Positions 1 through 64,000 of a stretch of 64,000 nucleotides of DNA are shown here, one piece after another. The stretch comes from Clostridia bacterium (lineage in GTDB: Bacteria; Bacillota; Clostridia; Oscillospirales; CAG-272): contig JAFSSQ010000010.1 of NCBI GenBank assembly GCA_017450965.1, forward strand, positions 6,424 to 70,423. Reading direction: 5' to 3'. Made by a program: the position numbers and the translations under genes. Each line of letters begins with the position of its first letter. The first letter of the stretch is position 1. The notes under the pieces were generated by a model, which worked only from the letters and a program-made list of their open reading frames with translations, did not search any database and had not been told where the DNA came from.

Positions 1-1
1 C

Positions 2-559
2 AAGATCCGCTGCCGGAACACGAAGGACTCGGTCGAGTTTCTTCTCGACGGGGCAAAGGTGGATCACTATCTCTCCGTGACGATGGATTTCGTCGTCGCC
101 GGGTGCGATCTGGTCGGCGGCGTGGAAGTTACGGTGCTCGACGATTTCACCGGGATCGACGACGCGCTCGTCAAGGGAAAAACGGTCACGCTGACCGGCG
201 AGCAGGCGCTCCGGTACGTCCGCACGCGCTACGGACTGGAGGACAGCACCAACCTCCGGCGGATGGAGCGGCAGCGGCAGTATATCAACGCCTGGTACGC
301 GAAAGCCGTTTCCCGGATCAAAGAAGACTCGGCCTTTGCGCTTGAGCTGGTCGATACCCTCGGCGATTACGTCGTGTACGATTCTTCCGAACACCGGCTG
401 CAGAAGTTTGCGGAAAAGTTTGACCGGTACGAGTTTCTCGGGATCCGGGAACCGGAAGGCCGGACCGAAGTCGGCGAGGAGTTTCTCGAGTTTTATCCGG
501 ACGAGGAGTCGCTTCGGCAGCTTGTGATCGATCTCTTTTACGAGCCGGCGGGCGCATAA
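2..559 (+). CDS. LCP (LytR-CpsA-Psr) family polysaccharide-peptidoglycan transferase, 5'-truncated by window edge
   Basis: Frame open from position 2. LTGEQALRYVRTRY...RRMERQRQY matches the LCP catalytic-arginine region. Sits at the head of a polysaccharide locus. Confidence 0.9.
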   Translation, partial: KIRCRNTKDSVEFLLDGAKVDHYLSVTMDFVVAGCDLVGGVEVTVLDDFTGIDDALVKGKTVTLTGEQALRYVRTRYGLEDSTNLRRMERQRQYINAWYAKAVSRIKEDSAFALELVDTLGDYVVYDSSEHRLQKFAEKFDRYEFLGIREPEGRTEVGEEFLEFYPDEESLRQLVIDLFYEPAGA

Positions 560-825
560 CGAGTTCCCGCGGATCGCAAGCGTAAACGCAACGGGACGCG
601 CCGGGGCGGAGGACGCCGCGCGGAGAGAAAAAGGCAGGATACGTATTCTCCATAGAGATGATTCCTTTTGAATTGGTGCGTCGGACTCAATTCTGCCAAG
701 AATCTTTCGCTATGGACTCTTTTTTGCTGTTGGAGTTTGATCTGAAACAGCGGCCGGCGGGTTGATCGGTTGGGTCTCCGTCAGCGGGAGCGTTACAGTT
801 CATACGGGTAAAGGATTGCGCAAAT

Positions 826-1971
826 ATGATTAAGATTTGCTTTTGCACGACGGTTCCTTTCACAATCAAGTCGTTTCTTCTCGATTTTGTCGCCTATATC
901 CACGAGGAGAAAGGCTGGGATATCAGTTTTATTTGCGGCGAGGATGACGAGTTCGGAAAAAGCCTCCCCGAATATATCCACTACTATCCCGTAAAGATGC
1001 GGAGAGGAGTCAATCTTGACGGGCTCAGAGCCATTTGTGAGATAAAAAGAATATGCAAACGCGAAAAGTTTGATCTGATCCAGTATTCCACGCCGAACGC
1101 CTCGCTCTACGTTTCGCTTGCAAGCAAGTCCGCCAAAATACCGGTCCGCCTCTATTGTCAGTGGGGATTGGTTTACGTTGGGTTTCACGGGATAAAAAAG
1201 CGGGTATTTAAAGCCATTGAAAAAACGGTGTGCCGATCGTCCACGTGGATCGAACCTGACAGCAGGAGCAATCTGGAGTTTGCACACAAAGAGGGGCTCT
1301 ACCCCGCCGAAAAAGGATCTGTGATATGGAACGGCAGCGCTTGCGGAGTCGATCTGGACAAGTTTGATATTTCGAAAAAAGAAGAATATAGAAAACAGAT
1401 CCGGGAGGCGTATGCCGTTCCGCCCGATGCGTTCGTGTTCGGGTTTGTCGGGCGGATTACGCGCGACAAGGGGATAAACGAACTTCTGGAAGCCTATCGG
1501 AGGATCCGCGCGGAGCACCCAAACACGTATCTGATCATGGTGGGGCGCGAAGAGGAAGACGGTACGATCAACCGGGAGCTTTACGATTGGTCAAAAAACG
1601 ATCCGGGCATCCTCTATACCGGTTATTCAAGTACAGTGGAACAAATGCTTTCCGCGATGGACTGCTACGTCCTGCCAAGCTACAGGGAAGGCTTTGGAAC
1701 GGGAACCATCGAAGCGGAAGCCATGGGGCTCCCCGTCATTGTAACGAACATTCCCGGCTCAAAGGACGCGGTGCTTCCGGGCGAAACGGGACTGCTCGTG
1801 GAGAAGGCCGATACGGACGCATTGTACGACGCCATGAAGCAAATGCTTTTTGAGGCAAAGAAATACAGCGAAAAAGGTTATTCGTTTGTCAAAGAAAACT
1901 TTGAGCGGCAGCAGTTGTTCAAATATTTATTGGAAGATCGAGAGAAACTAATAAATCGGTATTTGCGGTGA
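826..1971 (+). CDS. GT4 glycosyltransferase
   Basis: FVGRITRDKGINELL and LPSYREGFGTGTIEAEAMGLPVI are GT4 C-terminal motifs. Confidence 0.92.
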   Translation: MIKICFCTTVPFTIKSFLLDFVAYIHEEKGWDISFICGEDDEFGKSLPEYIHYYPVKMRRGVNLDGLRAICEIKRICKREKFDLIQYSTPNASLYVSLASKSAKIPVRLYCQWGLVYVGFHGIKKRVFKAIEKTVCRSSTWIEPDSRSNLEFAHKEGLYPAEKGSVIWNGSACGVDLDKFDISKKEEYRKQIREAYAVPPDAFVFGFVGRITRDKGINELLEAYRRIRAEHPNTYLIMVGREEEDGTINRELYDWSKNDPGILYTGYSSTVEQMLSAMDCYVLPSYREGFGTGTIEAEAMGLPVIVTNIPGSKDAVLPGETGLLVEKADTDALYDAMKQMLFEAKKYSEKGYSFVKENFERQQLFKYLLEDREKLINRYLR

Positions 1972-1981
1972 GGAAAAAGTC

Positions 1982-2842
1982 TTGAGAGTTGTTATCCTTG
2001 GCAAACAAAGCTATATCGGTAACCATGTCGGAGACTGGCTTGCTTCGCGGGAAGAAAGCGTGAGTGTGGATTATGTGGATTCTTACACGCAATGGGAGAC
2101 GTATGATTTTTCCGGTGTTGACTCCGTGATCCACGTGGCCGGGATCGTACATCATCCGGAAATAACGGATTGGGACATTTACAGACAAGTCAATGTGGAT
2201 CTGCCCTTGGGTGTAGCGTCCAGGGCAAAAGCGGCCGGGGTACACCAGTTTGTTTTTTTTAGCACTATGGGGGTTTATGGCAGAGGGAAGAGACTAAAAC
2301 CCAACTATATAACAAAAGACGATACTCCAAACAGTAAGACTCCGTATGGAAAAAGCAAGTATATGGCCGAACAAGGGTTGCGGGAGCTTGAAGGCCAAGA
2401 CTTCAAAGTCGTCGTCATTCGGCCGCCTAATGTTTATGGGAAAGGGTGCCCGGGAGGCTATATTTCCGGGTTCATGTCTGTGGTAAAGCGGTTGCCGAGC
2501 ATTCCTGCCTGCTATGAAAATGTAAAACAGAGCATGATTTACATCGACAATCTATGCGAACTGGTGAGATATATCGTTAAGAAAAAGCTGGACGGAGTTT
2601 TTGAACCCCAAGACGAGAATGCCGTAAGTGCTGTTGAATTAATGATGGGAATCGCTTCGGGCATGGGGTTAAAGAGAAAAAAGTCCAGACTGCTTGGGAT
2701 CTGCGTAATGCTTTTCTCGTTTTTGCCGATTGTAAAAAAAGCTTACGGCGGAATAGAATATGAAAAAAACAAATCGGTATTCACCGGTTTCCATTACGTA
2801 GTGACTGCTTTTGATCAGGCAATAAAAAACACGGTTTCTTGA
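1982..2842 (+). CDS. NAD-dependent epimerase/dehydratase (extended SDR)
   Basis: GKQSYIG nucleotide-binding start, FFSTMGVYG, YGKSK (YxxxK), IRPPNVYG. TTG start with upstream GAGG. Confidence 0.88.
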   Translation: MRVVILGKQSYIGNHVGDWLASREESVSVDYVDSYTQWETYDFSGVDSVIHVAGIVHHPEITDWDIYRQVNVDLPLGVASRAKAAGVHQFVFFSTMGVYGRGKRLKPNYITKDDTPNSKTPYGKSKYMAEQGLRELEGQDFKVVVIRPPNVYGKGCPGGYISGFMSVVKRLPSIPACYENVKQSMIYIDNLCELVRYIVKKKLDGVFEPQDENAVSAVELMMGIASGMGLKRKKSRLLGICVMLFSFLPIVKKAYGGIEYEKNKSVFTGFHYVVTAFDQAIKNTVS

Positions 2843-2855
2843 GGGAGAACAAGGC

Positions 2856-3518
2856 ATGAAAATAATGGCGATCGGAGCACATCTTGACGATATTGAGATT
2901 GCGTGCGGAGGAACGCTGGCAAAGGCGCTTCAAGCGGGTCATGAAGTCAAAGTGCTTGTCATGAGCAAATCCGGATACACAAACAAAGAAGGAATTGTTC
3001 AACGGCCTGATGAACTTGCCGTGAAAGAAGGATTGGAAGCGCTTCAAACATTAGGTGTGTCAGACATTGAGATTCTTGATTTCCCGACAAAAGACATTCC
3101 GTTTTGCTCTGAGGTGGTAAATGCCATAGATGTACGGATGGCGAAGTTTAACCCAGACGTTATTTTTACTCATCATCCGTTTGATACTCATCAGGCGCAT
3201 GAAGGTGTGGCAAAGGCAACGATTGCGGCGGCACGAAGAAAGAACACCGTGTTTTTTTACGAACCGATTACTCCTTCCGGGCGTTCCTATGTTCCCTTTA
3301 AACCGTCGCTATACGTAGATATAGAATCCACGCTTGATAAAAAAATAGAATCTTTGAAGTGCCACAAGAGCGAGTACAATAAGTTTGGAGCCGAAGATTG
3401 GATCGAAGGTGTTCGGTGCCGTTGCGGATTCCGCGGATATGAAATCGGGAAGAAGTTTGCTGAAGCGTTTGAAATTCTGCGACTTGAATTGAGCTTTGAA
3501 AAAAGAGCGTTGATATGA
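2856..3518 (+). CDS. PIG-L/LmbE family de-N-acetylase
   Basis: GAHLDDIEIACGGTL and THHPFDTHQAH metal-binding motifs; SLKCHKSE; AEAF. Confidence 0.9.
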   Translation: MKIMAIGAHLDDIEIACGGTLAKALQAGHEVKVLVMSKSGYTNKEGIVQRPDELAVKEGLEALQTLGVSDIEILDFPTKDIPFCSEVVNAIDVRMAKFNPDVIFTHHPFDTHQAHEGVAKATIAAARRKNTVFFYEPITPSGRSYVPFKPSLYVDIESTLDKKIESLKCHKSEYNKFGAEDWIEGVRCRCGFRGYEIGKKFAEAFEILRLELSFEKRALI

Positions 3519-4741
3519 TAGATTTTCGCCGCCAAGATATACGTAAGCTTGAAACCGAGTTTGGTATTCCGTTATATGTATTTGACGAAGCTGCTTTTAT
3601 CCATAACTATTTCAAGCTTGAAACGGCTCTTAGACAATACTATCCGAAATACCGGGTATCATACTCCTTTAAAACGAACTATACTCCATATATGTGTTCC
3701 GTTGTAAACAGACTGGGCGGTTATGCCGAAGTGGTTTCGGGGATGGAATACGATATTGCCAAGAGAGTTGGATTCGCAGCCGAAAAGATAATCTTTAATG
3801 GTCCGAACAAGGGGGAAGACGGGGTTAAAGCGCTGCTGGATGGTTGCATTGTCAACGTTGATAATTTTGACGAGTTGGATTTGGTATGCCGGATAGTTAA
3901 TGAGCATCCGGAGACAAAGTTTGAGATCGGCTTGCGTGTTAATATTGACGTCGGTCAGACTTTTATTTCGCGCTTCGGTATGGATACCACGGAATTGGAT
4001 AGAGCTTTTGAGATTGTGGATCATGTTGATAATCTGGAGGTTGTCGGTCTCCACTGCCATATCAGCCGTTGCAGAGGTGTAGACGTGTGGCGGGAGCGCA
4101 CAAGGGTAATGTTGGAGCTGTCAGATCGTTATTTTTCAAACAGGCAACCGAAATATATTGACTTAGGAAGCGGAATGTTCGGGGAAATGGACGCTGAGCT
4201 GAAAGCGCAGTTCGGCGTAGTTCCTTCTTATGATGATTATGCAGAAGCGACAACAAAACAGATGGCAGAGCATTATAGCAGGTATACCGATCATCAGAAG
4301 CCCGTTTTGTTCACGGAGCCCGGAACAACGCTTATCAACAAGTACGTTGATTTCATAGGAAGGGTAGACGCTATTAAATCGATCAAAGGAAAGACTTTTG
4401 CCATACTGAATTGCAGCGAGCACAATTTAGGCGAGACTTGCACCCTTAAAAAGTTGCCCGTGAAGGTCGTGCATTCCGGACCGCGCTCAAAATATTACAA
4501 AGACGTTGATTTGGTCGGTTATACTTGCCTTGAGCAAGATGTTATGTATGCAGAATACAGCGGATATCTTGCGCCCGGAGATTATGTGCAGTTTGGTAAT
4601 GTGGGCGGTTACTCCAATGTTTACAAGCCGCCGTTTATATGGCCGAACTGTGCAATGGTAGTTAAGAAAGAGACCGGAGAGTATCAGGTAATAAAACGCA
4701 AAGAATCATATGCTGATATTCTTCACACATATGCGTTTTAA
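3515..4741 (+). CDS. PLP-dependent group IV (diaminopimelate/ornithine decarboxylase-like) decarboxylase
   Basis: YSFKTN (PLP lysine), FNGPNK, GLHCH, DLGSG, EPG, GYTCLEQD, GGYS. ATGA overlap with the PIG-L gene. Confidence 0.85.
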   Translation: MIDFRRQDIRKLETEFGIPLYVFDEAAFIHNYFKLETALRQYYPKYRVSYSFKTNYTPYMCSVVNRLGGYAEVVSGMEYDIAKRVGFAAEKIIFNGPNKGEDGVKALLDGCIVNVDNFDELDLVCRIVNEHPETKFEIGLRVNIDVGQTFISRFGMDTTELDRAFEIVDHVDNLEVVGLHCHISRCRGVDVWRERTRVMLELSDRYFSNRQPKYIDLGSGMFGEMDAELKAQFGVVPSYDDYAEATTKQMAEHYSRYTDHQKPVLFTEPGTTLINKYVDFIGRVDAIKSIKGKTFAILNCSEHNLGETCTLKKLPVKVVHSGPRSKYYKDVDLVGYTCLEQDVMYAEYSGYLAPGDYVQFGNVGGYSNVYKPPFIWPNCAMVVKKETGEYQVIKRKESYADILHTYAF

Positions 4742-4755
4742 GCGAGATTAGGAAG

Positions 4756-5796
4756 ATGGAACAGCTCAGAGATATAACGGTGATGATTACAGCTGCGGGC
4801 AACGTGTTTATGCCGGGAACAACCGCGTGCCTTACAGAGAACGGGGAGAGAAATCTTCGATTGATCGGTGTGGATATGAATCATGATCCCAGCATATTAC
4901 AGATGTGTGATACGTATTATCCCGTACCGCGCGGAGATGATCCGGGTTATATCGATACACTTTTCAATATCTGTGAAAAAGAGCATGTTGAGATTGTTTT
5001 GCCTATTATGACAATCGAGCTGAATGCTTTAGCTAGAAACAGAGCAGGATTTGAAGCAATCGGAACAAAGCTTTCTGTCTCGGATACAGCGGCCCTTGAA
5101 ATTGCAAATGATAAAATCAAGTTATTTGATTTTATGGTTCAGCACGGAATCCGTTGCGCAGATTACAAGAGCGTTCACAATATGGAAACGTTTGAGAAAG
5201 CGGTAAAGGAGCTCGGATATCCTTATAAACGTATCTGTGTAAAGGCAACGAACGGGAGCGGAAGCAGAGGATTCCGGATCATAGATGAAACGCGAACTCG
5301 CTTTCATGCGTATATGCATGAGAAACCGAGTTCGTGTTATATCAGACTGTCCGAGATGGAGGAGATACTGGCGGAAGCCGACGAGTTTCCCGAATTGATG
5401 ATAATGGAGTACCTTCCCGGAAACGAGTATACCGTAGATTTGTTGGCGGATAAAGGAAAGGTATTATACTGTTGCTGTAGAAAAAGTCTTGGTATGGATA
5501 ATGGCATCATGCTGAACAGCGAGGTCGTTGAGAACAATGCTGTCGAAGCGTTATGCAGGGAAGTAACCGAGGAATTGAAACTTGAGGGGAATATCGGATT
5601 TGACGTTTTAGAAAGAGAAGACGGCACTCCCTTTATAGTCGAATGTAATCCCAGACTTACAGCGGGAATCCCCGTGTTCAGAATGGCAGGAGTAAATCTG
5701 CCGTATTTGAATGTAAAAAGACTGTTGGGAGAAAAGCTCCCGGATTGCAAGCCAGAGGTTGGTAAGATTGTAAGGCGACGCTGGCTTGAAATGTGA
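4756..5796 (+). CDS. ATP-grasp domain protein (carbamoyl-phosphate synthase-like)
   Basis: ANDKIKL, VKATNGSGSRG, MEYLPGNEYTVD, FIVECNPRLTAG. Confidence 0.88.
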   Translation: MEQLRDITVMITAAGNVFMPGTTACLTENGERNLRLIGVDMNHDPSILQMCDTYYPVPRGDDPGYIDTLFNICEKEHVEIVLPIMTIELNALARNRAGFEAIGTKLSVSDTAALEIANDKIKLFDFMVQHGIRCADYKSVHNMETFEKAVKELGYPYKRICVKATNGSGSRGFRIIDETRTRFHAYMHEKPSSCYIRLSEMEEILAEADEFPELMIMEYLPGNEYTVDLLADKGKVLYCCCRKSLGMDNGIMLNSEVVENNAVEALCREVTEELKLEGNIGFDVLEREDGTPFIVECNPRLTAGIPVFRMAGVNLPYLNVKRLLGEKLPDCKPEVGKIVRRRWLEM

Positions 5797-5850
5797 TGAA
5801 GAGAGTTTTTTCTTAAGCGTTTCGTATGATTTTTGTATAGGATGGGAGCA

Positions 5851-6747
5851 ATGGACAATAAACTGGTTACCGTATTTACTCCTACATATAACCGCGCTGA
5901 CATTATTCACAGATGCTATGAAAGTCTGTGCAATCAAACTACGTTTAATTTCAAATGGTTGATCGTAGATGACGGGTCATCGGACGTCACGCGTGACATT
6001 GTTAAGCAATGGATAAAAAGAGATAACAAATTTGAGATTACATATATTTACAAAAAGAACGGAGGACTGCATACAGCCTATAATACAGCGCTTGAAGCGG
6101 CGGATTGTGAGTTGTTTGTTTGCTTTGAGTCAGACGATATCTTCGCTCCGGATGCCATGGAAAAAATAGAGAAGATCTGGGGAAAAATAAAGGAAAAAGG
6201 ATACGTGGGATTTATTACTTTATGTAAGGATATGTCGGGAAAACTAATCGGAACGAAGTATCCGGATGATCTTGAATGCGTATATTTTTGGAAGCATAGA
6301 CGAATTGCGCCGGGCGATAAACAGTATGTTTTTAAAACAGAGTTAATAAAAAAAGTATTTCCCATGCCTGTATATGAAGGAGAGAAGTTTTTTGATCCGG
6401 TATACAGTTTCTACGCTCTGGATCAATATGGGCCATTAGGTGTGACAAACGAGTCTTTTGATATAGTTGATTATCAAAAGGGAGGATTAACAGATACTGT
6501 TATGTATCACTACTGTAATAGTCCTAACAGTTTTGCAGAGTTTAGGAAGATGTATATGCAACTTCCCGAATCTTCCTTTGGTTATTTAATTCGGCAGAAC
6601 ATTCATTATGTATCGTCGTGCTTCTTGGCACGTCATAAACTTACAACAGCGATAGCGGATTCCCCCCGAAAAGCGTATACGATTTTATCTATCGTTCCGG
6701 GTATACTGTTTGCCATTTATATAAAAGTTTTTTATAATAAGTTGTAG
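5851..6747 (+). CDS. GT2 glycosyltransferase
   Basis: VFTPTYNRA, WLIVDDGSSD, KKNGGLHTAYN, FESDD. ATG 5851 chosen because GGAG precedes it. Confidence 0.9.
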   Translation: MDNKLVTVFTPTYNRADIIHRCYESLCNQTTFNFKWLIVDDGSSDVTRDIVKQWIKRDNKFEITYIYKKNGGLHTAYNTALEAADCELFVCFESDDIFAPDAMEKIEKIWGKIKEKGYVGFITLCKDMSGKLIGTKYPDDLECVYFWKHRRIAPGDKQYVFKTELIKKVFPMPVYEGEKFFDPVYSFYALDQYGPLGVTNESFDIVDYQKGGLTDTVMYHYCNSPNSFAEFRKMYMQLPESSFGYLIRQNIHYVSSCFLARHKLTTAIADSPRKAYTILSIVPGILFAIYIKVFYNKL

Positions 6748-6842
6748 AGAGAATATGCGTTTTTTATCATGCTGTTAACGATTGCTCCAAAACGCTTTTT
6801 GATTTGAACAGTTTTTATAAACTATCCACTCAAGGTAAGGAT

Positions 6843-7562
6843 ATGATACCGAAAATCATTCACTACTGCTGGTTCGGCGGAAATCCGCTGCCGAAGTCGG
6901 CGCGCAAGTGTATTGAAAGCTGGAAAAAGTTTTTCCCGGACTTTGAGATCCGGGAATGGAACGAATCCAACTACGACGTAAAAAAAATACCGTACGTCGC
7001 CGAGGCCTATGAAGCAAAAAAATACGCTTTTGTCAGCGATTACGCCCGCTTTGATATTCTCTGTCAGTATGGCGGCGTTTACTTTGATACCGACGTAGAG
7101 GTGATCCGCCCCTTTGACGATATTCTGGAGAGGGGCGCCTTTATGGGGTGTGAAACGGACGGAGAGGACGTAAATCCCGGGCTTGGTATAGCCGCTCCTC
7201 CCGGGCTCGGCATCTATCGGGAAATCCTGGATTATTACGCGACGCAGCATTTTCAAGACGCGGACGGCTCGCTCAATACGGAGACCGTGGTAACAAAGAC
7301 GACAAGGATCTTAAAAGAACACGGATGGCAAAACGGCCCGGGGATCCAGCGCGTTTCGGAAATCAGCGTGTACCCCAAAGCGTATTTCAACCCGATGGAT
7401 AACAACACGGGGAAGATGCGGATCACGGAACAGACGCATTCCATCCACTGGTATTCGATGTCCTGGATGCCGAAAAGACAGGTCCTGATCCGGGGCGTCA
7501 CGCGGGTGTTTCACCGTTTGTTCGGAGTGGATTGTTTTCGCTTCTTAAAAAAGAACGGATGA
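6843..7562 (+). CDS. GT32 (DXD, OCH1-like) glycosyltransferase
   Basis: MIPKIIHYCWFGG, AFVSDYARF, GGVYFDTDVE. ATG 6843 after AAGG. Confidence 0.92.
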   Translation: MIPKIIHYCWFGGNPLPKSARKCIESWKKFFPDFEIREWNESNYDVKKIPYVAEAYEAKKYAFVSDYARFDILCQYGGVYFDTDVEVIRPFDDILERGAFMGCETDGEDVNPGLGIAAPPGLGIYREILDYYATQHFQDADGSLNTETVVTKTTRILKEHGWQNGPGIQRVSEISVYPKAYFNPMDNNTGKMRITEQTHSIHWYSMSWMPKRQVLIRGVTRVFHRLFGVDCFRFLKKNG

Positions 7563-7575
7563 AAGGGACGGGGCT

Positions 7576-8439
7576 ATGATCACCGTTTTTACGCCGACGT
7601 ATAACAGAGCCGACAAGTTGGAACGGCTGTTTTCAAGTTTAATGAAACAGTCGGATCCGGATTTTGAATGGTTGGTGATCGACGACGGATCGGCGGATCA
7701 TACCGAACAGCTGATAACCCGCCTGTCAAAGGGAGCCCATTTTCCGGTCCGGTATTACCGGCAGGAAAACGGCGGAAAGCACCGCGCGTACAACCGGGCG
7801 CTGGAGATCGCTGCCGGAGAATGGTTTTTCTGTGTGGATTCGGACGACCGGCTTGCCGGGAACGCCCTGAAAACGCTGCGCGCCTATCTGGAAAACTGTG
7901 ATGCGCAGATCGTCGCCGCGTACAAGTCCGATGCAAACGGAACGATGCTGAGCGGCGCGTTTCCTTCCGGCGTACGGCGCGGATCCCTCTACGATCTGGA
8001 GCATCGCTGCCGCTGTACGGGTGAGTTTACCCTCGTTTTTCAAACCGCCTATGCGTCGCGTTTCCCCTTTCCGACGTTTGAAGGCGAGAGATTTATGACG
8101 GAGTCCGTCGTTTACGACAGAATGGCGAAGGACGAAACGGCAGGATTTCTCCCGGCGGTCATAACGGTCTGCGAGTATCAGGCGGACGGATTAACGGGAA
8201 ACATCCAAAAAAGCATGAAGGAAAACCCCGCCGGTTTTTGCCTTTATTTCATGCAAAGGATCGACTTGCAGGAAACCGGCCTGAAACGGTGGATCACAGC
8301 GGGAAAGTATCACGCTTTCCGTTTCTTTGCGGGCGCCCAAAAAAGCGTTTACAAAGGAACGCATACGGTACCGGTATTATTAGCGAAACCGCTCGGAGTG
8401 GTATTCCGGTTTTATTATCGATTCTTCAGAGGGTTTTGA
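7576..8439 (+). CDS. GT2 glycosyltransferase
   Basis: VFTPTYNRA, VIDDGSAD, ENGGKHRAYN, CVDSDD. Same subfamily as 5851-6747. Confidence 0.9.
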   Translation: MITVFTPTYNRADKLERLFSSLMKQSDPDFEWLVIDDGSADHTEQLITRLSKGAHFPVRYYRQENGGKHRAYNRALEIAAGEWFFCVDSDDRLAGNALKTLRAYLENCDAQIVAAYKSDANGTMLSGAFPSGVRRGSLYDLEHRCRCTGEFTLVFQTAYASRFPFPTFEGERFMTESVVYDRMAKDETAGFLPAVITVCEYQADGLTGNIQKSMKENPAGFCLYFMQRIDLQETGLKRWITAGKYHAFRFFAGAQKSVYKGTHTVPVLLAKPLGVVFRFYYRFFRGF

Positions 8440-8452
8440 TGGAGATTGTTCT

Positions 8453-9598
8453 ATGCGGAAATGGGTGAATACTGCCATTGTCGGCATGTTCTGGCTGCTG
8501 AGTCTGGTGAAAGCAACGGGATTTGACGACGCTCACCGTATCACCGATCGCGCCCGTATCGTTCTGCTTCTGATCACCGCGGCGGTGATCGTGCTGGAGT
8601 CAAAGGCAAACCACGGCGTCACGGTGAAAAAAAACGACTGTTTCTTGTTCGGCGGGATGGCGCTCGTTTTTCTGGCAAGCTCGTTTCTGAACGGAAAAGG
8701 AGCGCAGCCGCTTGAGTATCTTTATGCGTTTCTGGTCGTTTTTTTGATTTCCAGGCTTCGGCTCGACGAATCCGACTTTGAGCGAATCGGCTTTTGTTTC
8801 GGGCTGGCCGGATTTGCCGTGCTGTACATTTACAAACAAACGACGCTGCTCGACGGCTGGAACGAGAACTCCATCGCGATGATCGGTTTGTTCAGCTATC
8901 TCGTCTTTCTGATCCCGCTGTTTCGCGTCCGGGAGAAGAAGACGAAGGCGCTTATCGCTTTTACGGCGATCGCTTTTTCATATTTTATCAACTACACGGG
9001 ATCCAGATCGTGTATTGTTTTTCTGGCGATCGCGCTCCTCTTTGCCATCGGTCTTCTCGATCGGAAAATCCTTTACAGAGGGAGCGGTTTCATCTATATC
9101 ATTTTGCTCGCTCCGCTGTTCGTTGCCGTTTTTTTTGTGCTGATTCCTTCCGCAGATGTCTTCCGGAAGCTGGATATGTGGAGCATCGTTCGTTCCGGAA
9201 AAACGTTTTTGAACGGACGGAACATATTATGGCAATACGGGTTCCGGATTTTTTTCAAGGATCCGTGGCTGGGCTGCGGAAACTTGATGAGAGCAAACTG
9301 GCACAACAGCGCCGTTTGCGTTTTGACGGCGTACGGCGCGCTGGGATACTATTTCTGGATCCAATCCTTCCATACCCTGCTCGGGAAGGCAAGGCCTTTT
9401 TGGGACGACTATTTAATCCAGGGATGTATATGCGGTTTTATGGTCATCTACCTTCAGCAATCCGTTGAACTGGGGCTCGTATCCACAGCGCCCGATCTGA
9501 TCCCGTATATAATTCTGGGAATGATGTTCGGAAGGATCAATTATATCCGAAGCACAAGGAGTTATTCTAACGATGTGGTATGCTTGATTAAGGAATGA
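8453..9598 (+). CDS. wzy: Wzy-type polysaccharide polymerase
   Basis: Polytopic membrane protein with N-x-N-x-x-A, SRS, NGRNILW, PWLGCG and HNS motifs, inside a Wzx-containing locus. Confidence 0.8.
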   Translation: MRKWVNTAIVGMFWLLSLVKATGFDDAHRITDRARIVLLLITAAVIVLESKANHGVTVKKNDCFLFGGMALVFLASSFLNGKGAQPLEYLYAFLVVFLISRLRLDESDFERIGFCFGLAGFAVLYIYKQTTLLDGWNENSIAMIGLFSYLVFLIPLFRVREKKTKALIAFTAIAFSYFINYTGSRSCIVFLAIALLFAIGLLDRKILYRGSGFIYIILLAPLFVAVFFVLIPSADVFRKLDMWSIVRSGKTFLNGRNILWQYGFRIFFKDPWLGCGNLMRANWHNSAVCVLTAYGALGYYFWIQSFHTLLGKARPFWDDYLIQGCICGFMVIYLQQSVELGLVSTAPDLIPYIILGMMFGRINYIRSTRSYSNDVVCLIKE

Positions 9599-9862
9599 AG
9601 GTTTTTTTGAATCTGTTTTGAAAAACGCGGTTTTTTGTTGTCGCTTTTCAAAAAGAGAAATCAGTGTGAAATCGGTAAACGGATTAAGTTGCGCCGATTG
9701 ATATGCTGCCTTGCGGATGAAGAACTGAGAACAGGGAAGAATTTCTCCCGTTCTGCGCCATAGTTTGCCTTTTTCAAGTATATTATATCAGAAAGCGGAA
9801 AAATTTGCGGCTTTCGTTTTCGTTTTTATTTGCGCCGGCACCGCACCGTCGAGTGGATTGAT

Positions 9863-11008
9863 ATGAGAATTATTATGCCCTCTTTTGAACCTTTAGAATG
9901 GATGCCGCCGACAATTAATCTTTTGAAAAAACTTGACGCAGCAGGACACGAAGTTGTGTTTATAACCATTTTCCCGTGCGAATATCTAAAAAAAATGAAC
10001 CTTTCTCGCGCAAGCAATGTTTCGCTTTGCTCCAGAAGGATATCTTTTCAAGATAAGGTAAAATATACGCCGGTTTTATCAGGCTTTTTATATCGGGTCG
10101 ATACAATGATAAAGAAGAGCATCGCCAGACGCTTGAGAAACGTGATTGATGAGGAGCTGAATAAGGGCGGTAAGCTTTGGATAGTCAATGAAATGACAGT
10201 TCTTCTCGCGGGCGCTCATTGTATCAAAAATCACGAGTTTGCTTTTTTGATTTATGAATTGCATGAGGATCTATTCTATGCAAGAAACATAAAAAAAGTT
10301 GCGCAGAAAGCCTCGGCGGTTGTTGTTCCGGATTATTTCAGAGCACACATTATGAAAAGCCGGTATAACTTAAAGCAACTTCCATTTGTTTTGCCGAATA
10401 GGTCGGATATTGATTTTGAAAAAATGTTTGAGACGGAAAGGAACAAAAAAGCGATAGAACAGATAAAACTCTCCAAGGCTGAAGGAAATAGAATTCTTGT
10501 GTATATGGGTGGTGTAAATCAAGAACGTCCTCTTGAAGGCCTTCTTGAAGCAATACAAAGAATCGGCTCATGGAAACTTGCCATTATTGGCAAGCCATCG
10601 CAATATTTAGATGAATTACAGAGAGAATACAGCGAGTGTATCCTTAACCTTGGCGCTTTTTCTCCGCCCGATCATCTGACAATAGCACAGTTTTGCGATA
10701 TAGGCGTATTGAACTATGTCAGTATTAACAAAAAACAAGGATTGAACGCAATCTTTTGTGCGCCGAATAAGATTTATGAGTATACGGGGCTTGGTCTTCC
10801 GGTGATTGGCAACGATATTCCGGGTTTGCGGTTTTGTATTTCAACAAGTATGTGTGGCGAACTGGTAGATTATGATGATCCTTCTTCAATTGAAACGGCG
10901 TTAAATACTATCGTAAATCGATATGAGGAATACTCGGAAGCAGCAAGAGATTTTTATAGGGCCACCAATACCGATGAAACGCTAAAAAGAATAATAAGTG
11001 CGGTTTAG
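9863..11008 (+). CDS. GT4-like glycosyltransferase, visibly AT-richer than its neighbours
   Basis: LVYMGGVNQERPL and CAPNKIYEYTGLGLPVIGNDIPG. Start placed at ATG 9863 (MRIIMPSFEP). Confidence 0.82.
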   Translation: MRIIMPSFEPLEWMPPTINLLKKLDAAGHEVVFITIFPCEYLKKMNLSRASNVSLCSRRISFQDKVKYTPVLSGFLYRVDTMIKKSIARRLRNVIDEELNKGGKLWIVNEMTVLLAGAHCIKNHEFAFLIYELHEDLFYARNIKKVAQKASAVVVPDYFRAHIMKSRYNLKQLPFVLPNRSDIDFEKMFETERNKKAIEQIKLSKAEGNRILVYMGGVNQERPLEGLLEAIQRIGSWKLAIIGKPSQYLDELQREYSECILNLGAFSPPDHLTIAQFCDIGVLNYVSINKKQGLNAIFCAPNKIYEYTGLGLPVIGNDIPGLRFCISTSMCGELVDYDDPSSIETALNTIVNRYEEYSEAARDFYRATNTDETLKRIISAV

Positions 11009-11114
11009 AAGAGAAAGGTTAAGTATTTTCGCTGACCGATCTGCTGTTATATGGGGCGTTGAGCTATATAACGTTTGCCTTTTTTGAATGCGAATGTAGA
11101 GTTTCGCAATTCAA

Positions 11115-11399
11115 ATGTGGGTAAAAATTTGCTTTTTTGCATTTAAACTATCTTATATAGCCTATCTCGGCCAGCTGATCACGGGGGCGGAGATGGCGAT
11201 ATGCAACTATTATTATAAAACTTCTCCTTTGAGCCGCAAAGAACGGCTCGATGCGCTGCAAACCCTTTGCGGCGACGAGTATCTCCGGGCCGCGATAACC
11301 GAATACGGCGCGGACAGAAAGAGCAAATGGATTCTGGGCAGAAAATACCTTTCCCTGATCTTATACGCAAAACTTGCCAATCTGAAGCACGGGAGATAA
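11115..11399 (+). pseudogene. Probable C-terminal remnant of a glycosyltransferase
   Basis: AICNYYYKTSPLSRKERLDALQTLC...RKYLSLILYAKL resembles the helical tails of GT2 enzymes. No catalytic N-terminus and no convincing start/RBS. Composition changes near 11160. Confidence 0.45.
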
Positions 11400-11429
11400 G
11401 AAAGCGAGATTGACAGAAAGGAGCGGTCC

Positions 11430-12989
11430 ATGCCTAAAATCAGCGTTATTATGCCGGCGTATAACGCGGAAAAGTATATCGGAGAAGCTATTGACAGCAT
11501 TTTGAATCAGACTTTTACCGATTTCGAGTTTATTATTCTTGACGACGGATCTGTCGATCACACGGCGGAGCTTGTTGCGGGATATTCGGATCCCAGGATC
11601 CGTTTCCTGCAGAACGAGCGCAACTTGGGCGTGGCCGAGACCTTGAATAGAGGGCTACAGCTCGCCGCCGGGGAATACGTCGCCCGGATGGATGCCGACG
11701 ATATCGCGATGCCGACCCGCTTTGAGAAGCAGATTGCCTATATGGAGGAGCATCCGGACGTCGCCGTTTTGGGGACGGGGATCGAGGTATTCGGAGCGAA
11801 ACGTCATACGACCGTTTTTTCTCAATCATACGAGGAACTGAAGATCGATCTGCTTTTTGCGTGCTGCTTTGCGCATCCTACCGTTATGATGCGGACGGAG
11901 TTATTGCGAAACGGCGGTTACGCTTACGATCCTTCCTTTAACAGGATGGAAGACTATGACCTTTGGGACAGGATCTCGGAGAGATATTCCATCGCCTCGA
12001 TCCCGGACGTTTTATTGCGCTACAGAACGCATCCCCTGCAGGTCACGCACAAAAAAACGCCGGAAGACGTCCGGCAGATCCGGGAGATCAAGAAAAGGCA
12101 GCTTGCAAGGCTGGGGATCGAGACCGCCGGAGAGGGCGCGGAATGCTTTTTTGGCTGCTGCGACGGGAGTTTTTCGCCGACAAAGGAAAACGTTCTCCTT
12201 CTGAATCAATTCTTTCAAACCCTCAGGCGGAGCAACGCCGAAAGGCGGGTTTATCGCGTCAGTCTTTTAAAAAAGCATCTGAAGAGCGTTTCCGCCAATC
12301 TCCTGGATAAGCTGCCGCTTTCGGAGGCGATCGCTCTTTCGGGCCGCTGCGGAGTTTGCGGTATTCCTTATGCGGCCAAGCGATCAGTCCGCGGACTTTT
12401 TTCCCGGGTAAGGGGAAAAAGACAGCAAAAGAGGCGGCAGGCAAGACTGAAAACCAAGGATTTTTCCATCCTTTGCAATAACTGCTGGGGCGGTTTCCTT
12501 TATCAGTTTTTCGGGTTGCCGTATCGAACGCCGACGGTGGGACTTTTTTTTCTCGGAAGGGACTTTGTCAAGTTCGCCGCCGATTTTGAGCGCTATCTCG
12601 CGCAAGAGCTCGTCTTCATCCCATGGGAGAGCAGCGCGTACTACGACTTTCTGAAAGACGAGACCCCCTATCCGGTCGCAAAGCTGGATGATATCGAGAT
12701 CTATTTCATGCACTATCATTCCGAAGAGGAAGCGCGGGAAAAATGGAACAGGCGCAAAGAACGGATCAACCGCGATAAGCTGCTGTTCAAGCTTTCCGAG
12801 CGGGAGGGCTGCTCGAGAGAAGACGTTGAACGGTTCGTTGCCCTTCCCCTGAAAAACAAAATCTGTTTCAGTTACGACCGGGTGGAGGGAGCGATCCGCG
12901 TCCCGGAGCTGGAGGGATTTGTCGGCGATGAGACGCCGCTTGTCGAGCCTTACTACGACAAATTCGAACTGCTGAACGGTATTAGGTGA
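11430..12989 (+). CDS. GT2 glycosyltransferase fused to a DUF1919-like domain
   Basis: N-terminal ISVIMPAYNAEKY, DDGSVD, RMDADD, EDY. C-terminal FSILCNNCWGGFLY...TPTVGLF, FMHYHSEEEAREKWNRRKERIN. Confidence 0.85.
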   Translation: MPKISVIMPAYNAEKYIGEAIDSILNQTFTDFEFIILDDGSVDHTAELVAGYSDPRIRFLQNERNLGVAETLNRGLQLAAGEYVARMDADDIAMPTRFEKQIAYMEEHPDVAVLGTGIEVFGAKRHTTVFSQSYEELKIDLLFACCFAHPTVMMRTELLRNGGYAYDPSFNRMEDYDLWDRISERYSIASIPDVLLRYRTHPLQVTHKKTPEDVRQIREIKKRQLARLGIETAGEGAECFFGCCDGSFSPTKENVLLLNQFFQTLRRSNAERRVYRVSLLKKHLKSVSANLLDKLPLSEAIALSGRCGVCGIPYAAKRSVRGLFSRVRGKRQQKRRQARLKTKDFSILCNNCWGGFLYQFFGLPYRTPTVGLFFLGRDFVKFAADFERYLAQELVFIPWESSAYYDFLKDETPYPVAKLDDIEIYFMHYHSEEEAREKWNRRKERINRDKLLFKLSEREGCSREDVERFVALPLKNKICFSYDRVEGAIRVPELEGFVGDETPLVEPYYDKFELLNGIR

Positions 12990-12993
12990 AAAT

Positions 12994-13977
12994 ATGGCAA
13001 AGGTATCGGTCATCGTTCCTGTATATAACGTTCGGGACTATCTTTCCGGCGCGGTGGAGTCTTTGCTGCGGCAGACGGAACGGGATATTGAGATCATTTT
13101 GGTAGACGACGGCTCAACGGACGGTTCCGGCGCTCTCTGCGATCGGTTTGCCGAACGGGATAAGCGGATCAAAGTGCTCCACAAGGAAAACGGCGGCCTC
13201 TCTTCCGCAAGGAACGCCGGCGCAAAAGAAGCGTCGGCGGCGTACGTGCTGTTTTTGGACGGGGACGATTACCTCTGCGACGACGCCGTGGAGACGCTTG
13301 CGCTTGCTTCCGACCGGTATCACCCGGACGTTGTCCAGTTTCTTTACAAAGAGGTCGAAACAACGGGACGGCAGTCCCGGCACGAGACGGAAAGCTGGAC
13401 GGCTTTTACGGCGAGCGAGCCGGCGGCGCTGTTTGAAAATCTGTACCGGCTCGGCGGCGTGGCCGCTTCCGGCTGCACAAAGCTGATCAAAAGGCAGCTC
13501 GTTTTGGACTTTCCGTTTGAAAAGATCCGCCACGAAGATGAGATGTGGTGTACCAGAGTTTTTCCTACCGGTATTACGGTACTCTACCTTCCCGACGTTC
13601 TCTATTGCTATGTGATGCGGGAAGGCAGCATCATCCACGCGGAGTTTCATTCAAGCAAGCTGGATGCTTTCAAGGTGCAGGAGGAACGGATCCGAGTATT
13701 GAGCGATCTGTCTTTGCACAATTTGGTTGAAAGAGAATATGCGAAGATGTTTCTTTCGGTGCTGCTTTTATACCGCGAAGCCTTTCGGTGCGGTGACGAA
13801 CACGGCTGCAGCGCCATGAAAGAGCAGTTTCAAAAAAACAAAAAAGCAATGCTGCGCAGCAGATACATAAAAGGGAAATATAAGATCCTGCTGATGCTTA
13901 TGACACGGAGCTTTTCTTCGGTTAAGTTGTTTGTAAAGCAACAACGACTATCAAACGCTGAAAAAGCCGAAATATGA
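12994..13977 (+). CDS. GT2 glycosyltransferase
   Basis: VSVIVPVYNV, VDDGSTDGS, ENGGLSSARNAG, FLDGDD, HED. Confidence 0.93.
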   Translation: MAKVSVIVPVYNVRDYLSGAVESLLRQTERDIEIILVDDGSTDGSGALCDRFAERDKRIKVLHKENGGLSSARNAGAKEASAAYVLFLDGDDYLCDDAVETLALASDRYHPDVVQFLYKEVETTGRQSRHETESWTAFTASEPAALFENLYRLGGVAASGCTKLIKRQLVLDFPFEKIRHEDEMWCTRVFPTGITVLYLPDVLYCYVMREGSIIHAEFHSSKLDAFKVQEERIRVLSDLSLHNLVEREYAKMFLSVLLLYREAFRCGDEHGCSAMKEQFQKNKKAMLRSRYIKGKYKILLMLMTRSFSSVKLFVKQQRLSNAEKAEI

Positions 13978-14090
13978 TCCATGCAGGAAACTTCTGCCTA
14001 TCAGACAAAAAGGAAGGATTATCATTTTCCGAGGAAGATGCAGTCTGTTGACGTTTTCCAAGCAACAAGAAACGAGCGTTTTGAGTAAAA

Positions 14091-15653
14091 ATGAGAACGA
14101 AAAACTCAATTATCAATATTTTCACCGGTCTGGTCGGTCAAATCGTGGTTGCGATAGCCGGTTTCGCCGGCAGAACGGTTTTTATCCACGTATTAGGGTC
14201 AACGTATCTTGGCGTCAGCGGCTTGTTCAGCAATATCCTTACCTTACTTTCGTTTGCCGAGCTGGGAATCGGACAGGCCATCGTTTTCAGTCTATATAAG
14301 CCGATCGCCGAAAACGACGAAGACAAGATCTGCGCTTTGATGCGGCTGTACGAAAAGGCGTACCGGTTTCTTTTCTTTCTTGTGTTGGGCATCGGCTTGT
14401 TTATTCTTCCGTTCCTTCCTTATATCATAAAGGATATCGATTCCATTCCCAACATACGAACGATTTATTGTTTGTACGTGATCAACTCGGCGGCGTCGTA
14501 TCTGTTTTCTTATCGCAGCACCTTTATCACGGCCAGCCAGAAGAACTATATTATCAATATCTTTTACGTTGCAAGCACGATTTTGATGACGGTATTCCAG
14601 ATTGCCGGTCTTCTGCTTTTCAAAAACTATTTCGTTTATTTAGGGATTCAAATCGCTTTCGGTGTGATCCAGAACGTCTTTTCTTATATCTACTCCAGCC
14701 GGAAATACCCGTTTTTGAAAAGAAAAGACGTGCCGCCGCTGCCCGACCAAGAGTTCAAAAGTATCAAGAAAAACGTCGGTGCCCTGATCATCTATAAAAT
14801 CGGAACGCTTGCGCTGAACTCGACGGATAACATTATCATCTCCGCATACGTAGGGCTCATCGCGGTAGGACTGCATTCCAACTACGTTTTGCTTACCTCC
14901 GTCGTAGGAGCCTTTCTTTCTACGATTTTCGGAAACTTAACGGCCAGCATCGGCAATCTGAACGCTACGGAGACGACAGAAAAGAGAGTTCATATTTTCA
15001 ACGTCCTTAATTTTGCAACGTTCTGGTTCTATTCCGTTTGCTCCATTTGCCTGTTCGTGTGTATGACTCCCTTTATTTACGCGTGGATCGGGGAGGAGTA
15101 CGTTCTGCCGCTTTCCGTATCGTTGATCGTGGCGATCAATTTCTATATAGCCGGGATGCTGTTCGCTCCCTTCAATTTCAGGCAGACCATGGGATTGTTC
15201 GTACAGGGGAGAATGCGCCCGATTATTTCAGCGGTGATCAATATCGGGGTATCCATTTGGTTTGCTATCCTTTGGGGACTGCCCGGCGTTCTCTGGGGTA
15301 CGGCCGTAGCGCGGCTTACGACAAACGTGTGGTTTGACCCCTATCTGATATTCAAAAAAGGACTAAACGTTTCGCCGGTCCCCTATTTTATCGATTATAT
15401 CAAGAAGTTTTTGCTTTTCCTTTTGATGGGCTTTGTTTGCTGGTACGTTTCAAGCAAGATATTGCTTACAAGTATTCTGGGGGTCCTGATAAAGGCCATC
15501 GTTTCTTTCGTGATATGCAACGGCGTGATTTTGGCGCTTTATTCCAGGACAAGCGAGTTCCGATACCTGAAAAGCGTGCTGGTAAACATCAGATCGATTG
15601 TGGCGAGGAAAAAGAATGACTCTGATTCAACGGTTGAAAAAACTCAGGATTGA
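14091..15653 (+). CDS. wzx: Wzx polysaccharide flippase
   Basis: MRTKNSIINI...LSFAELGIG...LYKPIA; about 12-14 hydrophobic segments. Confidence 0.88.
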   Translation: MRTKNSIINIFTGLVGQIVVAIAGFAGRTVFIHVLGSTYLGVSGLFSNILTLLSFAELGIGQAIVFSLYKPIAENDEDKICALMRLYEKAYRFLFFLVLGIGLFILPFLPYIIKDIDSIPNIRTIYCLYVINSAASYLFSYRSTFITASQKNYIINIFYVASTILMTVFQIAGLLLFKNYFVYLGIQIAFGVIQNVFSYIYSSRKYPFLKRKDVPPLPDQEFKSIKKNVGALIIYKIGTLALNSTDNIIISAYVGLIAVGLHSNYVLLTSVVGAFLSTIFGNLTASIGNLNATETTEKRVHIFNVLNFATFWFYSVCSICLFVCMTPFIYAWIGEEYVLPLSVSLIVAINFYIAGMLFAPFNFRQTMGLFVQGRMRPIISAVINIGVSIWFAILWGLPGVLWGTAVARLTTNVWFDPYLIFKKGLNVSPVPYFIDYIKKFLLFLLMGFVCWYVSSKILLTSILGVLIKAIVSFVICNGVILALYSRTSEFRYLKSVLVNIRSIVARKKNDSDSTVEKTQD

Positions 15654-16770
15654 TGGGAAAATCGCGTTTTATCGCGCGCTTCCTCTCCGCAAAAACAAAA
15701 TCATCATGTGGGCCAACAGCTTCAAGCAATACGGGGACAGCCCCAAATACGTTACGGAATACCTTCTCCAAAACGTTCCTGGAACTTTTGATATCGTTTG
15801 GGTGTTTGAAACGGACAGGGACATACCGGCGGAACTGCCGGATTCGGTTCGCGTCGTCCGTTATTTCTCGATCGGGTATCTGAAAGAATTACATACGGCA
15901 AAGTATATTATCTGCAATATGCGGACCGGCCCGGCGCATTACTGGAAAAAAAGGAAAGGGCAGTTTTATATCCAAACCTGGCACAGCTCTCTCCGCTTGA
16001 AGAAGATAGAGCGGGACGCGGAGGATCATCTCCCGGAGAGTTATATCGAAACCTGCAAGGAAGATTCCCGGAGAATCGATCTGATCCTCTCCGGGTGTAA
16101 GTTCAGCACGGAGATATTCCGCCGTTCCTTCTGGTATGACGGCGAGATTTTGGAAAGCGGCACGCCCCGGTGCGACGTTCTGCTCTCGCCGACCGACGAG
16201 AACAGAAAAAAAGTCAGAGCGCGTTACGGGATACCGGCAGAAGAGAAGCTCGCTCTCTACGCTCCCACCTTCCGGCAAAACCGCGCCTCCGATTTTCAGG
16301 GACTGGATTTCAACCGGTTGAGAGCCGCGCTGGAAGAAGGCGGAGAGCGGTGGACCGTGGGAGCAAGGCTGCACCCGAACGTTCTGTCGGATGCGGCCTG
16401 CGAAGGCGCCGTTCCGATGTCCGATTATTCGGATATGCAGGAATTGATCGCCGCGGCCGATCTTCTGATCACCGACTATTCGTCCTGTATGTTTGATATG
16501 GCTATTGCCGGGAAGCCCTGTATTCTCTACGTTCCGGATCTGGAAGAGTATCTGGAAAAAGAGCGCGGGCTGTACTTTGAGATCGGATCGCTTCCGTTTC
16601 CCACCGCCGGGAATATGGAAGAACTTGTCGGCGTGATCCGCCGTTTTGACCGCGGCGAATACCAAAAACGGCTCGGATCTTTCCTCGACTCCATCGGAAG
16701 CTTTGAAGACGGCAACGCGGCAAAGCGCGTTTGCGAGTATATTCTCAGACAAGAGGCGACAAAAAGATGA
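15616..16770 (+). CDS. CDP-glycerol glycerophosphotransferase (TagB/TagF family)
   Basis: QTWHSS, G-T-PRCD, LYAPTFR, RLHP, LITDYSSCMFD. Confidence 0.9.
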   Translation: MTLIQRLKKLRIDGKIAFYRALPLRKNKIIMWANSFKQYGDSPKYVTEYLLQNVPGTFDIVWVFETDRDIPAELPDSVRVVRYFSIGYLKELHTAKYIICNMRTGPAHYWKKRKGQFYIQTWHSSLRLKKIERDAEDHLPESYIETCKEDSRRIDLILSGCKFSTEIFRRSFWYDGEILESGTPRCDVLLSPTDENRKKVRARYGIPAEEKLALYAPTFRQNRASDFQGLDFNRLRAALEEGGERWTVGARLHPNVLSDAACEGAVPMSDYSDMQELIAAADLLITDYSSCMFDMAIAGKPCILYVPDLEEYLEKERGLYFEIGSLPFPTAGNMEELVGVIRRFDRGEYQKRLGSFLDSIGSFEDGNAAKRVCEYILRQEATKR

Positions 16771-17225
16771 AGAAGATCATCGGATATACGACCGGCGTCT
16801 ACGATATGTTCCATATCGGGCATCTCAACGTGATCCGCCGGGCAAAAGAACAATGCGACTACTTGATCGTCGGCGTCAGCACGGATGAACTGGTCGAAAA
16901 GGATAAGGGAAAACGGCCGGTCATCCCGTTTGAGGAACGCGCCGAAATCATCAAAGCTCTGCGTTTTGTGGATGAGGTCGTTGCGCAGCCGGACAAAAAC
17001 AAGTTTGCCGCGTGGGAACGCTATCATTTCCAGAAAATGTTTGTCGGCGACGATTGGAAAGGAACCCCGCAGTGGAACGCGTTTGAAAAGCAGTTTGCGC
17101 CGGTCGGCGTGGAGATCGTGTATCTTCCGCACACGGACGGCGTTTCCAGCACGAAGCTGACGGGCGTGATCAAGGAAATGCTTGACGAGCATCCGGACTT
17201 TAACGGCAACGCCGACAAGAGGTGA
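16767..17225 (+). CDS. tagD: Glycerol-3-phosphate cytidylyltransferase
   Basis: GYTTGVYDMFHIGH (HxGH), VGVSTDE, VGDDW, YLPHTDGVSST. ATGA coupling to the TagF-family gene. Confidence 0.9.
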   Translation: MKKIIGYTTGVYDMFHIGHLNVIRRAKEQCDYLIVGVSTDELVEKDKGKRPVIPFEERAEIIKALRFVDEVVAQPDKNKFAAWERYHFQKMFVGDDWKGTPQWNAFEKQFAPVGVEIVYLPHTDGVSSTKLTGVIKEMLDEHPDFNGNADKR

Positions 17226-17231
17226 TAGGAT

Positions 17232-17816
17232 TTGAAAAACTGGTTACTCGCCCTGAAGATCCTGTTTCCGGAATATATGACGCTGATTTTGCTTGCCGGC
17301 GGCAGCTTCGTTCTCTGGCGCTTGCTCGCGGCAAAGTTCCGCGGCCGCGCCGCGTGGAGGGGCGTCCATATCGTTTTGTCTGTCCTGGCTGTCGCGGGGA
17401 TCCTCCGGTTTTCCGTGTTCGGCAGAGAGAGCGACGGGGCGCGCCGGTTCATTCTGTTTGCGGACAGCGAACCGTGGGATTTTATTCCGGAGTTATACCG
17501 GAACCTATTCCTTTATTATCCGCTGGGGCTTTTCCTGCCGCACGCGATCGGCGGGGAAAAGACCGCCCGGCGGCGCGGGATCTGCGTTTTGTCGGCGTTT
17601 TTGCTCTCGGTTGCGGTGGAGGCGTGGCAATACGCCTTCGGGACCGGGGTCGCTCAGCTTTCGGACGTGCTGATGAATACGGCGGGCGCGGCGATCGGGG
17701 CGGCGTCTTGCGCCGGAGTATCCCGCGCGGGAGCGAAAACCCGGCTTGTCCTCTGCAAACGTCAGAGTACGGGCGGCATCGGCAACGAAAACGTTTCAAG
17801 AGAGAATCTGTCATGA
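17232..17816 (+). CDS. VanZ-like membrane protein
   Basis: NLFLYYPLG...SVAVEAWQY...DVLMNTAGA motif set. Confidence 0.8.
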   Translation: MKNWLLALKILFPEYMTLILLAGGSFVLWRLLAAKFRGRAAWRGVHIVLSVLAVAGILRFSVFGRESDGARRFILFADSEPWDFIPELYRNLFLYYPLGLFLPHAIGGEKTARRRGICVLSAFLLSVAVEAWQYAFGTGVAQLSDVLMNTAGAAIGAASCAGVSRAGAKTRLVLCKRQSTGGIGNENVSRENLS

Positions 17817-18845
17817 AACAAAAGAACCGGACCATATCCGCGATCCGTATGCTGGCGACCTTGATGGTTGTGACGTTACATATTACCCAGCGTTTGGAGG
17901 GTCGCTTTGACCGTCTCCACTATGCGACAGACTGGCTGAACCTCGGTCTTGTGATGTTTTCAGCATTTCCGGATTCTTATACGCCAATCGGGACGTGGAA
18001 AACCGGGGCCGGTGGTTTCGGCACAGACTCGTCGAATTGATTGTGCCCGGCGAGATCACCGTTGTCCTGACCGTTGTTTTCTATTCTTTGCTGGTGGGGA
18101 AAATCAGTTTCGGGAAGATCCTGATCTCTCTTGCCTCCGGTCTCGGTCTGGAAGCGTTTCTCCCCGACGGCTGGATGTTTATCCAGTTGTGGTTTTTGAC
18201 ATACATCATAGTCTGTTACGCTACCGTCCCCTGGATACAGAAGATCGACGTAAAACGGATGCGCCCGCTCGCGTTTTGGGGGATGCTGGGCGGAATGACC
18301 GTTTTGCTGCAGGGGACCGGCTCGCTGCTTTCCCTGCGGTTTGGTTTTCCCTCCCTGAGTTGGGGCGTTTTGCTGCGGTTTTATCTTGCCTATTTTGTTT
18401 TCCGGCGTTATCCGATCGAAAGCAAAACGTGCAGGAAGGTGATGACCGCGCTCTCCGTTGTTTCCGCGGCGCTCATAGCGGGCGTGAGCTTTGTTCGCTA
18501 CGGCATAGCTCCCGCGGGGGGGGGGGGACAGGCGCGCCGGCGGAACTGTTCTTTATTTACACGCAGACCTTTGCGGGAACCGTCCTGTTTTACTGGCTGT
18601 TTCAGGCGTTCAACAAAGCAAGGCCGCCCGAGATCATTCTCGAGATCTCCGATCGGTATTCGTTCCCGGTCTATTTAACACATTGTCTTTTCATCGGATA
18701 CAGCACCTCGGTCATAGATAAAGCGCCCGGCGTGGGATCGGGAATACTTCTGGCGCTCGGATGCACCGCGATCGCAAGCGTGATTTTGGAGTATCTGAAT
18801 CGCTTGGCGCATCGCTTGATCAAACGCGGCGACAAGAGCGGCTGA
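17813..18845 (+). pseudogene. Acyltransferase-3 (OafA-like) polysaccharide O-acyltransferase with two frameshifts
   Basis: Starts MKQKNRTISAIRMLATLMVVTLH. One more T in the T4 run at 17957-17960 restores MFFSISGFLY. The G12 run at 18516-18527 is out of frame; G10 or G13 joins it to ...YSFPVYLTH... and the stop at 18845. Confidence 0.85.
18516..18527 (+). repeat. G12 homopolymer tract (candidate slipped-strand switch)
   Basis: cccgc-GGGGGGGGGGGG-acaggc, exactly at the frame junction of the acyltransferase. Confidence 0.85.
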
Positions 18846-18923
18846 ACTTCCCCTTGAATAATCTCTGCCGCAAGTCCCCGCGCTTGGCAAAGGACAAAAA
18901 ACATCCGGCAGGCGCTCTCACAC

Positions 18924-18976
18924 AAAAAATCTCCCGTCCGGCGGACCTGCAAGCGTCCGCCGGACGGGAGTTTTTT
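18924..18976. terminator. Bidirectional intrinsic terminator
   Basis: 16-bp perfect stem ctcccgtccggcggac/gtccgccggacgggag, with an A-run before and T6 after, between convergent genes. Confidence 0.88.
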
Positions 18977-18984
18977 ATCGTTTC

Positions 18985-20493
18985 TCAGGGCAGGGTGATC
19001 TCGGCGCTGACCGTGCCGCTCACAGCGTCCCAGGAGTCGACCGCTTTGACAAGGACGCGGTAGGACCCGGCTTTGTCCATCGTGATCGAATAGGTAAAGG
19101 TCTTCTGCATCTCCGCCGCGGTCGCGCGGGCGTAGAAATCGCTGACGGCGAGGACGGTCTTTTCCGTTTTGCCCGTGGCGGTATCCACGACCTGCATTTC
19201 GTAGTGGTGGACGAAGTCGTCGTCCGTGCCCGCCGGGAGGGAGAGAGTCAGGGTGTGCCCGTCGCCGGCCGTCAGCGTGAGCGGGCCGGAGAGGGAGGGC
19301 GCGGCGTTCGCCGCTTCCCGTTCGGCTCTGCGGTAGAGGGTGAGGTGCGAGCCGTCCGCCTGCGGAGCGGGGAGCTCCCACGCCGTTTTGATCTCCTTCT
19401 TTTCGGAGAAGAGCAGGCGGGTGATCCGGACGTTGCCGCCTTCGTCGATCTGGACGAGCAGCCCGGTCGAAACGTCTCCGTTGGGGACGGCGAGCTGCGT
19501 CTTGTCGTTTTCCATGTTGTCGTACTTTTCGAGCTCAAAGGCGGTGTTCGAGGTGGAGCCGCAGTTGACCGCGGTAAAGGCGGTCTGCATGATGGAGCGC
19601 TCGTCGAAGACCGGCGTGTGGGTGTGTCCGGTGAAGACGATGACCTGCGGATATTTTTCCAGGACCGCCCCGAGGTTTTCGGTGCGCCAGCGGCTGTGCC
19701 CCGGCTCGTGATCCGCCTCGCTGCCGTAGGTCGTGTCCGCGATCGTCGGATGCGTTACCACAAAGACGTAAGAGGAGGGATCCTTTGCCGTGAGATCGGC
19801 AAGCGTATGGTCGATCCAGGTCAAAACCTCCGCGGCAAAGGGCGTGCCGTAGCCGTAGCTCGCCGGCTCCACGATGAGGAAATGATACCCGAAGAGGACG
19901 CTGTGCCGGTATCCTTTTTCCAGATCGGAGTCAACGTCCATCGCGTAGTAGTCCGCGCCGAGGTACGTTTCCTTCAGCGAGGGCTGGAAGGTCAGGGTAG
20001 AGCGGGTGTCGTGATTGCCGACGGCGACCAGCACGTTCGTTCCGAGCGATTTTGCTTTGTAATCGGAGAGGATCGTCGCAAAGCGCGAGATCTCCAGGTT
20101 GGCCGACTTGTCGCCTTTCGAGGTGTTGGAGACCATATCGCCCGCGACCACGAGCCCGCGCAGACCGTTCGGGTCGGACTTGGCGGCCTCGGCCAGCAGC
20201 TGGTTCAGCGCGTTGGTGAACATCCCCTTGTTTTTGGTCGCGCTGACGCTGATATGCACGTCGGAGATCGCGCCGAAGGAGAAGACGATCTTCGTTTCGT
20301 CAAACGACGGCAGGGGCTCTTTTTCCGCGGGAGCGGTCTCCTCCGGCGCCGTCTCGGCGGGGGCGGTCGAGGGCGTTTCCGTCAGCGCGCCGGTCTCTTC
20401 CGGCGGGAGGGCCGGATCGGCGGCGCAGCCGCAGCAGCCGATCATAGCGGCAAAGGACAGCAGGATAAAGAAAAGCGGGTGTTTGTGTTTCAT
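18985..20493 (-). CDS. Lipoprotein, calcineurin-like metallophosphoesterase with C-terminal beta domain
   Basis: Signal peptide ending MIGCCGC, PETA-rich linker, then ISDVH, AGDM, GNHD, THP, GHTH motifs. Confidence 0.85.
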   Translation of the reverse strand: MKHKHPLFFILLSFAAMIGCCGCAADPALPPEETGALTETPSTAPAETAPEETAPAEKEPLPSFDETKIVFSFGAISDVHISVSATKNKGMFTNALNQLLAEAAKSDPNGLRGLVVAGDMVSNTSKGDKSANLEISRFATILSDYKAKSLGTNVLVAVGNHDTRSTLTFQPSLKETYLGADYYAMDVDSDLEKGYRHSVLFGYHFLIVEPASYGYGTPFAAEVLTWIDHTLADLTAKDPSSYVFVVTHPTIADTTYGSEADHEPGHSRWRTENLGAVLEKYPQVIVFTGHTHTPVFDERSIMQTAFTAVNCGSTSNTAFELEKYDNMENDKTQLAVPNGDVSTGLLVQIDEGGNVRITRLLFSEKKEIKTAWELPAPQADGSHLTLYRRAEREAANAAPSLSGPLTLTAGDGHTLTLSLPAGTDDDFVHHYEMQVVDTATGKTEKTVLAVSDFYARATAAEMQKTFTYSITMDKAGSYRVLVKAVDSWDAVSGTVSAEITLP

Positions 20494-20560
20494 CGTTTTT
20501 TCCTCTGTTCTACCTTCCGGGCGGTTTCGCCCGGCGGATCGTTTCAATTGATTTCAGTTT

Positions 20561-20589
20561 ATCATATCACAAACCGGCGGGAAAAGCAA
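20561..20589 (-). promoter_or_regulatory. SigA-type promoter for the phosphoesterase
   Basis: TTGCTT-N17-TATGAT with a TG extension, on the minus strand. Confidence 0.6.
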
Positions 20590-20698
20590 TTTTTTTCTTC
20601 CCGCCCGGGCAACAAGCGGTAAAAAGACGCCAAGAATAGGCAAAAAAGCCGCCGCCGCTTTCCGCTTTGGCATATCTTGCAAAACTGCGGGAAGGCCC

Positions 20699-20727
20699 TT
20701 GCGTTTTCCGCCCGGCGGTGGTATACT
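20699..20727 (+). promoter_or_regulatory. SigA-type promoter for rbsK-SIS
   Basis: TTGCGT-N17-TATACT with extended -10 (TGn). Confidence 0.65.
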
Positions 20728-20766
20728 GGACGCAAAGAAAACGATAACCGAAAAGAGGGAAAGAAT

Positions 20767-21741
20767 ATGACAAAACGGAAACCTCGGATCCTCGTGGCGG
20801 GGAGTTTGGTGATGGACCTGATCTGCTCCGCGCCGCGCTTTCCGCAGAGCGGGGAGACGGTGATCGGCACGGATTTTTCCACCGCGCCGGGCGGAAAAGG
20901 CGCCAACCAGGCGGTCCAGGCCGCCCGCCTCGGCGCCGAGGTCGCGATGGTCGGCAAGATTGGGCGCGACGACTTCGGCCGGCAGATCCTTTCGTCGCTC
21001 CGGGAGTCCGGCGTCGATACGTCGGGAGTGCGCCTCTCGGAGAGCCGCCCCACCGCGATCGGCAATATCCAGCTTGAGGTGACGGAGGCGGGGACCGCCA
21101 ACCGGATCCTCGTCATTCCCGGCGCCAATATGGACTGGGAGGAGCGCGATCTCGCCCTGCTCGAGGAAAAGATCCCCGGCTGCGGGATGCTGATTTTGCA
21201 GCTGGAGATCCCGACGGAGGTCGACCTTGCCGCGGCGCGGATCGCCCGCCGCTACGGCGTTCCCGTGATGCTCAATTCCGCGCCCTCCGCGCCGATCCCG
21301 GAGGAGCTGCTTTCCGGACTTGACTATATCTCGCCGAACGAGCACGAGGCGTACGACCTCACCGGCGTGCGCGTGAGCGACCTTTCCTCCGCCCGCGAGG
21401 CGGCGGATATTCTGCTCCGGCGCGGAGTGAAAAACGTGATCATCACCCTCGGCAGCCGCGGCGCCGTCTTCTCGGACGGGACGCGCTTTCTGCACGGGCC
21501 GTGCGTGGACTTTGCGCCGACCCTCGACCCCACCGCCGCGGGAGACAGCTTCGTCGGCGCGTTCTCCGTCGCCGTCTGCCTCGGCGCGGAGCCGGAGGAG
21601 GCGCTCACCTTCGCCAACCACACCGCGGCGATCACCGTCTCCCGGATGGGCGCGCAGCCCAGTCTCCCCGCGCTGCCGGAGGTAACGGACTTTCTGAAAC
21701 GAAACGGACACGACGTGTCCCGCTATACGGAGGATCTTTGA
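20767..21741 (+). CDS. rbsK: Ribokinase-like PfkB kinase
   Basis: GSLVMD, PGGKGANQAVQAARLG, QLEIP, PNEHE, DPTAAGDSFVGA, AAITVSRMGAQPS. Substrate may not be ribose. Confidence 0.85.
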   Translation: MTKRKPRILVAGSLVMDLICSAPRFPQSGETVIGTDFSTAPGGKGANQAVQAARLGAEVAMVGKIGRDDFGRQILSSLRESGVDTSGVRLSESRPTAIGNIQLEVTEAGTANRILVIPGANMDWEERDLALLEEKIPGCGMLILQLEIPTEVDLAAARIARRYGVPVMLNSAPSAPIPEELLSGLDYISPNEHEAYDLTGVRVSDLSSAREAADILLRRGVKNVIITLGSRGAVFSDGTRFLHGPCVDFAPTLDPTAAGDSFVGAFSVAVCLGAEPEEALTFANHTAAITVSRMGAQPSLPALPEVTDFLKRNGHDVSRYTEDL

Positions 21742-21742
21742 G

Positions 21743-22339
21743 ATGGACGCTGTCGCCAGATTTACCGAAACCGTCCGCAGGGAGCTGGACGCTTTCCTCG
21801 CGGACATGAAAACGGAGGACTTTCTCCCCGCCGCCCGACTGATCCGGGAGGCGGAGGAAGCGGGCGGCCGCCTGCACGTTACGGGGATCGGCAAGCCGGC
21901 GCATATCGCCGCCTACGCCGCCTCCCTCTTTTCCTCCACCGGAACGCCCGCCTACTTCCTGCACGGCACGGAGGCGGTCCACGGCTCCTGCGGGCAGCTC
22001 GCGCCCGGGGACGCGGTGATCTGCATCTCCAACAGCGGGGAGACGGCGGAGCTGAAGGCGACCGCCGCGGCGATCCGCCGCAACGGCTGCAAGGTGATCG
22101 CCGTAACGGGCAACCCGGACTCCTGGCTCGGCCGCTTTGCGGACGTAACGCTCGCCGCGCCCGTCCGGGAGGAGGGCGGACCGCTCAACCGCGCGCCGCG
22201 CGCCTCCTTCCTCGTGGAAACGATCGTTTTGCAGGGGCTCTCGATCGTATTGCAGGAAAAGCGAGGGCTCACCCCGCAGGAGTACGTCCTGCGCCACCCC
22301 GGCGGCTCGCTCGGGCAGCTGCGGGAAAACGAAAAATAA
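21743..22339 (+). CDS. Single-domain SIS sugar-phosphate isomerase, KpsF/GutQ (arabinose-5-phosphate isomerase)-like, no CBS domains
   Basis: TGIGKPAHIA, STGTPAYFLHGTEAVHG, ISNSGET, HPGGSLG. Confidence 0.82.
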   Translation: MDAVARFTETVRRELDAFLADMKTEDFLPAARLIREAEEAGGRLHVTGIGKPAHIAAYAASLFSSTGTPAYFLHGTEAVHGSCGQLAPGDAVICISNSGETAELKATAAAIRRNGCKVIAVTGNPDSWLGRFADVTLAAPVREEGGPLNRAPRASFLVETIVLQGLSIVLQEKRGLTPQEYVLRHPGGSLGQLRENEK

Positions 22340-22360
22340 AAACGCCGCGTTCGCGGCGCA

Positions 22361-22402
22361 AAAGAGGACCGGTCCCCACTGGCGGCGGGGACCGGTCTTT
22401 TC
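22361..22402. terminator. Bidirectional intrinsic terminator
   Basis: 11-bp stem gaccggtcccc/ggggaccggtc followed by tttt, between convergent genes. Confidence 0.8.
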
Positions 22403-24046
22403 TCATTTGTTTAAGGTGATCTCAAGCAAAAAGGTATTGTAGCAAGGATCCCAGGTCGACATCACAAAGGCGATCTTCCGGCCGCCGTCCCGCGAGAGGG
22501 CGGGGCAGCTGAAGCCGCCGTACACGCCCGCCCCGACCGAGGGGAAGGTGATGTCGGCCGAGAGGGCGTAGGGCCCTTCCGGCTTTTTGGCGGTGTAGAG
22601 GTGGAAGACGTTGTCCTTTTTGAAGGAGACGATCCACTCGCCGAGGTACTCGTTATAGAAGATCGTGTTCTCCGATACGCGCGCGTCGATCAGCGGGAAC
22701 TCGCTCCGGATCCCCGCCTCGCCCGCCGTCCAGACGGCGCTGCCGTCCGCGTCGTAGCCGGTGAGGTACTCGTAGGCGGAGAGCGTTTCGATCTTGTCCG
22801 CGTCCACCCGCATCATCCGGGCAAAGCCGAGCCGCCCGCCGGTGATCCCGGTCAGGTAGACCTTGCCGTCCGCGGGGTTGTAGGCGGGCGAGATCTGGCA
22901 GAACTTCGTGTCTCCTTCCCAGCGGATCCCGTCGACGATCTGCCACGTCTTGCCGTCGTCAGCGGATTTGGCGAGCCCGCCGTAGTTGCAGTCCCAGCCG
23001 TTGTCGGTGCTCCACTCGCGCACCGACATAAAGTAGAAGTAGAGGTTATCGCCGAGGGAGATCGCGCCCGTCGGGATCTTCGAATACTCGGTTTTCGGCT
23101 TTTTCATCCCGGGGATCAGCTCGGTCGCAAAGTCGCCGGAGGAGGCGTACATCCCGTCGAAGACGATGCCGTTGGTGTAATCGAGGTCGGTCGTGTAGGC
23201 GGCGGTGTTGGTGCGCCAGCCGTCCTTGCGCTCCCCGCCGGAGAAGGTATCGCCGAAGAAGAACCAGAGCGTGTCCTTGTGCAGAACGGGGAAGCCGAGG
23301 TCAAGCCCGCACACGTTGTAGAGAGAATGGGTGCGGTTGACCGAATACTCGCCCGTCAGCATGGCGATCGTCCTCACGCCCGTCACGGCGCGGAGGGGGG
23401 AGGAGGCGTTCCCGGTCACGGCGGTCGAGATCACGGCGGTATGCAGCTTTTCCACGACCGCGGTCCCCTGCTTTTCGTAGTCGTTGTAGGAGGAGAAACG
23501 GCTGACCGAGAGGGTGCGGCTGAGGGAGAGCCCGTCCCCGTCCCGCTCGAGGCACCGGCCGACCAGCCAGTCGACCGCGTTCAGTACCTCCGCGTCGCTG
23601 CCGCCGAGCAGGTAGATCGCCGTGCGGCCGTCCGTTTCCTCGACGAAAACGGAAAACTCCGTTTCCCGCAGGCGGGTCTCGTTTTTCTCCTTGCGGGAGG
23701 AAAACCCGACGACGATCTCCGCCTCGCCCGGCTCCGGCGTTTCGCGGTCGGTCGAGGCGGCCAGCCGCACCCCGGTCGCGTCCCGGACGTACTCCCGCAG
23801 AGAGGAGACGGCCGCTTTGACGGAGGCGGAGGCGTTATCCGCCCGGATCAGGGTAAAGGCGGAGGCGCCGCCCGAAACGAGCCGGATCCGCCCGTCGGCG
23901 GGCGCGGCGGGAGCCGCCGTTTCGCTTTCCGCCGGAGCGGAGGTCTCACCGGTCGCCGCGGGGGCCTTGTCACAGGCAAGGAGAAAAAGAAAAGGGAAGA
24001 GGGAGATCAGAAAGAGGGAAAACAGTTTCACAGAAAAACGGTTCAT
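22403..24046 (-). CDS. Lipoprotein with N-terminal alpha/beta accessory domain and DUF4185 (GH183-like endo-D-arabinofuranase) domain
   Basis: Lipobox LLAC; GLDLG, FFGDTF, WRTN, IPTGAI, YFYFMSV, S-x-D-x-G-x-T-W box, VSE. Confidence 0.75.
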   Translation of the reverse strand: MNRFSVKLFSLFLISLFPFLFLLACDKAPAATGETSAPAESETAAPAAPADGRIRLVSGGASAFTLIRADNASASVKAAVSSLREYVRDATGVRLAASTDRETPEPGEAEIVVGFSSRKEKNETRLRETEFSVFVEETDGRTAIYLLGGSDAEVLNAVDWLVGRCLERDGDGLSLSRTLSVSRFSSYNDYEKQGTAVVEKLHTAVISTAVTGNASSPLRAVTGVRTIAMLTGEYSVNRTHSLYNVCGLDLGFPVLHKDTLWFFFGDTFSGGERKDGWRTNTAAYTTDLDYTNGIVFDGMYASSGDFATELIPGMKKPKTEYSKIPTGAISLGDNLYFYFMSVREWSTDNGWDCNYGGLAKSADDGKTWQIVDGIRWEGDTKFCQISPAYNPADGKVYLTGITGGRLGFARMMRVDADKIETLSAYEYLTGYDADGSAVWTAGEAGIRSEFPLIDARVSENTIFYNEYLGEWIVSFKKDNVFHLYTAKKPEGPYALSADITFPSVGAGVYGGFSCPALSRDGGRKIAFVMSTWDPCYNTFLLEITLNK

Positions 24047-24102
24047 AACGGCCTCACAAGGGGGCCGGGCGCCGCCCGGTCCCGGTTTTTTAGAGGAAGA
24101 AA

Positions 24103-24138
24103 GCGGGACCGTAGGCGCGAAAACGCCTGCGGTCCCGC
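24103..24138 (-). terminator. Internal stem-loop (partial terminator or stabiliser)
   Basis: gcgggaccg.aggcg/cgcct.cggtcccgc stem followed by tttctt on the minus strand, between two co-oriented genes. Confidence 0.55.
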
Positions 24139-24146
24139 GCGTTTTG

Positions 24147-25490
24147 TCAGTTTTCGTTTGCGGAGCGGCAGCGGAAGAAGAGGATCGCAGAGGCAACGCA
24201 CCCGCAGAGAGAAACGATCAGGAGGATAATGGCGTAGACGGGAACAGAGGAGGAGCCGGAGCCGCTGCTCGCGGGGGTCGTTTCCGCGGCGGTCTCGGCG
24301 GGCGCCTTGGTCTCGGCGGCCTGCGTTTCGGCGGGCTTGGTCTCGACGGTCGCCTGGGTCTCCGCCGCGTCCGTTTCACCGGGCGCTGCGGTCTCGGGGG
24401 CGGCCGTTTCGGGCGCTTCGGTCTCGACCGGGACCTTCGACGCGTCGTAGAGGACCTGGTCAAAGCCGGTCGCTTTCGTCAGGAGGTCGGCGTTGGGCGT
24501 CTCCCAGGCGGAGGCGTCCAGGGTAATCCCCTGCGAGAACTTTTCGTGCTCGCCGACGTCGCCGGTGACGATCATTCCCTTTTTCGCGAAGGTGCCGCCG
24601 TTGATCTTCAGGACGGCGGTCCCTTTGATGCTGCCGGAGCCGGCAACGGCGCCGGTGATTTCCGTCGTGTCGATGAAGTCGCCGCCGTTGATGACGACGG
24701 TGGCGTTGCCTTCGACCGTCCCGGTGCCGAGGACGCGGATCGACTTTTTGAAGGTACCGCCGTTGATGGTCAGCAGGACGTCGCCCTTGATCGTGCCGTC
24801 GCCCGCGGCAAAGACTTCCGCGTTGATCTCGCCGCCGTTGATGGTAACGGAAACGCTTCCTTCATTGACGCAGTTGAGCTTCTGGTTGTTCCGGGTGCCG
24901 CCGCGGATCATCTGCCAGGAGCCGCCGTTGATGGTCAGATCGCCGCCGTGCGCGGCGTCCTGCGCGGCGTCGTCGTTACGGCCGGCGGTGATGCCGATGT
25001 AGTTGGAGCTGCCGTCTTTGACGCACTCCACGTCCTCGCCGATCACGACCTTGTTGCCGTTGCAGCAGTAGAGCGAGGTGCTCTTCTGGACGCGGATCTT
25101 CAGATGGTCGAGCGTGTGCGCGCTGTTGAAGTAGAGCCACATATCGGAGAGCAGCGCGGCTTCCGCCGTCGTACGGTAGTCGGTCCCGTTCCAGACGCTG
25201 GTCAGCGTATAGGCGCCCGTGGCGGTTTCCGGCGTGCGGTAGTCGGAGCCGTCGGCGGAGCGGGAGAGGGTCAGCGGTCCGCAGATCACGATCATGCCGC
25301 CGTTCGGCAGCGCGGCGTAAGCGGCGTTCAGAGAGGCCTTCGCCTTCTCGGGGGAGGAGCCGTCGGAGAGGTCGCTTCCGTTATCGCTGATAAAGCAGAC
25401 GTCATCCGCCGCCGCCGCGGGCGCGGCGGCGAGGGGGACGAGGAGCGTCAGGACAAGGAGAAGAGAGAGAAGATAACAAATCTTTTTCAT
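24147..25490 (-). CDS. Secreted, C-terminally anchored surface protein with a probable beta-solenoid domain
   Basis: Signal peptide; FISDNGSDLSDGSSPEKA start motif; repeated (L/V)xINGG units; PETAAP linker; C-terminal TM plus basic tail; AAAGGAG RBS. Confidence 0.7.
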   Translation of the reverse strand: MKKICYLLSLLLVLTLLVPLAAAPAAAADDVCFISDNGSDLSDGSSPEKAKASLNAAYAALPNGGMIVICGPLTLSRSADGSDYRTPETATGAYTLTSVWNGTDYRTTAEAALLSDMWLYFNSAHTLDHLKIRVQKSTSLYCCNGNKVVIGEDVECVKDGSSNYIGITAGRNDDAAQDAAHGGDLTINGGSWQMIRGGTRNNQKLNCVNEGSVSVTINGGEINAEVFAAGDGTIKGDVLLTINGGTFKKSIRVLGTGTVEGNATVVINGGDFIDTTEITGAVAGSGSIKGTAVLKINGGTFAKKGMIVTGDVGEHEKFSQGITLDASAWETPNADLLTKATGFDQVLYDASKVPVETEAPETAAPETAAPGETDAAETQATVETKPAETQAAETKAPAETAAETTPASSGSGSSSVPVYAIILLIVSLCGCVASAILFFRCRSANEN

Positions 25491-25522
25491 GATAGGTACT
25501 CCTTTCTGAAATCCCGGCGGGA

Positions 25523-27037
25523 TCAGTTGCCGAGTGTTTCGCGGAGCTTGACGTACTCGGCTTTCGCGGCGTCCACGTTCGCGGCGTAGACAGAGGCGAA
25601 GCCGTTGGTTCCGCGGATCGCTTCGGTGCGCAGATTGGTGATGATCTTAGCGGGATCGAGGGTAACGCCGAGGTCAAAGGTGCGATCCTGCAGGATCAGG
25701 GTCAGCATGTCGACGTTGAGGTCGTGGTCGCGCACGCTGCGGGTCCCGAAGACGTGATCAAAGAACACCGTCTTGATGTCGCGCTGATTGAGATAGCCCA
25801 TCGCGTTGATCACGGCGACGGTCTCGGTCTGATGCTCGGTCGCGCCGTAGGGGATCGTAACGATCGACATCTGCGGGCTCTGGATCAGAGAGTTGTAGCT
25901 TTCCTGCTTTTCGTCGAATTTGGGGAAGGGCAGGAAGCCGTAGTCGTCCTGCATATCCCAGAGCTGGAAGGAGCCGCAGATCGTCTCGGCGAAGAAGAGG
26001 AAGCGGCCGGTGGAGAAATAGATGCCGGATTTGCCGGCCAGGCTCGTGCCGCCGGAGTAGGAGGTGTCGTGCACGTTGAGGGTGGTGTCGTGAGAGAAGA
26101 CGCGGGTCAGCTGCTCCAGAGCGGCGACCTTCCGGTCGGTCAGCTCGAAGAGCGTCGGCCAGTTCTCGTCGTCGGACGCCGCGCAGGTCTCGTCCATGCC
26201 GTTGAGCGTGTACTCAAAGGTCTGGTTGCCGCAGACAAGGCCGTACTGGTCGTATTCGTAATCCATCTTGTCGTTGGCGTTCAGGTCATCGGTGCCGGCG
26301 GCGATCATTTCGTTCCACTTGTCGATCGTCCACTTGCCCTCGCGGACGAGCTGGAAGGCGTCCTCGAGGTTGAGAGTCTTCCCGAGCGTGTAGTTGTACA
26401 TGATGCAGGCGGTGGATTTCCAGGCCATGATGTTCATTTCGCCCATCGCGAAGTAACGGTACTTGCCGCCCCAGTTGAGGGTGTCGTTGACCGTCTTGTT
26501 CCACCAGGGATCGTCGAAGTTGAGCCCTTCCACCTCGTTGAGGTTGGTGACAAGCGCGCCGGAGAGGAGTTTGGTCATCTGGGTCCCGTTGGAGAAGTAG
26601 GAGTCGTAGGTGTGGTCGCCGGAGTTGACCTCCCGGCGGATCGTGTCGCCCGCGTTGGTGTGGGTCTTCTGGTCGTGGAGAATGGTGCAGTCAAAGGTGT
26701 CTTCGATCTCGCTGTTGCGGCGGTAGAGCGCCTCGGAGAGGACTTCTCCGTCCGAGTTGCCGGCGATATCGTAGTTGATCCACCAGTTCGTGTCGCCGCC
26801 GGTCAGGAAGTAGATGGTGGCGCCGTCAAAGTTCTTTTTGCCGAATTTTTCCTCAAGAGAGAGGTTCGAGGCCGCCGCGTTGTCGGTCTCCGTGGAGCCG
26901 GCGGGCGTCGTGCCGGAGGGGCCGGCCGGAGAAGGATTGCGGGCCGCTCCCGCGATGATGACCGTCATCCAGACGGCCACGGCGAGGAAGACGACAAAGA
27001 GCGCGGCGAAGATAGGGCTGCTTTTTTTAGAAAGCAT
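25523..27037 (-). CDS. Extracellular solute-binding protein (carbohydrate ABC SBP-like)
   Basis: N-terminal TM anchor; WWNKTVN, GKWTIDKW, DDYGFLPFPKFDEKQ features typical of clostridial sugar SBPs; AGGAGG RBS. Confidence 0.8.
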   Translation of the reverse strand: MLSKKSSPIFAALFVVFLAVAVWMTVIIAGAARNPSPAGPSGTTPAGSTETDNAAASNLSLEEKFGKKNFDGATIYFLTGGDTNWWINYDIAGNSDGEVLSEALYRRNSEIEDTFDCTILHDQKTHTNAGDTIRREVNSGDHTYDSYFSNGTQMTKLLSGALVTNLNEVEGLNFDDPWWNKTVNDTLNWGGKYRYFAMGEMNIMAWKSTACIMYNYTLGKTLNLEDAFQLVREGKWTIDKWNEMIAAGTDDLNANDKMDYEYDQYGLVCGNQTFEYTLNGMDETCAASDDENWPTLFELTDRKVAALEQLTRVFSHDTTLNVHDTSYSGGTSLAGKSGIYFSTGRFLFFAETICGSFQLWDMQDDYGFLPFPKFDEKQESYNSLIQSPQMSIVTIPYGATEHQTETVAVINAMGYLNQRDIKTVFFDHVFGTRSVRDHDLNVDMLTLILQDRTFDLGVTLDPAKIITNLRTEAIRGTNGFASVYAANVDAAKAEYVKLRETLGN

Positions 27038-27061
27038 CGTGGTTTCCTCCTTTTTTTTGTT

Positions 27062-29203
27062 TTATTTGCGGAAAAGAACAACTTTCTTTTCCTTGGCTTT
27101 CAGGGTGAGGGGGAAGGAAAGACGCTTGCCGCTCTCCGCGTCGTAGGCCTTCAGGGAGGCGGGCAGGGAGAGGAGCTCGGTATCCAGGACGGGGGAGACG
27201 GTCTCGTCGTGGTAAGCGGTGTTGTAAAGGTGCAGGATCGCGCTCCCGCCCCCGGCGGCGCGCTTCACCCCGCGGCGGACGGTCTCCGGGATCCCGGAGA
27301 GGCCGACGGTGTCGGTAAAGGTGCCGTCCCGGTAGATCTCCGGATACTTCGCCCAGAGCGCGTGCAGACGCTTGGAGGTGGGGTAAACGTAGGGGTGCTC
27401 CAGCAGGGGAGAGAAGACGGAGAAGGCGTAGCCCGCCATATTGTCTCCGATCTCGCCGCTGGCCTGCATACCGAGCATCGGGCGGTGCATTACGTAGGTA
27501 AGCGCCTCCGGACGCGCGTAAGAGGCCTTGGGGTTGCCCCATTTCCGCCACCAGTGCATGCACATGATGTCGATGTACGGATCGTAGGCGTCGCCCACGC
27601 CCTCGCAGCCGCAGATGTAATCGTCCGGACGGTATTTTTTGATCATCCGGTAGACCTTCGAGAAGAAGCGGCGATAGCCCTCGTTGAACGCGGTGGCCGG
27701 CGTTTTGTGGCCGTGGGTGCGGTCGTAGCAGAGGTAGGCGGGCATCGTCATCAGCTCGTCAAAGTAGATCCCGTCCGCGCCGAGCTTCATCACCGTTTCC
27801 ATCGCGCGCACCGCGGCGTTCGTCCAGGCGTCGGACATCGGGCACTGCGCGACGAAGTACTGGCGCGAGGTGCCGGGATACCGCTCGATCCAGACGTTGC
27901 CGTCCGGCTTCTTGATCGCGCAGTCGATGCCGATGCGGTCGGCGACCTTGCCGGGGCGGCGGAACCATTTCGACTCGCGGTCGGCGATGTGGACGTTGAC
28001 GTAGAAGATCGCCTTCATCCCCGCCTCGTGGACCTGGCGGATCGCCTCGCGGAGGCCTTCCTTGCCGCCGAGCTCCTTGACCGGCTCGTAGTCGGGATAC
28101 CAGGCGTCAAGCCCGCCGACGTGCCAGCCGATGAAGAGGACGAGGTCGGAGCCGCCTTCGTCCCTTGCGCGGACGGCGGCCTTGAGGAAGGTGTTAAAGT
28201 CCGGGGAGCCCATCCCGTCCGCGTTCAGGCAGCGGCAGGACATATCGGCGGGCGCCGTCACGGTCTTGGCCGGCGCGTCCTCGGTGTATTTGAGATGGTA
28301 ATAGGAAGGGAAGGAAACGCACTGATACACCGCCATCCCGCGGACGTTCTTTCCCGCCTGCGTCCGGCCGGGACCCTTTTCCGGGGCCGAAGCGCGGAAG
28401 CGGTTGTAAACGTCGGCGGCGAAATGCCAGTCGCCCTCGCCGGCGCCGAGGCAGATCGGAGCGAGCGTGGAGCCCTGACCGGGCGCGAGGAAAGGCCAGT
28501 GGCGGATGTAGAGCTTGCCGCTCTTTTCAAAGCCGAACTGCTTGTAGGAGTGGTCCTTGTCGTGGTGGCCGAGATAGAGGTGCTCCTTCTCGTTGTAAAC
28601 GGCGCAGCACTGCGCGGAGAAGGGAACGGGGTAGTTGGTGACGATCACGTTTTCGGTATACGTGTCGTTGTCGCCGATGGTGGAACGGAACTGGATGCGG
28701 TTCTCGGTCGTGAAGTCGCTGCCCTCGGCCGGGGAACGGAAGGCCTTTTTGAAGAGGGAGCCGTCCTGGATCGGCCAGTAGAGGGAGTCGTCCCCGCCTT
28801 CGACCCCGGAGAGGTCGGGATAGCGGAGACTGACGAGCACGCCCTTTTCGGAGCGGTTCTCCGTCCGGAGAGAGGCCTCGACGCAGCGCCCGCCTTCGGT
28901 GAAGCGGAGTTCTTCCTCGAAGACGACGAGCATGCCGTTTTCCGCAACGGTGCGGCGGATCACGAGACGGTCCTTTCCTTTCTTTTCAAAAGCGGCGGGC
29001 CGGCCCTTCACCGTGAAGGTCGCGGCGGTCTCGGCGTCGGGACGGCTGTCCCAGATGTCAGACACGCCGGAGTCAAACACAAAGCTGATCCAGCTGTCGG
29101 CGCGCCGCAGGTACTCCCGGCCGGTGGTCTTGTTCTTGAGACCGGTCAGGCACCCGTCCGAGTTCCGGAAAGACAAGCGAAGATACTGAGATTCAAAAAT
29201 CAT
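27062..29203 (-). CDS. Cytoplasmic DUF6259-like putative glycoside hydrolase (TIM barrel)
   Basis: IGW...DAWYPDY, LGGKEGLREAIRQVHEAG, YVN, QCP, DGIYFDEL, EG...D. No signal peptide. ATG 29203 with AAGGA RBS. Confidence 0.6.
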   Translation of the reverse strand: MIFESQYLRLSFRNSDGCLTGLKNKTTGREYLRRADSWISFVFDSGVSDIWDSRPDAETAATFTVKGRPAAFEKKGKDRLVIRRTVAENGMLVVFEEELRFTEGGRCVEASLRTENRSEKGVLVSLRYPDLSGVEGGDDSLYWPIQDGSLFKKAFRSPAEGSDFTTENRIQFRSTIGDNDTYTENVIVTNYPVPFSAQCCAVYNEKEHLYLGHHDKDHSYKQFGFEKSGKLYIRHWPFLAPGQGSTLAPICLGAGEGDWHFAADVYNRFRASAPEKGPGRTQAGKNVRGMAVYQCVSFPSYYHLKYTEDAPAKTVTAPADMSCRCLNADGMGSPDFNTFLKAAVRARDEGGSDLVLFIGWHVGGLDAWYPDYEPVKELGGKEGLREAIRQVHEAGMKAIFYVNVHIADRESKWFRRPGKVADRIGIDCAIKKPDGNVWIERYPGTSRQYFVAQCPMSDAWTNAAVRAMETVMKLGADGIYFDELMTMPAYLCYDRTHGHKTPATAFNEGYRRFFSKVYRMIKKYRPDDYICGCEGVGDAYDPYIDIMCMHWWRKWGNPKASYARPEALTYVMHRPMLGMQASGEIGDNMAGYAFSVFSPLLEHPYVYPTSKRLHALWAKYPEIYRDGTFTDTVGLSGIPETVRRGVKRAAGGGSAILHLYNTAYHDETVSPVLDTELLSLPASLKAYDAESGKRLSFPLTLKAKEKKVVLFRK

Positions 29204-29498
29204 AACGTTATCCTTTGATCCTTCTTTAAGATATGGTACGCTGAGTCTATTGTAGCATCGGCGAAAAAAGAGGGGAATATCATTTATTGGGCGATCGCTT
29301 GTCATTTCTTGCCGTCGGACGGGGGGAAGGGCCGCGCCCGGCTCCGGGAGCGGGGAGATCGGCCGAAAAAAGACAAAGCGATATATAAAATATAGAAATA
29401 ATAGGAAAAACCGGATTAAAGAAGATAAAAAGGGAGAGATAGAGAAAAAGGTTTTTTGTCTTTTTCTTTACAAAAATTGGCATATCAAGGAGAAAGTC

Positions 29499-29527
29499 TT
29501 GCGTTTACGCGCGAGCGGTGCTATTCT
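29499..29527 (+). promoter_or_regulatory. SigA-type promoter for the PfkB-ADH-FSA operon
   Basis: TTGCGT-N17-TATTCT with extended -10; closely resembles the promoter at 20699. Confidence 0.6.
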
Positions 29528-29561
29528 TTTGCTGAACAATCAGGCAAGGAGGCAGACCCTC

Positions 29562-30509
29562 ATGGCGACAGTTTACGGATTCGGTACGGCGGCGGTGGAT
29601 TTCCGCATCCGCACCGCGGATTTCGGCGATCTTTACAAGGACAAGCTCCTGGCGCAGACCATCGCGGAGATGGGCGGCGGCGCCGTGGCAAACTTCCTTT
29701 CCCAGGTCTCCCGTCTCGGCGGCAAGACCGCGTTTCTCGGCAAACTCGGCAGGGACGTGCCGGGGAAGAAGATCGTTTCTCTCCTGGAAGCGGAGGGGAT
29801 CGACTGCTCGCATATCCTGTATTCCGACACGCTCTGCTCTCCCTTCAACGTGGCCGCCTATTCCGGCGAGGGGATGCGCCGCCGCTGCGGCTTTCTGCTC
29901 CCGAACAGTCTTGCGTCGCTTGACGGGGAGGATATTTCCGCTCTGACGGAGGCGATCCGCCCGGAGGATCTGGTGATGGTCGAGATCGGAGAGATCCCGC
30001 CGGCCGCCGTGCTGTCCTTTATGCGGAAGGTGCGCGCGAAAGGGGCCAAACTCTTTATCGACGTGGACCTCGACCCCATCCGCCAGTGCGGCTTTACCCC
30101 AAAAGAGTTCGACGAGGTCTGCCGGCTCTCCGACGTCCTGATCCCGAACGTGGTCTCCCTCGGGGCGCTCTACCCCGATATGACGGCGCCCGCTTTGGCG
30201 GAAACGCTGTTTAAGATCTACGAAAAGCCCTGCGTGGTTTCCGCCGGACGGGACGGCGCCTTCTTCGCGGACCGGCCCGGTCCCGCGCAGAACGTCCCGG
30301 TCTACGAGGTCGAGGTGGTCGACACCGTCGGCGCGGGGGACGCGTTCCACGGCGGATTTGTTTACGGAATGCTTTCCGGCCTGCCGATCGGAGAGGCGGT
30401 GCGCTGCGGCTGCGTCTGCGGCGCGCTCAACTGCCGTACCTTCGGCGCGCGGGAAGGGATGGCGCGCAGGGAAGACCTGGACCGCGCCCTGAAAGGAGAA
30501 AACGGATGA
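29562..30509 (+). CDS. PfkB family carbohydrate kinase
   Basis: GGGAVAN, GKLGRD, PN, VDTVGAGDAFHGG, CGALNC...GAR. AGGAGG RBS. Confidence 0.9.
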   Translation: MATVYGFGTAAVDFRIRTADFGDLYKDKLLAQTIAEMGGGAVANFLSQVSRLGGKTAFLGKLGRDVPGKKIVSLLEAEGIDCSHILYSDTLCSPFNVAAYSGEGMRRRCGFLLPNSLASLDGEDISALTEAIRPEDLVMVEIGEIPPAAVLSFMRKVRAKGAKLFIDVDLDPIRQCGFTPKEFDEVCRLSDVLIPNVVSLGALYPDMTAPALAETLFKIYEKPCVVSAGRDGAFFADRPGPAQNVPVYEVEVVDTVGAGDAFHGGFVYGMLSGLPIGEAVRCGCVCGALNCRTFGAREGMARREDLDRALKGENG

Positions 30510-31717
30510 GTTCTTATTACAGCTTGCTCGAGACGGCGACCGACGCGCAAAAGCAGATCGCCGCGCTCCGGTTCCCCGGAGACGACGCCGCGGAAAAGGG
30601 GATCTTCCTCGGCTGCGGCGCCGCGCTGAAGGCCGGAGAGTTTCTGAAAAAGAGAGGAGCGTCCCGGGTGGCGGTCGTCGCCGACCGGATCCTCGAAAAG
30701 GTCGGGCTGCTCACGCCCGTCCTCGATTCTCTGAAGGAAAACGGCCTCGCGTACGACGTGTTTTCCGATATCGCGCCCGAGCCGCATACCGACGATCTGG
30801 CCGCGGCGGAGGCGTTTGCCCGCGCTCTTGCGGCGGACGCGGTGCTCGGCTTCGGCGGCGGCAGCTCGCTCGATACCGCAAAGGTCACGGCCTGCGCCCT
30901 GTCCGGCGCGGCGTCTTCTGTCGATCTGATCACCGGCAAAGCGCCGGTTTCCCGCGCCGTCCCGCTGATCCTGCTGCCCACGACCTCCGGTACGGGGAGC
31001 GAGGTCAGCCCTTACGCCGTGGCGAGCCACGAGGGCAAAAAGGTCTTTATTTCCTCGCCCGCCGCGATCGCGGACGCCGCTCTCGTCGACCCGCTGATGA
31101 CGGTCACGATGCCGCCGTCCGTTACCGCCTGCACCGGGCTTGACGCTCTCACGCACGCGGTGGAGGGCATGTGCGGCTGCCCCAACCCCTTCACGAAAGC
31201 GCTGGCCAAAGAGGCGACGGAGATCGTCTTCTCCTCTCTCCCGGCGGCGGTCGCGGAGCCGGAAAACCTCGACGCGCGTACGAAAATGTCCTACGCCTCG
31301 GTGCTCGGGATGATGGCGTACACGCAGGGAGGCGGGCTCTACGCGCACAGCGCCTCGTATATCATCACCCTGCAAAAGAACAAACCCCACGGGCTCGGCT
31401 GCGGACTGACGCTGCCGTACACGCTCGCGCTCAACCTCGCCGAGATCCGGGATCTGCTCACGGGCCTGATCCCCGCGATCAAAGCAAGCGGGCTCGCGGC
31501 GCCGGCAAGCGCCGATGAGGTGCCCGCCGCCTTCCTTGCGCTGGTGAAGAAGGTCGGCGTTCCCGCCACGCTGGCGGAGATCGGCTATACCGAAGCGGAC
31601 GTTCCCGCCTTCGGCCACGCCCTCTTTGCCGATTACTACCGCGCGAAAAATCCGAAAAAAGCCGACGAAGCCGACCTTGTCGCGCTGGCCGGCCGGATGC
31701 TGACCGGGACGATCTGA
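30506..31717 (+). CDS. Iron-containing alcohol dehydrogenase
   Basis: GGGSSLDTAK, PTTSGTGSEVS, DALTH, H...PHG metal ligands. Confidence 0.88.
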   Translation: MSSYYSLLETATDAQKQIAALRFPGDDAAEKGIFLGCGAALKAGEFLKKRGASRVAVVADRILEKVGLLTPVLDSLKENGLAYDVFSDIAPEPHTDDLAAAEAFARALAADAVLGFGGGSSLDTAKVTACALSGAASSVDLITGKAPVSRAVPLILLPTTSGTGSEVSPYAVASHEGKKVFISSPAAIADAALVDPLMTVTMPPSVTACTGLDALTHAVEGMCGCPNPFTKALAKEATEIVFSSLPAAVAEPENLDARTKMSYASVLGMMAYTQGGGLYAHSASYIITLQKNKPHGLGCGLTLPYTLALNLAEIRDLLTGLIPAIKASGLAAPASADEVPAAFLALVKKVGVPATLAEIGYTEADVPAFGHALFADYYRAKNPKKADEADLVALAGRMLTGTI

Positions 31718-31772
31718 TCCCGCTGAAACCGCTCTCAAAAAAATTGATATATTTTTCAGGAGGAAACAAGTT

Positions 31773-32486
31773 ATGGAAATTTACGGTGCCGGTTCTCTCG
31801 AGGACGTGCGGATTTGCACGGAGCTCGGCGTCACGGGGATCCTCACGAATCCCCAGGGCTTTGAGCAGTATTATCAGGGCAAGATGACGCTCCGCGAGAT
31901 CACCGAAGCTCTCCTCAAAGCGAGCGACGACGGCCGCGACATCCCGGTCTTCATCCAGGTCCACGGACGTGACGCGGAGGAGATCGCCCACCGCGTGGAG
32001 GAGCTGCACGAGCTCAACCCCCGCCGCGTCTGCGGCAAGATCATCGCGGACGAAAAGGGCTTCCGCGCGATCAAAAAACTGCACGACGAAGGCATCCGCT
32101 GCGTCGCGACCTGCCTCTTCTCGCTCTCTCAGGCGGCGGTCGCCGCGATGGTCGGCGCTTACGCGATCTGCCCGTTCGTCTCCCGCGCGACCGCGATGGA
32201 GATGGATATGTTCGGCATCATCCGCAGCATCAAAGAGTGCTACCGTGACACGCCGAACGCGCCCCGCATCCTCGCCGCCAGCATCAAGAGCACCGCGGAC
32301 GTCAACGGCGCTTACGCCGCCGGTACGGACGCCGTCGCGCTCCGCTATCCGATGCTCCAGCAGATGATGGACCACGTCCTCACCACCCGCGCGGAAGCGC
32401 TCTTCGCCAAGAACTGGGCGAACGTCAAGGGCGAGGACATGAGCTACATGAAGGAAAAGATCAAACTCGAAGGCATCGCGGAATAA
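31773..32486 (+). CDS. Fructose-6-phosphate aldolase/transaldolase family protein, atypical active site
   Basis: TNP, FIQV, Schiff-base K (VCGKII), T-x-LFS, PFVSR, LAASIK. Confidence 0.8.
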   Translation: MEIYGAGSLEDVRICTELGVTGILTNPQGFEQYYQGKMTLREITEALLKASDDGRDIPVFIQVHGRDAEEIAHRVEELHELNPRRVCGKIIADEKGFRAIKKLHDEGIRCVATCLFSLSQAAVAAMVGAYAICPFVSRATAMEMDMFGIIRSIKECYRDTPNAPRILAASIKSTADVNGAYAAGTDAVALRYPMLQQMMDHVLTTRAEALFAKNWANVKGEDMSYMKEKIKLEGIAE

Positions 32487-32500
32487 AGCGAAAAAAAGCG

Positions 32501-32536
32501 AAAAAAGGACGGGAAGCAGCGCTTCCCGTCTTTTTT
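32501..32536. terminator. Bidirectional intrinsic terminator
   Basis: gacgggaagc/gcttcccgtc stem flanked by A6 and T6. Confidence 0.85.
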
Positions 32537-32542
32537 ATTCTC

Positions 32543-33451
32543 TTATCCGATCTCAAACGCCGCCAGCAGCCGCCGGAACGTGTCCTGCCCGTCGAGACAG
32601 GTGTCGGTAAGCCAGCCCTTTTCGTTCTCCCATTCGGCGAGCCCGCGATAATAAAATGCCTTTTTGCCGTCCTCGATGAGGAAGGGAACGATCCGGTACC
32701 GCAAGCACTCCTTGAGCGCGATCAGCCGCCCGACGCGGCCGTTTCCGTCCTGGAACGGATGGATCTTTTCAAACGCCGCGTGGAAGGCGACGATATCTTC
32801 CACGGAGATTTCCGGTTTCGCGTTGTAACCGGCGAGCAGCTCTTTCATCCGCGCCGGCACGTCTTTCGGCTTCATCGTTTCCCGCCCTCCCACAACGTTG
32901 GGGCGTTTTTTGTACTCTCCCACGGCAAACCAGGCAAGCGTGGAATCTTTTGTGTCGTGTTTCAGGATAAAGTGCAGTTTTTTGATGATCGCCTCGGAGA
33001 GCGGTTCCTCGGCGCAGTCGATCACGTAATCGATGGCGCGGAAGTGATGTACCGTCTCCAGAACGTCGTCGACCGGAACGCCGTCGCCGATAGTCAGCGT
33101 GTTCGTTTCGTAGATCAGACGCGTCTGATCCTCGGTCAGACGGCTGCCTTCGATATGGTTGGAGTTGTAGGTCATACGCACCTGCAGCTCGTGATACAGA
33201 CCGCCCGAGAGTTTCGCTTCTTTTTCTTCGCGCAGGGTCTGCAGGATCGGATTGTCCGAGATTTCACGGACGAGGTCTTCCGGACGGCACACAAAGAAAG
33301 CGGCGAGCTTTTTCATCACGGCAGGGGAAAGTTTTTCGCCCTTGCCGATCTTGGCGACCGTCCGCGACGAGAGCCCGAGCAGCCGTGTCAGATCCGATCG
33401 CCCGATCCCGCGCTCCTTCAGTTTTTCTTCAAGCCCATGGTAGGAAATCAT
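32543..33451 (-). CDS. Fic family protein with N-terminal Cro/C1-type HTH
   Basis: Canonical HPFQDGNGRVGR and TYNSNHIEG; N-terminal HTH (LTRLLGLSSRTVAKI). Confidence 0.93.
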   Translation of the reverse strand: MISYHGLEEKLKERGIGRSDLTRLLGLSSRTVAKIGKGEKLSPAVMKKLAAFFVCRPEDLVREISDNPILQTLREEKEAKLSGGLYHELQVRMTYNSNHIEGSRLTEDQTRLIYETNTLTIGDGVPVDDVLETVHHFRAIDYVIDCAEEPLSEAIIKKLHFILKHDTKDSTLAWFAVGEYKKRPNVVGGRETMKPKDVPARMKELLAGYNAKPEISVEDIVAFHAAFEKIHPFQDGNGRVGRLIALKECLRYRIVPFLIEDGKKAFYYRGLAEWENEKGWLTDTCLDGQDTFRRLLAAFEIG

Positions 33452-33475
33452 AGCTATCCCCCTTCATCTTTACTT

Positions 33476-33504
33476 ATTATAGCACAAAGGACGCAAAAAG
33501 TAAA
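33476..33504 (-). promoter_or_regulatory. Promoter of the Fic gene
   Basis: TTTACT-N17-TATAAT with extended -10. Confidence 0.55.
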
Positions 33505-33580
33505 GATTTCAGGCAAAAAATCCTCTGAAAAGGAAAGATTCCCTCCGGCCGCGGCGAAACCGCGCCCGGAGGGAGGGAAG

Positions 33581-33620
33581 AAGCCCCCGGCTGCCCGATG
33601 AACGAGCCGGGGGCTTTTGC
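33581..33620 (-). terminator. Hairpin ending the RM-island operon
   Basis: aagcccccggct/agccgggggctt stem; a second hairpin lies at 33539-33579. Confidence 0.6.
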
Positions 33621-33638
33621 TTTTATACGTTATAATTA

Positions 33639-34403
33639 CTAGGCTCTTTGCGCTGAGGCATAGAAATTTGCTTTTTCCGGGCATAAGGAAGCAACCTCAA
33701 TGATTATAAGCCGCGGGGTTTTTCCGAACGGGGGCGAAATATAGGGAGAAAACCACAAAACAAAATCAGCTCCACATTGTTTTATTTTTTTTAAAAAATC
33801 AATGTCGTAACATGGATGATGGAGTGCCTTGCTGGTTTTTCCGTTTTTGTTGATGACGCGAAAATGCTCATGTTCGGATATATCGCACACTACAAAAGCA
33901 AGGTGGTCACATTCCGGATGATTCTTTTTATAATATGATATTTTGTTCTTGTGGCTATCGATCACGCGGCAAAAATTCTGATAGTATTGGTCATAATCCG
34001 GTTCCATTTTGTCTTCATACTCGAACATTATGTTAGTAACAGCTGGGAATTGGTTTGTAATACTTGATTTTATAATCTCCTTTGCTGAAAAAGCGCCTTC
34101 TCTTGCAGGGGGATTATCCGGGCTTCCGCCGGGCTTTGTCTTTTCATAATCATTGACACTCATGAATTCAAGCATCAGTTTCTTTTCGGAATTGATGTAA
34201 TCGGGCGGATTGCTTGTGTTTTCAGAGTTGTCAAGCCAACCGTTCGATTCTTTCAAAGTTTTGAAACACTTTTTTTCAAGAGGGGATCCGGTAAGATAAA
34301 CGACTTGTTTTTTTGTTGTTTTAATTAAATGTTCAAAAGCATACTTTTCTTTTTGGAAAAGATCATGAACAAATTTCCCGTTTTGAATCATTCCAAAAGC
34401 CAT
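33639..34403 (-). CDS. Hypothetical protein, possible PD-(D/E)xK-like nuclease
   Basis: AT-rich 254-aa ORF 8 bp after res; PPDY...LMLEF motif. Confidence 0.55.
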   Translation of the reverse strand: MAFGMIQNGKFVHDLFQKEKYAFEHLIKTTKKQVVYLTGSPLEKKCFKTLKESNGWLDNSENTSNPPDYINSEKKLMLEFMSVNDYEKTKPGGSPDNPPAREGAFSAKEIIKSSITNQFPAVTNIMFEYEDKMEPDYDQYYQNFCRVIDSHKNKISYYKKNHPECDHLAFVVCDISEHEHFRVINKNGKTSKALHHPCYDIDFLKKIKQCGADFVLWFSPYISPPFGKTPRLIIIEVASLCPEKANFYASAQRA

Positions 34404-34411
34404 TTTTTCAT

Positions 34412-36565
34412 TTATCCGCCTGATTTAATGATCGGAGATTTCATAAACCTCTGAAACTGTTCCAGCGTCATATTCCTTTCGTTTCCGTTTGCCAACTGTG
34501 TGATATGCCATTCATCGCCCTTATAAACTGGAAGGTAGAACATATATTCAGTAAGAAGCGATGCTTGTTTATAACACCTTTTAAGTTCCTCAACTTTGAC
34601 CTTGTAGGCGGTGGAGTCAAACGCCGTCGGCGTTGCATTAGATATGTTAACGCTCTTTACTTCAAACAAATGAATTCTATCAAAAGAATCCTTCATAATG
34701 AAATCCGGATACGACGAGTGAACGCCGCCTAAGCAGTATTCAAACTTTATTTCGGAGTTTAATAAAAAGTTTTTACCCCATAAGTATTTTTGTGCGGCAT
34801 CTATCCTTTCCGGCTCGATTTCGCCAAAAAGATCAACTTGACCGGCTTTCGGATTTCGTTTACCCGTCAACACACGTTTTCCGACGCGCTTTCCGTCAAA
34901 CCCCTCTGTATCAGACGAAACGAGTTCTTTGATAATGCTTGCCCATTCGCGTTCAGCTTCACTATCAAACGAGAACTTATCCTTGCCGTCTCTTCTTCTC
35001 CATACCCAGTCTCCGATGTTTACATAATTGCGATTATCAACATAGGAAGAGGTAACGGGGAACGATACTTCGCGCGGTGTGCCGGCGTCATCGGTTGTTA
35101 ACTCCATACTCTCCGCATAATCGCAAGAGTAACGGTTACTTTCCGCCTCGATTTTCTCCGCGTGCTCGGCAACTCTCCACCATTTTTCGATATTGTTGCC
35201 AATGTATTCATAGCAGAGATCCCTTGCAGCGTTATCCAGCTTTTGAGTTGCCTTGTATAGATCAAAAATGTTTGAATAACTGGATACGTTCGGCTGGCTC
35301 GACAAAAACTCCTCAAGATCAAATCCGGTTTTTTTCGTGAGCGGCTTCAAGCGTGTAGTATGTATTCTGATTGCGTTTGTAATATCCTCCGGCTCGTCCC
35401 ACAAACGAACGCCGATGGTTTTTCTAACGTTATCATCGATGTTTGCCCATATCCAAGCCGTCATTGCAAGTTCTTGCGCTTGCGGAGAAAGATGCTCATA
35501 ATCAAGCAACCTCGGATTCCTTCTGACTCTGCCTATAACCTGCTCGCCGAGGATGGGACTTTGTACAGATCTGACTTGATATAACATACAAGCTCTTGGA
35601 ATATCCCATCCCTCGGATATAACCATCTTGAAAATGATAACATCAATGCCACTTGTGTTTTCTTTAGCATAGTCTTTCCATTTGGAAACAGGGAGGACAC
35701 GACACTTATCGGTAGTTTCGCTTTTTATGCCGTTTTCTTTTTTTTCGTCGACAATAAGCATCCAGTTCAAGTTTCGTCTTTTGAGTTCAGGGAAAACTAA
35801 ATTGTTTAACTCATCAACCCCTTGTTCGCCATTGGATATTTGAATAATAAGGCACGGATTAATATTAAGAAGGTCAAGGTAGTTTTGCTTAATTTCTTCA
35901 AACTTGTTGATCGCGTCGCCAAGATTATCTTTTTCTTCTCCCTCAACAATATGTTTGATCAATTTTGCGTTTTCCGCATCGGTTGATTTGATCTCTACAT
36001 CGGGGTACTGTCCTTTTGTGGGATCCGGTGTTGCAGAGAAGTTCAACACTTTTGCAAAATAAGTGTGAGATAGAATATCAAGATTGTTTGTTGCGCTGTG
36101 GCACTCGTCTTTGATAAGATATACTTCCTTGTGGTTTTTCCAAGAATAGCAGCCGGTTATTTCCTGAAAAAACGCATCCATTGCTGCCCCTTGCATCAAT
36201 CTGCTTCCTTCTCTGTAAAGGTCGCGAGGAAGAACATATACATTGTAATCCGTGGGAATATACAACCGTTCTTCTCCCGAAAGTTCGGATGAAATCAGAT
36301 ACGGATTCAGATGCGGGAATGCCCCTGTTTGTTGATACTCGCAAAACTTTGAATAGTTCTGTCCTGCAAGATCGCCTTTCGATAACGAGGATACCAAAAA
36401 TACTATATCATCATTTTGTTCGAGAACACGATTCATCAAATCAGCCATCATATATGTTTTGCCGCTGCCGGTAGGAGCTTTGAACGTGATCTCGTTTTTG
36501 TCACGGAGCTGTTCAACCAGTTCCAAAACAGCGTTGAGTTGAAGATCTTTCGCTTCCTGTAACAT
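34412..36565 (-). CDS. res: Type III restriction endonuclease subunit (SF2 helicase + PD-(D/E)xK)
   Basis: APTGSGKT, DECH, SAT, EGWD, QVIGRVRR, C-terminal YPDF...FEVK. TAATG coupling to mod. Confidence 0.9.
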   Translation of the reverse strand: MLQEAKDLQLNAVLELVEQLRDKNEITFKAPTGSGKTYMMADLMNRVLEQNDDIVFLVSSLSKGDLAGQNYSKFCEYQQTGAFPHLNPYLISSELSGEERLYIPTDYNVYVLPRDLYREGSRLMQGAAMDAFFQEITGCYSWKNHKEVYLIKDECHSATNNLDILSHTYFAKVLNFSATPDPTKGQYPDVEIKSTDAENAKLIKHIVEGEEKDNLGDAINKFEEIKQNYLDLLNINPCLIIQISNGEQGVDELNNLVFPELKRRNLNWMLIVDEKKENGIKSETTDKCRVLPVSKWKDYAKENTSGIDVIIFKMVISEGWDIPRACMLYQVRSVQSPILGEQVIGRVRRNPRLLDYEHLSPQAQELAMTAWIWANIDDNVRKTIGVRLWDEPEDITNAIRIHTTRLKPLTKKTGFDLEEFLSSQPNVSSYSNIFDLYKATQKLDNAARDLCYEYIGNNIEKWWRVAEHAEKIEAESNRYSCDYAESMELTTDDAGTPREVSFPVTSSYVDNRNYVNIGDWVWRRRDGKDKFSFDSEAEREWASIIKELVSSDTEGFDGKRVGKRVLTGKRNPKAGQVDLFGEIEPERIDAAQKYLWGKNFLLNSEIKFEYCLGGVHSSYPDFIMKDSFDRIHLFEVKSVNISNATPTAFDSTAYKVKVEELKRCYKQASLLTEYMFYLPVYKGDEWHITQLANGNERNMTLEQFQRFMKSPIIKSGG

Positions 36566-38205
36566 TACTTGTCTTCCTCCAGACGCTTTTTCCAATCAGC
36601 GTCACTTTCAAGAACCTTTTGAGTTCCTTCAAAGTTCCGACAAATCCACTCGATCTTTTCTTTCAACGTGCTGAATTTCTCTTGACCGTACAACGTTTCA
36701 TCAATCACGTCAAAAGCCGTCTGCCCCGGAACACTTTCAAAATTAGCAACCTCCGCAATCTCATACACGTCAAGACTGCCGCCTAAAGGTTCATTGTCAT
36801 TAGCCCATTTGAAGTCGGTTGATCCGTCATAACAACTGCCAGTCATTGTTCTTTTTAACCTTTTTGAAGTAACATCATAGGCAATGCCGTGTGGATTTAC
36901 AGGTGTTTTTTCGTTTATTTGGCAGAGAACAAATCGTCTCTTTCCGTCATCTTGTTTATTCAATTCAAGAACCGCTTGACCTGTAGTTCCGCTTCCTGCA
37001 AAAAAGTCTAAAACCGTTGCTTCCTTTTTCCAATAAGTAGTCGATTTTAATAAGAGCTGGACAAGACCGACAGGCTTTGGATTGTCAAATGTATCGTCCA
37101 AAATCTCTTCTAATTGTGCGGTGCCATCTTCGTTTGTTTCACAGTTATAAAATACTTGAGATAGCATATTCCCCATTTTTTTGATTTCGCCGCCATCCTT
37201 TACAAGGTTGGGTCTAAATGGCACTTGGCTAATCGTAATAATGCTTCCTTTTGAGATCTCGTCATCAAGCGTTTCTTGACTATATCTCCATTCGCCTTCA
37301 AGCACCATCTCATTTATGTTTGTTCCATCCTCAATTACAACATCATTTAGTAGTCTTGTAATGATATTCCCGTTTGACATATCTTGTGCCTTGACTGTGC
37401 CATCAGGCATATTGAACCTAACGCGATTGGGTGGGAAATGCAATTTCCCCATAGTGTTTCCTGCGTTATTGAAAGGGTATTTTTTTCCAACAGTTGTTGT
37501 TTCAACAGAAAACGGAAAAGTTTCTTGATAATTAGCCACATAGCAAAGAATGTACTCGAACATTGTCCCAAAGTTCTTTGACAAGAATGACGGTTTTTTC
37601 TTTTTTTGCCAAATAATTGTTCCCGAGTAGTTTCTCTCTTGAAACACTTCATCCATTAGGCATTTTACATACGCATAATTACGATCATCAATACTACAAA
37701 ATATCACACCTGTTTCAGATAACAACATCTTCGCAAGTGTCAATCTGGAATAAAGCATGGACAATAAATTATCACGTGTCAATGCATTCTCATAATTTGT
37801 CTGAGCAAATTCGCCCATGCTGTCTTTCCCATACGGTGGATCAATATAAATAACATCAATTTTGCCCTTGTACTGAATAAGCAAATTGAGCAAACCGTCG
37901 TAATTATCGCCAATAATCAATTTGTTCGGCGACTTATCCGACCCATCTGAAAAACTCAATTCTTCGTTTTTCTTGAAATACTTTATAGCGGGCTCGGTTT
38001 TTTCAAGGCGTTTATCAAAATGGAATCCCGTCCTCTTATAAGTTGTACCGAGTTCGGCAATAAAAATTGCTTCCGTCAGCGTGTCGGCGTTTTGAATAAG
38101 CTTTTTAAGAAGATCAGCGTTGCTCTTTTCGATAATACCGTCTTCCATACGGCGATCCAGTTCGTTTATCAGTTCCTGCCGGCTTTGTTCAAAAACTGTT
38201 TTCAT
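36565..38205 (-). CDS. mod: Type III DNA methyltransferase subunit
   Basis: IYIDPPY and VLDFFAGSGTTG in beta-class order. ATG 38205 with GGAG RBS. Confidence 0.92.
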   Translation of the reverse strand: MKTVFEQSRQELINELDRRMEDGIIEKSNADLLKKLIQNADTLTEAIFIAELGTTYKRTGFHFDKRLEKTEPAIKYFKKNEELSFSDGSDKSPNKLIIGDNYDGLLNLLIQYKGKIDVIYIDPPYGKDSMGEFAQTNYENALTRDNLLSMLYSRLTLAKMLLSETGVIFCSIDDRNYAYVKCLMDEVFQERNYSGTIIWQKKKKPSFLSKNFGTMFEYILCYVANYQETFPFSVETTTVGKKYPFNNAGNTMGKLHFPPNRVRFNMPDGTVKAQDMSNGNIITRLLNDVVIEDGTNINEMVLEGEWRYSQETLDDEISKGSIITISQVPFRPNLVKDGGEIKKMGNMLSQVFYNCETNEDGTAQLEEILDDTFDNPKPVGLVQLLLKSTTYWKKEATVLDFFAGSGTTGQAVLELNKQDDGKRRFVLCQINEKTPVNPHGIAYDVTSKRLKRTMTGSCYDGSTDFKWANDNEPLGGSLDVYEIAEVANFESVPGQTAFDVIDETLYGQEKFSTLKEKIEWICRNFEGTQKVLESDADWKKRLEEDK

Positions 38206-38305
38206 TTTTATTATCTCCAATTCTTACTATTCGTTCAGTATTTGAGTATTTCAACGGATAGAACAAGTTTCATTTTGCAGAGAGCGGCGAGGACAACGCG
38301 GTAAA

Positions 38306-38695
38306 TCAAGAATTACTTTCGTGTACACTATCAATTGAATGAAAATAGCCAGAAAAAAAGACGATTGGGAAAAACAGAAAGCCGCAATAGACTTCAACAA
38401 TCATACATTTTGTTTTTTGGTACCAAGAAATGTGAATGTTCTCATTATCTCTTTTTATAGGCAAAGGAGGCAATTTGTTGCTGACCTTTTGGCACAGAAT
38501 GACGAAAGTGGTCTCTTCATTATCGATTTCTTTCACAAACTCAATTCTAATAGCATCAGTACTTTTTTCTTCTTTTATTTCGATCCTGCGAATGTTTTTA
38601 ATTACAATAGCCGCATCCCCCAATTCAATGGCTTTGCCTCGCTTTCTATCAGTTGGATCATTTTGCCATTCTTTACAGATGTTTTCAGCATTCAT
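38306..38695 (-). CDS. Hypothetical protein (AT-rich)
   Basis: AAAGGAG RBS and a TTGCTT-N17-TATAAT promoter upstream. No recognisable family. Confidence 0.55.
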   Translation of the reverse strand: MNAENICKEWQNDPTDRKRGKAIELGDAAIVIKNIRRIEIKEEKSTDAIRIEFVKEIDNEETTFVILCQKVSNKLPPLPIKRDNENIHISWYQKTKCMIVEVYCGFLFFPIVFFSGYFHSIDSVHESNS

Positions 38696-38766
38696 ATCAG
38701 TATCTCCTTTTTGATTTTTGTTACAGCGGGTTCAACCCCGAAGTTTTTAACAGTATTCTTTTTTGT

Positions 38767-38795
38767 ATTATACCATAAAACGTTCGAAAAAGCAA
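38767..38795 (-). promoter_or_regulatory. Promoter at the head of the RM island
   Basis: TTGCTT-N17-TATAAT with extended -10. Confidence 0.65.
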
Positions 38796-38841
38796 GCGTG
38801 ACCTTCCGCATAGGCGCGGCGCGGGACGGCTTTGCCGGCCG

Positions 38842-38877
38842 AAAAAATCTCCCTCCCGCCGGATCGGCGGGAGGGAG
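38842..38877 (-). terminator. Intrinsic terminator after the GRE activase
   Basis: 12-bp stem ctccctcccgcc/ggcgggagggag followed by atttttt on the minus strand. Confidence 0.8.
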
Positions 38878-38885
38878 GTTGGTTG

Positions 38886-39794
38886 TTACCGGAACCGTAC
38901 CGGTTTGTCGGTTTGCTTTTTGAGCGCCTCGAGGAAGGCGAGGTTTTCCTCGCGGGAGGCGAGGGGGGTATCGGCGAGGGCGTAGGGCCTGCCGAGCTCG
39001 CGGTATTTGCCGACGCCGAGCCGGTGATAGGGGAGCAGCTCCACGGCGGCGACGGGGAGGGGGGCGAGGAGGGCCGCCAGGTCCGCTGCAAACGCCCCGG
39101 TCATATTGACGCCGGGGATGAGGGGGACGCGGACGACCGTCTCGGTGAGCTTTGCCGCCGTCCGGAGATTTTCGAGGATCGGCTTGTTGCTTTGTCCGGT
39201 ATAACGGATATGTTCGGCCTCGTCGAGAAGCTTCACGTCAAAGTAGACGCGGTCGACCATGCCGGCGATCCGGGCAAAAACGGCGGGATCCGCGAAGCCG
39301 CAGGTTTCGATCATCACGTTGATCTTTTCCCGTTTGAGGCGTTCGATCAGCGCGAGAACGAAGTCCGCCTGGGCGGTTACCTCGCCGCCGGAGAGGGTGA
39401 CCCCGCCGCGAGAGTCCTCGTAGTAGTCCCGGTCCTTCAGTATGAGCTCGGTCAGCTCGTCGACGGTGTAGGGCTTGCCCGCCTCCCGGATCCGGTCAAA
39501 CGGGCATAGCGTTTCGCACCTTCCGCAAAAAACGCACTTGTCCGGGTCGGCCGACACGCCCTGTTCCGAAAGGGAGAGCGCGCCCTGCGGGCAGGCGGAA
39601 AGGCATTTTCGGCAGTCGGCGCACGCGCCGGCGGGCTTGATCATCAGCTCGGAGGAAAAACTCTGCGACTCGGGGTTGCAGCACCACGCGCAACGCATCG
39701 GACAACCCTTGAAAAAGACGGTCGTCCGGATGCCGTCCCCGTCGAACAGGCAGAAACGCTGAACGTCGAAGATCAGAGCAGTCGTTTTCACCAT
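38886..39794 (-). CDS. Glycyl-radical enzyme activating enzyme (radical SAM, with 2x[4Fe-4S] insert)
   Basis: DGDGIRTTVFFKGCPMRCAWCCNPES, CxxCxxCxxxCP twice, GVTLSGGE, LLPYH. Confidence 0.95.
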   Translation of the reverse strand: MVKTTALIFDVQRFCLFDGDGIRTTVFFKGCPMRCAWCCNPESQSFSSELMIKPAGACADCRKCLSACPQGALSLSEQGVSADPDKCVFCGRCETLCPFDRIREAGKPYTVDELTELILKDRDYYEDSRGGVTLSGGEVTAQADFVLALIERLKREKINVMIETCGFADPAVFARIAGMVDRVYFDVKLLDEAEHIRYTGQSNKPILENLRTAAKLTETVVRVPLIPGVNMTGAFAADLAALLAPLPVAAVELLPYHRLGVGKYRELGRPYALADTPLASREENLAFLEALKKQTDKPVRFR

Positions 39795-42130
39795 TTTTTA
39801 CCGCCCGATTCCTGGCAGGTCCTGCGGATGATGTCGTCCTGAAGCGCCCGCTCGATCGTGGTGAAGAGAACGGAGAAGCCCGCCACCCGGACCATCAGCG
39901 TGGGGTATTTTTCCGGGTGGATCTGCGCGTCGCGCAGGACCGCCTCGTCGAAGACGTTGAACTGGATATGCTGTCCGCCGTGCTTGAAGTAGGTCCGGAC
40001 GAGGTCGGCGATCTTCTCCTTGTTTTCGTCGGTGAGGAAGTTGGGGGTCAGCCGGAGATTGAGAAGACTGGAGCCGAGGACCTTCGTCGGGGTGAGTTTG
40101 ACCACCGAGTTGAGCAGCGCCGTCGCGCCGAGCTGATCCCTGCCGTGTCCCGCGGAAACGCCGCCGTCGGCGAGGTTGTCGAACGCCTTTCTCCCGTCCG
40201 GCGTCGCGCCCGTGTACTTGGCAAAGAGGACGTTCGAGGCGATGGTATAAAGCGCCAGGCGGTACTTGCCGCCGCGGGGAGAGGTGTACTTTTCCACCTC
40301 GCCGTAGAGGAAGTCGACAAGGTCCCGGCCGATCAGATCGACCGAATCGTCGTCGTTGCCGTACTTCGGCGATTTGTTTTTCAGCAGCGAGCGGAGATCC
40401 TCGCGGCCCTCAAAGTTGGAGAGGAGCGCGTCCTTCAGCTCGGAGAAGGAGACCGTTTTTTCGTCGTAGACGAACTTTTTCATCGCGCGGAGACTGTCGA
40501 TCACGTTGGGAACGGCAACCATCTGCAGGGTGGTCGAGTTGTACTTGGCGCCGCCCTCGAGATTTGTTTTGCCCGCGTCGAGACAGCCGCGGATAAAGGC
40601 GGAGACGAACGGCGTGGGGCAGAGCGAGCCGTGCAGCTCGTCGAGGACGTCGTCGCCCTTGATATTGAGCATCAGATAGTGGGCGAGCTGCGTCTTGAAG
40701 GCGGCGTAAAACGCCTCCCACGTCATCGTTTCCGCGTCTCCGGTGCGGAAGGGGAACTGCCGCTTGGCGACGGGATCGTACCCGTCGAAGAGCGTCAGCT
40801 CCAGCACCTTCGCCACGTTGAGGAAGCCCCCGGTGAGCCAGGGCTCCACGTTCCCGTTCCCCGTCGTCTCGGAGCAGCCGACGATGGTGTAGTCGTTCGC
40901 TTCCTTTTCGTCGTAGCCCATCGTCCGCATATTGGCGATGAGCGTTTTGTCGTTGAACATGGCGGGCATCCCGCCGCCGATGCGGACGGTGTCGAGAGCC
41001 GCGAGCAAAAACCGCTTGCTCGATTTTTCCTCGTTCCAGCGGATGGAGAGGGAGGGCTGGGGCAGAGCGATCTGCCGCGTCGCCGCGAGACAGAGGTAGG
41101 AGAGCTCGTTTTCCGCCGGGTTTCCGTCTTCGTCGATCCCGCCGACGATCAGGTTCTGGAACATGGGGTATCCGCCGAAGGCGATCGTGGAGACCTTATC
41201 CCGGATCTTGTTCAGCTCAAAGAACTTCAGCCACAAGAAGTGCAGCGTTTCCTCCAGCTCCTCGACCGGCACCCCTCTCTCGAGGTCGTGCTTGAAGTAG
41301 GGGAGCATATACTGGTCGAAGCGCCCGGGGGACATACTGTGGCCGCTCGCCTCGAGATGGAGCGCGAGATGCACGAGCCAGAAGGACTGCACCGCCTCGG
41401 CAAACGTTTCAGCGGGGCGGGCGGGGACTTTATGGAGGATGCGGGCGATCTCGGAGAGCTCCGCTTTCCTTTCTTCGTTTTCCTCCGTTTCCGCTTTTTC
41501 CCGCGCCAGCGCGGCGTAGCGCTCCGCGTAGGCGCAGATCGCCCGGAGAGAGATCTCGACCGCGTCGTAGTAGGCGGCGTGCTCTTCGGTGCGTTTTTCT
41601 TTTACTTCCTCCAGGATCCCGAGGATCCCCCGTTCGAGGAAGGAGCGGTAGTCGATCACGAGGTGCCCGATCCCGGAGCGCATCGCCGTGAGGATATACA
41701 CCAGCGAGGAGGCCGCGTCCTTCTGCTCGTCGGAGAGACGGAGGAAGGCGCGGTAGGCGATCGTTTTATCCTGCCAGTAGGGATAGATCGCGCGCAGCCG
41801 GGCTTTCGTCTCCTCGGAGATGAGGAAACGGTCGGTATTCCGGTCCGCGAGTCCGTCCATCTCGTTGATCACGAAGGTCATATCGTATTCGGGGTAGACG
41901 GGGCATCCCCTCGCCTTGCCGCAGAGCGAGCCGACGACCCGCTCAAGATCCCCGATGTGGATATCGGTCTTCCCGAGGATCTCGCGGAAGGCGACAGCGC
42001 GCCGAAGGACAGAGGGCATGCCCTCTGTCCTTTGGTAGCTTTCGGTGATGATCTCCGCCCGGTCCGCAAAGACCTCGGGCGGGAAGGAGCAGATAAAGTC
42101 CTTCAGTTTCCGGATCCGTTCTGTCATCAT
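39788..42130 (-). CDS. Glycyl radical enzyme, glycerol/diol-dehydratase-like clade, substrate unknown
   Basis: Gly loop RVAGFS, single-Cys loop GCSE, GIGH, ESGHS-like EASGHS, FGGYPMFQN, GATPDGR. Confidence 0.93.
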   Translation of the reverse strand: MMTERIRKLKDFICSFPPEVFADRAEIITESYQRTEGMPSVLRRAVAFREILGKTDIHIGDLERVVGSLCGKARGCPVYPEYDMTFVINEMDGLADRNTDRFLISEETKARLRAIYPYWQDKTIAYRAFLRLSDEQKDAASSLVYILTAMRSGIGHLVIDYRSFLERGILGILEEVKEKRTEEHAAYYDAVEISLRAICAYAERYAALAREKAETEENEERKAELSEIARILHKVPARPAETFAEAVQSFWLVHLALHLEASGHSMSPGRFDQYMLPYFKHDLERGVPVEELEETLHFLWLKFFELNKIRDKVSTIAFGGYPMFQNLIVGGIDEDGNPAENELSYLCLAATRQIALPQPSLSIRWNEEKSSKRFLLAALDTVRIGGGMPAMFNDKTLIANMRTMGYDEKEANDYTIVGCSETTGNGNVEPWLTGGFLNVAKVLELTLFDGYDPVAKRQFPFRTGDAETMTWEAFYAAFKTQLAHYLMLNIKGDDVLDELHGSLCPTPFVSAFIRGCLDAGKTNLEGGAKYNSTTLQMVAVPNVIDSLRAMKKFVYDEKTVSFSELKDALLSNFEGREDLRSLLKNKSPKYGNDDDSVDLIGRDLVDFLYGEVEKYTSPRGGKYRLALYTIASNVLFAKYTGATPDGRKAFDNLADGGVSAGHGRDQLGATALLNSVVKLTPTKVLGSSLLNLRLTPNFLTDENKEKIADLVRTYFKHGGQHIQFNVFDEAVLRDAQIHPEKYPTLMVRVAGFSVLFTTIERALQDDIIRRTCQESGGKKW

Positions 42131-42160
42131 AATAGGTTCCGACCCTTCCGACGCGCAGGA

Positions 42161-43177
42161 TCAGGGGTTCTGCGCGGCTTTTTTCTTCTGCGCGAGCTCG
42201 TAGGCGACCTGGATGCAGATCTGCTCCTGCCCCTCGGTGCAGCCGCGGAGGCCGATCTCCTTGATGATGTCGCGGGTGTCGACGCCGAACTTCGCCGCCG
42301 CGCGCCGCGCAAAGAGGATAAAGCTGGAGTAGACGCCGTAGCCGAGCATGATCTGGTCGCTCGTCAGCTCCATCGGGCGCGGCATCAGCGGTTTGAGGTA
42401 CTCGTCGCCCACGTCCATCGCCTTGTACATATCCACATTGGTGCGGTAGCCCTTGCGGTCCAGCGCGAGCAGCAGCGGCTCGACGGGGCAGTTGCCCGCG
42501 CCGGCGCCGAAGCCCTTGATGCAGGTGTCCACGTAGGTCGCGCCCGCGTCGATCGCCGCGAGGGTGTTGGCGACGGCAAGCTGCATATTGTTGTGCGCGT
42601 GGAAGCCGAGCGGAACGTCGATGTGCTTCTGGAGGGTGAAGATGCGCTCGTAGACTTCCTCCGGCAGGGCGGATCCGCCGCCGTCGAGGAGGTAGATCAC
42701 CTCGGCGCCGAATTTCTCGGAGATCTGGGCGTAGCGGAGCGTCTCCTCCACCGAGAGGAACTTGGCGAGCGGGAGGACCGCCCACGGGATCAGGCCCATC
42801 TCTTTCGCCATGCCGATATGCTGACGCGCGATGTCGCACTCGGACATCTGGGTGGCGAACCGGGCGACGGTGATGCCGTTTTCCTTCGCCATCTTCAGAT
42901 CGTACCGCGTCCCGATACCGGGGAGGGTGATGATCGCGAGCTTCGCGTTTTTCACCTTCGGGCGGACGGCTTTCATATACTCCTCGTCCGTCGCGGCGCC
43001 GAATCCGTACTGGATGGAGGAACCGCCGACGCCGTTTCCGTGGCCGAATTCGATGAAGTCGACGCCGGTGCTGTCGATCTGTTCCGCGAGCATCGCCATC
43101 TGCTCCGTCGTGTACTTGTGGCTCATCGCGTGCGAGCCGTCGCGGAGCGTGGAATCGAGAATGTTGATCCGTTTCAT
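42161..43177 (-). CDS. mhpE: 4-hydroxy-2-oxovalerate aldolase-like (DmpG/MhpE, DRE-TIM)
   Basis: LRDGSH, HGNGVGGSS, GFHAHNN, GFGAGAGN, GVYSSF. ATG 43177 with GGAGG RBS. Confidence 0.9.
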   Translation of the reverse strand: MKRINILDSTLRDGSHAMSHKYTTEQMAMLAEQIDSTGVDFIEFGHGNGVGGSSIQYGFGAATDEEYMKAVRPKVKNAKLAIITLPGIGTRYDLKMAKENGITVARFATQMSECDIARQHIGMAKEMGLIPWAVLPLAKFLSVEETLRYAQISEKFGAEVIYLLDGGGSALPEEVYERIFTLQKHIDVPLGFHAHNNMQLAVANTLAAIDAGATYVDTCIKGFGAGAGNCPVEPLLLALDRKGYRTNVDMYKAMDVGDEYLKPLMPRPMELTSDQIMLGYGVYSSFILFARRAAAKFGVDTRDIIKEIGLRGCTEGQEQICIQVAYELAQKKKAAQNP

Positions 43178-43179
43178 AA

Positions 43180-44061
43180 TCAGTGATTGCCTCCTTGTTT
43201 CAAGAGATGTTCGGCGATCCCTTCGCCGACCGCCAGCGCAGCGCTCGTCTCGATATCGAGATTGCCGCTGTATTTGGGGAGATAGTCGCCCGCGCCCTCG
43301 ATCTCGACCATGGTCGTGACCTGGTTGCCGTCGATCGTCGGCGGGAGCTTGAGGGAGTAACCGGGAACGTACTGCCGGACCCGTTCCACCATCCGGTTGA
43401 CCGCGTCGTTGATCTTCACCGGGTCGGGATCTTCCACGAGGCAGTAGATGGTGTTGCTCATCATGATGGGGGGCTTGGAGGGGTTGAGGAGAATGATCGC
43501 CTTGGATTTTTCCGCGCGGCCGACCACCCTCAGCGCCCGCGCCGTCGTGATGGTGAACTCGTCGATGCTGTCGCGGGTGCCGGGGCCGGCGCTGTCGCGC
43601 GCGATGCACGCCACGATCTCCGCGTAGTTGACCTTCGTCACCTCGCTGAGGGCGTACACGATCGGGATCGTCGCCTGTCCGCCGCAGGTGATCAGGTTGA
43701 GGTTCGGCTCGTTCTTGTACCCTTCCAGGTTGACGGGAGGGCAAACGTAGGGACCGATCGCGGCGGGGGTGAGGTCGACCGCGATCTTGCCGGCCGCCTT
43801 CAGGAGCGGCGCGTGCACCATGTGCGCGCTGGCGAGGGTGGCGTCGAAGACGATCTTGATGTCGTCATGCTCGAGGAGCCCTTCGATCCCGCGGTCGGTG
43901 GTCGGCACGCCGGCCGCCGCGGCGACGGGAAGGTGTTTCGAGGTGTCGTTGCCCACCATCAGCTTGAGCTCCATATACTTCGAGCGCTTGAGGATCTTGT
44001 ACATCAGGTCAAGCCCGATGTTGCCGGGACCGATGATTGCGACGGGGATTTTCTTTTCCAT
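43180..44061 (-). CDS. mhpF: Acylating acetaldehyde dehydrogenase (DmpF/MhpF)
   Basis: [44 protein letters not shown]. Confidence 0.93.
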
Positions 44062-44124
44062 ATGTTTTCTCCTTCTTTTGAGGTATTTTGGAACCGGTTG
44101 TAAAAGCGGAAGGCGCCGGCGGGG

Positions 44125-45009
44125 TCAGGGGGTCTGTTTGCCGCGCAGCTCCCGGAGGTAAGCGGAGGGACTCTGCCCGCACTGCATCTTGAAGAAACGG
44201 CTGAAGGAATAGATATCGGGGAACCCGAGCAGATCTCCCACCCGGGAGGGGGAAAGTCCCTCCTCCAGCTTCTTTTTGGCGTATTCGGAGCGCAGGGAAT
44301 TGCAGTATTTGATCAGCGAAACGCCGTAGGTGGAGCGGAACTTTTTGACCAGATAGAACTTGTTGTAGTGGAACTGCTCCGAGAGGTCGTCCAGATTGAA
44401 GCGGGAGTTGAGGAAGTTTGCGTCGATAAAACTCTTGACGCTGCTGATGAAGTCCGGCTCCTCGTGCGCGAAGCTGCGCAGCTCGGAGATGTTGTCGCGG
44501 ATGATCATGCGCAGAAGCGCCGTCATCTGCTCCTTGCAGATCAGCTGATAGAGGACCGGCTTGTTGTGATAGGTGCGGATCACGTCCTCCACCAGAGAGA
44601 GGAAGACCTTGCGGTTGCTGACGTTGAGGAAGGGGTATTCCAGCTCCCCGCCGAAAAAGTCCGGCTGGACGCAGCGCCGCTCCTCCTCGGTGAAATCGGC
44701 GAGGTTTTTGTAAGAGACGTAGGAAAGCTCGCTGGAGGGCGTGTAGGTCACGTCGAAATGGATATGCGCGTGGAGCGGAGAGGAGTCCGGCGGAACGACG
44801 ATCGTGTGGTTGACGCCGGGCGGGATCAGGATGATATCGCCCTGCTTCGTTTCGTAGGTCTTTTCGTTCATCAAAAGAGTAAAGCCGCTGGAGATGAACC
44901 AGATCAGCTCGTAGTCAAAGAGCGCCCGCTCCTTGAAGACAAGTCCGGGACGGAGGGTCGAGGTGAGCGCGGCCCGGACGTAAGGGGAAACGGCGTTGAC
45001 GTTCAGCAT
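44125..45009 (-). CDS. AraC/XylS family transcriptional regulator
   Basis: N-terminal cupin (YELIW, GDIILIPPG); C-terminal double HTH ending GFPDIYSFSRFFKMQCGQSPSAY. Confidence 0.93.
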   Translation of the reverse strand: MLNVNAVSPYVRAALTSTLRPGLVFKERALFDYELIWFISSGFTLLMNEKTYETKQGDIILIPPGVNHTIVVPPDSSPLHAHIHFDVTYTPSSELSYVSYKNLADFTEEERRCVQPDFFGGELEYPFLNVSNRKVFLSLVEDVIRTYHNKPVLYQLICKEQMTALLRMIIRDNISELRSFAHEEPDFISSVKSFIDANFLNSRFNLDDLSEQFHYNKFYLVKKFRSTYGVSLIKYCNSLRSEYAKKKLEEGLSPSRVGDLLGFPDIYSFSRFFKMQCGQSPSAYLRELRGKQTP

Positions 45010-45036
45010 ACTAAAACCCTCCTTTCGGACAAGCGG

Positions 45037-47718
45037 TCATTTTTTTGAAACTTCGATCTCCCACACAAACGACTGATAGAGGGTCGCCCGGGAGGTGATG
45101 ACCATCATGTAGCGGCCGCCCTCCCGCGTGTAAACGGAGGAGACGCGCGGCTCGTAGACCGCGCCCATCACGCCGCCCTGCTTGATGATCAGGACCGGAT
45201 CCGACCAGACGCCGTCCAGGGTCTTGGCCGTCCGCATCACGATACTGTTTTTCAGGTCGCCCGCGTAGGCGGTGCAGTAGAGGATGACCCACTCGCCGAG
45301 GTATTCGTTATACATCACGCCGACGCCGCCGACCGCGGCTTCGACCGCCGCGTAGTTGCTCATCATCGCGTCGTACCCGCGCTCGAAGATCCCGTTGCCG
45401 TTTTCGTCCCGCCCGGTCATGTACTCGTAGGCGGAGAAATCCTCGATCTGAGACGCCTTTACGCGCATGATGCGGCAGGCGCCCTTGCGCCCGCCGGGAA
45501 CGCCGAAGACGTAGACCCACTCCCCGTCAAGGACGGGATAGAGCTGGGCAAGCCCGTAGAGGGGGACCTGCGCCACGGGATCGGAAACGTCCGTTCCCGC
45601 CGGCCAGCGCAGATCGGAGGAGATCTCCCAGCTGCGGCCCATATCGGTCGACTTGGCGAGCGCGCCGTAGTTGCAGGGCCAGCAGCCGTTGCGGCCCGTG
45701 GTGCCCCACGCGTTGACCGACATATAGTAGAAATAGAGGGTATCGCCGATCTTCAGCCCGCCCGTCGGGATCTTCGACTCCTCCGTTCCCTTTTTGTGCA
45801 GGGAGGGGAGGAACTCTCCGGCAAAGGGCTTGCTCTGGTAGCTGTCGCCCATGTAAAAGCCGTCGATCCGGATCCCGTCGGTGTAGTCAAAGTCGCTGGT
45901 AAAGGCAAGACTGTTCGCGCGCCAGGTCTTGCCGAGGCCGTCTTCGGAGTTGCTGTCCCCGAACGCCAGCAAAACCGAGTCGCCGCAGTCGATCATATAG
46001 CCGCCGCCCACGCGCGCGATATCGTAGTTCGAGAGGGTGCGGTTGTCTGAGTATTCCCCGGTAAGGAGGGAAACGAAGCGCAGACTTTCGACCCGGTAGA
46101 GGGAATAGGCGGGGTCGTCCAGGGTGCGCGATTTTTCGCTGTAAAGACCGGCGAGCTGCGCCGGGCTGTTTTCCCGCTTTTTCTGCTCGGCGATCAGGGC
46201 GTCGACGTCCGCGATGCGGGTCTTCGCGTCGGGGCCGAGCGCGTCTTTCTCCGCGTCGGTCAGCGGCGTCGTCGCGGAAAGCGTAACGGAGGGCGGATCG
46301 GTATAGCGGATCCCGTTTGCGGTGAGGGCGGGCGCCCGTACGGCAAGGCAGGAGGCGTCGTTTTTCTCGGTGACGGTAAAGGCGCTGCCCGTGAGGGATA
46401 CGGCGCTTCCGAGGAGGAGACGGGCGCCGGGGTTGCCCTTGGCGACGGTCCCGGCGGGGAAGCTCCCGCCCGTGACGCAGAGGACCGTCTTCGCGTAGGT
46501 GGAAACGGTGATCGCGTCGGAGGTTACCTGGCGGACGGCCAGATCCTTTGAGAGGAAGGTGCCGCCGGTGATCTTGAGCGTGACGCTGCCGGTGACCGCG
46601 ACGGGATTGCGGTTCGGGTTGCTCTCGGTGCGGGAGAGGAGGTAGACCGGACCATCAAAGGTCCCGCCGCTGATCTCCATATAGACCGTGCCGGCGACGC
46701 TGTTCATCCCGGAGGCGGAGTTGAAATCCTGTCCCGAGGAGGCAATAAAACGTCCGCCCTTGACATAAACGCAGAAGGAGACGCCCTCGTCGACCGTGCC
46801 GAACGCGGACTTCGCGTCCATCCGGCTGTTGCCGCCGCGCAGATACTGCCAGGTCCCGGATTTCACCGTAACGGCGGCGTCCTTGTGGCAGCCGATCTGG
46901 TAGGCGTTCATATGGAGCGAGGAGGGGGCGTTGTAGCCGCCGAGCAGCGCGATATAAGTCGAAACGCCGCTCGCCCGGGAACACTCAACGTCCGCGCCGA
47001 CCGTAACGTTGTTGTACTGGAAACAGAAGAAGAGGTTGTTCTTTTCGGCGGAGACGGCCAGTCCCTCGAGAAGATAGTCGCCGTAGAAGTTCGCGTCGGC
47101 GGAGAAGGAGAGCTTCGCGCCGCTTGTCTTCCGGTAGTCGATCCCGTCCCGGACCGAGGTCAGGGTAACGGTCGCTTCGTTGGAGGGAAAGTAGTAGGTC
47201 TCGGGGAAGGTAAGCGGGCCGCAGACGACGACCGTGCCGCCCGTTTTTTTGGTTTTGCCGAGGCCGTCGGCAAGGGCGGCGGCGTTCTCGGGCGAGGAGC
47301 CGTCCTTTTTCCCGGCGCCTTTCTCTGTGACGAAGACGACCGGCGCGGCGGGATCCCCGCCCTGCAGCCCTTCGGGCGCTTCGGTCTCCGGCGCCGCCGT
47401 TTCGGGCGCCGCGGTCTCCGCCGATCCGCCCTGAGGGGGGGCGGTCTCCGGCGTTTCGGTCTCTGCGGGCTCCGTTTCCCGGCCGGCCGTCTCCGGCGCG
47501 GCGGTTTCCGTCTCACCGGTCTTTTTCGTTTCCGGCGCGGCGGTCTGCGGGACCTCCGTTTGTTCGGCGGTCCCGGCGGGCAGAGGCGCTTTTCCCGTTT
47601 CCGCCGTTTCTGACGAGACGGGGGAGGACGGCGCGGCGGGCGCGCAGCCGATCGGCAGAAGGGAGCAGAGCAGGACCAAAGCAAGCAAAGAGTGTCCGGT
47701 GCGACTCGTTCGTTTCAC
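45037..47718 (-). CDS. Lipoprotein: beta-solenoid-like domain + DUF4185/GH183-like domain lacking predicted catalytic residues
   Basis: Lipobox PIGC, ETAAP linker, DGSSPENA domain; FGD, WRAN, IPTGG, YYMSV, STDMGRSW. GxDLG replaced by RVGGG and VSE by VGG. Confidence 0.72.
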   Translation of the reverse strand: MKRTSRTGHSLLALVLLCSLLPIGCAPAAPSSPVSSETAETGKAPLPAGTAEQTEVPQTAAPETKKTGETETAAPETAGRETEPAETETPETAPPQGGSAETAAPETAAPETEAPEGLQGGDPAAPVVFVTEKGAGKKDGSSPENAAALADGLGKTKKTGGTVVVCGPLTFPETYYFPSNEATVTLTSVRDGIDYRKTSGAKLSFSADANFYGDYLLEGLAVSAEKNNLFFCFQYNNVTVGADVECSRASGVSTYIALLGGYNAPSSLHMNAYQIGCHKDAAVTVKSGTWQYLRGGNSRMDAKSAFGTVDEGVSFCVYVKGGRFIASSGQDFNSASGMNSVAGTVYMEISGGTFDGPVYLLSRTESNPNRNPVAVTGSVTLKITGGTFLSKDLAVRQVTSDAITVSTYAKTVLCVTGGSFPAGTVAKGNPGARLLLGSAVSLTGSAFTVTEKNDASCLAVRAPALTANGIRYTDPPSVTLSATTPLTDAEKDALGPDAKTRIADVDALIAEQKKRENSPAQLAGLYSEKSRTLDDPAYSLYRVESLRFVSLLTGEYSDNRTLSNYDIARVGGGYMIDCGDSVLLAFGDSNSEDGLGKTWRANSLAFTSDFDYTDGIRIDGFYMGDSYQSKPFAGEFLPSLHKKGTEESKIPTGGLKIGDTLYFYYMSVNAWGTTGRNGCWPCNYGALAKSTDMGRSWEISSDLRWPAGTDVSDPVAQVPLYGLAQLYPVLDGEWVYVFGVPGGRKGACRIMRVKASQIEDFSAYEYMTGRDENGNGIFERGYDAMMSNYAAVEAAVGGVGVMYNEYLGEWVILYCTAYAGDLKNSIVMRTAKTLDGVWSDPVLIIKQGGVMGAVYEPRVSSVYTREGGRYMMVITSRATLYQSFVWEIEVSKK

Positions 47719-47763
47719 GGCGTTCTCCTTTTCAATCCGGATCGGGAAATGCGTTATCCGTTT

Positions 47764-50205
47764 TCAGCCTTTTTTGGAGAGTTCGATTTCCCAGATGATG
47801 GAATTGTAGATATCCCAGCGCGAGGTGATGAGCATCATATAGCGCCCGCCCTCCCGCGTGTAAGCGGAACAGACGCGCGGCTCGTAGACGGCGCCGAAGG
47901 TCGCCTGCGACATAACGAGGACCGCCTCGGACCACTTGCCGTCAAGGGTCTTCGCGGCGCGCATCACGATGCTGTTTTTCAGGCTGCCCGTCTCCGGCGT
48001 GCAGTAGAACATCAGCCATTCGCCGAGGTATTCGTTGTACATCACGCCGACGCCGCCGACGCACTTGTCCACCGCGGCGCAGTTGGTCATCATCGCCTTC
48101 TCGCCGCGCTCGAAGATCGCGTTGCCGTTTTCGTCCCGCCCGGTCATATACTCGTAGGCGGTGAAGTTTTCGATCTGGGACTGTTTCACGCGCATCAGAC
48201 GGCAGTAGCCCCTGCGTCCGCCCGGTACGCCGAAGAAGTAGACGAAATCTCCGCTGAGGACGGGATAGAGCTGCGCAAAGCCCCATTCCGGGATCTCCTC
48301 GACGGGGTCGTCGACGTCGGTCCCCGCCGGCCAGCGCAGGTCGGAGGGCGTTTCCCAGCTGCGGCCGAAGTCGGTCGACTTGGCGATCCCGCCGTAGTTG
48401 CAGGGCCAGCAGCCGTTCCGGTCGGTCTCCCGCCAGCTCGCGACGGACATATAGCAGAAGTAGAGGGTATCGCCGATCTTTATCCCGCCCGTCGGGATCT
48501 TCGACTCTTCGGTCTTGTTCTTCGTGTCGTGCCCCGAAAGGAGGAACTCGCCGGAGAACGGCGCGCTCTGATAGGTATCGCCCATATAGAAGCCGTCCAG
48601 CGTGATCCCGTCGGTGTAGTCCCGATCGGTCGTGAAGGCGAGGGCGTTCGCGCGCCACGGTTTGCCGAGCTCGCCCTCGGGGTTGCAGTCGCCGAACGCG
48701 AGGAGGGTCGTATCGCCGCAATCGATCATATAGCCGCCGCCCGCGCCCGCGATATCGTAGTTGGTGATCGTTTTATTGATCGAATACTCGCCCGTCAGCA
48801 TCGAAACGAACTTCACGCTGCGCAGCGCGTCGAGGGAGTAGAGTTTATCGGGGTCGCGCAGACGCATCGAGGACGCCGGCGTGTTCTGTTCCAGCTTCCG
48901 GACCTTCGCCAGCGCGGCGGCGGTCTCGGAGATCAGGCTCTTTTCCTCTTCCGCGGTGAGGGGGCCGGTTTTCGGCTTCGTCTCGGGGAAGGGAGGCTCG
49001 GTGTAGGAAGGGGCGTTCGCCTTCAGGGTCGGCGCGGCGATCTGATCGGCGCTGCCGGAGAGGGTCTTTGTAAAGGACTTCGCGGTCACGCCCACGCCGT
49101 CGCTGAGGAGGACGCTGCTGCCCGATTCGCCCGTGGCGACCGTTCCCGCCGGGAAGGCGCCGCCGGAGACGCAGAGAACCGTTTCCGCGTGAGAGGAGAG
49201 GGCGGTCTTGTCGGAGGTGGTCTGGCGGACGGCCAGCTCCTTCGAGCGGAAGGTGCCGCCGGTGATCTTCAGCGTGACGCTGCCGGTAACGGACACGGGA
49301 TAGAGCTCCGTGTTGCTCCCGGTGCGGGAGAGGAGATAGACCGGGCCCTCAAAGGTCCCGCCGCTGATCTCCATATAGACCGTACCGGCGACGCTGTTCA
49401 TGCCGGAGGCGGAGTTGAGATCCCGTCCCGAGGCGGCGGAAAAGCTCCCGCCCTGCACGAAGATCGCAAAGGTGACGCCCTCGTCCACGGTGCCGAAGGT
49501 GGACTTCGCCTGGGTGCGGCGGTTGCCGCCGCGCAGGTACTGCCAGGAGCCGCCCTTCACCGTGACGGCGGCGTCCGCATGGCAGCTGACCTGTTCGACG
49601 TTGCGGTAGGCGCTGGAGGGGACGTTGTAGCCGCAGATCAGCGCGATGTCGGTCGAAACGCCGGACGCGCGGGTGCACTCTACGTCCGCGCCGAAGGTCA
49701 CGTTGTTGTACTGGAGGCAGAAGAGCAGGTCGGCTTTCTCGGCGGAGATCGTCAGGCCGTCAAAGAGATAGTCGCCGTAAAAGAAGGCGTTCGAGGAGAA
49801 GGCGAGCTTCGCGCCCGCCGCCGTCCGGTAGTCGACGCCCTCCCAGACGGAGGTCAGGGTAACGGAGGCGCCGTTGGAGGGGAAGAAATAATCTTCGTCA
49901 AAGGAAAGCGGCCCGCAGACGACGACGGTGCCGCCCGCTTTTTTGGTTTTGCCGAGGCCGTCGGCGAGGGTGGCGGCGTTCTCGGGCGAGGTGCCGTCCT
50001 TTTCGCCGGCGCCGTCCTGCGTCACGAAGACGGTCGCCGCTTCCGCGGCAAAATCGTCCTCGGGAAGGGCGGTGGTGCTGTCCTCCGGCGGGACGGACGG
50101 CTTATCGCAGGAGCCGAGCGCCGCGGCGCAGAAAAGGAGCGAAAGGATCATCGAAAGGATCCGGAAAAGCGGAGACGTGCGGGAGGCGTTTTTTGGTTGC
50201 TTCAT
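47764..50205 (-). CDS. Tandem paralog: lipoprotein with beta-solenoid-like + DUF4185/GH183-like domains lacking predicted catalytic residues
   Basis: Lipobox LGSC; colinear with 45037-47718; GAGGG and VGG at the catalytic positions. ATG 50205 with GGAG RBS. Confidence 0.72.
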   Translation of the reverse strand: MKQPKNASRTSPLFRILSMILSLLFCAAALGSCDKPSVPPEDSTTALPEDDFAAEAATVFVTQDGAGEKDGTSPENAATLADGLGKTKKAGGTVVVCGPLSFDEDYFFPSNGASVTLTSVWEGVDYRTAAGAKLAFSSNAFFYGDYLFDGLTISAEKADLLFCLQYNNVTFGADVECTRASGVSTDIALICGYNVPSSAYRNVEQVSCHADAAVTVKGGSWQYLRGGNRRTQAKSTFGTVDEGVTFAIFVQGGSFSAASGRDLNSASGMNSVAGTVYMEISGGTFEGPVYLLSRTGSNTELYPVSVTGSVTLKITGGTFRSKELAVRQTTSDKTALSSHAETVLCVSGGAFPAGTVATGESGSSVLLSDGVGVTAKSFTKTLSGSADQIAAPTLKANAPSYTEPPFPETKPKTGPLTAEEEKSLISETAAALAKVRKLEQNTPASSMRLRDPDKLYSLDALRSVKFVSMLTGEYSINKTITNYDIAGAGGGYMIDCGDTTLLAFGDCNPEGELGKPWRANALAFTTDRDYTDGITLDGFYMGDTYQSAPFSGEFLLSGHDTKNKTEESKIPTGGIKIGDTLYFCYMSVASWRETDRNGCWPCNYGGIAKSTDFGRSWETPSDLRWPAGTDVDDPVEEIPEWGFAQLYPVLSGDFVYFFGVPGGRRGYCRLMRVKQSQIENFTAYEYMTGRDENGNAIFERGEKAMMTNCAAVDKCVGGVGVMYNEYLGEWLMFYCTPETGSLKNSIVMRAAKTLDGKWSEAVLVMSQATFGAVYEPRVCSAYTREGGRYMMLITSRWDIYNSIIWEIELSKKG

Positions 50206-50278
50206 TTTTGGTTTTTCTCCTTGGGTTATTCGCAGAAAGAGCGGATTTTCCCTCTTCATCACTATCTTACCCTATTTC

Positions 50279-50308
50279 ATTATATTTGAGGAGAACGGAA
50301 GTTGTCAA
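50279..50308 (-). promoter_or_regulatory. Consensus SigA promoter for the DUF4185-AraC-mhpFE-GRE run
   Basis: TTGACA-N18-TATAAT on the minus strand. Confidence 0.75.
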
Positions 50309-50313
50309 GATGT

Positions 50314-50326
50314 TTGGCATTTCTTG
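50314..50326. promoter_or_regulatory. Candidate operator TTGGCATWTCWWG (also at 20667-20679 and 29477-29489)
   Basis: Three copies, each in an upstream intergenic region of the catabolic locus. Confidence 0.5.
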
Positions 50327-50445
50327 GTTTTGTTTTCTTTTTTTCTTTGCCTGAGAGCGCCGCGGGGAGAACGCTTCGGATCGCTGCGGCGGAAAAAGCG
50401 GCGTTTTTTTGTTAATAAAAGGGAAAAAACGATACGCCGGGCGGA

Positions 50446-50474
50446 TTGACAAAAGAGGACGCGGGCGATATAAT
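50446..50474 (+). promoter_or_regulatory. Consensus SigA promoter for the partner-switching operon
   Basis: TTGACA-N17-TATAAT. Confidence 0.8.
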
Positions 50475-50550
50475 GGCATTATCATGCGGAAAGATGAACC
50501 GGAGAGCGGCGCCGCGGTTCCGCGGCGCCGACCGGAAAAGGAGAAGCAGT

Positions 50551-52698
50551 ATGCCTGAGAAAAGCATTCGGGATATGAACCGGCTCGAGCGGCAGCATTA
50601 TTCGCTTGCCGCCCGAACCTTCCGCGCCACGGTCATGGGGGCGATCCTCCTGGGGCTCGCGGCGCTCGTGTTCGGGCTCGGACTCTACGCGTACGCGCTG
50701 GGAGAACAGTGCGTCGCGGAAGCGTTCAATCTTTCCCGCACGACGGCGGCTCTGATGGAGCAGACCGTTGACGTCGGTCCCCTTGCCGAGGAGGTCATCA
50801 CGCGCTACCGCGCCCTTCCGGAGGAGCGCCGGCAGGAGATGGGAACAGACGCTTACCGGGCGGCGTTCGCCGATATTACCGAGCGCGAGGATTACCGGTA
50901 CGTGCGCGAGTTTCTTGCCGCCTTCCGGGAGACGAGCGAGGTCTACGATATCTATCTCGCCGCCTACGACCGCGAGAACTGCGCGATCGTCTATATCGCC
51001 GATCCCGAGGAGGACGAGGCGTACGTTTGCCTGCCCGGCGACTGGGAAAGCGTCCCGGAGCGGGAGGTAAACAAGTTCCTTTCCTGGGACGGCAGCGGCC
51101 GTCTCTACGACATCGGCAGCACGGAGAAATACGGCTGGCTCGCGACGAGCGGCGTCCCGATCAAAAACGCCGAGGGCGAGGAGGTCGCGTTCGTTCTCGC
51201 CGACGTTTCGCTGACCAGCATCGCGGGCAGGATGAAGAGCTTTCTCCTCCGGTACGCGATTACGATGTTCGTTCTCGTCAATCTGGTGGCGGTCTTTATG
51301 ACCCGGCACATGAAAAAAACGCTCGTCGCTCCGATCAACCGGATCGCGGAGGCGGCAAAAGAGTATATCCGGGACAAACAGGAAGGGAAGACCGATATCG
51401 ATCACTTCTCCAATCTGAAGATCGCGACGGGCGACGAGGTCGAAAACCTCGCGCTTCTGATGGCGGATATGGAAAAGGGCCTTTCCGACTACGAGGAGAA
51501 TCTCACGAAGATCACCGCAGAAAAGGAGCGCGTCGGCACCGAGCTGGCGCTGGCGACCCGGATCCAGGCGGATATGCTCCCGAACATTTTCCCCGCGTTC
51601 CCCGAGCGTCCCGACTTTGACGTGTACGCCTCGATGACCCCGGCGAAGGAGGTCGGCGGCGACTTCTACGACTTCTTCCTCGTGGACGACGAACACCTGG
51701 CGCTCGTGATGGCGGACGTTTCCGGCAAGGGGGTCCCGGCGGCGCTGTTTATGATGATCTCGAAGATCCTCGTGCAGAATTACGCGATGATGGGCCGCAG
51801 CCCGAAAGAGGTGCTGGAAGCGGTGAACGCGCAGATCTGCGCCAACAACCGCGAGGAAATGTTCGTCACGGTATGGTTCGGCATCCTCGATCTCACGACA
51901 GGCACCCTGACGGCCGCCAACGCCGGCCACGAGTATCCGGTGCTCAAGCAGCCGGACGGCGATTTTGAGCTGATCAAAGACAAGCACGGGTTCGTCATCG
52001 GCGGGATGGAGGGCGCGCGCTACAAGGAGTACGAGCTGAAGCTCGATCCGGGCGCCAAGCTCTTCCTTTATACCGACGGCGTTGCGGAAGCGACCGACAG
52101 CGCGGACGCCCTCTTCGGCACGGCGCGGATGCTGGAAACGCTGCGCGCCGCCCAGAACGAAGAGCCGAAGGAGATCCTCGAGGCCGTCGACCGCGCGGTC
52201 GCCCGCTTCGTCGGCGACGCGCCGCAGTTCGACGATCTGACGATGCTGTGTATGCATTATATCGGAAAGGAGCCCGGGAACATGAAGGATACGAAGGAAA
52301 TGACCGTGGAAGCGACCGTGGAAAACATTACCGCGGTGACCGACTTCGTCAACGCCGAGCTGGAGCGGCTCGACTGCCCGCTCAAGGCGCAGATGCAGAT
52401 CGACGTGGCGATCGACGAGCTCTTCGGCAACATCGCGCAGTACGCCTACCATCCCGAAACGGGATCGGCGACCGTGCGGGTCGAGGTGGAAAAAGAGCCG
52501 CTCGCCGTGGTGATCTCCTTTATCGACAACGGCAAGCCCTACGATCCGCTCGCGGCAGACGATCCCGACGTTACCCTTTCCGCGGAGGAGCGGAAGGCGG
52601 GCGGGCTCGGCGTCTTCCTCGTCAAGAAGACGATGGACGCCGTGAGCTATGAGTATAAAGACGGAAAAAACATTCTGAAGATCAAGAAAAACATCTGA
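50551..52698 (+). CDS. Membrane sensor-HAMP-SpoIIE/RsbU PP2C phosphatase fused to a C-terminal RsbW-like HATPase
   Basis: Two TMs, HAMP, EVGGDFYD, ADVSGKG, NAGH, YTDG, DDLT; then DELFGNIAQYAY, DNGKPYDP, GGLG. Confidence 0.9.
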   Translation: MPEKSIRDMNRLERQHYSLAARTFRATVMGAILLGLAALVFGLGLYAYALGEQCVAEAFNLSRTTAALMEQTVDVGPLAEEVITRYRALPEERRQEMGTDAYRAAFADITEREDYRYVREFLAAFRETSEVYDIYLAAYDRENCAIVYIADPEEDEAYVCLPGDWESVPEREVNKFLSWDGSGRLYDIGSTEKYGWLATSGVPIKNAEGEEVAFVLADVSLTSIAGRMKSFLLRYAITMFVLVNLVAVFMTRHMKKTLVAPINRIAEAAKEYIRDKQEGKTDIDHFSNLKIATGDEVENLALLMADMEKGLSDYEENLTKITAEKERVGTELALATRIQADMLPNIFPAFPERPDFDVYASMTPAKEVGGDFYDFFLVDDEHLALVMADVSGKGVPAALFMMISKILVQNYAMMGRSPKEVLEAVNAQICANNREEMFVTVWFGILDLTTGTLTAANAGHEYPVLKQPDGDFELIKDKHGFVIGGMEGARYKEYELKLDPGAKLFLYTDGVAEATDSADALFGTARMLETLRAAQNEEPKEILEAVDRAVARFVGDAPQFDDLTMLCMHYIGKEPGNMKDTKEMTVEATVENITAVTDFVNAELERLDCPLKAQMQIDVAIDELFGNIAQYAYHPETGSATVRVEVEKEPLAVVISFIDNGKPYDPLAADDPDVTLSAEERKAGGLGVFLVKKTMDAVSYEYKDGKNILKIKKNI

Positions 52699-52710
52699 AA
52701 GAGGTAGGAT

Positions 52711-53007
52711 ATGACGATCGAAAAAACCAAAACCGGAACGGCCCTTACCCTTGCCCCGGAAGGCCGCCTGGATACCGTGACGGCGCCGGAGTTCGAGGCG
52801 GCGATCGCGGAGAACGCGGAGGGCGTGACGGAGCTTTCCCTCGACTTTGCAAAACTTGACTACATCTCCTCGGCGGGACTCCGCGTGCTTCTTTCCGCGC
52901 AGAAACGGATGAACGCCGTCGGGAAGATGACCGTGAAAAACGTGAACGAAACGATCGCCGAGATCTTTGAGATCACCGGCTTTTCCGACATTCTTACGAT
53001 CGGGTAA
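52711..53007 (+). CDS. STAS anti-anti-sigma factor (RsbV/SpoIIAA-like)
   Basis: GRLDT, LDYISSAGLRVL, IFEITGF. Confidence 0.93.
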   Translation: MTIEKTKTGTALTLAPEGRLDTVTAPEFEAAIAENAEGVTELSLDFAKLDYISSAGLRVLLSAQKRMNAVGKMTVKNVNETIAEIFEITGFSDILTIG

Positions 53008-53019
53008 ACGGGCGGCGCG

Positions 53020-54774
53020 ATGATCAGAAAGATTTTCAGACAGATGCTCGTCACGCAGATCATCTCCGCGATGACGGTGATGCTTTGTATGCTGGTGGAC
53101 AGCATCATGATCGGCCGCTTCCTCGGCGTGAACTCGATGACCGCCTACGGACTGGCCACGCCGGTCCTCCTCGTCTTCGCCGCCTTCGGCAGTATGCTTT
53201 CGGCGGGGATCCAGGTGATGTGCGGCAAAACGATGGGCAGCGGCGATATGGAAGCGACCAACGGCTGCTTTTCCGTTTCCGTCGCGCTCGCCGCGGCGAT
53301 CTCTCTTGTCGGCACCGCGGCGGTGCTGCTCTTCACCGATCCGATCTGCGTTCTCCTCGGCGCCGGGCAGAATACGCCGGACAACGAGGTGTTCCGCCTT
53401 ACGCGCGACTATCTGCGCGGCTTTATCATCGGCGCGCCCGCGTTCATCTTCGCGCAGATCATGGTGCCTTTTATGCAGATCTCCGGCAGCCGGACCCGGC
53501 TCGTCGCCGCGGTCGCGGCGATGACGGTCGCGGATATCGCCCTCGACGTTCTCAACGTTTTCGTCGTGCACGAGGGGACCCTCGGCATGGGGCTTGCGTC
53601 GAGCATCAGCTATTATATCGCCTTCGTGATCGGCGCGCTTTACTTCTTCAAAAAGAGCTGTATCTTCCGTTTCCGCCCCGCGCTCCTGCGGAGGAAGACC
53701 GCGCTTGACCTGATCCGCTACGGGCTGCCGACGGTGATCAACCAGATCAGTCTGGTGCTGTTGGTGTTCGTACTCAACAAGGTGCTGCTCGAGGTCGGGC
53801 AAAACCTCGCCGTCGCCGCCTATTCGGTGATCTCGACGGTCGGCAATCTCTGCTACTGCTTCGGCTCCGGCATCGCGTCCGTCGCGCTGCTCCTCTCCTC
53901 GATCTTTTACAGCGACGAGGATAAGACCGAGCTGCGCGCGCTGATCAAAACCATGTTCTTCTACGCCGTCGCGCTGGACCTTGCGATGATCGCCGCCGTG
54001 CTGATCCTTGCCCCGCTGCTTGTCGGACTGTTTCTGACCGGGGAGCCGGAGGCGGCGGATATGGCGATCCTCGGGCTGCGGCTTTTCTCCCTCTCGCTGC
54101 TCCCCTGCTCGCTGAATACCTCCTACAAGAATTACCTGCAGGGGGTAAACCAAACAAAGTTCACGCAGGCGATCTCGGTGATGCAGAACTTTGCTTTCAC
54201 CGCGCTTTTCGCCTTCCTTCTCAGCCGGTTTCTCGGAACGACCGGCGTCTGGCTCGGCTATCTCTGCGGCGAAACGCTGACCCTTCTCGTCATCGTGATC
54301 GCGGTATGGAAGCGCTGCGGCCGCGTTTCCTTCTCCGCCGAGGCGTTCTCCTATCTCCCGCCCTCGTTCGGCGCGGGGGAGGGGGACTGCATGGAGGAGA
54401 CCCTCACCGATCTCGACGGCGCCGTGGCCGTTTCCGCGAAGGCGGCGGAGTTCTGCCGTCTGCACGGGGAGAACGCGCGCAACGGCGCGATGATCGCGCT
54501 CTGTATCGAGGAGATGGTCTCCAATATCGTGGAGCACGGCTTCACGAAGGATAACCGGGAGCACAGCGTCGACGTCCGGCTCCTTTTCAAGGGGGAAAAA
54601 CGCATGATCCGCATCCGCGACAACTGTCTCCATTTCGACCCGCTGCGCTATCTCGATCTCCACAAAACGGACGACCCGACCGCGCATATCGGGATCCGGA
54701 TGGTGATGAAAACGGTCAAAAACGCAAACTACGTCAACTCGCTCGGTCTGAATAACCTGACGCTGGAGATGTGA
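53020..54774 (+). CDS. MATE family transporter fused to a C-terminal RsbW-like HATPase
   Basis: VDSIMIGRFLG, two MATE repeats; tail IEEMVSNIVEHG...IRDN...FDP...IGIRMV. Confidence 0.85.
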   Translation: MIRKIFRQMLVTQIISAMTVMLCMLVDSIMIGRFLGVNSMTAYGLATPVLLVFAAFGSMLSAGIQVMCGKTMGSGDMEATNGCFSVSVALAAAISLVGTAAVLLFTDPICVLLGAGQNTPDNEVFRLTRDYLRGFIIGAPAFIFAQIMVPFMQISGSRTRLVAAVAAMTVADIALDVLNVFVVHEGTLGMGLASSISYYIAFVIGALYFFKKSCIFRFRPALLRRKTALDLIRYGLPTVINQISLVLLVFVLNKVLLEVGQNLAVAAYSVISTVGNLCYCFGSGIASVALLLSSIFYSDEDKTELRALIKTMFFYAVALDLAMIAAVLILAPLLVGLFLTGEPEAADMAILGLRLFSLSLLPCSLNTSYKNYLQGVNQTKFTQAISVMQNFAFTALFAFLLSRFLGTTGVWLGYLCGETLTLLVIVIAVWKRCGRVSFSAEAFSYLPPSFGAGEGDCMEETLTDLDGAVAVSAKAAEFCRLHGENARNGAMIALCIEEMVSNIVEHGFTKDNREHSVDVRLLFKGEKRMIRIRDNCLHFDPLRYLDLHKTDDPTAHIGIRMVMKTVKNANYVNSLGLNNLTLEM

Positions 54775-54790
54775 CAAGGAGGAGAGAGAT

Positions 54791-55357
54791 ATGGATCTTT
54801 TCAATAAAGCGATCGCGTTCGCGGCGGAGGCGCACGCCGGGACGCGGCGGAAAAACACGGATACGCCGTACATCCTGCATCCGCTGGAGGTCGCCGCGAT
54901 CGCGGGAACGATGACAAGCGACCCGGAGGTGCTCGCCGCCGCCGTGCTGCACGATACGGTGGAGGATACGCCGACCGAGCCCGGCGAGATCCGGGAGCGG
55001 TTCGGGGAGAGGATCGCCGCGCTCGTCGCGTCGGAAACGGAGGACAAGCGCCCCGGCGTCCCGCCGGAGGAAAGCTGGCAGATCCGCAAGGAGGAATCGC
55101 TTGAGAAGCTGAAAAACGCCGCCGATCCCGGCACAAAGATCCTCTGGCTTTCCGATAAACTCTCGAATATGCGCTCGTTTGCCCGGCTCCGCCGCCGGGA
55201 GGGCGACGGGCTCTGGGCGCGTTTTAACCAGAAGGATCCCGCCGGACAGGCGTGGTATTACCGGACCGTGGCCGCCTATACGGAAGAACTTTCCGATACC
55301 GACGCATGGCGCGAATACACCGATCTGATCGAAACGGTTTTTGAAGGAGTGGAATAA
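54791..55357 (+). CDS. HD-domain hydrolase, small alarmone hydrolase (Mesh1/SpoT-HD)-like
   Basis: AHAGTRRK, PYILHP, AAVLHDTVEDT, ETEDK, SDKLSN. Confidence 0.82.
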   Translation: MDLFNKAIAFAAEAHAGTRRKNTDTPYILHPLEVAAIAGTMTSDPEVLAAAVLHDTVEDTPTEPGEIRERFGERIAALVASETEDKRPGVPPEESWQIRKEESLEKLKNAADPGTKILWLSDKLSNMRSFARLRRREGDGLWARFNQKDPAGQAWYYRTVAAYTEELSDTDAWREYTDLIETVFEGVE

Positions 55358-55359
55358 GT

Positions 55360-56544
55360 ATGATGAACCTTACGCACGCAAGCGATAACGGCGCTCTGAC
55401 GATCGGGATCGCCGGGCATATCGACTCGACGAACGCCGCGGAGCTGGAAAAAGAGGTCTCGGCGCTCTGCGAGCGGTTTCAGCCGACCTCCGTTTCTCTC
55501 GATTGCGACAAGCTCGCTTATATTTCCTCGGCGGGGCTCCGCGTTGTGCTCCGCCTGAAAAAGGCGATCGCCGATACCAAACTGATCAACGTCAGCCCGG
55601 AGGTATACGAGGTCTTCGATATGACCGGGTTTACCGAGATGATGGAGATCCGCAAGGCGTACCGCGTGATCTCGGTCGAAGGGTGCGAGGTCATCGGGCA
55701 GGGCGCAAACGGCAAGGTGTACCGCATCGATCCGGACACGATCGTCAAGGTCTATCTTAACCCGGACGCGCTGCCGGAGATCCACCGCGAGCGCGAGCTG
55801 GCGCGCTCCGCGTTCGTCCTCGGCGTGCCGACGGCGATCCCCTACGACGTTGTCCGCATCGAGGGAGGCGGCTACGGCTCGGTGTTCGAGCTGCTCAACG
55901 CGACCAGCTTTGCCAAACTTCTTATCCGCGGGGAAAAGACCGTGGACGAGATCGCCGCCATGAGCGTGGATCTGCTCAAGCTGATCCATTCCACCGTCGT
56001 CAAGCCCGATACGATGCCCGATATGCGCGCCGTCGCGCTCGACTGGGCGGCGTTTCTCCGGGATTATCTGCCCGCCGACCAGTACGAAAAGCTCCATGCG
56101 CTGATCGCCGCCGTGCCGGAGGACGATCACATGATGCACGGCGACTATCATATCAAAAACGTCATGCTCCAGAACGGGGAGACCCTCTTGATCGATATGG
56201 ACACCCTCTGCCACGGGCACCCGGTCTTCGAGCTGGCGAGTATGTATAACGCCTACGTCGGGTATTCCGAGCTGGATCCCGACATCATCCGGAACTTCCT
56301 CGGCATCTCGCAGGAGACCGGCCGCGAGCTCTGGAGCCGGATGCTGGCGCTCTATTTCGCCGGAGCGGACGAAAACGCCCTGAAGCAGGCGGAGGAAAAA
56401 GCGATGATCGTGGGGTATACGCGCATCATGCGCCGCACGATCCGCCGCGGCGGGCTGAACAGCGAAGAGGGCAGAGCGGTCATCGAAAACTGCCGCCGGC
56501 GCTTCTCCGACCTTCTCCCGAGAACGGAGACCCTTACCTTCTGA
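55360..56544 (+). CDS. STAS domain fused to an APH/choline-kinase-like phosphotransferase
   Basis: N-terminal YISSAGLR STAS; IGQGANGKVY, VKVY, HGDYHIKNV, IDMD. Confidence 0.85.
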   Translation: MMNLTHASDNGALTIGIAGHIDSTNAAELEKEVSALCERFQPTSVSLDCDKLAYISSAGLRVVLRLKKAIADTKLINVSPEVYEVFDMTGFTEMMEIRKAYRVISVEGCEVIGQGANGKVYRIDPDTIVKVYLNPDALPEIHRERELARSAFVLGVPTAIPYDVVRIEGGGYGSVFELLNATSFAKLLIRGEKTVDEIAAMSVDLLKLIHSTVVKPDTMPDMRAVALDWAAFLRDYLPADQYEKLHALIAAVPEDDHMMHGDYHIKNVMLQNGETLLIDMDTLCHGHPVFELASMYNAYVGYSELDPDIIRNFLGISQETGRELWSRMLALYFAGADENALKQAEEKAMIVGYTRIMRRTIRRGGLNSEEGRAVIENCRRRFSDLLPRTETLTF

Positions 56545-56576
56545 CGCGCTCCGCGCCGCCGGAACAAAACATACGG

Positions 56577-56616
56577 AAAACGCCCGTCTGCAGGAAACAG
56601 ACGGGCGTTCTTTTCT
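56577..56616. terminator. Bidirectional intrinsic terminator
   Basis: aacgcccgtctg/cagacgggcgtt stem followed by a T-rich tail. Confidence 0.82.
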
Positions 56617-56631
56617 TTGTCCGGCGACGGA

Positions 56632-58041
56632 TCAGGAGGCCGGCGGCGTTCGGTCTTTCGCGCCGTTTTTCTTTTTTGCCGAGAGGACGAGGAAGACGGT
56701 ATAGGCGACGAAGAGGAGAAAGAAGATCCCGAGGGAGAGAAAGCATCCTTTCAGGCTCCCCGCGCTCAGATTGAGCAGAAGGAGGAGCGGGGCGACCGCC
56801 GCCATGGCGGGGAACTGAGAAAGGATGAAGATGCTGCCGGTCGGGGTTTCGTAGTTCGGATCCGTCTCGCGCAAGAGGATCATCCCGTTGGAGGCGGTGC
56901 CGGTCAGGGTGCCGAAGTTTACGAGAAACGCCTCGTGCTCGAAGCCCGCAAAGCACCGCTTGCAGATAAAGCGGACGTAAAAAACGGTCGCGGCCGCGCC
57001 AGCCGCCGAAAGGGCGGCGATCATCCACGCGTACTTGGCCACCATGCGGATATCGATGGCGGCGACGCCGGCGATGATCATCATATCGAAGGCAAAGCCG
57101 GAGATACGGTCCATCTGGTAGTTGTTGATGTAGCGGCTCGTGACGACTTTTTTGCGCTCAAAGCCGCGCATGGCCGCTTTGATCGCCGTGGCGCTGATCA
57201 CGCCCCAGATGAAATTGAAGCCCCAGGCGATATCGTTGAAGAGCTTGACGCCCGTCGCGTCGCTGAGCATGGCGAACAGGAACATGATCCCGAAGGCGCC
57301 GGCGTAGGCAAGCGCGACGAATGCGAACTGGATCGAGATCTTATCGACCGACTCGCAGTCCTCGATCTCGTTTTTTCCTTCAAAATCCTCCACCGTCCGG
57401 ACGGCGACGCCGGTTTTCGGGACGATCTGCCCCTTCTTTTTGAAGACGTTGATGTAAGCCACGCCGACCACCGAAGCGACGATAAAGCCGATCGAGGCGA
57501 TCGTCAGCCCGAAGCTGCCGTTGCCGTCAAAACCGTAGGCGCCGAAGTTGACGTCCCAGGTCAACGCGTTCCCCGGCCCCTGGCCGAAGCCGAGGGGAAG
57601 CAGCACGCCCGCGTCGTAAAAGAGCGCCGCGCCCGCCGCGTAAAAGAGGAGGGAGACCACGATCCCCACGACCGCCTGCAGCATATAGGTCCCGCCGGTG
57701 AGTAAGCCGTTTTGCACTGCGAGGAGCCCGAGCTTGCGGTTTTTGTTCTTTTCCACCGTCTTGAGCGCCATGGCGATAAAGCCGATCCCGAGCGCGTGGT
57801 AGGTCACGACCTGCATGATCCGCGCGTCGGTCAGCGGAGAGCCGCTCACCTTTTCGGCGATGAGATTGGCAAAAAAGAGCAAAAGCCCCCCGATCAGGGC
57901 GCTGGGGATAAACGCCTTCCGCAAAAACGGCACGCTCCGCCTCAGCGCGTTGCCGATAAGCAGCGCGATGAGGAGAAGGCCGAGGTTGACCGCAACGCTC
58001 CATACGGCGTCGTACTGGGTCAGATCAAATCGCCACGTCAT
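56632..58041 (-). CDS. gltS: Sodium/glutamate symporter family protein
   Basis: IPSALIGG, LGFGQGPGNA, NFGTLTGTASNG; about 12 TMs. Confidence 0.75.
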   Translation of the reverse strand: MTWRFDLTQYDAVWSVAVNLGLLLIALLIGNALRRSVPFLRKAFIPSALIGGLLLFFANLIAEKVSGSPLTDARIMQVVTYHALGIGFIAMALKTVEKNKNRKLGLLAVQNGLLTGGTYMLQAVVGIVVSLLFYAAGAALFYDAGVLLPLGFGQGPGNALTWDVNFGAYGFDGNGSFGLTIASIGFIVASVVGVAYINVFKKKGQIVPKTGVAVRTVEDFEGKNEIEDCESVDKISIQFAFVALAYAGAFGIMFLFAMLSDATGVKLFNDIAWGFNFIWGVISATAIKAAMRGFERKKVVTSRYINNYQMDRISGFAFDMMIIAGVAAIDIRMVAKYAWMIAALSAAGAAATVFYVRFICKRCFAGFEHEAFLVNFGTLTGTASNGMILLRETDPNYETPTGSIFILSQFPAMAAVAPLLLLLNLSAGSLKGCFLSLGIFFLLFVAYTVFLVLSAKKKNGAKDRTPPAS

Positions 58042-58042
58042 A

Positions 58043-59233
58043 TCAGTCTCCCGGATAAACAGATTTTTCCGTTTCGGTTTTTTGCGTTTTTTCGCCGAGC
58101 CGGTTCAAAAGAAAGAGGTATTTGACAGGATTAAAGCGTTTTCCGCCGCGCAGGGTATAGTCGTTTTCTTCATAGCGGAAGGTGAGGTTCCGCCCCGATA
58201 CGGCGGAGACCGAAGCGATCTTCGCCGTCTCGAAGACGCGCCCGCCGCACCGCAGCTGCGCACCGGTCAGGGTCAGCTTGCCCACGGCAAGCCGTTTTTT
58301 CTTTTCAAAGGGGGTCGAGAAGAAGAGCGTTACCCCCTCGTCGCTGAAAACCGTACCGTCCGGCAGGATCTCCATCTTCCGCACGGCGTTTTTCTGGAAG
58401 TTCCACCAGTCCACCAGCCGCCCGTACCCCTCAAGCCCGTGAAGGCGCAGATCCTCGCCGTACTCCGCGCGCAGACCGCAGCTCCGGCAGGTAAGGAAGG
58501 CGCCCTCGGAAAAAAGCGTTTCCGTTTGGCCGCAGCGCGGACAGGCAAAGAGCATCCGTTCGAGGTATTCCGCGCGCCGGCGGCTTTTGTAGCGGGCGCC
58601 GCTGTCGCTGTCAAAGACGGTCAGGGTCTCGGCGATCAGGCGGGAGAGCGCCCCGTCCTCCATCCCGGCGTATTCCGCGTACGGCAGCACGCGCCGGATC
58701 TCTCCGGTAAAGGGGCCGCGCCGCTTTTTGTGTTTGAAGCGAGGACTGACGCCGGTGCCGCCGCGGATGTTGAAGAGGACGAGGGTCGCCTTCGTCTTTT
58801 TGAAAAAAGAGGGAAGGCCCGGCGCGATCGGATAGCAAAACTCCGCGTAAGTGCGGTTCCCCTCGGGAAAGAGGAGGATCGACGCGCCGCTTTTCAGGAG
58901 CCGGAACATTTTGAGGACCGTTTTGGCGTCGGAGGCTTCCTTTTTTTTCGGAATGACCGAAAAATAAGAAAAAAGACGGCTCCGGAGCTTTCCCGAAAAG
59001 ATATGATCGGTCGCGACGGGATAGACGGGGGCGTCAAAAACGGGGAAGAGGCAGAAGGGGTCTTCGTCGGTCTGGTGATTGCTGAGGACGATCACGGGCT
59101 CCCCCTTTTTGATCCGGTACCGGTCGCGGCACCGGAAGCCGAGAAAGAGCCGCGTGTAGAGAAAGGAAAGCCGCCGTATGAAGAAAAACCACAGCTTATG
59201 CGATGGTTTTGCGTACCGTTCGTCTCGTTTCAT
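58043..59233 (-). CDS. Lysophospholipid acyltransferase (PlsC-like) with C-terminal extension
   Basis: NHQTDED (HxxxxD) and FPEGNRT. Start at MKRDERY (59233). Confidence 0.82.
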   Translation of the reverse strand: MKRDERYAKPSHKLWFFFIRRLSFLYTRLFLGFRCRDRYRIKKGEPVIVLSNHQTDEDPFCLFPVFDAPVYPVATDHIFSGKLRSRLFSYFSVIPKKKEASDAKTVLKMFRLLKSGASILLFPEGNRTYAEFCYPIAPGLPSFFKKTKATLVLFNIRGGTGVSPRFKHKKRRGPFTGEIRRVLPYAEYAGMEDGALSRLIAETLTVFDSDSGARYKSRRRAEYLERMLFACPRCGQTETLFSEGAFLTCRSCGLRAEYGEDLRLHGLEGYGRLVDWWNFQKNAVRKMEILPDGTVFSDEGVTLFFSTPFEKKKRLAVGKLTLTGAQLRCGGRVFETAKIASVSAVSGRNLTFRYEENDYTLRGGKRFNPVKYLFLLNRLGEKTQKTETEKSVYPGD

Positions 59234-59309
59234 GGGATGTTCGGAGCCGTTCTTCGCCCTTTCGTGTGGGATGCCCGCCGCCGCGGGAACGGAGGAAAAC
59301 GATAATGCT

Positions 59310-59338
59310 ATTCTAACACAGCGACAGCCTTTTTGCAA
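59310..59338 (-). promoter_or_regulatory. Promoter for acyltransferase-gltS
   Basis: TTGCAA-N17-TAGAAT with TG extension. Confidence 0.6.
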
Positions 59339-59444
59339 GGTTTTGGTGAAAAATTGCGCCGCCGCGCCGTCGGACCGGGAAAAAAGGCGGCGCCGGAGAA
59401 CGTTCCGGCGCCGTTTTTCGGTTTCTTTTTTTACGGGACGGCGG

Positions 59445-60032
59445 TCAGCCGCCGTAGGTCGTGATGATCTCCTCCGCGACCTGGCGCTTCGGAACACAGC
59501 GGTCCATCGCCTGCTTTTCCACGAACCGGTGCGCGTCCGGCTCGGTCATTTTCAGCTCGCTGATGAGCAGCCACTTCGCCCGGTTGACGAGCCGGATCTC
59601 GTTCATTTTTTCCTCGATGGAAAGCGTTTTGCTTTCCGTCTGCCGGATCCGCTCCCGCGCGCTGATCAGCCAGCCGGCCGCCGTCTGGAAGAGGGACCTC
59701 GCGATCGGCTTCTGCATCAGGAACACCCCGTGCCCGACCAGCCTGTCGTAAACGTCGGGATAGTGTTCGGCTTTGGCGAGGAAGAGGACCACGGTGCCGC
59801 CGGAGGAGACCGAGTCGACGGCAAAGCGGACGCCTGGGTCGTCGGGGAGCGGGGAATTGACGATGATAAAATCGAAATCCCGCTCCGCCGCGGCGCGCTT
59901 GGCCGCGCTGACGGCGCTTACCGTGCGGACCGGGGAAAAGGAGGCGGCGGGGAATAGCTCACCCAGAGCCTGATTGAAGCGTTCCGCCGAAGAAACGACA
60001 AGGACGCTGTAACACTGTTCTTGCAGACTCAA
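59445..60032 (-). CDS. ANTAR antitermination regulator with a pseudo-receiver domain (NitR/AmiR-like)
   Basis: C-terminal VNRAKWLLI...EPDAHRFVEKQAMD. Receiver has VVSS and IIVN where acidic residues are expected. TTG start after AAGGAGG. Confidence 0.85.
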   Translation of the reverse strand: MSLQEQCYSVLVVSSAERFNQALGELFPAASFSPVRTVSAVSAAKRAAAERDFDFIIVNSPLPDDPGVRFAVDSVSSGGTVVLFLAKAEHYPDVYDRLVGHGVFLMQKPIARSLFQTAAGWLISARERIRQTESKTLSIEEKMNEIRLVNRAKWLLISELKMTEPDAHRFVEKQAMDRCVPKRQVAEEIITTYGG

Positions 60033-60068
60033 ACGCTCTCCCTCCTTTCCGCCGGCGGACACGCGCCG

Positions 60069-61280
60069 TTATTGACAGTAGGCTTTTAAGATCTCGGCCG
60101 GAACGCTCTCCCGGATAAAGGCGTCGGACGCCGCCGCGGCGCGCGCCTCGGTCAGATCGGCCGGCAGCTTTTGCAGGCCGGAGAGAACGTCCTCGCCCGC
60201 CCGGTAAAGGTTGAGATCGAACGGCTCCGGCAGGGCGATCTTCTCTCCGATCCCGCGCAGCCCCGCCCGGATCATCAGCGTCATGGCGAGATAGGGATTG
60301 GCCGTCGGGTCGGGGGAGCGGAGCTCCGCCCTCCGGTATTCGCCGTTCGCCGCGGGGAGGCGGATCAGCTGGGAGCGGTTTTCCGCCGAAAAGGAAACGT
60401 AGCGCGGCGCCTTCATCTCCCCGAGCCGGGCGTAGGACGCGGCGGTGGGGTTAAAGAAGAGCGTGCAGGGAACGGCCTTGTCCAGCACCCCCGCGATCAC
60501 CCGGAAGAGATGTTCGGAGGAGGGGTCGGGCCGGACGGAGCAGTTGATATGAAAGCCGTTTCCCGGCGCGTTTTCCAGCGGCTTCGGCGAAAAGTCGGCA
60601 AAAAGGCCGCTTCGCTGCGCCGCCGTTTTCACAACGGTCCGGAAGGTCATCACGTTGTCGGCGGCGGTCAGCGCCGTCGTATAGCGGAAGTCGATCTCGT
60701 TCTGTCCGGGTCCCTCCTCGTGATGGGAGCTTTCCGGGCAAATGCCCATCTTCTCGAGCGTCAGGCAGATCTCGCGGCGGACGTTTTCCCCCTTGTCCTC
60801 CGGCGCGATATCCATATAGCCGGCGCGGTCGTAGGGCGTTTTGGTCGGAAGACCGCGTTCGTCGAGCTCAAAGAGGTAAAACTCTTCTTCCGCCCCGAAG
60901 TAAAAGGTCAGGCCCGCCGCCGCGGCGTCGTCTTCCGCTTTTTTCAAAAGACTTCTCGTATCGCATTCAAACGGTCTGCCGTCCGGATAGGCGATCCGGC
61001 AGAACATCCGCACGACCTTGCCCTGCTCCGGCCGCCACGGGAGCCAGGTGAGCGTTTCCGGCTCGGGATGGAGGAACAGGTCGGAGCGGGCTTCGTCCCC
61101 GCCGAACCCGGCGACGGCGGAAGCGTCGAACGCGATCCCGTATTCAAACGCGCGCGGCAGCTCGTCCGGCATGATCGAGATATTTTTCTGTTTGCCGAAC
61201 ACGTCGCAGAACGCGAGCCGGATAAACTTCACGTCCTCCTCCGCCACGTACTGAAGGACCTCGTCTTTTGAATATTTCAT
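60069..61280 (-). CDS. glnA: Glutamine synthetase type I-like protein
   Basis: FDAS, EEEFYLF, HHEEGPGQNEI, PKP...GNGFHIN, NRSQLIRLP, ELRSPDPTANPYL. Confidence 0.85.
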   Translation of the reverse strand: MKYSKDEVLQYVAEEDVKFIRLAFCDVFGKQKNISIMPDELPRAFEYGIAFDASAVAGFGGDEARSDLFLHPEPETLTWLPWRPEQGKVVRMFCRIAYPDGRPFECDTRSLLKKAEDDAAAAGLTFYFGAEEEFYLFELDERGLPTKTPYDRAGYMDIAPEDKGENVRREICLTLEKMGICPESSHHEEGPGQNEIDFRYTTALTAADNVMTFRTVVKTAAQRSGLFADFSPKPLENAPGNGFHINCSVRPDPSSEHLFRVIAGVLDKAVPCTLFFNPTAASYARLGEMKAPRYVSFSAENRSQLIRLPAANGEYRRAELRSPDPTANPYLAMTLMIRAGLRGIGEKIALPEPFDLNLYRAGEDVLSGLQKLPADLTEARAAAASDAFIRESVPAEILKAYCQ

Positions 61281-61296
61281 CTCATTCTCCTGTTTT

Positions 61297-62016
61297 TCAA
61301 TTTGCCGTGTAGAGCTGTTTGTAGGGATTTTTGCTGTCCGGCGTTACGACCGTGAAGGGGGCGTCCATGATCTCGGACGCGTCCGCGCCGAAGAGTGCTG
61401 CGTACTCGGATACGTAGCGGAAGATCTCTTCCCGGTCCGCTTCCGTCGCGGGCCGCGCCGTGACCTGCGCGGGGAAGAGAACGTCCGTCCCGTCGGAGCG
61501 CAGGATCATCTTTCCGCCGTGCATCCCCGTGCAGGGGAAGTTGCCGACGATCCGCCCGCTCCCCCGCCCGAGCCCGAGCACCGCGATCACGCCGCCCGCC
61601 TGGTACTCGCCGAGGAAGCTGCCCGCCGTACCGCCGATCACCATCACCGGCACCTTTTCCCGGTATTCCTTCATGTGGATCCCGGCGCGGTATCCGGCGT
61701 TTTCCTTCACGTAGATCGCGCCGCCGCGCATCGCGTATCCCGCGGCGTCCCCGACGTTGCCGTGGACGACGATTTTGCCGTTGTTCATCGTATCGCCGAC
61801 GGCGTCCTGGGCGTTGCCCCGGACGGTGATCTCCGCGCCGTTGAGATAGGCGCCGAGCGCGTTGCCGGGGATCCCCCCGATCGTAACGGAGCCGCCGGAC
61901 ATCCCGGCGCAGAGAAACCGCTGGCCGAGACAGCCGGTCACCTCGCTGTCCCCCTCCGCCCGGCGGAGCGCGTCGTTGACGGCGCGATACCCGAGATCTT
62001 TTGCGTTGATTACCAT
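61297..62016 (-). CDS. Glutamate synthase alpha-subunit C-terminal (GXGXG) domain protein
   Basis: PGNALG, VGDTMNNG, AGYAMRGG, LGEYQAGG, GMHGG. Confidence 0.9.
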   Translation of the reverse strand: MVINAKDLGYRAVNDALRRAEGDSEVTGCLGQRFLCAGMSGGSVTIGGIPGNALGAYLNGAEITVRGNAQDAVGDTMNNGKIVVHGNVGDAAGYAMRGGAIYVKENAGYRAGIHMKEYREKVPVMVIGGTAGSFLGEYQAGGVIAVLGLGRGSGRIVGNFPCTGMHGGKMILRSDGTDVLFPAQVTARPATEADREEIFRYVSEYAALFGADASEIMDAPFTVVTPDSKNPYKQLYTAN

Positions 62017-62017
62017 A

Positions 62018-63250
62018 TTATACTACGCCTCCGAACTTTTGTCTACGGATTTCCGGTGAAAAGATCAAACTGGTGGCGGTTTTTTTCGTCAGCTCGAAGT
62101 CGACGGTGTCAAGCGGGATCCGCTCCCGGATCAGCGAGGTGTAGATCCCCGCCCGTTCCAGCGCGCCGACGAGGATAAAGCCCTTTAAGAGCCCGTCTTT
62201 GACAAAGAAACGCTTGATCGCGCCGCCCTCCCTTTCCGTTGTCATCTCGCCGTCGCAGACGCCGGCGGACATCACGGAAAGACCGAAAAAGCCGATCGCG
62301 TTCATCGGGATCGCGTTGTCAAGCGCCGCGTCGCCGCCCGCCATATTGACGCCGGCGGTCCGTCCCTGCAGAGAGGCGTTCGGGAGGATCGCGAGGACGC
62401 GGTTTGCGCCGAGGGAAGCGTCGTACCCCTCCGCGCAGTCGCCCGCGGCGTAAACGTCCGGCAGGCTCGTTTCCCCTTTTTCGTTGATCACGACGCCGTG
62501 GTTTACCCTGCCGCCGGCGTCTTTTACAAGCTCCGCGTTCGCCTTCACGCCGACGGCGAGCACGAGCAGATCAAAATCCGCCGTGTCGCCGTTTTTCATA
62601 TACGCGCGGTTTTCTTCAAAGCGTACGGCGGTATCGCCGAGCAGAAAGCGGATCCCGCGCGTTTCCAGATGCGCCTGCACCGGCGCGGCAGAGTCCCCGT
62701 CGAGGATGCTGGAGAGTACGCGGTCGGCGAGGTCGCACACCGTCACGCTGCCGACGCGCGCAAGGATCCCCTCGGCGCACTTCAGCCCGATCAGACCGGC
62801 GCCGACGATCAGGACGCGCGCGTCCGGCGTCAGGGCGCCTTCCAGCGCCAGCGCGTCGTCAAGCGTCATAAAAGTAAACTTCCGTTTGACCGTCTCCAGT
62901 CCCGCAAAAGGCGGTACAAACGGCCGCGACCCGGCGGCGACGCAGAGCGCGTCGTAGGGGAGGGAGGAGCCGTCGTCGAGCGATACGGTCTTTTTTTCCG
63001 GATTTATGGCGGCGGCGCGTCTTCCGTAGAGCGCGCGGCAGCCGTTTTCCTCATAAAATCCGTCGGGGCGGTATTTCATCCGTTCGGGATCGGTTTTGCC
63101 TTCCAGATAGTAGGAGATCAGCGGACGGCAGTAAACGGGACGGGCCTCCTCCGAGATCACGGTGATCCCGCCCTCGCCGTCAAGCGAGCGGATCCCCTCG
63201 ATACAGCCGACCGCCGCCGCTCCGTTGCCGATGATCACGTAGCGTTTCAT
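62018..63250 (-). CDS. FAD/NAD(P)-dependent pyridine nucleotide-disulphide oxidoreductase (partner of split GOGAT)
   Basis: IIGNGAAA, GAGLIGL, TSLPDVYAAGDC. Start at MKRYVII (63250). Confidence 0.88.
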   Translation of the reverse strand: MKRYVIIGNGAAAVGCIEGIRSLDGEGGITVISEEARPVYCRPLISYYLEGKTDPERMKYRPDGFYEENGCRALYGRRAAAINPEKKTVSLDDGSSLPYDALCVAAGSRPFVPPFAGLETVKRKFTFMTLDDALALEGALTPDARVLIVGAGLIGLKCAEGILARVGSVTVCDLADRVLSSILDGDSAAPVQAHLETRGIRFLLGDTAVRFEENRAYMKNGDTADFDLLVLAVGVKANAELVKDAGGRVNHGVVINEKGETSLPDVYAAGDCAEGYDASLGANRVLAILPNASLQGRTAGVNMAGGDAALDNAIPMNAIGFFGLSVMSAGVCDGEMTTEREGGAIKRFFVKDGLLKGFILVGALERAGIYTSLIRERIPLDTVDFELTKKTATSLIFSPEIRRQKFGGVV

Positions 63251-63684
63251 TCGGACTCGCTCCTTTCTTCGTAAACGATGGCGCCGTTCGGGCACCCGGC
63301 GACGCAGGCGGGCTCCCCGCGGCCGCTGCCGAGGCAGAGCTCGCACTTCTGCATGGCGCCGTCCTCCCCGGGCGCCAGCGCGCCGTAGGGACAGACGAGA
63401 ACGCAGGTCAGACACCCCACGCACTTCTGCCGGTCGATCACGACCACGCCCTCCCGCCTGGAGATGGCGCCGGCGATGCAGCTTTTCACGCAGAGGGGAT
63501 CAAGACAGTGGCGGCAGGAAACGGCAAAGGTGATCCGCTCGCCGCCTTCCACGTGGATCCGCGGGAAGATCTTTTTCCCCTTGAGGGAGGTCATGGCTTC
63601 CAGGTTGGAGTTCGCGAAGGCGCAGTTGTATTCGCACAGGTGACAGCCGAGGCACCATTCTTCTTTCACGTAGACGCGTTTCAT
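63247..63684 (-). CDS. 4Fe-4S dicluster ferredoxin-like protein
   Basis: CLGCHLCEYNC, CRHCLDPLCVKSC, CVGCLTCVLVCPYG, KCELC. Confidence 0.92.
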   Translation of the reverse strand: MKRVYVKEEWCLGCHLCEYNCAFANSNLEAMTSLKGKKIFPRIHVEGGERITFAVSCRHCLDPLCVKSCIAGAISRREGVVVIDRQKCVGCLTCVLVCPYGALAPGEDGAMQKCELCLGSGRGEPACVAGCPNGAIVYEERSESE

Positions 63685-63688
63685 CTCA

Positions 63689-64000
63689 TCATTCCCCCGC
63701 GTGGGAGATCCCGAGGATCTCCAGCTCTTTTTCGTTCAGTCCGACGCCCCGCAGCATCAGGCGGTTGCCGCGCAGCGCCTCGACGGAGTTGATCCCCATA
63801 CCGCCCATGATCTCCATGATCTCGTGCCGCCAGGCGGTCATCAGATTGACGAGCCGCGCGGAGCCGATATCGGGGTTGAGGCGCTTGACGAGGTCGGGGC
63901 GCTGGGTGGCGATCCCCCAGTTGCACCGGCCGGTCTGGCAGGTGCGGCAGAGGTGGCAGCCGAGCGCCAGCAGCGCCGCCGTGGCGACGTAGCAGGCGTC
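63689..64000 (-). CDS. Glutamate synthase FMN-binding subunit (GltB2-like), 3' end only
   Basis: Translating the minus strand from 64000 gives DACYVATAALLALGCHLCRTCQTGRCNWGIATQ...HAGE*, which carries the 3Fe-4S cysteine motif. This frame is absent from the ORF track because its start is outside the window. Confidence 0.9.
   Translation of the reverse strand, partial: DACYVATAALLALGCHLCRTCQTGRCNWGIATQRPDLVKRLNPDIGSARLVNLMTAWRHEIMEIMGGMGINSVEALRGNRLMLRGVGLNEKELEILGISHAGE

Follow-up and report, generated by a model that had tools for sequence, protein, structure and literature searches.

A glycyl radical enzyme clade co-inherited with an MhpF–MhpE dehydrogenase–aldolase pair

Introduction

The pairs DmpG/DmpF, BphI/BphJ and MhpE/MhpF belong to the lower part of aromatic meta-cleavage. 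In the 64,000-nucleotide stretch of DNA analysed here (the window), genes of such a pair lie beside a gene for a glycyl radical enzyme (GRE), an oxygen-sensitive catalyst, so that, unlike in aromatic meta-cleavage, the upstream enzyme is a radical enzyme. We found no description of a GRE paired with MhpE/MhpF in the literature. The locus raises the question of which reaction of a GRE could be joined to this pair.

Organization of the locus

The AraC regulator, mhpF, mhpE, GRE and activase genes follow one another on the minus strand, and a GC-rich hairpin with a T-run after it closes the operon 3' of the activase gene (Table 1). Read from the sequence, 2 nt separate the mhpF stop codon from the mhpE ATG and 30 nt separate the mhpE stop codon from the GRE ATG, which is the spacing given in an earlier note on this DNA; the activase gene overlaps the GRE stop codon. 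Pfam and NCBIfam searches assigned the GRE to the PFL2/glycerol-dehydratase family. The earlier note had also stated that no hydratase, dioxygenase or hydrolase lies near mhpF–mhpE, and this was confirmed, the flanks being identified by domain search as the AraC regulator and DUF4185 proteins. In the whole genome (2.07 Mb, 98% complete), neither the hydratase, ring-cleavage dioxygenase and hydrolase of meta-cleavage nor any FAH/MhpD-family or BMC shell gene was detected.

A type III restriction-modification island with a GC content of 0.40, compared with ~0.62 in its flanks, is absent from a locus that is 91% identical (L006), where the distance from the activase gene to the gene of the FSA-like protein is 1.2 kb. 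The island is an insertion that separates the two operons and stands outside the pathway. The orthologue of the AraC regulator in L006 is 86% identical, and its position relative to the operon is kept.

Table 1. Features of the two operons and the region between them (window positions)
Feature	Position	Strand	Evidence and remarks
PfkB-family sugar kinase	29499..30509	+	PfkB domain, 132 bits; first gene of convergent companion operon
Fe-dependent (group III) alcohol dehydrogenase (Fe-ADH)	30506..31717	+	Fe-ADH and ADH_Fe_C domains
Atypical transaldolase/FSA-fold (FSA-like) protein	31773..32486	+	TAL_FSA domain, 85 bits
Type III restriction-modification island, low GC	33639..38220	-	N6_N4_Mtase and ResIII domains; between the two operons
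Intrinsic terminator of the mhpF–mhpE–GRE–activase operon	38815..38882	-	hairpin CCTCCCTCCCGCCGATCCGGCGGGAGGGAG then TTTTTT (read from sequence)
GRE-activating radical SAM enzyme, 302 aa	38886..39794	-	TIGR02494, 297 bits; Radical_SAM and ferredoxin-type cluster domains
GRE, 780 aa, Cys-x-Glu eliminase type	39788..42130	-	PFL-like and Gly_radical; TIGR01774, 721 bits (cut-off 678)
mhpE, class II 4-hydroxy-2-oxo-acid aldolase, 338 aa	42161..43177	-	TIGR03217, 388 bits (cut-off 286)
mhpF, CoA-acylating acetaldehyde dehydrogenase, 293 aa	43180..44061	-	TIGR03215, 409 bits (cut-off 282; NCBIfam)
AraC-family regulator	44125..45009	-	HTH_18, HTH_AraC and AraC_binding domains; first gene upstream of mhpF

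Conservation of MhpE and MhpF

Both proteins score above the NCBIfam equivalog cut-offs, that for MhpE being the model of 4-hydroxy-2-oxovalerate aldolase (TIGR03217), and MhpE consists of HMGL-like and DmpG_comm domains. Alignment of MhpE with DmpG (1nvm_A) revealed that MhpE retains Arg15, Asp16, His19, the HxH metal ligands and the YSSF Tyr, and that Ile86 and Leu88 occupy the alkyl-pocket positions of DmpG L88 and L90. The catalytic residues and the hydrophobic pocket were found in 21 of 21 orthologues, with one conservative Asp-to-Glu change (L089). MhpF has the catalytic Cys, among solved structures it matches acetaldehyde dehydrogenase 7z3s best and also DmpF (1nvm_B), and its orthologues are 58–94% identical across the 21 GRE loci. 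As judged from the alignments, no catalytic residue of the DmpG/DmpF-type channelling complex is missing from MhpE and MhpF, which also retain its communication domain and hydrophobic aldehyde pocket. The MhpE of the clade differs from the DmpG type by HGNG for HGDG, GNCP for GNAP and a one-residue deletion before GVYSSF, and its signature IEFGHGNG occurs only in genomes carrying the GRE. In contrast to the setting of aromatic meta-cleavage, the hosts are strict anaerobes.

Linkage of the GRE clade to mhpF–mhpE

The GRE belongs to a monophyletic clade (support 1.0) of 23 members, at least 48% identical and distributed over at least six phyla. The mhpF–mhpE pair was present in the locus for all 21 clade GREs with readable flanks. 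In the remaining two, contig ends truncate the locus: a partial mhpE is left in one, and for the other mhpE was found terminally on a second contig of its assembly. Outside the clade, none of 129 loci of more distant GREs carried the pair (Fisher p = 4e-26 for 21/21 versus 0/129). The adjacency is thus conserved across the whole clade rather than unique to this genome, a point for which the earlier note had proposed a survey of neighbourhoods. Three gene orders were seen, namely mhpF–mhpE–GRE–activase, GRE–activase–mhpF–mhpE, and GRE–activase next to a convergent mhpF–mhpE pair, and this variation indicates that the linkage is selected and not merely inherited. The mhpF, mhpE, GRE and activase genes are thus inherited together, as one unit that goes with a single GRE clade.

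Aldolases of the MhpE type usually have to be complexed with their dehydrogenase to be stable, which would fit an MhpE that is merely a structural partner of MhpF, or a gene pair that just travels with the GRE, with no metabolic coupling in either case. This is very improbable, since MhpE has invariant catalytic residues across orthologues of 55–97% identity and at least six phyla, this MhpE clade is found only together with the GRE, and the linkage is retained despite the reshuffled gene order.

Active site of the GRE

The GRE has the glycyl motif RVAGFS, with Cys419 and Glu421 within VGCSETT, and alignment to solved relatives showed that His156, His264, Ser265 and Tyr628 are kept. By these motifs, the GRE is equipped with the glycyl radical and the Cys-x-Glu pair typical of the 1,2-eliminase/isomerase class. 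Its best solved-structure matches are the B12-independent glycerol dehydratase of Clostridium butyricum (1R8W/1R9D; 612 bits) and the propanediol dehydratase of Roseburia inulinivorans (5I2A/5I2G; 583 bits). Both dehydratases share with it the Cys-x-Glu, the His164 equivalent, the His281/Ser282 pair, Tyr640 and an adjacent dedicated activase. Where glycerol dehydratase has Y339 and S642, the GRE has Phe324 and Ile630, and Phe324 corresponds to Phe344 of propanediol dehydratase.

The GRE differs from both dehydratases in having Leu432/Thr433, part of a WLTGG motif that is invariant in the clade, for His446/Asp447, the Cys loop GC(S/T)ETT in place of GCVEPQ, an extra Gly in ADGGVS, as in PflD, and Ile at the Ser642/Val696 position. 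Its partners also differ: an aldolase–dehydrogenase pair and acid transporters here, a microcompartment with a PduP-type dehydrogenase there. No clade-specific Arg or Lys able to hold a carboxylate was found in the GRE clade. TRAP transporters likewise accompany the GREs of the sister clade, as do sugar-acid oxidoreductases.

Minimal operons

The module occurs in two contexts, minimal operons, mostly in sulfate/sulfite reducers, and extended operons in fermenters, including the window. The minimal operons (L155, L156, L088, L082, L089, L091, L172 and L174) consist of an acid-type transporter (TRAP or MFS), a regulator that is likewise of carboxylate type (GntR-FCD, CdaR, a DcuS/MalK-type two-component system or a sigma54 two-component system) and the four genes, and contain no reductase, kinase or FSA-like aldolase. 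Their hosts are Desulfitobacterium, Desulfosporosinus, Desulfovibrio, Syntrophobacter, Desulfocapsaceae and Nitrospirota-type genomes; Desulfosporosinus lacus DSM 15449 is a cultured carrier of the GRE. One MFS protein resembles the lactate transporter SfMCT (315 bits, below the cut-off of 320), and the closest relatives of one TRAP binding protein are the lactate-binding TTHA0766 and keto-acid binders. A second TRAP binding protein has an Arg in a motif that we take to be the carboxylate-binding site of TRAP binding proteins. These transporters point to a small carboxylate as the imported compound.

In the rhm (yfaXWVU) and yjhIHG/yagEF systems of E. coli, a regulator, an acid transporter, a dehydratase and a pyruvate aldolase lead to pyruvate and an aldehyde; the dehydratases are of the enolase superfamily or IlvD type, the aldolases of the HpcH or DHDPS type, and a coupled acylating dehydrogenase is not known for them. 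Their logic appears to match that of the minimal operons, although the enzyme families differ and the minimal operons add the acylating dehydrogenase.

That the minimal operons are mostly in sulfate/sulfite reducers would be explained if the GRE were a C–S or C–N lyase, removing sulfite or an amine from a hydroxy-sulfonate or amino-alcohol acid. The known C–S-cleaving GREs come from the same ecological setting and likewise rely on TRAP import (PMC13450708), and the dehydratase Asp is replaced by Thr433. We nevertheless regard this as a poor candidate. The sulfonate site of IslA, IseG and HpsG, two Arg and a Gln (PMC13450708), was not recognised in the GRE, judged without alignment to these enzymes, and no clade-specific invariant Arg was found. 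The match to IslA or HpsG (333–356 bits) is weaker than that to the diol dehydratases, the active-site motifs are unchanged in fermenters that do not respire sulfite, and no sulfonate or amine that would yield a non-polar 4-hydroxy-2-oxo acid could be constructed. His156 stands at the position that we take to be that of the sulfonate-site Gln.

A proposed route from a hydroxy-carboxylate to pyruvate and acyl-CoA

We tentatively favour, at somewhat short of an even chance, a route in which the GRE, as a Cys-x-Glu 1,2-eliminase, converts a small hydroxy-carboxylate to a 4-hydroxy-2-oxo acid that MhpE/MhpF split to pyruvate and acyl-CoA. The hydroxy-carboxylate would be imported or, in fermenters, derived from sugar through the adjacent genes for the kinase, FSA-like aldolase and Fe-ADH. 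The thiyl radical would take hydrogen from a carbinol carbon, Glu421 would deprotonate the hydroxyl on that carbon, and the neighbouring hydroxyl (or another leaving group) would be expelled to give the 4-hydroxy-2-oxo acid. MhpE would cleave this product to pyruvate and a short non-polar aldehyde (acetaldehyde or propanal), which would pass through the MhpE–MhpF tunnel and be oxidised to acetyl- or propionyl-CoA; the tunnel would replace the microcompartment usual around aldehyde-forming GREs. A methyl-ended 2,3,4-trihydroxy acid such as 5-deoxypentonate fits best as the substrate, the hydrophobic aldehyde pocket of MhpE suiting a deoxy acid better than a pentonate, and tetronates, pentonates and 6-deoxyhexonates are weaker candidates.

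This route is favoured by the clade-wide linkage with reshuffled gene order, the minimal operons with carboxylate-type transporters, the intact clade-specific MhpE with its hydrophobic pocket, the canonical MhpF, the retained Cys-x-Glu, His164 equivalent, His–Ser pair and Tyr640 of the GRE, the linkage of the sister clade, and the absence of MhpD/FAH and BMC shell genes from the genome. The earlier proposal that the GRE makes the substrate of MhpE is partly supported: it gained from the minimal operons, the conserved MhpE and the TRAP transporters and sugar-acid oxidoreductases of the sister clade, and lost from the companion genes of the extended operons and the diol-dehydratase relatives. 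The closest solved relatives of the GRE are dehydratases of neutral diols, its Phe324/Ile630 pocket resembles that of propanediol dehydratase, and the lack of a recognisable carboxylate-holding Arg/Lys in the clade also counts against an acid. The fusion to kinase, FSA-like aldolase and Fe-ADH in fermenters, the window included, is left unexplained, and a plausible acid substrate could not be derived from this trio. Since 2,3-dehydration next to a carboxylate, as in aldonates, is already carried out by non-radical enolase-superfamily and IlvD-type dehydratases, the need for a radical enzyme is also unexplained.

Extended operons and alternative reactions of the GRE

The PfkB kinase shares one operon with mhpF–mhpE–GRE in L080, L081, L084, L086, L090 and L173, and the whole trio does so with the module in these loci and L184, whereas in the window and L006 the trio adjoins the module. 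Fe-ADH co-occurs with the module in every extended locus. The kinase, whose true start may lie ~60 nt further in, is ribokinase- or IolC-like and falls below every NCBIfam equivalog cut-off; Fe-ADH matches lactaldehyde reductase best (NCBIfam, 201 bits, below its cut-off). The FSA-like protein scores 94 bits against the FSA equivalog (cut-off 246). Its Schiff-base Lys89 is kept, its N-terminal catalytic Asp is replaced (MEIYGAGS), Gln62 and Phe135 stand at the positions of FSA Q59 and Y131, and the invariant Arg138, Ser170 and Lys172 are taken to mark a putative phosphate site. Its gene adjoins PfkB in nearly every subfamily locus long enough for neighbours (~30 species). The trio looks like a route to triose phosphate and an aldehyde, with subsequent reduction of the aldehyde to a diol.

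YbiW and PflD of E. coli are GRE C–O lyases that work with FSA aldolase and GldA in 'anhydroglycolysis' (PMC13450708). The window resembles this system in combining a GRE, a transaldolase/FSA-fold aldolase, a sugar-phosphorylating step and an alcohol dehydrogenase, and the motifs LYT(I/V) and ADGG are common to PflD and the window GRE. However, the window GRE is only ~37% identical to YbiW/PflD and falls in another clade, the FSA-like protein of the window has neither the canonical Asp nor the canonical Tyr, a PfkB kinase stands in for the PTS, MhpE/MhpF have no counterpart there, and the minimal operons have no kinase or aldolase of that type.

The kinase and FSA-like pair, with or without Fe-ADH, is also autonomous in ~20 other species, at loci without the GRE, often with a sialidase-like BNR_2 protein, a DHDPS-family lyase, DUF386 or DUF4185 (GH183-like) genes. 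These neighbours presumably fit a conversion of Kdo or D-arabinose to arabinose 5-phosphate and then to glyceraldehyde 3-phosphate and glycolaldehyde. They would suit a GRE acting as ethylene-glycol or 1,2-propanediol dehydratase that feeds MhpF, the main alternative, though a rather unlikely one. Fe-ADH would reduce glycolaldehyde or lactaldehyde, derived from a sugar phosphate via PfkB and the FSA-like protein or from a 2-keto-3-deoxy acid via MhpE or the DHDPS-type lyase, to the diol; the GRE would form acetaldehyde or propanal, and MhpF the acyl-CoA. Precedents exist in the cleavage of arabinose 5-phosphate by FSA and the reduction of glycolaldehyde or lactaldehyde by FucO (PMC9947464, PMC11166783), and in Acetobacterium woodii, which uses ethylene glycol anaerobically via a diol dehydratase and an acylating aldehyde dehydrogenase (PMC11166783). 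The best solved matches, Phe324, Ile630 at the Val696 position, and the trio in one operon with the module (seven loci) or adjacent to it (window and L006), with the logic of diol-making routes, are in line with this alternative. On the other hand, the minimal operons have acid transporters and no reductase, MhpE would be left without a role in the window's clade although its catalytic residues are invariant, the MhpE–MhpF tunnel would deliver a hydroxy-aldehyde to MhpF and not to a reductase, and the linkage of the sister clade is to sugar acids. Throughout the clade, Leu/Thr replaces the His446/Asp447 pair that all three of the nearest solved dehydratase-type relatives in the alignment (glycerol dehydratase, propanediol dehydratase and 9rco) have in common. 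The earlier suggestion that MhpF captures an aldehyde made by the GRE therefore retains the trio and the diol-dehydratase relatives in its favour, and is opposed by acid transporters without a reductase and by the invariant MhpE.

Every conserved enzyme including MhpE would have a role if the GRE dehydrated the tail vicinal diol of a 2-keto-3-deoxy acid such as 4,5-dihydroxy-2-oxopentanoate (the pyruvate–glycolaldehyde adduct) to a 2,4-diketo acid, which would be reduced to a 4-hydroxy-2-oxo acid and split by MhpE/MhpF to pyruvate and acyl-CoA. If MhpE also performed the aldol addition, pyruvate would act as a carrier in a cycle from glycolaldehyde to acetyl-CoA. This scheme suits the keto-acid-type TRAP binding proteins; the remodelled region at the carbon of hydrogen abstraction (Thr-rich Cys loop, WLTGG) could hold the keto-acid arm, with the bulkier Ile630 occupying the methyl pocket left unused. 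We consider it improbable, because the ketoreductase that it needs is absent from the minimal operons, Fe-ADH, present also in loci without the GRE, is unlikely to be the dedicated reductase, and no precedent for the cycle is known. For a hydrolytic variant, the window's genome has no FAH-type acetylpyruvate hydrolase and so no candidate enzyme.

The mhpF–mhpE–GRE–activase unit is best explained as a catabolic module that is complete in itself and moves horizontally among strict anaerobes. The pairing of a GRE with MhpE/MhpF suggests that a small organic acid is converted anaerobically to pyruvate and acetyl- or propionyl-CoA by a route not yet described.

Organization of the GRE operon

The glycyl radical enzyme (GRE) of the window belongs to a run of five tightly packed genes on the minus strand, from 45009 to 38886, which were assigned with curated profile models (Pfam, NCBIfam). 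In the sequence, read directly and measured from stop to start, 2 nt separate mhpF from mhpE and 30 nt separate mhpE from the GRE gene, the latter as the earlier note had said. The activase gene overlaps the GRE stop and is followed on its 3' side by a GC-rich hairpin and then a T-run. The GRE contains Gly_radical (96 bits) and PFL-like (652 bits) domains, and MhpE contains HMGL-like and DmpG communication domains.

The earlier note had also seen no aromatic-pathway genes nearby. This observation held, the neighbours being the AraC regulator and DUF4185 proteins. A hydratase of the FAH/MhpD family (PF01557) had no match in the entire 2.07-Mb genome, which is 98% complete, and the meta-cleavage lower pathway (mhp, dmp, bph) is not represented, as neither the hydratase nor ring-cleavage genes were found. 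BMC shell proteins (PF00936) gave no match in the same genome and none in the annotated relative loci, so that the locus, lacking shell genes, is not of the GRE-associated microcompartment (GRM) type. Two further PFL-like genes of this genome are on a different contig.

Genes of the window and of relatives' loci compared with it (L numbers are handles for the fetched loci; positions in these rows are of the locus)
Locus	Feature	Position	Strand	Match or description
Window	Second PfkB and 198-aa SIS-domain protein	20677-22339	+	PfkB ribokinase-like, 212 bits, directly 5' of SIS
Window	DUF4185 (GH183-like) protein	22403-24196
Window	PfkB/Fe-ADH/FSA-like trio	29499-32486	+	Convergent with GRE operon
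Window	HTH-Fic/DOC protein	32543-33451	-
Window	Type III restriction-modification island	33639-38220		GC 0.40; N6/N4 methylase, ResIII helicase-nuclease, 254-aa unknown ORF
Window	Radical SAM activase	38886-39794	-	TIGR02494, 297 bits
Window	GRE, 780 aa	39788-42130	-	TIGR01774, 721 bits (cut-off 678)
Window	mhpE, 4-hydroxy-2-oxovalerate aldolase, 338 aa	42161-43177	-	TIGR03217, 388 bits (cut-off 286)
Window	mhpF, acetylating acetaldehyde dehydrogenase, 293 aa	43180-44061	-	TIGR03215, 409 bits (cut-off 282)
Window	AraC-family regulator	44125-45009	-
Window	DUF4185 (GH183-like) protein	45037-47718
Window	DUF4185 (GH183-like) protein	47764-50262
L155 Desulfitobacterium	Minimal operon			DcuS/MalK-type sensor and regulator, TRAP transporter, then mhpF-mhpE-GRE-activase
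L088 Desulfosporosinus lacus	Minimal operon			Divergent CdaR-type sugar-diacid regulator; aromatic-acid-symporter-like MFS
L082 Nitrospiraceae	Minimal operon			GntR-FCD; MFS, aromatic-acid-symporter-like as in L088
L089 Syntrophobacter	Minimal operon			GntR-FCD, NanR- or LldR-like
L091 Desulfovibrio	Minimal operon			TRAP transporter; GntR-FCD
L156 Desulfovibrio sp. 3_1_syn3	Minimal operon			MFS, 315 bits on L-lactate transporter SfMCT model (cut-off 320)
L172, L174	Minimal operon			TRAP transporters; sigma54 two-component system in L174
L080, L081, L086	Extended operon			One string: IclR, PfkB, Fe-ADH, DctPQM, 122-aa ORF, FSA-like, mhpF, mhpE, GRE, activase
L084	Extended operon			Additionally TRAP transporter, DUF386, DHDPS-family protein
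L090	Extended operon			Fe-ADH, FSA-like, DHDPS, PfkB directly upstream
L173	Extended operon			Upstream: BNR_2 propeller, GntR, FSA-like, PfkB, Fe-ADH, DUF3748
L080	Conserved ORF without Pfam match	6999-7367
L081	Conserved ORF without Pfam match	6932-7309
L080	ETF, FAD-oxidase and LarA	13767-18414
L172	GlcD-like and CCG protein	1-2574

Linkage of the GRE with mhpF-mhpE

A protein search revealed a compact set of GREs with 79-83% identity to the query and a second tier at 44-58%; the database relatives were all unnamed or had generic names only. Loci were collected at one genome per species, using both the single protein and a 30-sequence alignment, and were scanned by tblastn. Wherever flanks exist, GREs at least 48% identical to the query adjoin mhpF-mhpE, and none at 45% identity or below does. 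In a maximum-likelihood tree of 152 GREs from the fetched loci, all linked enzymes formed one clade of 23 tips with a support of 1.0. The two clade tips lacking the pair are cut off by the end of the contig: L001 retains the final 39 codons of mhpE, and for L083 the matching mhpE terminates another contig of the assembly. Thus, the adjacency pointed out in the earlier note is not peculiar to this genome but is conserved in at least six phyla, in 21/21 clade loci as compared with 0/129 other GRE loci (Fisher p = 4e-26).

The carriers are Oscillospiraceae and other Clostridia of the rumen and gut, Candidatus Limiplasma, Feifaniaceae, Desulfitobacterium, Desulfosporosinus, Peptococcaceae, Syntrophobacter, Desulfovibrio, Desulfocapsaceae, Nitrospiraceae/Nitrospirota, Victivallales and one planctomycete-like genome. 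Three gene orders were found, namely mhpF-mhpE-GRE-activase, GRE-activase-mhpF-mhpE, and GRE-activase beside convergent mhpF-mhpE. Because the gene order varies, the linkage is selected and not merely inherited. A pattern search of the species collection with IEFGHGNG, a signature specific to the MhpE of this clade, returned 18 loci, all of them either in a genome with a clade GRE or with the rest of the operon, including mhpF, at a contig end. No description of a GRE coupled to an MhpE/MhpF-type complex was found in the literature searched, and none is present in a 2026 review of GREs (PMC13450708). The parts are of known kinds, whereas their combination and the clade are new, and the substrate of the GRE is probably new as well.

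Active site of the GRE

The RVAGFS glycyl motif, Cys419 and the adjoining activase place the enzyme in the GRE superfamily (IPR004184). Among solved structures, it is most closely related to glycerol dehydratase (612 bits), propanediol dehydratase (583 bits) and the unnamed entry 9RCO, and HypD, CutC, PflD/YbiW, HplG, HpsG and IslA are more distant. An alignment of 30 clade members revealed that G418, C419 and E421 of the Cys-x-Glu loop are invariant. This loop is the hallmark of 1,2-eliminase/isomerase GREs, in which the Glu acts as base on the substrate hydroxyl (PMC13450708). The GRE belongs to this mechanistic class. A PFL-like keto-acid formate-lyase was ruled out since the GRE has a single Cys and not the PFL-type Cys-Cys, and decarboxylation of a dicarboxylate was ruled out chemically since the resulting radical would lack stabilisation.

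The glycerol-binding set of the B12-independent glycerol dehydratase is His164, His281/Ser282, Tyr339, Asp447, Tyr640 and Ser642. On alignment to this enzyme (1R8W), the GRE keeps His156, His264/Ser265 and Tyr628 as the counterparts of His164, His281/Ser282 and Tyr640, whereas Tyr339 is replaced by Phe324, Ser642 by Ile630, His446 by Leu432 and Asp447 by Thr433; the glycerol dehydratase residues are thus not all present. Leu432 and Thr433 lie inside an invariant WLTGG, and the Cys loop reads GC(S/T)ETT. As compared with propanediol dehydratase, in which Phe344 and Val696 form the methyl pocket, the equivalent of Phe344 is present, but Val696 is changed to Ile and the His-Asp pair after the Cys loop to Leu-Thr. 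The extra Gly of ADGGVS in the GRE is also found in PflD.

No clade-specific Arg or Lys that could hold an anionic group (carboxylate, phosphate) was found, every invariant Arg being common to glycerol dehydratase; Arg151 varies among Arg, Lys and Gly in the clade. In the C-S-cleaving GREs IslA, IseG and HpsG, two Arg and one Gln hold the sulfonate (PMC13450708). The whole-sequence match of the GRE to such enzymes is weaker than to the dehydratases. His156 takes the presumed position of the sulfonate-anchoring Gln. Cleavage of a C-S or C-N bond, as by a sulfonate lyase, would fit the ecology of the carriers; we regard it as very improbable, because the GRE has no recognisable Arg/Arg/Gln sulfonate-binding site, the same active-site motifs occur in fermenters, and no sulfonate was found from which MhpE could be supplied.

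Twelve GREs stand closest to the clade, at 40-45% identity, and these have no MhpE/MhpF. Their neighbouring ORFs, annotated by hand, encode activase, TRAP transporter, LacI/AraC regulators, Gfo/Idh/MocA, and RpiB-type or mannitol-dehydrogenase-family enzymes (sister-clade loci L101, L110, L129, L130, L132, L137 and L140). The sister clade is probably another sugar-acid GRE, judging from these partners, and this entire branch of the GRE tree seems to be specialised on substrates that are anionic and sugar-like.

Conservation of MhpE and MhpF

Alignment of MhpE with DmpG (1NVM) showed that R15, D16, H19, the two metal-binding His and the Tyr of GVYSSF are kept. In score, residues and communication domain the protein agrees with the DmpG/BphI/MhpE family (TIGR03217). 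Among 21 orthologues (55-97% identity), the catalytic residues are invariant save for a conservative Asp-to-Glu change in the Syntrophobacter locus. The retention of these residues indicates that MhpE is very likely a working aldolase here. That it serves only as a scaffold, with no metabolic coupling to the GRE, is contradicted by the same conservation, and we consider this extremely unlikely. At the positions of DmpG L88 and L90, which in BphI determine the chain length of the aldehyde, MhpE has Ile and Leu, and the orthologues always have Ile, Leu or Val at the pocket positions. The aldehyde product is probably small and non-polar. MhpF has its catalytic Cys in NLITCGGQ, matches solved acetaldehyde dehydrogenases over the full length, and conforms to TIGR03215 in score, Cys and aldolase pairing.

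Minimal operons and their transporters

In several carriers, the operon has, besides the four genes, nothing but a transporter and a regulator. The TRAP binding protein of the L174 operon has the lactate-binding TTHA0766 and keto-acid binders as its nearest relatives, and that of Desulfitobacterium (L155) keeps the Arg of the GxKxR motif, the carboxylate-binding site of TRAP binding proteins. These transporter and binding-protein matches point to an organic acid as the substrate imported by the minimal operons. The TRAP binding proteins do not allow the substrate to be named, as their solved relatives are only distant: they are of lactate or keto-acid type for L174 and L155 and of SiaP, erythronate or uronate type for the extended operon L080, and no solved relative was found for L172.

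The minimal operons are the strongest clue to function, and a pathway from an acid through the GRE to MhpE/MhpF is the simplest complete one. A small hydroxy acid would be imported and converted by GRE elimination to a 4-hydroxy-2-oxo acid, which MhpE would split into pyruvate and an aldehyde, and MhpF would oxidise the aldehyde to an acyl-CoA. We regard this as the best reading and give it close to an even chance. To arrive at such a product in one elimination step, the starting compound has to be a 2-hydroxy acid with a leaving group at C3 and a hydroxyl at C4. The pocket of MhpE is non-polar and that of the GRE, with its Phe and Ile, is hydrophobic, which would favour a methyl-ended acid such as 5-deoxypentonate. 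A poorer fit is offered by pentonates, which would give glycolaldehyde, by tetronates, which would give formaldehyde, and by 6-deoxyhexonates, which would give lactaldehyde. One weak point of the acid reading is that radical chemistry is unneeded next to a carboxylate.

Extended operons and the kinase/FSA-like module

The extended operons contain, in addition, genes for a PfkB kinase, an Fe-dependent alcohol dehydrogenase (Fe-ADH) and a TAL/FSA-fold protein (FSA-like). In the window, this trio is separated from the GRE operon by the Fic-domain gene and the low-GC restriction-modification island. The island is missing in L006, a locus with 91% identity, which has a 302-aa ORF of the same length as the HTH-Fic/DOC protein in the corresponding place. 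A conserved ORF of ~113-146 aa without Pfam match is located on the stretch from the TRAP genes or the FSA-like gene to mhpF in L080, L081, L084, L086 and L184, and has no counterpart in the window. In relatives with an 80%-identical GRE, the FSA-like gene is located elsewhere in the genome. When genomes of the minimal type (sulfate or sulfite reducers) were searched for it, five of six had only ordinary transaldolases (26-28% identity) and the sixth had no match.

The FSA-like subfamily is sharply conserved (56-83% identity across phyla); IYGAGS at the N terminus is invariant, and a QVHG motif is present. The Schiff-base Lys is kept, Gln occupies the position of FSA Q59 (Glu of transaldolases) and Phe that of Y131, and the N-terminal catalytic Asp (FSA Asp6) is replaced by Gly or Ala. 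A conserved Arg, Ser and Lys are at the presumed phosphate-site positions of FSA. With 94 bits against a cut-off of 246 and substituted acid-base residues, the protein is not an ordinary FSA or small transaldolase, and its donor may be one that lacks hydroxyl groups.

Pattern searches found the subfamily in ~30 species of at least seven phyla, among them Clostridia, Spirochaetota, Bacteroidota, Verrucomicrobiota, Planctomycetota and Lentisphaerota. In almost all loci that extend far enough to reveal neighbours, PfkB adjoins the FSA-like gene, and Fe-ADH is present in ~60% of loci. The other neighbours are often a DHDPS-family lyase, and also sialidase-like BNR_2 propellers, DUF386, SSF/TRAP/GPH transporters and SusC/SusD, with DUF4185 proteins in Oscillospiraceae. 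Because most of these loci have no GRE, the kinase/FSA-like module works alone and GRE-MhpE/MhpF is an add-on.

The logic of the module would be to phosphorylate, to cleave by an aldol reaction and to reduce the left-over aldehyde, by analogy with the diol-forming routes of fucose, rhamnose and D-arabinose. We take DUF4185 to be GH183, a D-arabinofuranase family, DUF386 to include sialate anomerase, and DHDPS to include sialate and Kdo-type lyases. An attractive reading is a candidate route from Kdo or D-arabinose via arabinose 5-phosphate to glyceraldehyde 3-phosphate and glycolaldehyde. Cleavage of arabinose 5-phosphate by FSA and reduction of glycolaldehyde by FucO are documented (PMC9947464, PMC11166783). 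The window has three DUF4185 proteins, and DUF4185 recurs beside the PfkB/Fe-ADH/FSA-like operon in related Oscillospiraceae (L160, L165, L205, L208, L209), which suggests that the glycan on which it acts feeds this operon. The second PfkB and the SIS-domain protein beside a DUF4185 gene could provide an independent entry point for sugar phosphates. In L080 and L172, flavoprotein dehydrogenases of the lactate/glycolate type adjoin the module; their presence may be due to chance or may hint at a 2-hydroxyacyl product.

The extended operons would be accounted for if the GRE were a diol dehydratase that feeds MhpF. This route is also favoured by the resemblance of the GRE to diol dehydratases, and E. 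coli and Acetobacterium offer precedents for it (PMC11166783). However, it leaves MhpE without a role in the clade of the window, it requires a reductase that is missing from the minimal operons, and the acid importers and the missing His-Asp pair of the GRE are at odds with it. It is therefore possible but doubtful. Dehydration by the GRE of the diol tail of a 2-keto-3-deoxy acid would give a role to every enzyme, but it also requires the missing reductase and seems improbable. A small remainder of the probability falls to none of the readings considered here.

As for the proposal of the earlier note that the GRE makes the substrate of MhpE, the minimal operons, with acid importers only, speak for it, but no such acid could be derived from the kinase/FSA-like/Fe-ADH trio. 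Schemes with Kdo, uronates, 2,3-diketogulonate and tetronates were considered, and none was compatible with all constraints.

Implications of a possible coupling of the GRE to a tunnel complex

We tentatively propose, as a possibility that falls short of an even chance, that the GRE is a new radical dehydratase/C-O lyase acting on a small hydroxy-carboxylate (a branched sugar acid or a deoxy one, for instance 5-deoxypentonate or an acid derived from aceric acid), and that its product is handed to the MhpE/MhpF channel. The tunnel, and not a microcompartment, would contain the toxic aldehyde. This three-enzyme anaerobic route would convert an as yet unrecognised, cross-fed acid of fermentation or plant origin to pyruvate and acetyl-CoA, and would be common to gut and rumen fermenters and sulfate reducers.

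The GRE functions found so far, on choline, hydroxyproline, isethionate, dihydroxypropanesulfonate and anhydro-sugars, each exposed an anoxic nutrient flow, for example in the gut. Thousands of GREs have been sequenced and only a few dozen characterised in depth (PMC13450708). The compact context described here (importer, GRE, aldolase and acylating dehydrogenase) predicts pyruvate and acetyl- or propionyl-CoA as products and offers a ready coupled assay, NADH formation with CoA; cultured carriers exist, among them Desulfosporosinus lacus DSM 15449 and Desulfosporosinus sp. I2. To our knowledge, no GRE has previously been linked to a DmpG/DmpF-type tunnel complex. If the proposal is true, this textbook pair of aerobic aromatic degradation gains a role in strict anaerobes, and the tunnel complex may be an alternative to microcompartments for the containment of aldehydes. 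The two-tier distribution, in which fermenters have an upstream sugar module and sulfate reducers have the importer and core only, resembles sulfonate cross-feeding. By this analogy, it hints at a metabolite passed between guilds in the rumen, gut and sediments.

Follow-up and report, generated by a model that had tools for sequence, protein, structure and literature searches.

Predicted surface lipoproteins of ruminant-gut Clostridia carry a GH183-like propeller that lacks the catalytic nucleophile

Family GH183 was defined in 2023, and to our knowledge every characterised member uses two aspartates. In the enzymes that have been both solved and mutated, on which our catalytic assignments rest, the pair consists of a nucleophile (Asp33 in EndoMA1, D170 in DgGH4185b and D206 in EatA) and an acid/base, which in EndoMA1 is Asp51 of the 'FGD' motif (PMC10509167; PMC10115798). 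EndoMA1 Asp51 hydrogen-bonds the glycosidic oxygen, and Trp138 and Tyr293 form an aromatic clamp. A third carboxylate, Glu243, positions Arg198 and is essential in EndoMA1; the alanine mutant of the equivalent residue in DgGH4185b is 'broadly' active. EndoMA1 is an endo-alpha-D-arabinanase of Microbacterium arabinogalactanolyticum (PDB 8HHV, 8IC1), while DgGH4185a/b of Dysgonomonas gadei and Rv3707c/AraH and EatA of mycobacteria belong to the same family. In the loci of these last enzymes, GH172 and genes of sugar catabolism accompany GH183, as in the locus described here. However, they require both aspartates (D170A and D188A are dead), whereas the proteins described here have the second only, and their hosts are Bacteroidota and Actinomycetota rather than Clostridia of the ruminant gut.

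The two genes in question lie side by side on the minus strand of the window, the whole stretch of 64,000 nucleotides that was analysed. ORF-A (45037-47718, minus strand) encodes 893 aa from a GTG at 47718, with AAGGAG 7 nt upstream, and ORF-B (47764-50205, minus strand) encodes 813 aa, most likely from the ATG at 50205, with AAGGAG 11 nt upstream; both frames are open, as the sequence-only reading had held. PF13810 (DUF4185) matches ORF-A, ORF-B and REF, a canonical GH183 lipoprotein from the same window (22403-24046, minus strand) that served as comparator, at E values of 1e-50 to 5e-62, with scores of 173 bits for ORF-A and 180 bits for ORF-B against a gathering cut-off of 39.5. In ORF-B, a lipoprotein signal is followed by a beta-helix module (residues 55-400; 49006-50043, minus strand; AF2 mean pLDDT 93.4), a linker and the DUF4185/GH183 propeller (residues 461-813; 47767-48825, minus strand; Pfam E 7e-53). 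In ORF-A, a lipoprotein-like signal and a Pro/Thr/Glu-rich linker precede the beta-helix module and the propeller. The lipobox of ORF-B (...ALGSC, Cys33) is tighter than that of ORF-A (...LPIGC, Cys25), both being motif matches only, and on this basis the two products would be membrane-anchored surface lipoproteins. The AF2 model of ORF-B (pTM 0.82) has an intact propeller, for which Foldseek returned EndoMA1 as the best match (8hhv, E 9e-23, 26% identity); 8hhv and 8ic1 stood at E ~1e-22 and were followed by the five-bladed propeller glycosidases of GH117 and GH43, and phmmer aligned the propeller with 8hhv at E 3e-21. The modelled fold is thus a five-bladed beta-propeller like that of EndoMA1. 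Unlike EndoMA1, neither protein has a C-terminal CBM-like domain, and both have instead an N-terminal beta-helix and a lipoprotein anchor.

The active sites were compared in a three-way MAFFT alignment of ORF-A, ORF-B and REF and in HMM-based alignments. REF keeps Asp249, Asp266, Glu460 and 'VYGGF'. Its 'GLDLGF' aligns with 'RVGGGY' in ORF-A and 'GAGGGY' in ORF-B, replacing Asp with Gly, and its 'RVSENT' aligns with 'AVGGVG' and 'CVGGVG', replacing Glu with Gly. The nucleophile position is therefore occupied by the first glycine of G489-G490-G491 in ORF-B (48733-48741, minus strand) and of G571-G572-G573 in ORF-A (46000-46008, minus strand), and the Glu243 position by G718 (48052-48054, minus strand) and G798 (45325-45327, minus strand), respectively. 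Both substitutions had been recognised from the sequence alone and both stand, as does the conservation of the FGD, WRxN, IPTG, MSV and YNEYLGEW motifs around them. The claim that both catalytic carboxylates are lost holds for the Asp, which is the nucleophile, but not for the Glu, which is the third carboxylate; the acid/base is retained in F504-G505-D506 of ORF-B (48688-48696, minus strand) and F586-G587-D588 of ORF-A (45955-45963, minus strand), and Trp138, Arg198 and Tyr293 are retained with it. In place of the Y-G-G-[YF] of EndoMA1 residues 293-296 ('YGGY' in EndoMA1), ORF-B has Y774-E775-P776-R777 (47875-47886, minus strand), in which phmmer makes R777 a one-residue insertion rather than placing it opposite Tyr296, and ORF-A has Y855-E856-P857-R858 (45145-45156, minus strand). 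In EndoMA1 numbering, the floor of the active site has thus changed by D33G, L34G, I36Y, E243G, G294E and Y296R. Since the nucleophile is absent, the retaining double-displacement mechanism of GH183, with its glycosyl-enzyme intermediate, is excluded. A substitute nucleophile in the Asp of 'YDIAG' or 'MIDCG' was considered and rejected, as EndoMA1 also has Asp at 28 and 39; the 'YDIAG' Asp, moreover, varies across the clade.

These are not isolated oddities. Of 188 family sequences, residues 33/51/243 are D/D/E in 127, G/D/G in 36 and D/D/G in three. All of the 36 sequenced G/D/G members come from ruminant-gut Clostridia, and the genome that carries the window holds three, so that the two paralogs first noticed are real but have a third companion and belong to a larger conserved clade. 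Every member keeps Asp51, Trp138, Arg198 and Tyr293 and has 'YGG[YF]' replaced by Y-E-P-R, with its gain of Glu and Arg (36/36 in each case). Tyr36, Glu294 and Arg296 are the clade-specific gains, and the residue at 36 varies in step with the one at 296 (Ile with Tyr/Phe, Gln with Ser, Tyr with Arg). No part of the protein is more strictly conserved than the former catalytic centre, where GGG, FGD and YEPR are invariant. Chance or assembly error is excluded because the same two glycines recur in 36/36 members assembled independently from many metagenomes. Decaying pseudogenes were likewise rejected, given the intact frames and a propeller dN/dS of 0.11-0.29. In detail, dN/dS for the propeller is 0.29 between the paralogs and 0.11-0.26 between orthologs, compared with 0.065-0.15 for REF; ORF-A and ORF-B are under purifying selection close to that on the canonical enzyme.

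In a tree computed with the trait columns removed, the G/D/G and D/D/G sequences form one clade on a long stem (100% SH-aLRT), with D/D/G sister to G/D/G; the Gly type arose once. The three D/D/G proteins (P0028, P0030 and P0035, all metagenomic) share with ORF-A and ORF-B the beta-helix and propeller architecture, the Glu243Gly and Gly294Glu changes ('YEP') and the habitat, and the gene for one of them immediately precedes a Gly-type gene. However, the nucleophile Asp is still present in them ('GGADIGQ') and residue 296 is Ser, not Arg; they may well work as retaining enzymes in the usual way. Glu is found at 294 in every sequence with Gly at 243, and as read from these alignments the Glu is relocated (243 to 294) rather than simply lost. 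Because Glu294 co-exists with Asp33 in the sister group, it tracks the loss of Glu243; for the same reason, it is unlikely to be a replacement nucleophile.

Since the nucleophile-less form is conserved and under selection, we believe that the GH183-like propeller now probably either holds on to a D-arabinan-like chain or cleaves it by a different chemistry, which are the same two readings that had been offered from the sequence alone. We favour the first over a rewired enzyme, albeit tentatively and at somewhat less than even chance: the propeller would bind the polymer without cutting it. In this model, the floor of the active site has been rebuilt while the parts that would hold an alpha-D-arabinofuranan-type chain, namely Trp138/Tyr293, Arg198 and Asp51, have been kept. 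The lipoproteins would keep the polymer on the cell surface, where REF and associated esterases could act on it, and breakdown would be completed by a cytoplasmic GH183 (D/D/N), GH172, DUF6259 and the products of kinase, aldolase and reductase genes, with expression controlled by the AraC regulator encoded directly downstream. The identity of the ligand and its binding without cleavage are both inferred. The earlier comparison with SusD is apt for the role only, the fold being beta-helix plus propeller and not all-helical TPR.

Several observations speak for capture. The third paralog carries BspA-type LRRs, an adhesion-type domain; the fusion of one clade member to a GDSL esterase fits a role in targeting; and every examined genome with the Gly type also encodes a canonical lipoprotein (D/D/E) and a cytoplasmic copy (D/D/N). 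A lipobox was matched in most of the ~800-aa clade members. Comparable proteins are the GH18 chitinase-like lectins and defective GH32 invertases, which have lost a catalytic carboxylate while fold and sugar-binding residues remain under selection. These cases are mostly eukaryotic, and we know of no GH183 relative for which a bacterial surface-capture role has been shown; furthermore, in contrast to them, the loss in the Gly type comes with an invariant, compensating Glu and Arg. Against capture, strictest conservation at the former catalytic centre would fit a working catalytic site equally well, the partners of the beta-helix elsewhere are truly catalytic, which by analogy puts the propeller in the 'catalytic' slot, and several genomes have 2-5 Gly-type copies for each copy of the canonical enzyme. 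A purely surface role is also hard to reconcile with the subgroup P0016-P0021 of the clade, which has no signal peptide.

The propeller may instead be a rewired glycosidase, either inverting or retaining without a nucleophile of its own, which we regard as a serious though less probable possibility; that the Gly-type clade as a whole is an active GH183 branch cleaving furanosidic glycans without an enzymic nucleophile seems to us only slightly less probable again. In an inverting enzyme, water would sit in the cavity left by Asp33Gly/Leu34Gly, with E775 as base, Arg777 in a tuning role and Asp506 as acid, whereas a retaining enzyme would use the trans 2-OH of the substrate and form a 1,2-anhydro intermediate, the route proposed for GH99. 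The enzymes of GH99 have no nucleophile of their own, and in GH97 retaining and inverting enzymes occur side by side, set apart by Gly/carboxylate swaps; the folds differ, but each family offers a precedent for mechanistic change, by neighbouring-group participation and by such swaps, respectively. A rewired enzyme would account for the invariance of the acid/base Asp, the new Glu and the new Arg in 36/36 members, and the strict retention of three glycines suggests a requirement for space. The change was stepwise, in that the D/D/G proteins, which retain the nucleophile, already have the carboxylate at 294 instead of 243, constraint is about equal to that on the canonical enzyme, the beta-helix module is otherwise joined to catalytic domains, and the family is multi-copy and diversifying, with some members lacking a signal peptide. 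However, the Arg gained beside the -1 subsite, to which Glu775 and Arg777 were assigned from strand register, would put positive charge at an oxocarbenium-like transition state, and clade-wide loss of a nucleophile more often goes with non-catalytic relatives.

It is improbable that the propeller is a scaffold only, serving folding, oligomerisation or docking of a partner and binding no glycan, with function residing in the beta-helix or the partner. The beta-helix module does also stand alone, on a C-terminal membrane anchor, in a protein whose gene adjoins REF (24147-25490, minus strand), it has many invariant charged residues, and EndoMA1 is a dimer (PMC10509167). Nevertheless, the invariant residues of the propeller are the ones that contact sugar, and dN/dS is lower in the propeller (0.11-0.29) than in the beta-helix (0.30-0.51). 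More doubtful still is a shift of specificity to an anionic or acylated sugar, such as succinylated arabinan or an acidic furanoside, handled by a sialidase-like apparatus in which the Tyr of GGGY would be nucleophile and the Glu its activator, Arg777 and Arg664 would bind a substrate carboxylate and Asp506 would be acid/base. The clade has gained exactly Tyr36, Glu294 and Arg296 beside the retained Arg198 and Asp51, and the esterases that recur in the loci, one of them fused to a clade member, point to an acylated substrate. Judged by strand alternation, however, Tyr36 would lie on the strand face of Leu34, opposite Asp33, where it most likely refills core space left by Leu34Gly, and the covariation of 36 with 296 looks like packing rather than catalysis. 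Least credible of all is a phosphorylase in which phosphate, bound by the Gly-rich strand together with the newly acquired Arg, takes the place of the nucleophile: Gly-Gly-Gly with a gained Arg does resemble an anion site, and GH130 phosphorylases are marked by basic residues, but this reading is disfavoured because ORF-A, ORF-B and most other clade members are lipoproteins or Sec-secreted according to their predicted signals, extracellular phosphorolysis makes little sense, and a single active-site signature serves the exported members and those without a signal peptide alike.

A whole GH183 branch has thus dropped its nucleophile and gained an invariant Glu/Arg pair while staying under near-canonical selection. 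If its members turn out to bind without cutting, they would be the first case of a D-arabinanase turned into a glycan-capture protein, and would offer a ready-made probe that recognises D-arabinan-type glycans, among them the polymer of the mycobacterial cell wall, without cleaving them. If they turn out to be enzymes, they would represent a natural switch of mechanism within GH183, whose stepwise path could be reconstructed from living D/D/G intermediates of the same habitat. Either way, they point to uncultured ruminant-gut Clostridia specialised on D-arabinan-type glycans.

The beta-helix module is new. Foldseek against the PDB gave nothing significant for it, the best match being a PL9 pectate lyase at E 0.13, and an NCBIfam search assigned no family to ORF-A, ORF-B, REF or the beta-helix protein. 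Elsewhere, the module is fused to GH43, GDSL esterase and S9-type esterase domains.

ORF-B and ORF-A were described earlier as heading a transcription unit with AraC, mhpFE and glycyl radical enzyme genes, and a scan for promoters and terminators fits this. A promoter-like TTGACA-18-TATAAT (50279-50308, minus strand; 12/12 consensus matches) lies upstream of ORF-B. The AraC-family regulator, assigned by Pfam, begins 27 nt downstream of ORF-A (44125-45009, minus strand), and further downstream, in the same orientation, are genes for an acetylating acetaldehyde dehydrogenase, a 4-hydroxy-2-oxovalerate aldolase, a glycyl radical enzyme and its activase, in that order (38886-44061, minus strand). 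A strong terminator-like hairpin of 13 pairs, 11 of them G-C, followed by a T-run, stands after the activase gene (38849-38877, minus strand). The scan found no strong signal between this hairpin and the promoter, and co-transcription from ORF-B to the activase gene is therefore plausible; the gene was in none of the RNA runs searched for support of it. Only the pairing with AraC is conserved outside the genus: AraC orthologs, 60-62% identical, occur in L015, L018/L037, L020, L024 and L038, and in several distant genomes the ortholog lies directly downstream of a GGG-type gene within a D-arabinan-type locus, whereas the dehydrogenase, aldolase, glycyl radical enzyme and activase set is linked to GGG-type genes only within the genus of the window. 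Gly-type loci also hold GH172, DUF6259, PfkB, Fe-ADH and FSA genes, and GDSL and other esterases recur in them.

In a sample of 301 genomes of the same order, the Gly type (E <= 1e-40) was confined to the genus of the window; the remaining holders are found elsewhere among uncultured Clostridia. A search of sequencing runs placed the gene only in DNA metagenomes from bovine and sheep gut. Some of the host genomes are ~1.1-1.2 Mb in size and have 16-20 matches to the DUF4185 model.

The two neighbouring lipoprotein genes on the minus strand, ORF-B (47764-50205, 813 aa) and ORF-A (45037-47718, 893 aa), are intact, lie 45 nt apart and each have an AAGGAG ribosome-binding site at the start codon. 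Pfam DUF4185 (PF13810) matches their C-terminal ~340 residues (E 7e-53 for ORF-B, 1e-50 for ORF-A) and matches the canonical GH183 lipoprotein REF (22403-24046, minus strand) with E 5e-62. In concordant MAFFT and HMM-based alignments, 'RVGGGY' of ORF-A and 'GAGGGY' of ORF-B fall on 'GLDLGF' of REF, and 'AVGGVG' and 'CVGGVG' on 'RVSENT', while FGD, WRxN, IPTG, MSV and YNEYLGEW are kept. Since the alignments agree on both substitutions and the motifs are conserved, the sequence-only reading of two Gly substitutions amid conserved motifs was correct.

Which catalytic residues were lost can be read from EndoMA1 (8hhv), a solved endo-alpha-D-arabinanase to which REF aligns with E 1e-33. As its authors report (PMC10509167), Asp33 ('TDLG') is the nucleophile, with C1 at 2.8 Å, Asp51 ('FGD') is the acid/base, and a third carboxylate, Glu243, orients Arg198, through which the -3 and -2 sugars are held; D33N, D51N and E243A/Q are all nearly dead, and 8ic1 is the D51N mutant. 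For DgGH4185b (PMC10115798), D170A and D188A are reported to abolish activity and E381A to be 'broadly' active, and the toxin EatA shares the Asp/Asp pair of these two enzymes. Given these assignments, ORF-A and ORF-B lack both the nucleophile and the supporting Glu and retain the acid/base Asp (D588 and D506, respectively). Thus, the earlier claim that both catalytic carboxylates had been replaced holds for the nucleophile Asp, but the Glu is a supporting carboxylate and the acid/base Asp is still present. The portions of the GH183 literature on catalytic residues that we consulted describe no nucleophile-less branch.

The substitutions are not peculiar to this genome. A word-indexed search returned 38 relatives, all from uncultured Clostridia, and 1.84 billion representatives, searched exhaustively, yielded 685 family clusters. 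Classified by the residues at EndoMA1 positions 33/51/243, 188 aligned sequences included 127 D/D/E, 36 G/D/G (Gly-type), three D/D/G and six D/D/N, the rest being partial except for one S/D/N. A GGG-type subfamily, for which the sequence-only reading had suggested a search, exists: the 36 G/D/G sequences belong to one clade. They come from bovine and sheep gut metagenomes. All 36 keep Asp51, Trp138, Arg198 and Tyr293, and in all of them the canonical Y-G-G-[YF] (293-296) has become Y-E-P-R. Position-by-position contrast gave the clade signature D33G, L34G, I36Y, E243G, G294E and Y296R, the last with the caveat that in pairwise phmmer alignment the Arg appears as a one-residue insertion and not opposite Tyr296. 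The three D/D/G sequences keep Asp33 and carry Gln36 and Y-E-P-S; comparison of the two states thus pairs the loss of Glu243 with the gain of Glu294, and the loss of Asp33 is paired with Gly34, Tyr36 and Arg296. In a maximum-likelihood tree computed without the trait columns, G/D/G and D/D/G group together as a clade (100% SH-aLRT) whose stem is long (0.82 substitutions per site), with REF-like canonical sequences as nearest outgroups and D/D/G as sister of a single G/D/G group (88% SH-aLRT). This topology, with the D/D/G states, places the relocation of the carboxylate first and the loss of the nucleophile afterwards.

Propeller dN/dS was 0.11-0.15 for ORF-B and 0.17-0.26 for ORF-A against orthologs in two related MAGs, and 0.29 among the three paralogs of the genome; REF gave 0.065-0.15 against its orthologs and the beta-helix module 0.30-0.51. 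In a comparison with one distant genome, identity was 60-62% for Gly-type propellers, 65% for the cytoplasmic copy, 66-67% for Fe-ADH and PfkB, and 72% for REF. AF2 modelled full-length ORF-B (pLDDT 81.6, pTM 0.82) with the motifs in beta-strands, and the model's top Foldseek matches are 8hhv and 8ic1 (E about 1e-22).

Both proteins consist of a signal peptide with a lipobox Cys, a right-handed beta-helix of ~340 residues and the C-terminal propeller, with an additional Pro/Thr/Glu-rich linker before the beta-helix in ORF-A. The beta-helix module (ORF-B 49006-50043) was modelled with pLDDT 93.4 and had no significant PDB match, the best being a PL9 pectate lyase at E 0.13. A stand-alone copy on a membrane anchor (24147-25490) adjoins REF, and in other genomes the module is fused to GH43, GDSL esterases and an S9-type esterase; the module may represent a kind of accessory or binding domain not yet described. 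One metagenomic protein of 2230 aa (P0040) joins a GDSL esterase (1224-1426) to a Gly-type propeller (1868-2223). Most clade members of ~800 aa have lipoboxes and those of ~1300 aa have Sec signals, while a Gly-type subgroup of 725-738 aa (P0016-P0021; loci L010, L011 and L037) lacks a signal peptide and begins directly at the beta-helix; each of these genes follows a secreted DUF4185 gene at a distance of 10-25 nt.

The genome (2.07 Mb, 59.7% GC, 89 contigs) has five DUF4185 genes: REF, which is of the D/D/E type, ORF-A, ORF-B, a third Gly-type paralog (contig C19:13640-14629, locus L004; 1491 aa), which carries BspA-type leucine-rich repeats (LRR_5, E 2e-19) in an extra region upstream of the beta-helix and propeller, and a cytoplasmic D/D/N protein (contig C30:20722-21822, locus L005; 406 aa), with both aspartates kept and Glu243 replaced by Asn ('TSNMSV'). 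The D/D/N type was present in all related genomes examined and was the majority type in two. Gly-type, D/D/E and D/D/N copies occurred together in five of five further genomes. In three (G303-G305), a single REF-like canonical lipoprotein and a single cytoplasmic D/D/N copy are accompanied by two to five Gly-type copies; two small assemblies (G301 and G302, ~1.2 and 1.1 Mb, of unstated completeness; loci L044-L071) have one or two among 20 and 16 DUF4185-model matches, respectively, a few being fragments of one gene. The match numbers in these two small genomes suggest extreme specialisation on this glycan class in ruminant-gut Clostridia.

Without a nucleophile, the double displacement of the family is excluded, and the Gly-type proteins belong to the DUF4185 family by sequence and fold but are not GH183-type retaining enzymes. 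Given that the chain-holding residues and a hydrogen-bonding Asp are retained, that Glu and Arg commonly serve as sugar ligands, that the proteins are predicted to be surface anchored, that relatives have adhesion-type or esterase partners, and that a canonical enzyme is always in the same genome, we tentatively prefer to regard the propeller as a capture module, in which the kept residues would hold the glycan without cleaving it. In ORF-B, Glu775 and Arg777 would lie on the -1 subsite floor, being adjacent to Tyr293 and Leu292, ligand contacts in 8IC1, and showing covariation with positions 33-36 and with 243. That Asp51, Glu294, Arg296 and the three glycines are invariant could equally point to a rewired enzyme, the main rival and a possible though less favoured reading, to which the stepwise path through an intermediate still holding the nucleophile, the habitual pairing of the beta-helix with catalytic domains, the existence of members that lack a signal peptide and the high copy number all lend weight. 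A scaffold-only role is unlikely, a sialidase-like Tyr/Glu/Arg apparatus for an anionic substrate still less likely, and a phosphorylase very improbable.

A 12-of-12 sigma-70 consensus promoter precedes ORF-B (50308-50279, minus), diverging from a second 12-of-12 consensus (50446-50474, plus) before a SpoIIE/PP2C-type gene. Since a strong terminator follows the GRE activase (38877-38849, minus) and no strong minus-strand terminator was found between 50279 and 38877, ORF-B, ORF-A, AraC, acetaldehyde dehydrogenase, 4-hydroxy-2-oxovalerate aldolase, GRE and activase fit one predicted unit. Aldolase, dehydrogenase and GRE genes accompany Gly-type genes only in the genus of the window (L009, L012 and L014), whereas an AraC ortholog (60-62% identical) lies directly downstream of a Gly-type gene at L015, L018/L037, L020, L024 and L038. 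Also present at these distant loci are DUF6259 and its unnamed partner of ~500 aa, PfkB/Fe-ADH/FSA, canonical DUF4185, GH172 and GDSL esterases, with counterparts in the window at 20.7-32.5 kb and two GH172 genes on contig C60. DUF6259 and its partner (504 aa here) are a conserved pair (25523-29305; also L015, L016 and L020), which in other genomes stands head-to-head with Gly-type genes. In the dehydrogenase-to-activase block (38886-44061), the GRE falls within the broad PFL2/glycerol-dehydratase subfamily model without matching any specific equivalog; with the neighbouring acetylating dehydrogenase and aldolase, and the FucO-like Fe-ADH and FSA at 30506-32486, one may speculate that glycolaldehyde or ethylene glycol from D-arabinose is converted to acetyl-CoA.

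The region between the activase and Fic (33639-38220) holds an unnamed 254-aa ORF and the Mod (36565-38220) and Res (34412-36595) genes of a type III restriction-modification pair. In the close relative L009, Fic begins 175 bp after the activase, so this region looks like a recent insertion splitting the glycan locus. A surface-polysaccharide synthesis cluster (826-16770), with GT4, GT2, PIG-L deacetylase, ATP-grasp, Wzy-like and CDP-glycerol glycerophosphotransferase genes, adjoins the glycan-degradation genes.

Follow-up and report, generated by a model that had tools for sequence, protein, structure and literature searches.

A five-gene operon from a rumen Clostridia bacterium probably encodes a partner-switching circuit that works without a sigma factor and has proteins instead of transcription as its outputs; our confidence in this scheme as a whole is moderate. 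The genes, G1 to G5, were all on the plus strand of the window, the 64,000-nucleotide stretch of DNA that was analysed, with gaps of 12, 12, 16 and 2 nt between consecutive genes. A sigma-70-type promoter, TTGACA-17 nt-TATAAT, was placed at 50446-50474 (+) by pattern match only (12/12 consensus), and a strong bidirectional intrinsic terminator at 56579-56609 (+), with a 12-15 bp stem, 8 GC pairs and a T run on either strand, closed the operon. The next gene, 56632-58041, was convergent. A second 12/12 promoter, at 50308-50279, was divergent and drives the upstream DUF4185 genes. The initial annotation had described one promoter, five closely spaced genes and PP2C, STAS, MATE, HD and APH-like domains; the layout was confirmed at these positions and Pfam recovered all of the domains.

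G1 (50551-52698, +), which starts at ATG 50551 with GGAG on its 5' side, encodes a 715-residue protein in which Pfam domains identified a fusion of a membrane sensor, a PP2C phosphatase and an RsbW-type serine kinase. Two hydrophobic, transmembrane-type segments, residues 23-51 and 230-254, enclosed about 180 residues, a topology from which G1 may sense an extracellular signal. The PP2C/SpoIIE phosphatase domain (51685-52257, +) matched positions 1-190 of the 192 in the PF07228 profile (E 2.3e-52), and the metal-binding motifs GGDFYD, DVSGKG, YTDG and FDD were legible in its translation. The RsbW/SpoIIAB-type GHKL serine kinase domain, GHKL1 (52309-52689, +, residues 587-713; PF13581, E 1.3e-20), had intact motifs: E..N in the N-box, DxG in the G1 box and GGLG in the G2 box were conserved in 56 family members. 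G1 thus supplies both the phosphatase and the kinase, with its N, G1 and G2 boxes, of a partner switch, and its sequence suggests that it would act as the input as well as the writer and eraser of the switch.

The STAS antagonist with a phosphorylatable serine was represented twice in the sequence. G2 (52711-53007, +) is a single-domain STAS protein of 98 residues (PF01740, E 2.9e-15) that also scored over the TIGR00377 cut-off (69.3 bits), and the second STAS domain forms the N-terminal part of G5. Both contained the motif YISSAG, as claimed earlier, at residues 51-56 in G2 and 54-59 in G5, and its second serine aligned with the phosphoserine of SpoIIAA (1th8). The predicted phospho-acceptors are therefore Ser54 of G2 (codon 52870-52872) and Ser57 of G5 (codon 55528-55530). 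A tree of small STAS proteins showed no separation by genomic context.

No sigma-70-family gene was found on the contig of the window. The sigma set of the genome consisted of RpoD, SigF, SigG, SigE, SigK, a SigH-like factor and 8 ECF factors; SigB was not found in it, and the SigF gene adjoined its own SpoIIAA/AB. Around related genes, sigma-70-family ORFs occurred at 2 of 87 loci of the STAS-APH fusion encoded by G5 and at 6 of 63 loci of the MATE-GHKL fusion encoded by G3, with about 11-12% expected by chance, and all of them were unrelated (RpoD, ECF, sigG or a complete spoIIAA-AB-sigF operon). The earlier statement that no sigma factor is adjacent consequently applies here and to these 150 related loci, where linkage to a cognate sigma factor was at or below background, and a sigma factor is unlikely to be the target of the operon. 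An ordinary Rsb-type system, in which the G1 kinase domain would be the anti-sigma factor for a distal sigma factor and the remaining genes passengers, would fit the canonical PP2C/RsbW/STAS domain set and the name "anti-sigma factor antagonist" that NCBI gives to G5 homologues, but it is highly improbable given that the sole SigB/F/G-type sigmas are SigG and SigF, the latter with its own SpoIIAB, that sigma linkage did not exceed background, and that natural fusions join the kinase domain covalently to STAS-APH.

G3 (53020-54774, +) encodes a 584-residue MATE transporter whose C-terminal part is an RsbW-like domain in the cytoplasm, as assigned with MatE and HATPase_c_2. There were two MatE repeats (E 7.6e-24; PF01554, 84.7 bits vs a cut-off of 24.9) and about 12 hydrophobic segments, a hydropathy consistent with the ~12 TM helices of MATE proteins; the score against NCBIfam TIGR00797, 136.4, was slightly under the cut-off of 147.4. 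The same architecture, with a length of ~584 aa, was present in at least 490 clusters at 90% identity. The literature that was searched yielded no paper on a MATE-RsbW-like or STAS-APH fusion, and no report of a MATE transporter with a STAS-binding anti-sigma-like domain and a free STAS protein.

The RsbW-like domain of G3, GHKL2 (54424-54762, +; PF13581), was 25% identical to GHKL1 and passed the HATPase_c_2 gathering score (E 1e-7, 32.4 bits vs 27.4). An alignment of 135 members showed that the N-box, EEMxNN, was retained and that intact ATP-binding boxes, DxGxG (G1) and GxxGxG (G2), were absent: the G1 box read RDNC, the DxG having become DNC with Cys in place of Gly in ~90% of the members, the G2 box, AHIGI, had lost its first Gly, and the lid was 2-3 residues shorter. 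The split between an intact GHKL1 and a degenerate but conserved GHKL2 was true of both families. Since the ATP site of GHKL2 is degenerate while the domain is conserved, the operon probably has one kinase and one docking domain, not two kinases, and GHKL2 is probably a kinase-dead domain on which STAS docks, although degenerate G1 and G2 boxes alone are no proof of lost ATP binding. The count of two RsbW-like kinases in the initial annotation is thus right as to domains and not as to catalytic competence, as the ATP-binding motifs were complete only in the G1 protein. It is unlikely that both domains are active kinases, with GHKL2 phosphorylating G2 or G5 and the transporter serving as an input that reports the transport state. 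The above-threshold Pfam score, the conserved N-box Glu and Asn and the strong conservation, 60-78% identity over hundreds of clusters, would be explained by an active GHKL2, but the changed G1-box and G2-box glycines and the shortened lid would not, and an intact GHKL1 occurred with MATE-GHKL at 26 of 63 loci, which suggests a kinase function provided in trans.

The genes of the operon were co-conserved as interchangeable modules, STAS-APH being the core and MATE-RsbW-like an accessory. The STAS-APH family comprised at least 689 clusters at 50% identity, and its neighbourhood was counted at 56 well-flanked loci, where an RsbW-like kinase lay within 6 kb at 37, a PP2C domain was nearby at 30 (24 fused as in G1), a small STAS protein at 33 and MATE-GHKL at 6. 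Natural STAS-APH-GHKL fusions were found at 8 loci and in P0249, P0268 and P0281, and a fusion in the reverse order, GHKL-STAS-APH, in P0244. The five-gene order was identical at three loci, L088, L089 and L094, with 97, 83 and 74% identity. MATE-GHKL had a partner-switch part within 8 kb at 34 of 63 loci, and six loci combined it with a small STAS protein and nothing else. A STAS gene lay within ~8 kb of MATE-GHKL at 29 of the 63 related loci vs ~3% expected from the STAS density of this genome, 4 per 2.07 Mb; the linkage of STAS to MATE-GHKL, like that of the RsbW-like kinase to STAS-APH, is beyond chance. Cis linkage of the partners is nevertheless not obligatory, because STAS-APH was without partners at 10 of 56 loci and MATE-GHKL stood alone at 13 of 35 well-flanked loci; the 14 genomes with an isolated MATE-GHKL locus all still encoded STAS, 13 of them at least two. 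Neighbourhood conservation had been proposed as a check of the circuit, and the genes were indeed co-conserved around both STAS-APH and MATE-GHKL, so that an objection based on lack of co-conservation fails.

The same loci bear on which STAS domain GHKL2 would bind. Were it the STAS domain of G5, with G2 as a competitor, the APH-fold kinase would be recruited to the transporter and would phosphorylate the transported compound at the membrane, which would trap it once imported or modify it ahead of export. Six loci at which STAS-APH-GHKL fusions directly adjoin MATE-GHKL (L004, L090, L097, L099, L128 and L149) and a Na+/H+-exchanger-STAS-APH fusion (P0364) are in keeping with such recruitment. 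We nonetheless regard it as improbable, as MATE-GHKL was accompanied by a small STAS protein without APH at 10 loci and by APH without a small STAS protein at 2, and in the window G2 adjoins G3 and G4 adjoins G5. Docking of the free STAS protein on GHKL2 is the preferred arrangement.

G5 (55360-56544, +) is a 394-residue fusion of a STAS domain (nt 55387-55656, +; Pfam E 5e-14) and an APH-fold kinase domain (nt 55687-56544, +; E 3e-17; PF01636, 63.6 bits vs a cut-off of 23.2). Among 127 diverse homologues, S57, G115, K130, N267 and D279 were invariant and H260, D262 and E144 were conserved in at least 90%; the HxDxxxxN loop, the metal-binding Asp and the ATP-binding Lys of APH enzymes are all present. 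TIGR02172, tested alongside PF01636, gave 90.8 bits, below its curated cut-off of 228.2. The best Foldseek matches of the AF2 model (pLDDT 97.1, pTM 0.88) were APH(2'')/APH(3'), capreomycin phosphotransferase, MTR kinase and choline-kinase-like proteins, with a probability of 1.00 to APH(2''), APH(3'), MTR kinase and ChoK-like proteins and a target-normalised TM-score of ~0.55.

Directly upstream, G4 (54791-55357, +) encodes a 188-residue HD_4 protein of the small-alarmone-hydrolase type, that is, Rel/SpoT hydrolase-only (PF13328, E 3.6e-24, 85.7 bits vs a cut-off of 27.2), with the PDB relatives 7qoe (E 3e-23), 4yf1 and Mesh1 (3nr1/5vxa). Its single HD_4 domain contained the HD, ED and D..N motifs of these hydrolases, and H30, H54-D55, E58-D59, D122 and N126 were invariant in 41 operon-linked homologues. 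HD_4 occurred near STAS-APH at 23 of the 56 well-flanked loci, every time directly upstream, and in other lineages a PHP nucleotide-phosphoesterase-like gene replaced it, so HD_4 looks like the enzymatic partner of the G5 kinase. Of the nucleotide-messenger turnover proposed earlier as an output, the HD_4 enzyme is borne out, whereas an independent alarmone-turnover output is not, the enzyme being tied specifically to STAS-APH.

The proposed role in efflux and detoxification was not upheld. An antibiotic or xenobiotic resistance cassette, in which the APH enzyme would disable a drug that MATE pumps out, with the sensor switching on the response, would be suggested by the closest folds, aminoglycoside and capreomycin phosphotransferases, and by the likeness of the MATE part to multidrug pumps such as FepA and MepA, which scored low. 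It is very unlikely, however: 1) the APH domain was just 12-20% identical to resistance kinases and a PDB sequence search with it gave no match, 2) MATE was present at only 6 of 56 STAS-APH loci, 3) the consistent partners of STAS-APH, separate or fused, were phosphoesterases of the nucleotide type (HD_4, PHP, HD-CE), not pumps, and 4) the hosts are strict anaerobes. Aminoglycosides act poorly on strict anaerobes.

In the sigma-independent circuit that we infer, including its phosphorylation pairs, its signal, all substrates and whether each effect is positive or negative, the outside domain of G1, ~180 residues, would set the balance of its own PP2C domain against its own serine kinase. These would erase and write the phosphate on the conserved STAS serines, Ser57 of G5 and Ser54 of G2, and probably also on a third target, a paralogue of G2 encoded at another place in the genome. 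The phosphorylation state of the G5 STAS domain would switch the attached kinase in cis, as in All4160 of Anabaena. Unphosphorylated free STAS protein would dock on GHKL2 at the cytoplasmic C-terminus of G3 and alter transport, mirroring the binding of RsbV to RsbW with the transporter in place of the sigma factor. G4 would probably remove a phosphate or related phosphoryl group from the small-molecule substrate of G5, most likely a nucleotide. The earlier proposal that STAS phosphorylation controls an enzyme and a transporter survives in part: STAS-APH and MATE-GHKL are the most plausible outputs, and the Anabaena STAS-glycosyltransferase (PMC13555669) makes the mode credible.

The operon shares its three domain families and the position of the STAS phosphoserine with the Bacillus switches RsbU-RsbV-RsbW-SigB and SpoIIE-SpoIIAA-SpoIIAB-SigF, and GHKL1 retains the kinase motifs of the RsbW/SpoIIAB type. 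Unlike them, it probably has no sigma target, its kinase and phosphatase form a single protein, and one RsbW-like domain, degenerate, is carried by a transporter. A single polypeptide with an RsbW-like kinase and PP2C directed at a STAS domain, as predicted for G1, is also found in SypE of the Vibrio fischeri SypE/SypA system, which has no sigma factor (PMC3610818, PMC4517449), and in M. tuberculosis Rv1364c, which, as mentioned in PMC9138534, combines kinase, PP2C and STAS and feeds SigF. SypE, however, is cytoplasmic with the order kinase-REC-PP2C, whereas G1 is membrane-anchored with the order sensor-PP2C-kinase; G1 lacks the STAS domain that this mention ascribes to Rv1364c and, unlike it, probably does not act on SigF. 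STAS domains contact and regulate transporters in SLC26/SulP proteins, at the C-terminus, and in the E. coli Mla ABC transporter, where the STAS protein MlaB acts via MlaF (PMC7367683), and the same is proposed for G3. In those systems STAS is fused or stably bound to the transporter, whereas here it is a free protein, presumably under phosphorylation control, with its partner domain on G3. G4 resembles the small alarmone hydrolases (Mesh1, Lmo0812 4yf1, 7qoe/7qoc) in its single HD_4 domain, its length of ~190 aa and its full set of Rel/SpoT hydrolase motifs, but, in contrast to theirs, its translation is coupled to that of a STAS-kinase inside a partner-switch operon.

The closest precedent is the HenR/Alr3423/All4160 module of Anabaena sp. 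PCC 7120, in which PP2C and an RsbW-like kinase control a STAS-enzyme fusion (PMC13555669). Both systems have a PP2C/SpoIIE-type phosphatase, an RsbW-like kinase, STAS N-terminal to an enzyme and no sigma factor, with phospho-control predicted here, and G5, like All4160, has a catalytic domain behind an N-terminal STAS domain with the conserved serine, PP2C and the kinase being nearby. The catalytic domain is a sugar transferase in Anabaena and an APH-fold kinase (PF01636) in G5. The phosphatase receives its input through a receiver domain in Anabaena but through a membrane sensor here, where phosphatase and kinase form one polypeptide, and the operon has both a transporter arm and a hydrolase partner, which the Anabaena module lacks.

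The five genes form a compact operon on the + strand (50446-56609), which begins with a promoter, TTGACA-17-TATAAT (50446-50474, +), that matches the consensus at 12/12 positions and ends with a terminator (56579-56609, +) made up of a stem-loop of 12-15 bp and a T run. The first gene, G1 (50551-52698, +), encodes a protein of 715 aa in which a SpoIIE/PP2C phosphatase domain (E 2e-52) is followed by an RsbW-type kinase domain, GHKL1 (HATPase_c_2, E 1e-20; Pfam, NCBIfam), while the N-terminal part has about 180 residues between two hydrophobic segments. The remaining genes follow with gaps of 12, 12, 16 and 2 nt: G2 (52711-53007, +), a STAS protein of 98 aa; G3 (53020-54774, +), a MATE transporter with a C-terminal RsbW-like domain, GHKL2 (HATPase_c_2, 32.4 bits versus a cut-off of 27.4); G4 (54791-55357, +), an HD_4 protein; and G5 (55360-56544, +), a STAS domain followed by an APH-type kinase domain. 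Both STAS domains contain YISSAG, the second serine of which (G2 Ser54, G5 Ser57) aligns with the phosphoserine of SpoIIAA. The promoter, the gene content and domains and the two YISSAG motifs had all been correctly described in the initial annotation. The operon is flanked by two divergent DUF4185 genes and a convergent transporter-like gene. There was no Rfam match to an RNA leader or riboswitch at E <= 0.1 over 44000-64000, and none of the five proteins had a PADLOC match that would place it in a defence system.

An antisense ORF of 1550 aa (50482-55134, -) opposite G1-G4 lacked a Pfam match and was rejected as a shadow ORF, because G1, G2 and G3 lie in one common reading frame. A second perfect (12/12) sigma-70-type promoter (50279-50308, -) faces the two DUF4185 lipoprotein genes (45037-50262). 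Downstream of the operon, at a distance of about 3.5 kb, are glnA and a GXGXG-domain gene (60069-62016, -), and in two related loci (L001, L002) a PP2C-GHKL and MATE-GHKL pair comes immediately after glnA, a GXGXG-domain gene and an ANTAR regulator; this neighborhood may reflect synteny or a nitrogen-related link.

Partner switching is the textbook mechanism for the control of sigma factors, and to our knowledge only a handful of sigma-independent partner switches have been described. The genome containing the window (2.07 Mb, 98% complete; like most of its relatives, a metagenome bin) has 14 sigma-70-family genes, RpoD, SigF, SigG, SigE, SigK, one SigH-like and eight ECF types. The genome-wide inventory placed none of them on the window's contig and did not include SigB. 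The only other strong HATPase_c_2 match in the genome was SpoIIAB, located between spoIIAA and sigF; a further weak match lay within a 436-aa frame on another contig (C70), and the SpoIIE domain occurred elsewhere only in one 854-aa frame, taken to be the sporulation SpoIIE. In the flanks of 150 related loci (80 seeded on G5, 63 on G3 and 7 from exact-protein look-ups), sigma-70-family ORFs were present in 2/87 STAS-APH loci and 6/63 MATE-GHKL loci, compared with a chance expectation of about 11-12% calculated from the sigma density of this genome. The matches were RpoD, ECF sigmas, an opposite-strand sigG or a complete spoIIAA-AB-sigF operon. With sigma factors at most at background in these loci, a linked or distal sigma target was rejected. 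The module is sigma-less, as first proposed, and the standard Rsb arrangement with a distal sigma factor finds no support in the inventory or the 150 loci; that a sigma target is nonetheless hidden is very improbable.

The STAS-APH protein is the core of the system. Clustered at 90% identity, the family comprises at least 8000 clusters, and at 50% identity there are at least 689 representatives (E < 1e-30); among the matches listed nearly all are about 390 aa in length and match over both domains. Its distribution is patchy, as a sample of 300 genomes from across the class contained members in 11. The co-conservation of its neighbors, which the initial annotation needed, is real but modular. 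In 56 G5-seeded loci with adequate flanks, an RsbW-like kinase was found in 37, a small STAS protein in 33 and PP2C in 30, and in 24 of these 30 PP2C and the kinase form one protein like G1. HD_4 was present in 23/56, without exception directly upstream of STAS-APH, MATE-GHKL was present in 6/56 and STAS-APH stood alone in 10/56. L088, L089 and L094 have the five genes in exactly the order seen in the window.

Natural fusions join the kinase domain to STAS-APH at either end, as STAS-APH-GHKL (L004, L090, L096, L097, L099, L128, L146, L149, P0249, P0268, P0281) and in the reverse order, GHKL-STAS-APH (P0244). These fusions are strong evidence that the RsbW-like kinase acts on the STAS domain of STAS-APH. 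The PP2C and kinase parts of the PP2C-GHKL proteins are conserved across related loci, and the N-terminal sensor part is highly variable (phmmer scores range from 25 to 750, and the proteins reach about 1200 aa), so that the same switch appears to be fed by different inputs in different loci.

Other STAS-APH fusions carry a PolyA_pol-head nucleotidyltransferase, HD-CE, a Na+/H+ exchanger membrane domain and PHP (P0339, P0360, P0364 and P0253, respectively). STAS-APH was also found in bins assigned to Chloroflexota (Anaerolineaceae L050, L055, L063) and Actinomycetota (Atopobiaceae L038, L041, L074), with 62-69% identity to G5 of the window, and these sequences nest among those of Bacillota; the Chloroflexota sequences fall within a clade with a support of 97, and the placement of the Actinomycetota sequences is weaker (79-88). 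Provided that the bins are free of contamination, the nested placement and the patchy distribution suggest that the gene has moved horizontally between bacteria of the rumen and gut.

In an alignment of 127 sequences, down to 31% identity, Ser57, the Gly-rich loop, K130, N267 and D279 of G5 were invariant and H260, D262 and E144 nearly so. The AF2 model of G5 was very confident (pLDDT 97.1, pTM 0.88), which implies that the STAS and kinase domains are held in a fixed arrangement. No PDB entry was matched by the sequence of the kinase domain, and Foldseek related it to APH(2''), APH(3'), capreomycin phosphotransferase, MTR kinase and choline-kinase-like proteins at 12-20% identity. Despite the antibiotic kinases among these relatives, it is improbable that the operon is a resistance cassette. 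G4 resembles the small alarmone hydrolases 7qoe, 4yf1 and Mesh1, and the Rel/SpoT hydrolase motifs were all invariant in 41 operon-linked homologues. Judged from these residues, both G4 and G5 look like active enzymes.

In 12 loci (L004, L037, L043, L045, L046, L048, L062, L090, L096, L097, L128, L146), none of which has HD_4, a PHP-domain protein is encoded directly downstream of STAS-APH or within the module. Its best matches were the 3',5'-nucleoside bisphosphate phosphatase family and RNase AM, all under the curated cut-offs, and its PDB relatives were 3e0f, 2yb1 and 7ug9. The PHP loci fall in about two clades and therefore represent few independent events. PHP and HD-CE domains are also found fused to STAS-APH, as STAS-APH-PHP (P0253) and HD-CE-STAS-APH (P0360). 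The TrpH/YciV-like PHP protein looks like a non-homologous replacement of HD_4, and the partner of the kinase is a phosphoesterase, not HD_4 specifically. Since one nucleotide-type phosphoesterase has been replaced by an unrelated one, the kinase and the esterase may share a substrate, and we tentatively suggest a nucleotide. By extension, it is conceivable, at rather low probability, that STAS-APH and the phosphoesterase are the maker and breaker of an undescribed phosphorylated nucleotide, probably 3'-phosphorylated, with the partner switch turning its synthesis on or off under an external signal and with MATE-GHKL as the arm that ties the switch to transport. If true, this would be a new second-messenger-like system of gut and rumen anaerobes; we know of no APH-type kinase fold that makes nucleotide signals.

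MATE-GHKL is a separate family with at least 490 matches at E <= 0.001 (90% identity clusters), nearly all of 575-592 aa among the matches listed. A partner-switch component was located within 8 kb in 34/63 loci, six of which had only MATE-GHKL and a small STAS protein, and in 14 genomes where MATE-GHKL looked isolated, STAS proteins were present in 14/14 and at least two in 13/14. The tree of small STAS proteins, built on 98 columns, resolved few branches and did not group the proteins cleanly by context. An alignment of 56 GHKL1-type domains, 135 GHKL2-type domains and the genome's own SpoIIAB showed an intact N-box (E..N), G1 box (DxG) and G2 box (GGLG) in GHKL1. In GHKL2 the N-box is retained, but the G1 box reads RDNC (about 90% of members have Cys instead of Gly), the G2 box reads AHIGI and the lid is shortened. 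The operon does encode two RsbW-like domains, but the "two kinases" originally assigned are reduced to one with intact motifs. Because the changes in GHKL2 are themselves conserved, the domain appears to be selected for something besides a canonical ATP site, and the simplest reading of the alignment is a STAS docking domain, probably a pseudokinase. With the N-box kept and both ATP boxes degenerate, an active GHKL2 kinase is unlikely. It is doubtful that GHKL2 serves to bring the G5 kinase to the pump. The AF2 model of a natural STAS-APH-GHKL fusion had a pLDDT of 94.5 and a pTM of 0.77.

Outside the window, another contig of the same genome encodes a STAS paralogue of G2 that is not linked to the operon (C4:8941-9234 (-); 64% identity, with YISSAG as well) and, directly upstream, a protein X of about 208 aa (C4:9271-10026 (-)). 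Protein X had no Pfam or PDB match, and hhalign gave a probability of 2.8% for a degenerate GHKL, a fold that is possible. Homologues with the motifs LRLRLLAEELxGM, SGKNAA and WDELEKSI were found in 13 related loci, in each of which they lie next to a small STAS protein and/or MATE-GHKL, and in 0/80 loci seeded on STAS-APH; X may belong to the transporter arm as a sixth component.

We propose that G1 senses an extracytoplasmic cue that would set the balance between its own phosphatase and kinase, both of which would target G5 Ser57 and G2 Ser54. The state of the G5 STAS domain would gate the attached kinase in cis, as in the STAS-enzyme fusion All4160, and G4 would oppose or complement G5. Unphosphorylated G2 would dock on GHKL2 of G3 and so modulate transport. 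Whereas the operon structure, the state of the motifs, the gene linkage and the lack of a sigma partner are observed, the partner pairings, the sign of each effect, the signal and the substrates are predictions. These predictions are directly testable in vitro, since the proteins are small, and those that are not soluble as a whole contain soluble domains.

The SLC26/SulP transporters are regulated by STAS domains. A search of the available literature found nothing on TIGR02172, a STAS-APH kinase or a MATE protein with an anti-sigma-like domain, nor a small alarmone hydrolase (HD_4) within a partner-switch module, so that STAS-APH and MATE with a degenerate anti-sigma domain are two large families not found described there. 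If confirmed, the latter would represent a new post-translational control of MATE pumps, in which the pump itself contains an anti-sigma-like receiver, and the kinase-hydrolase pairing offers a concrete route to an unknown phosphorylated metabolite of abundant rumen and gut Clostridia. Sigma-independent partner switching is itself established in SypE/SypA and SiaABC (reviewed in PMC8256260), and the transporter MlaFB is regulated by a STAS domain (PMC7367683). The first fusion of a STAS domain to an enzyme for which control by PP2C and an RsbW-like kinase was shown, All4160 with HenR and Alr3423, was published in 2026, with genetic and in vitro proof that the STAS state gates the attached enzyme in cis (PMC13555669). 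The operon described here would extend the STAS-enzyme logic of All4160 to a small-molecule-type kinase and a secondary transporter.
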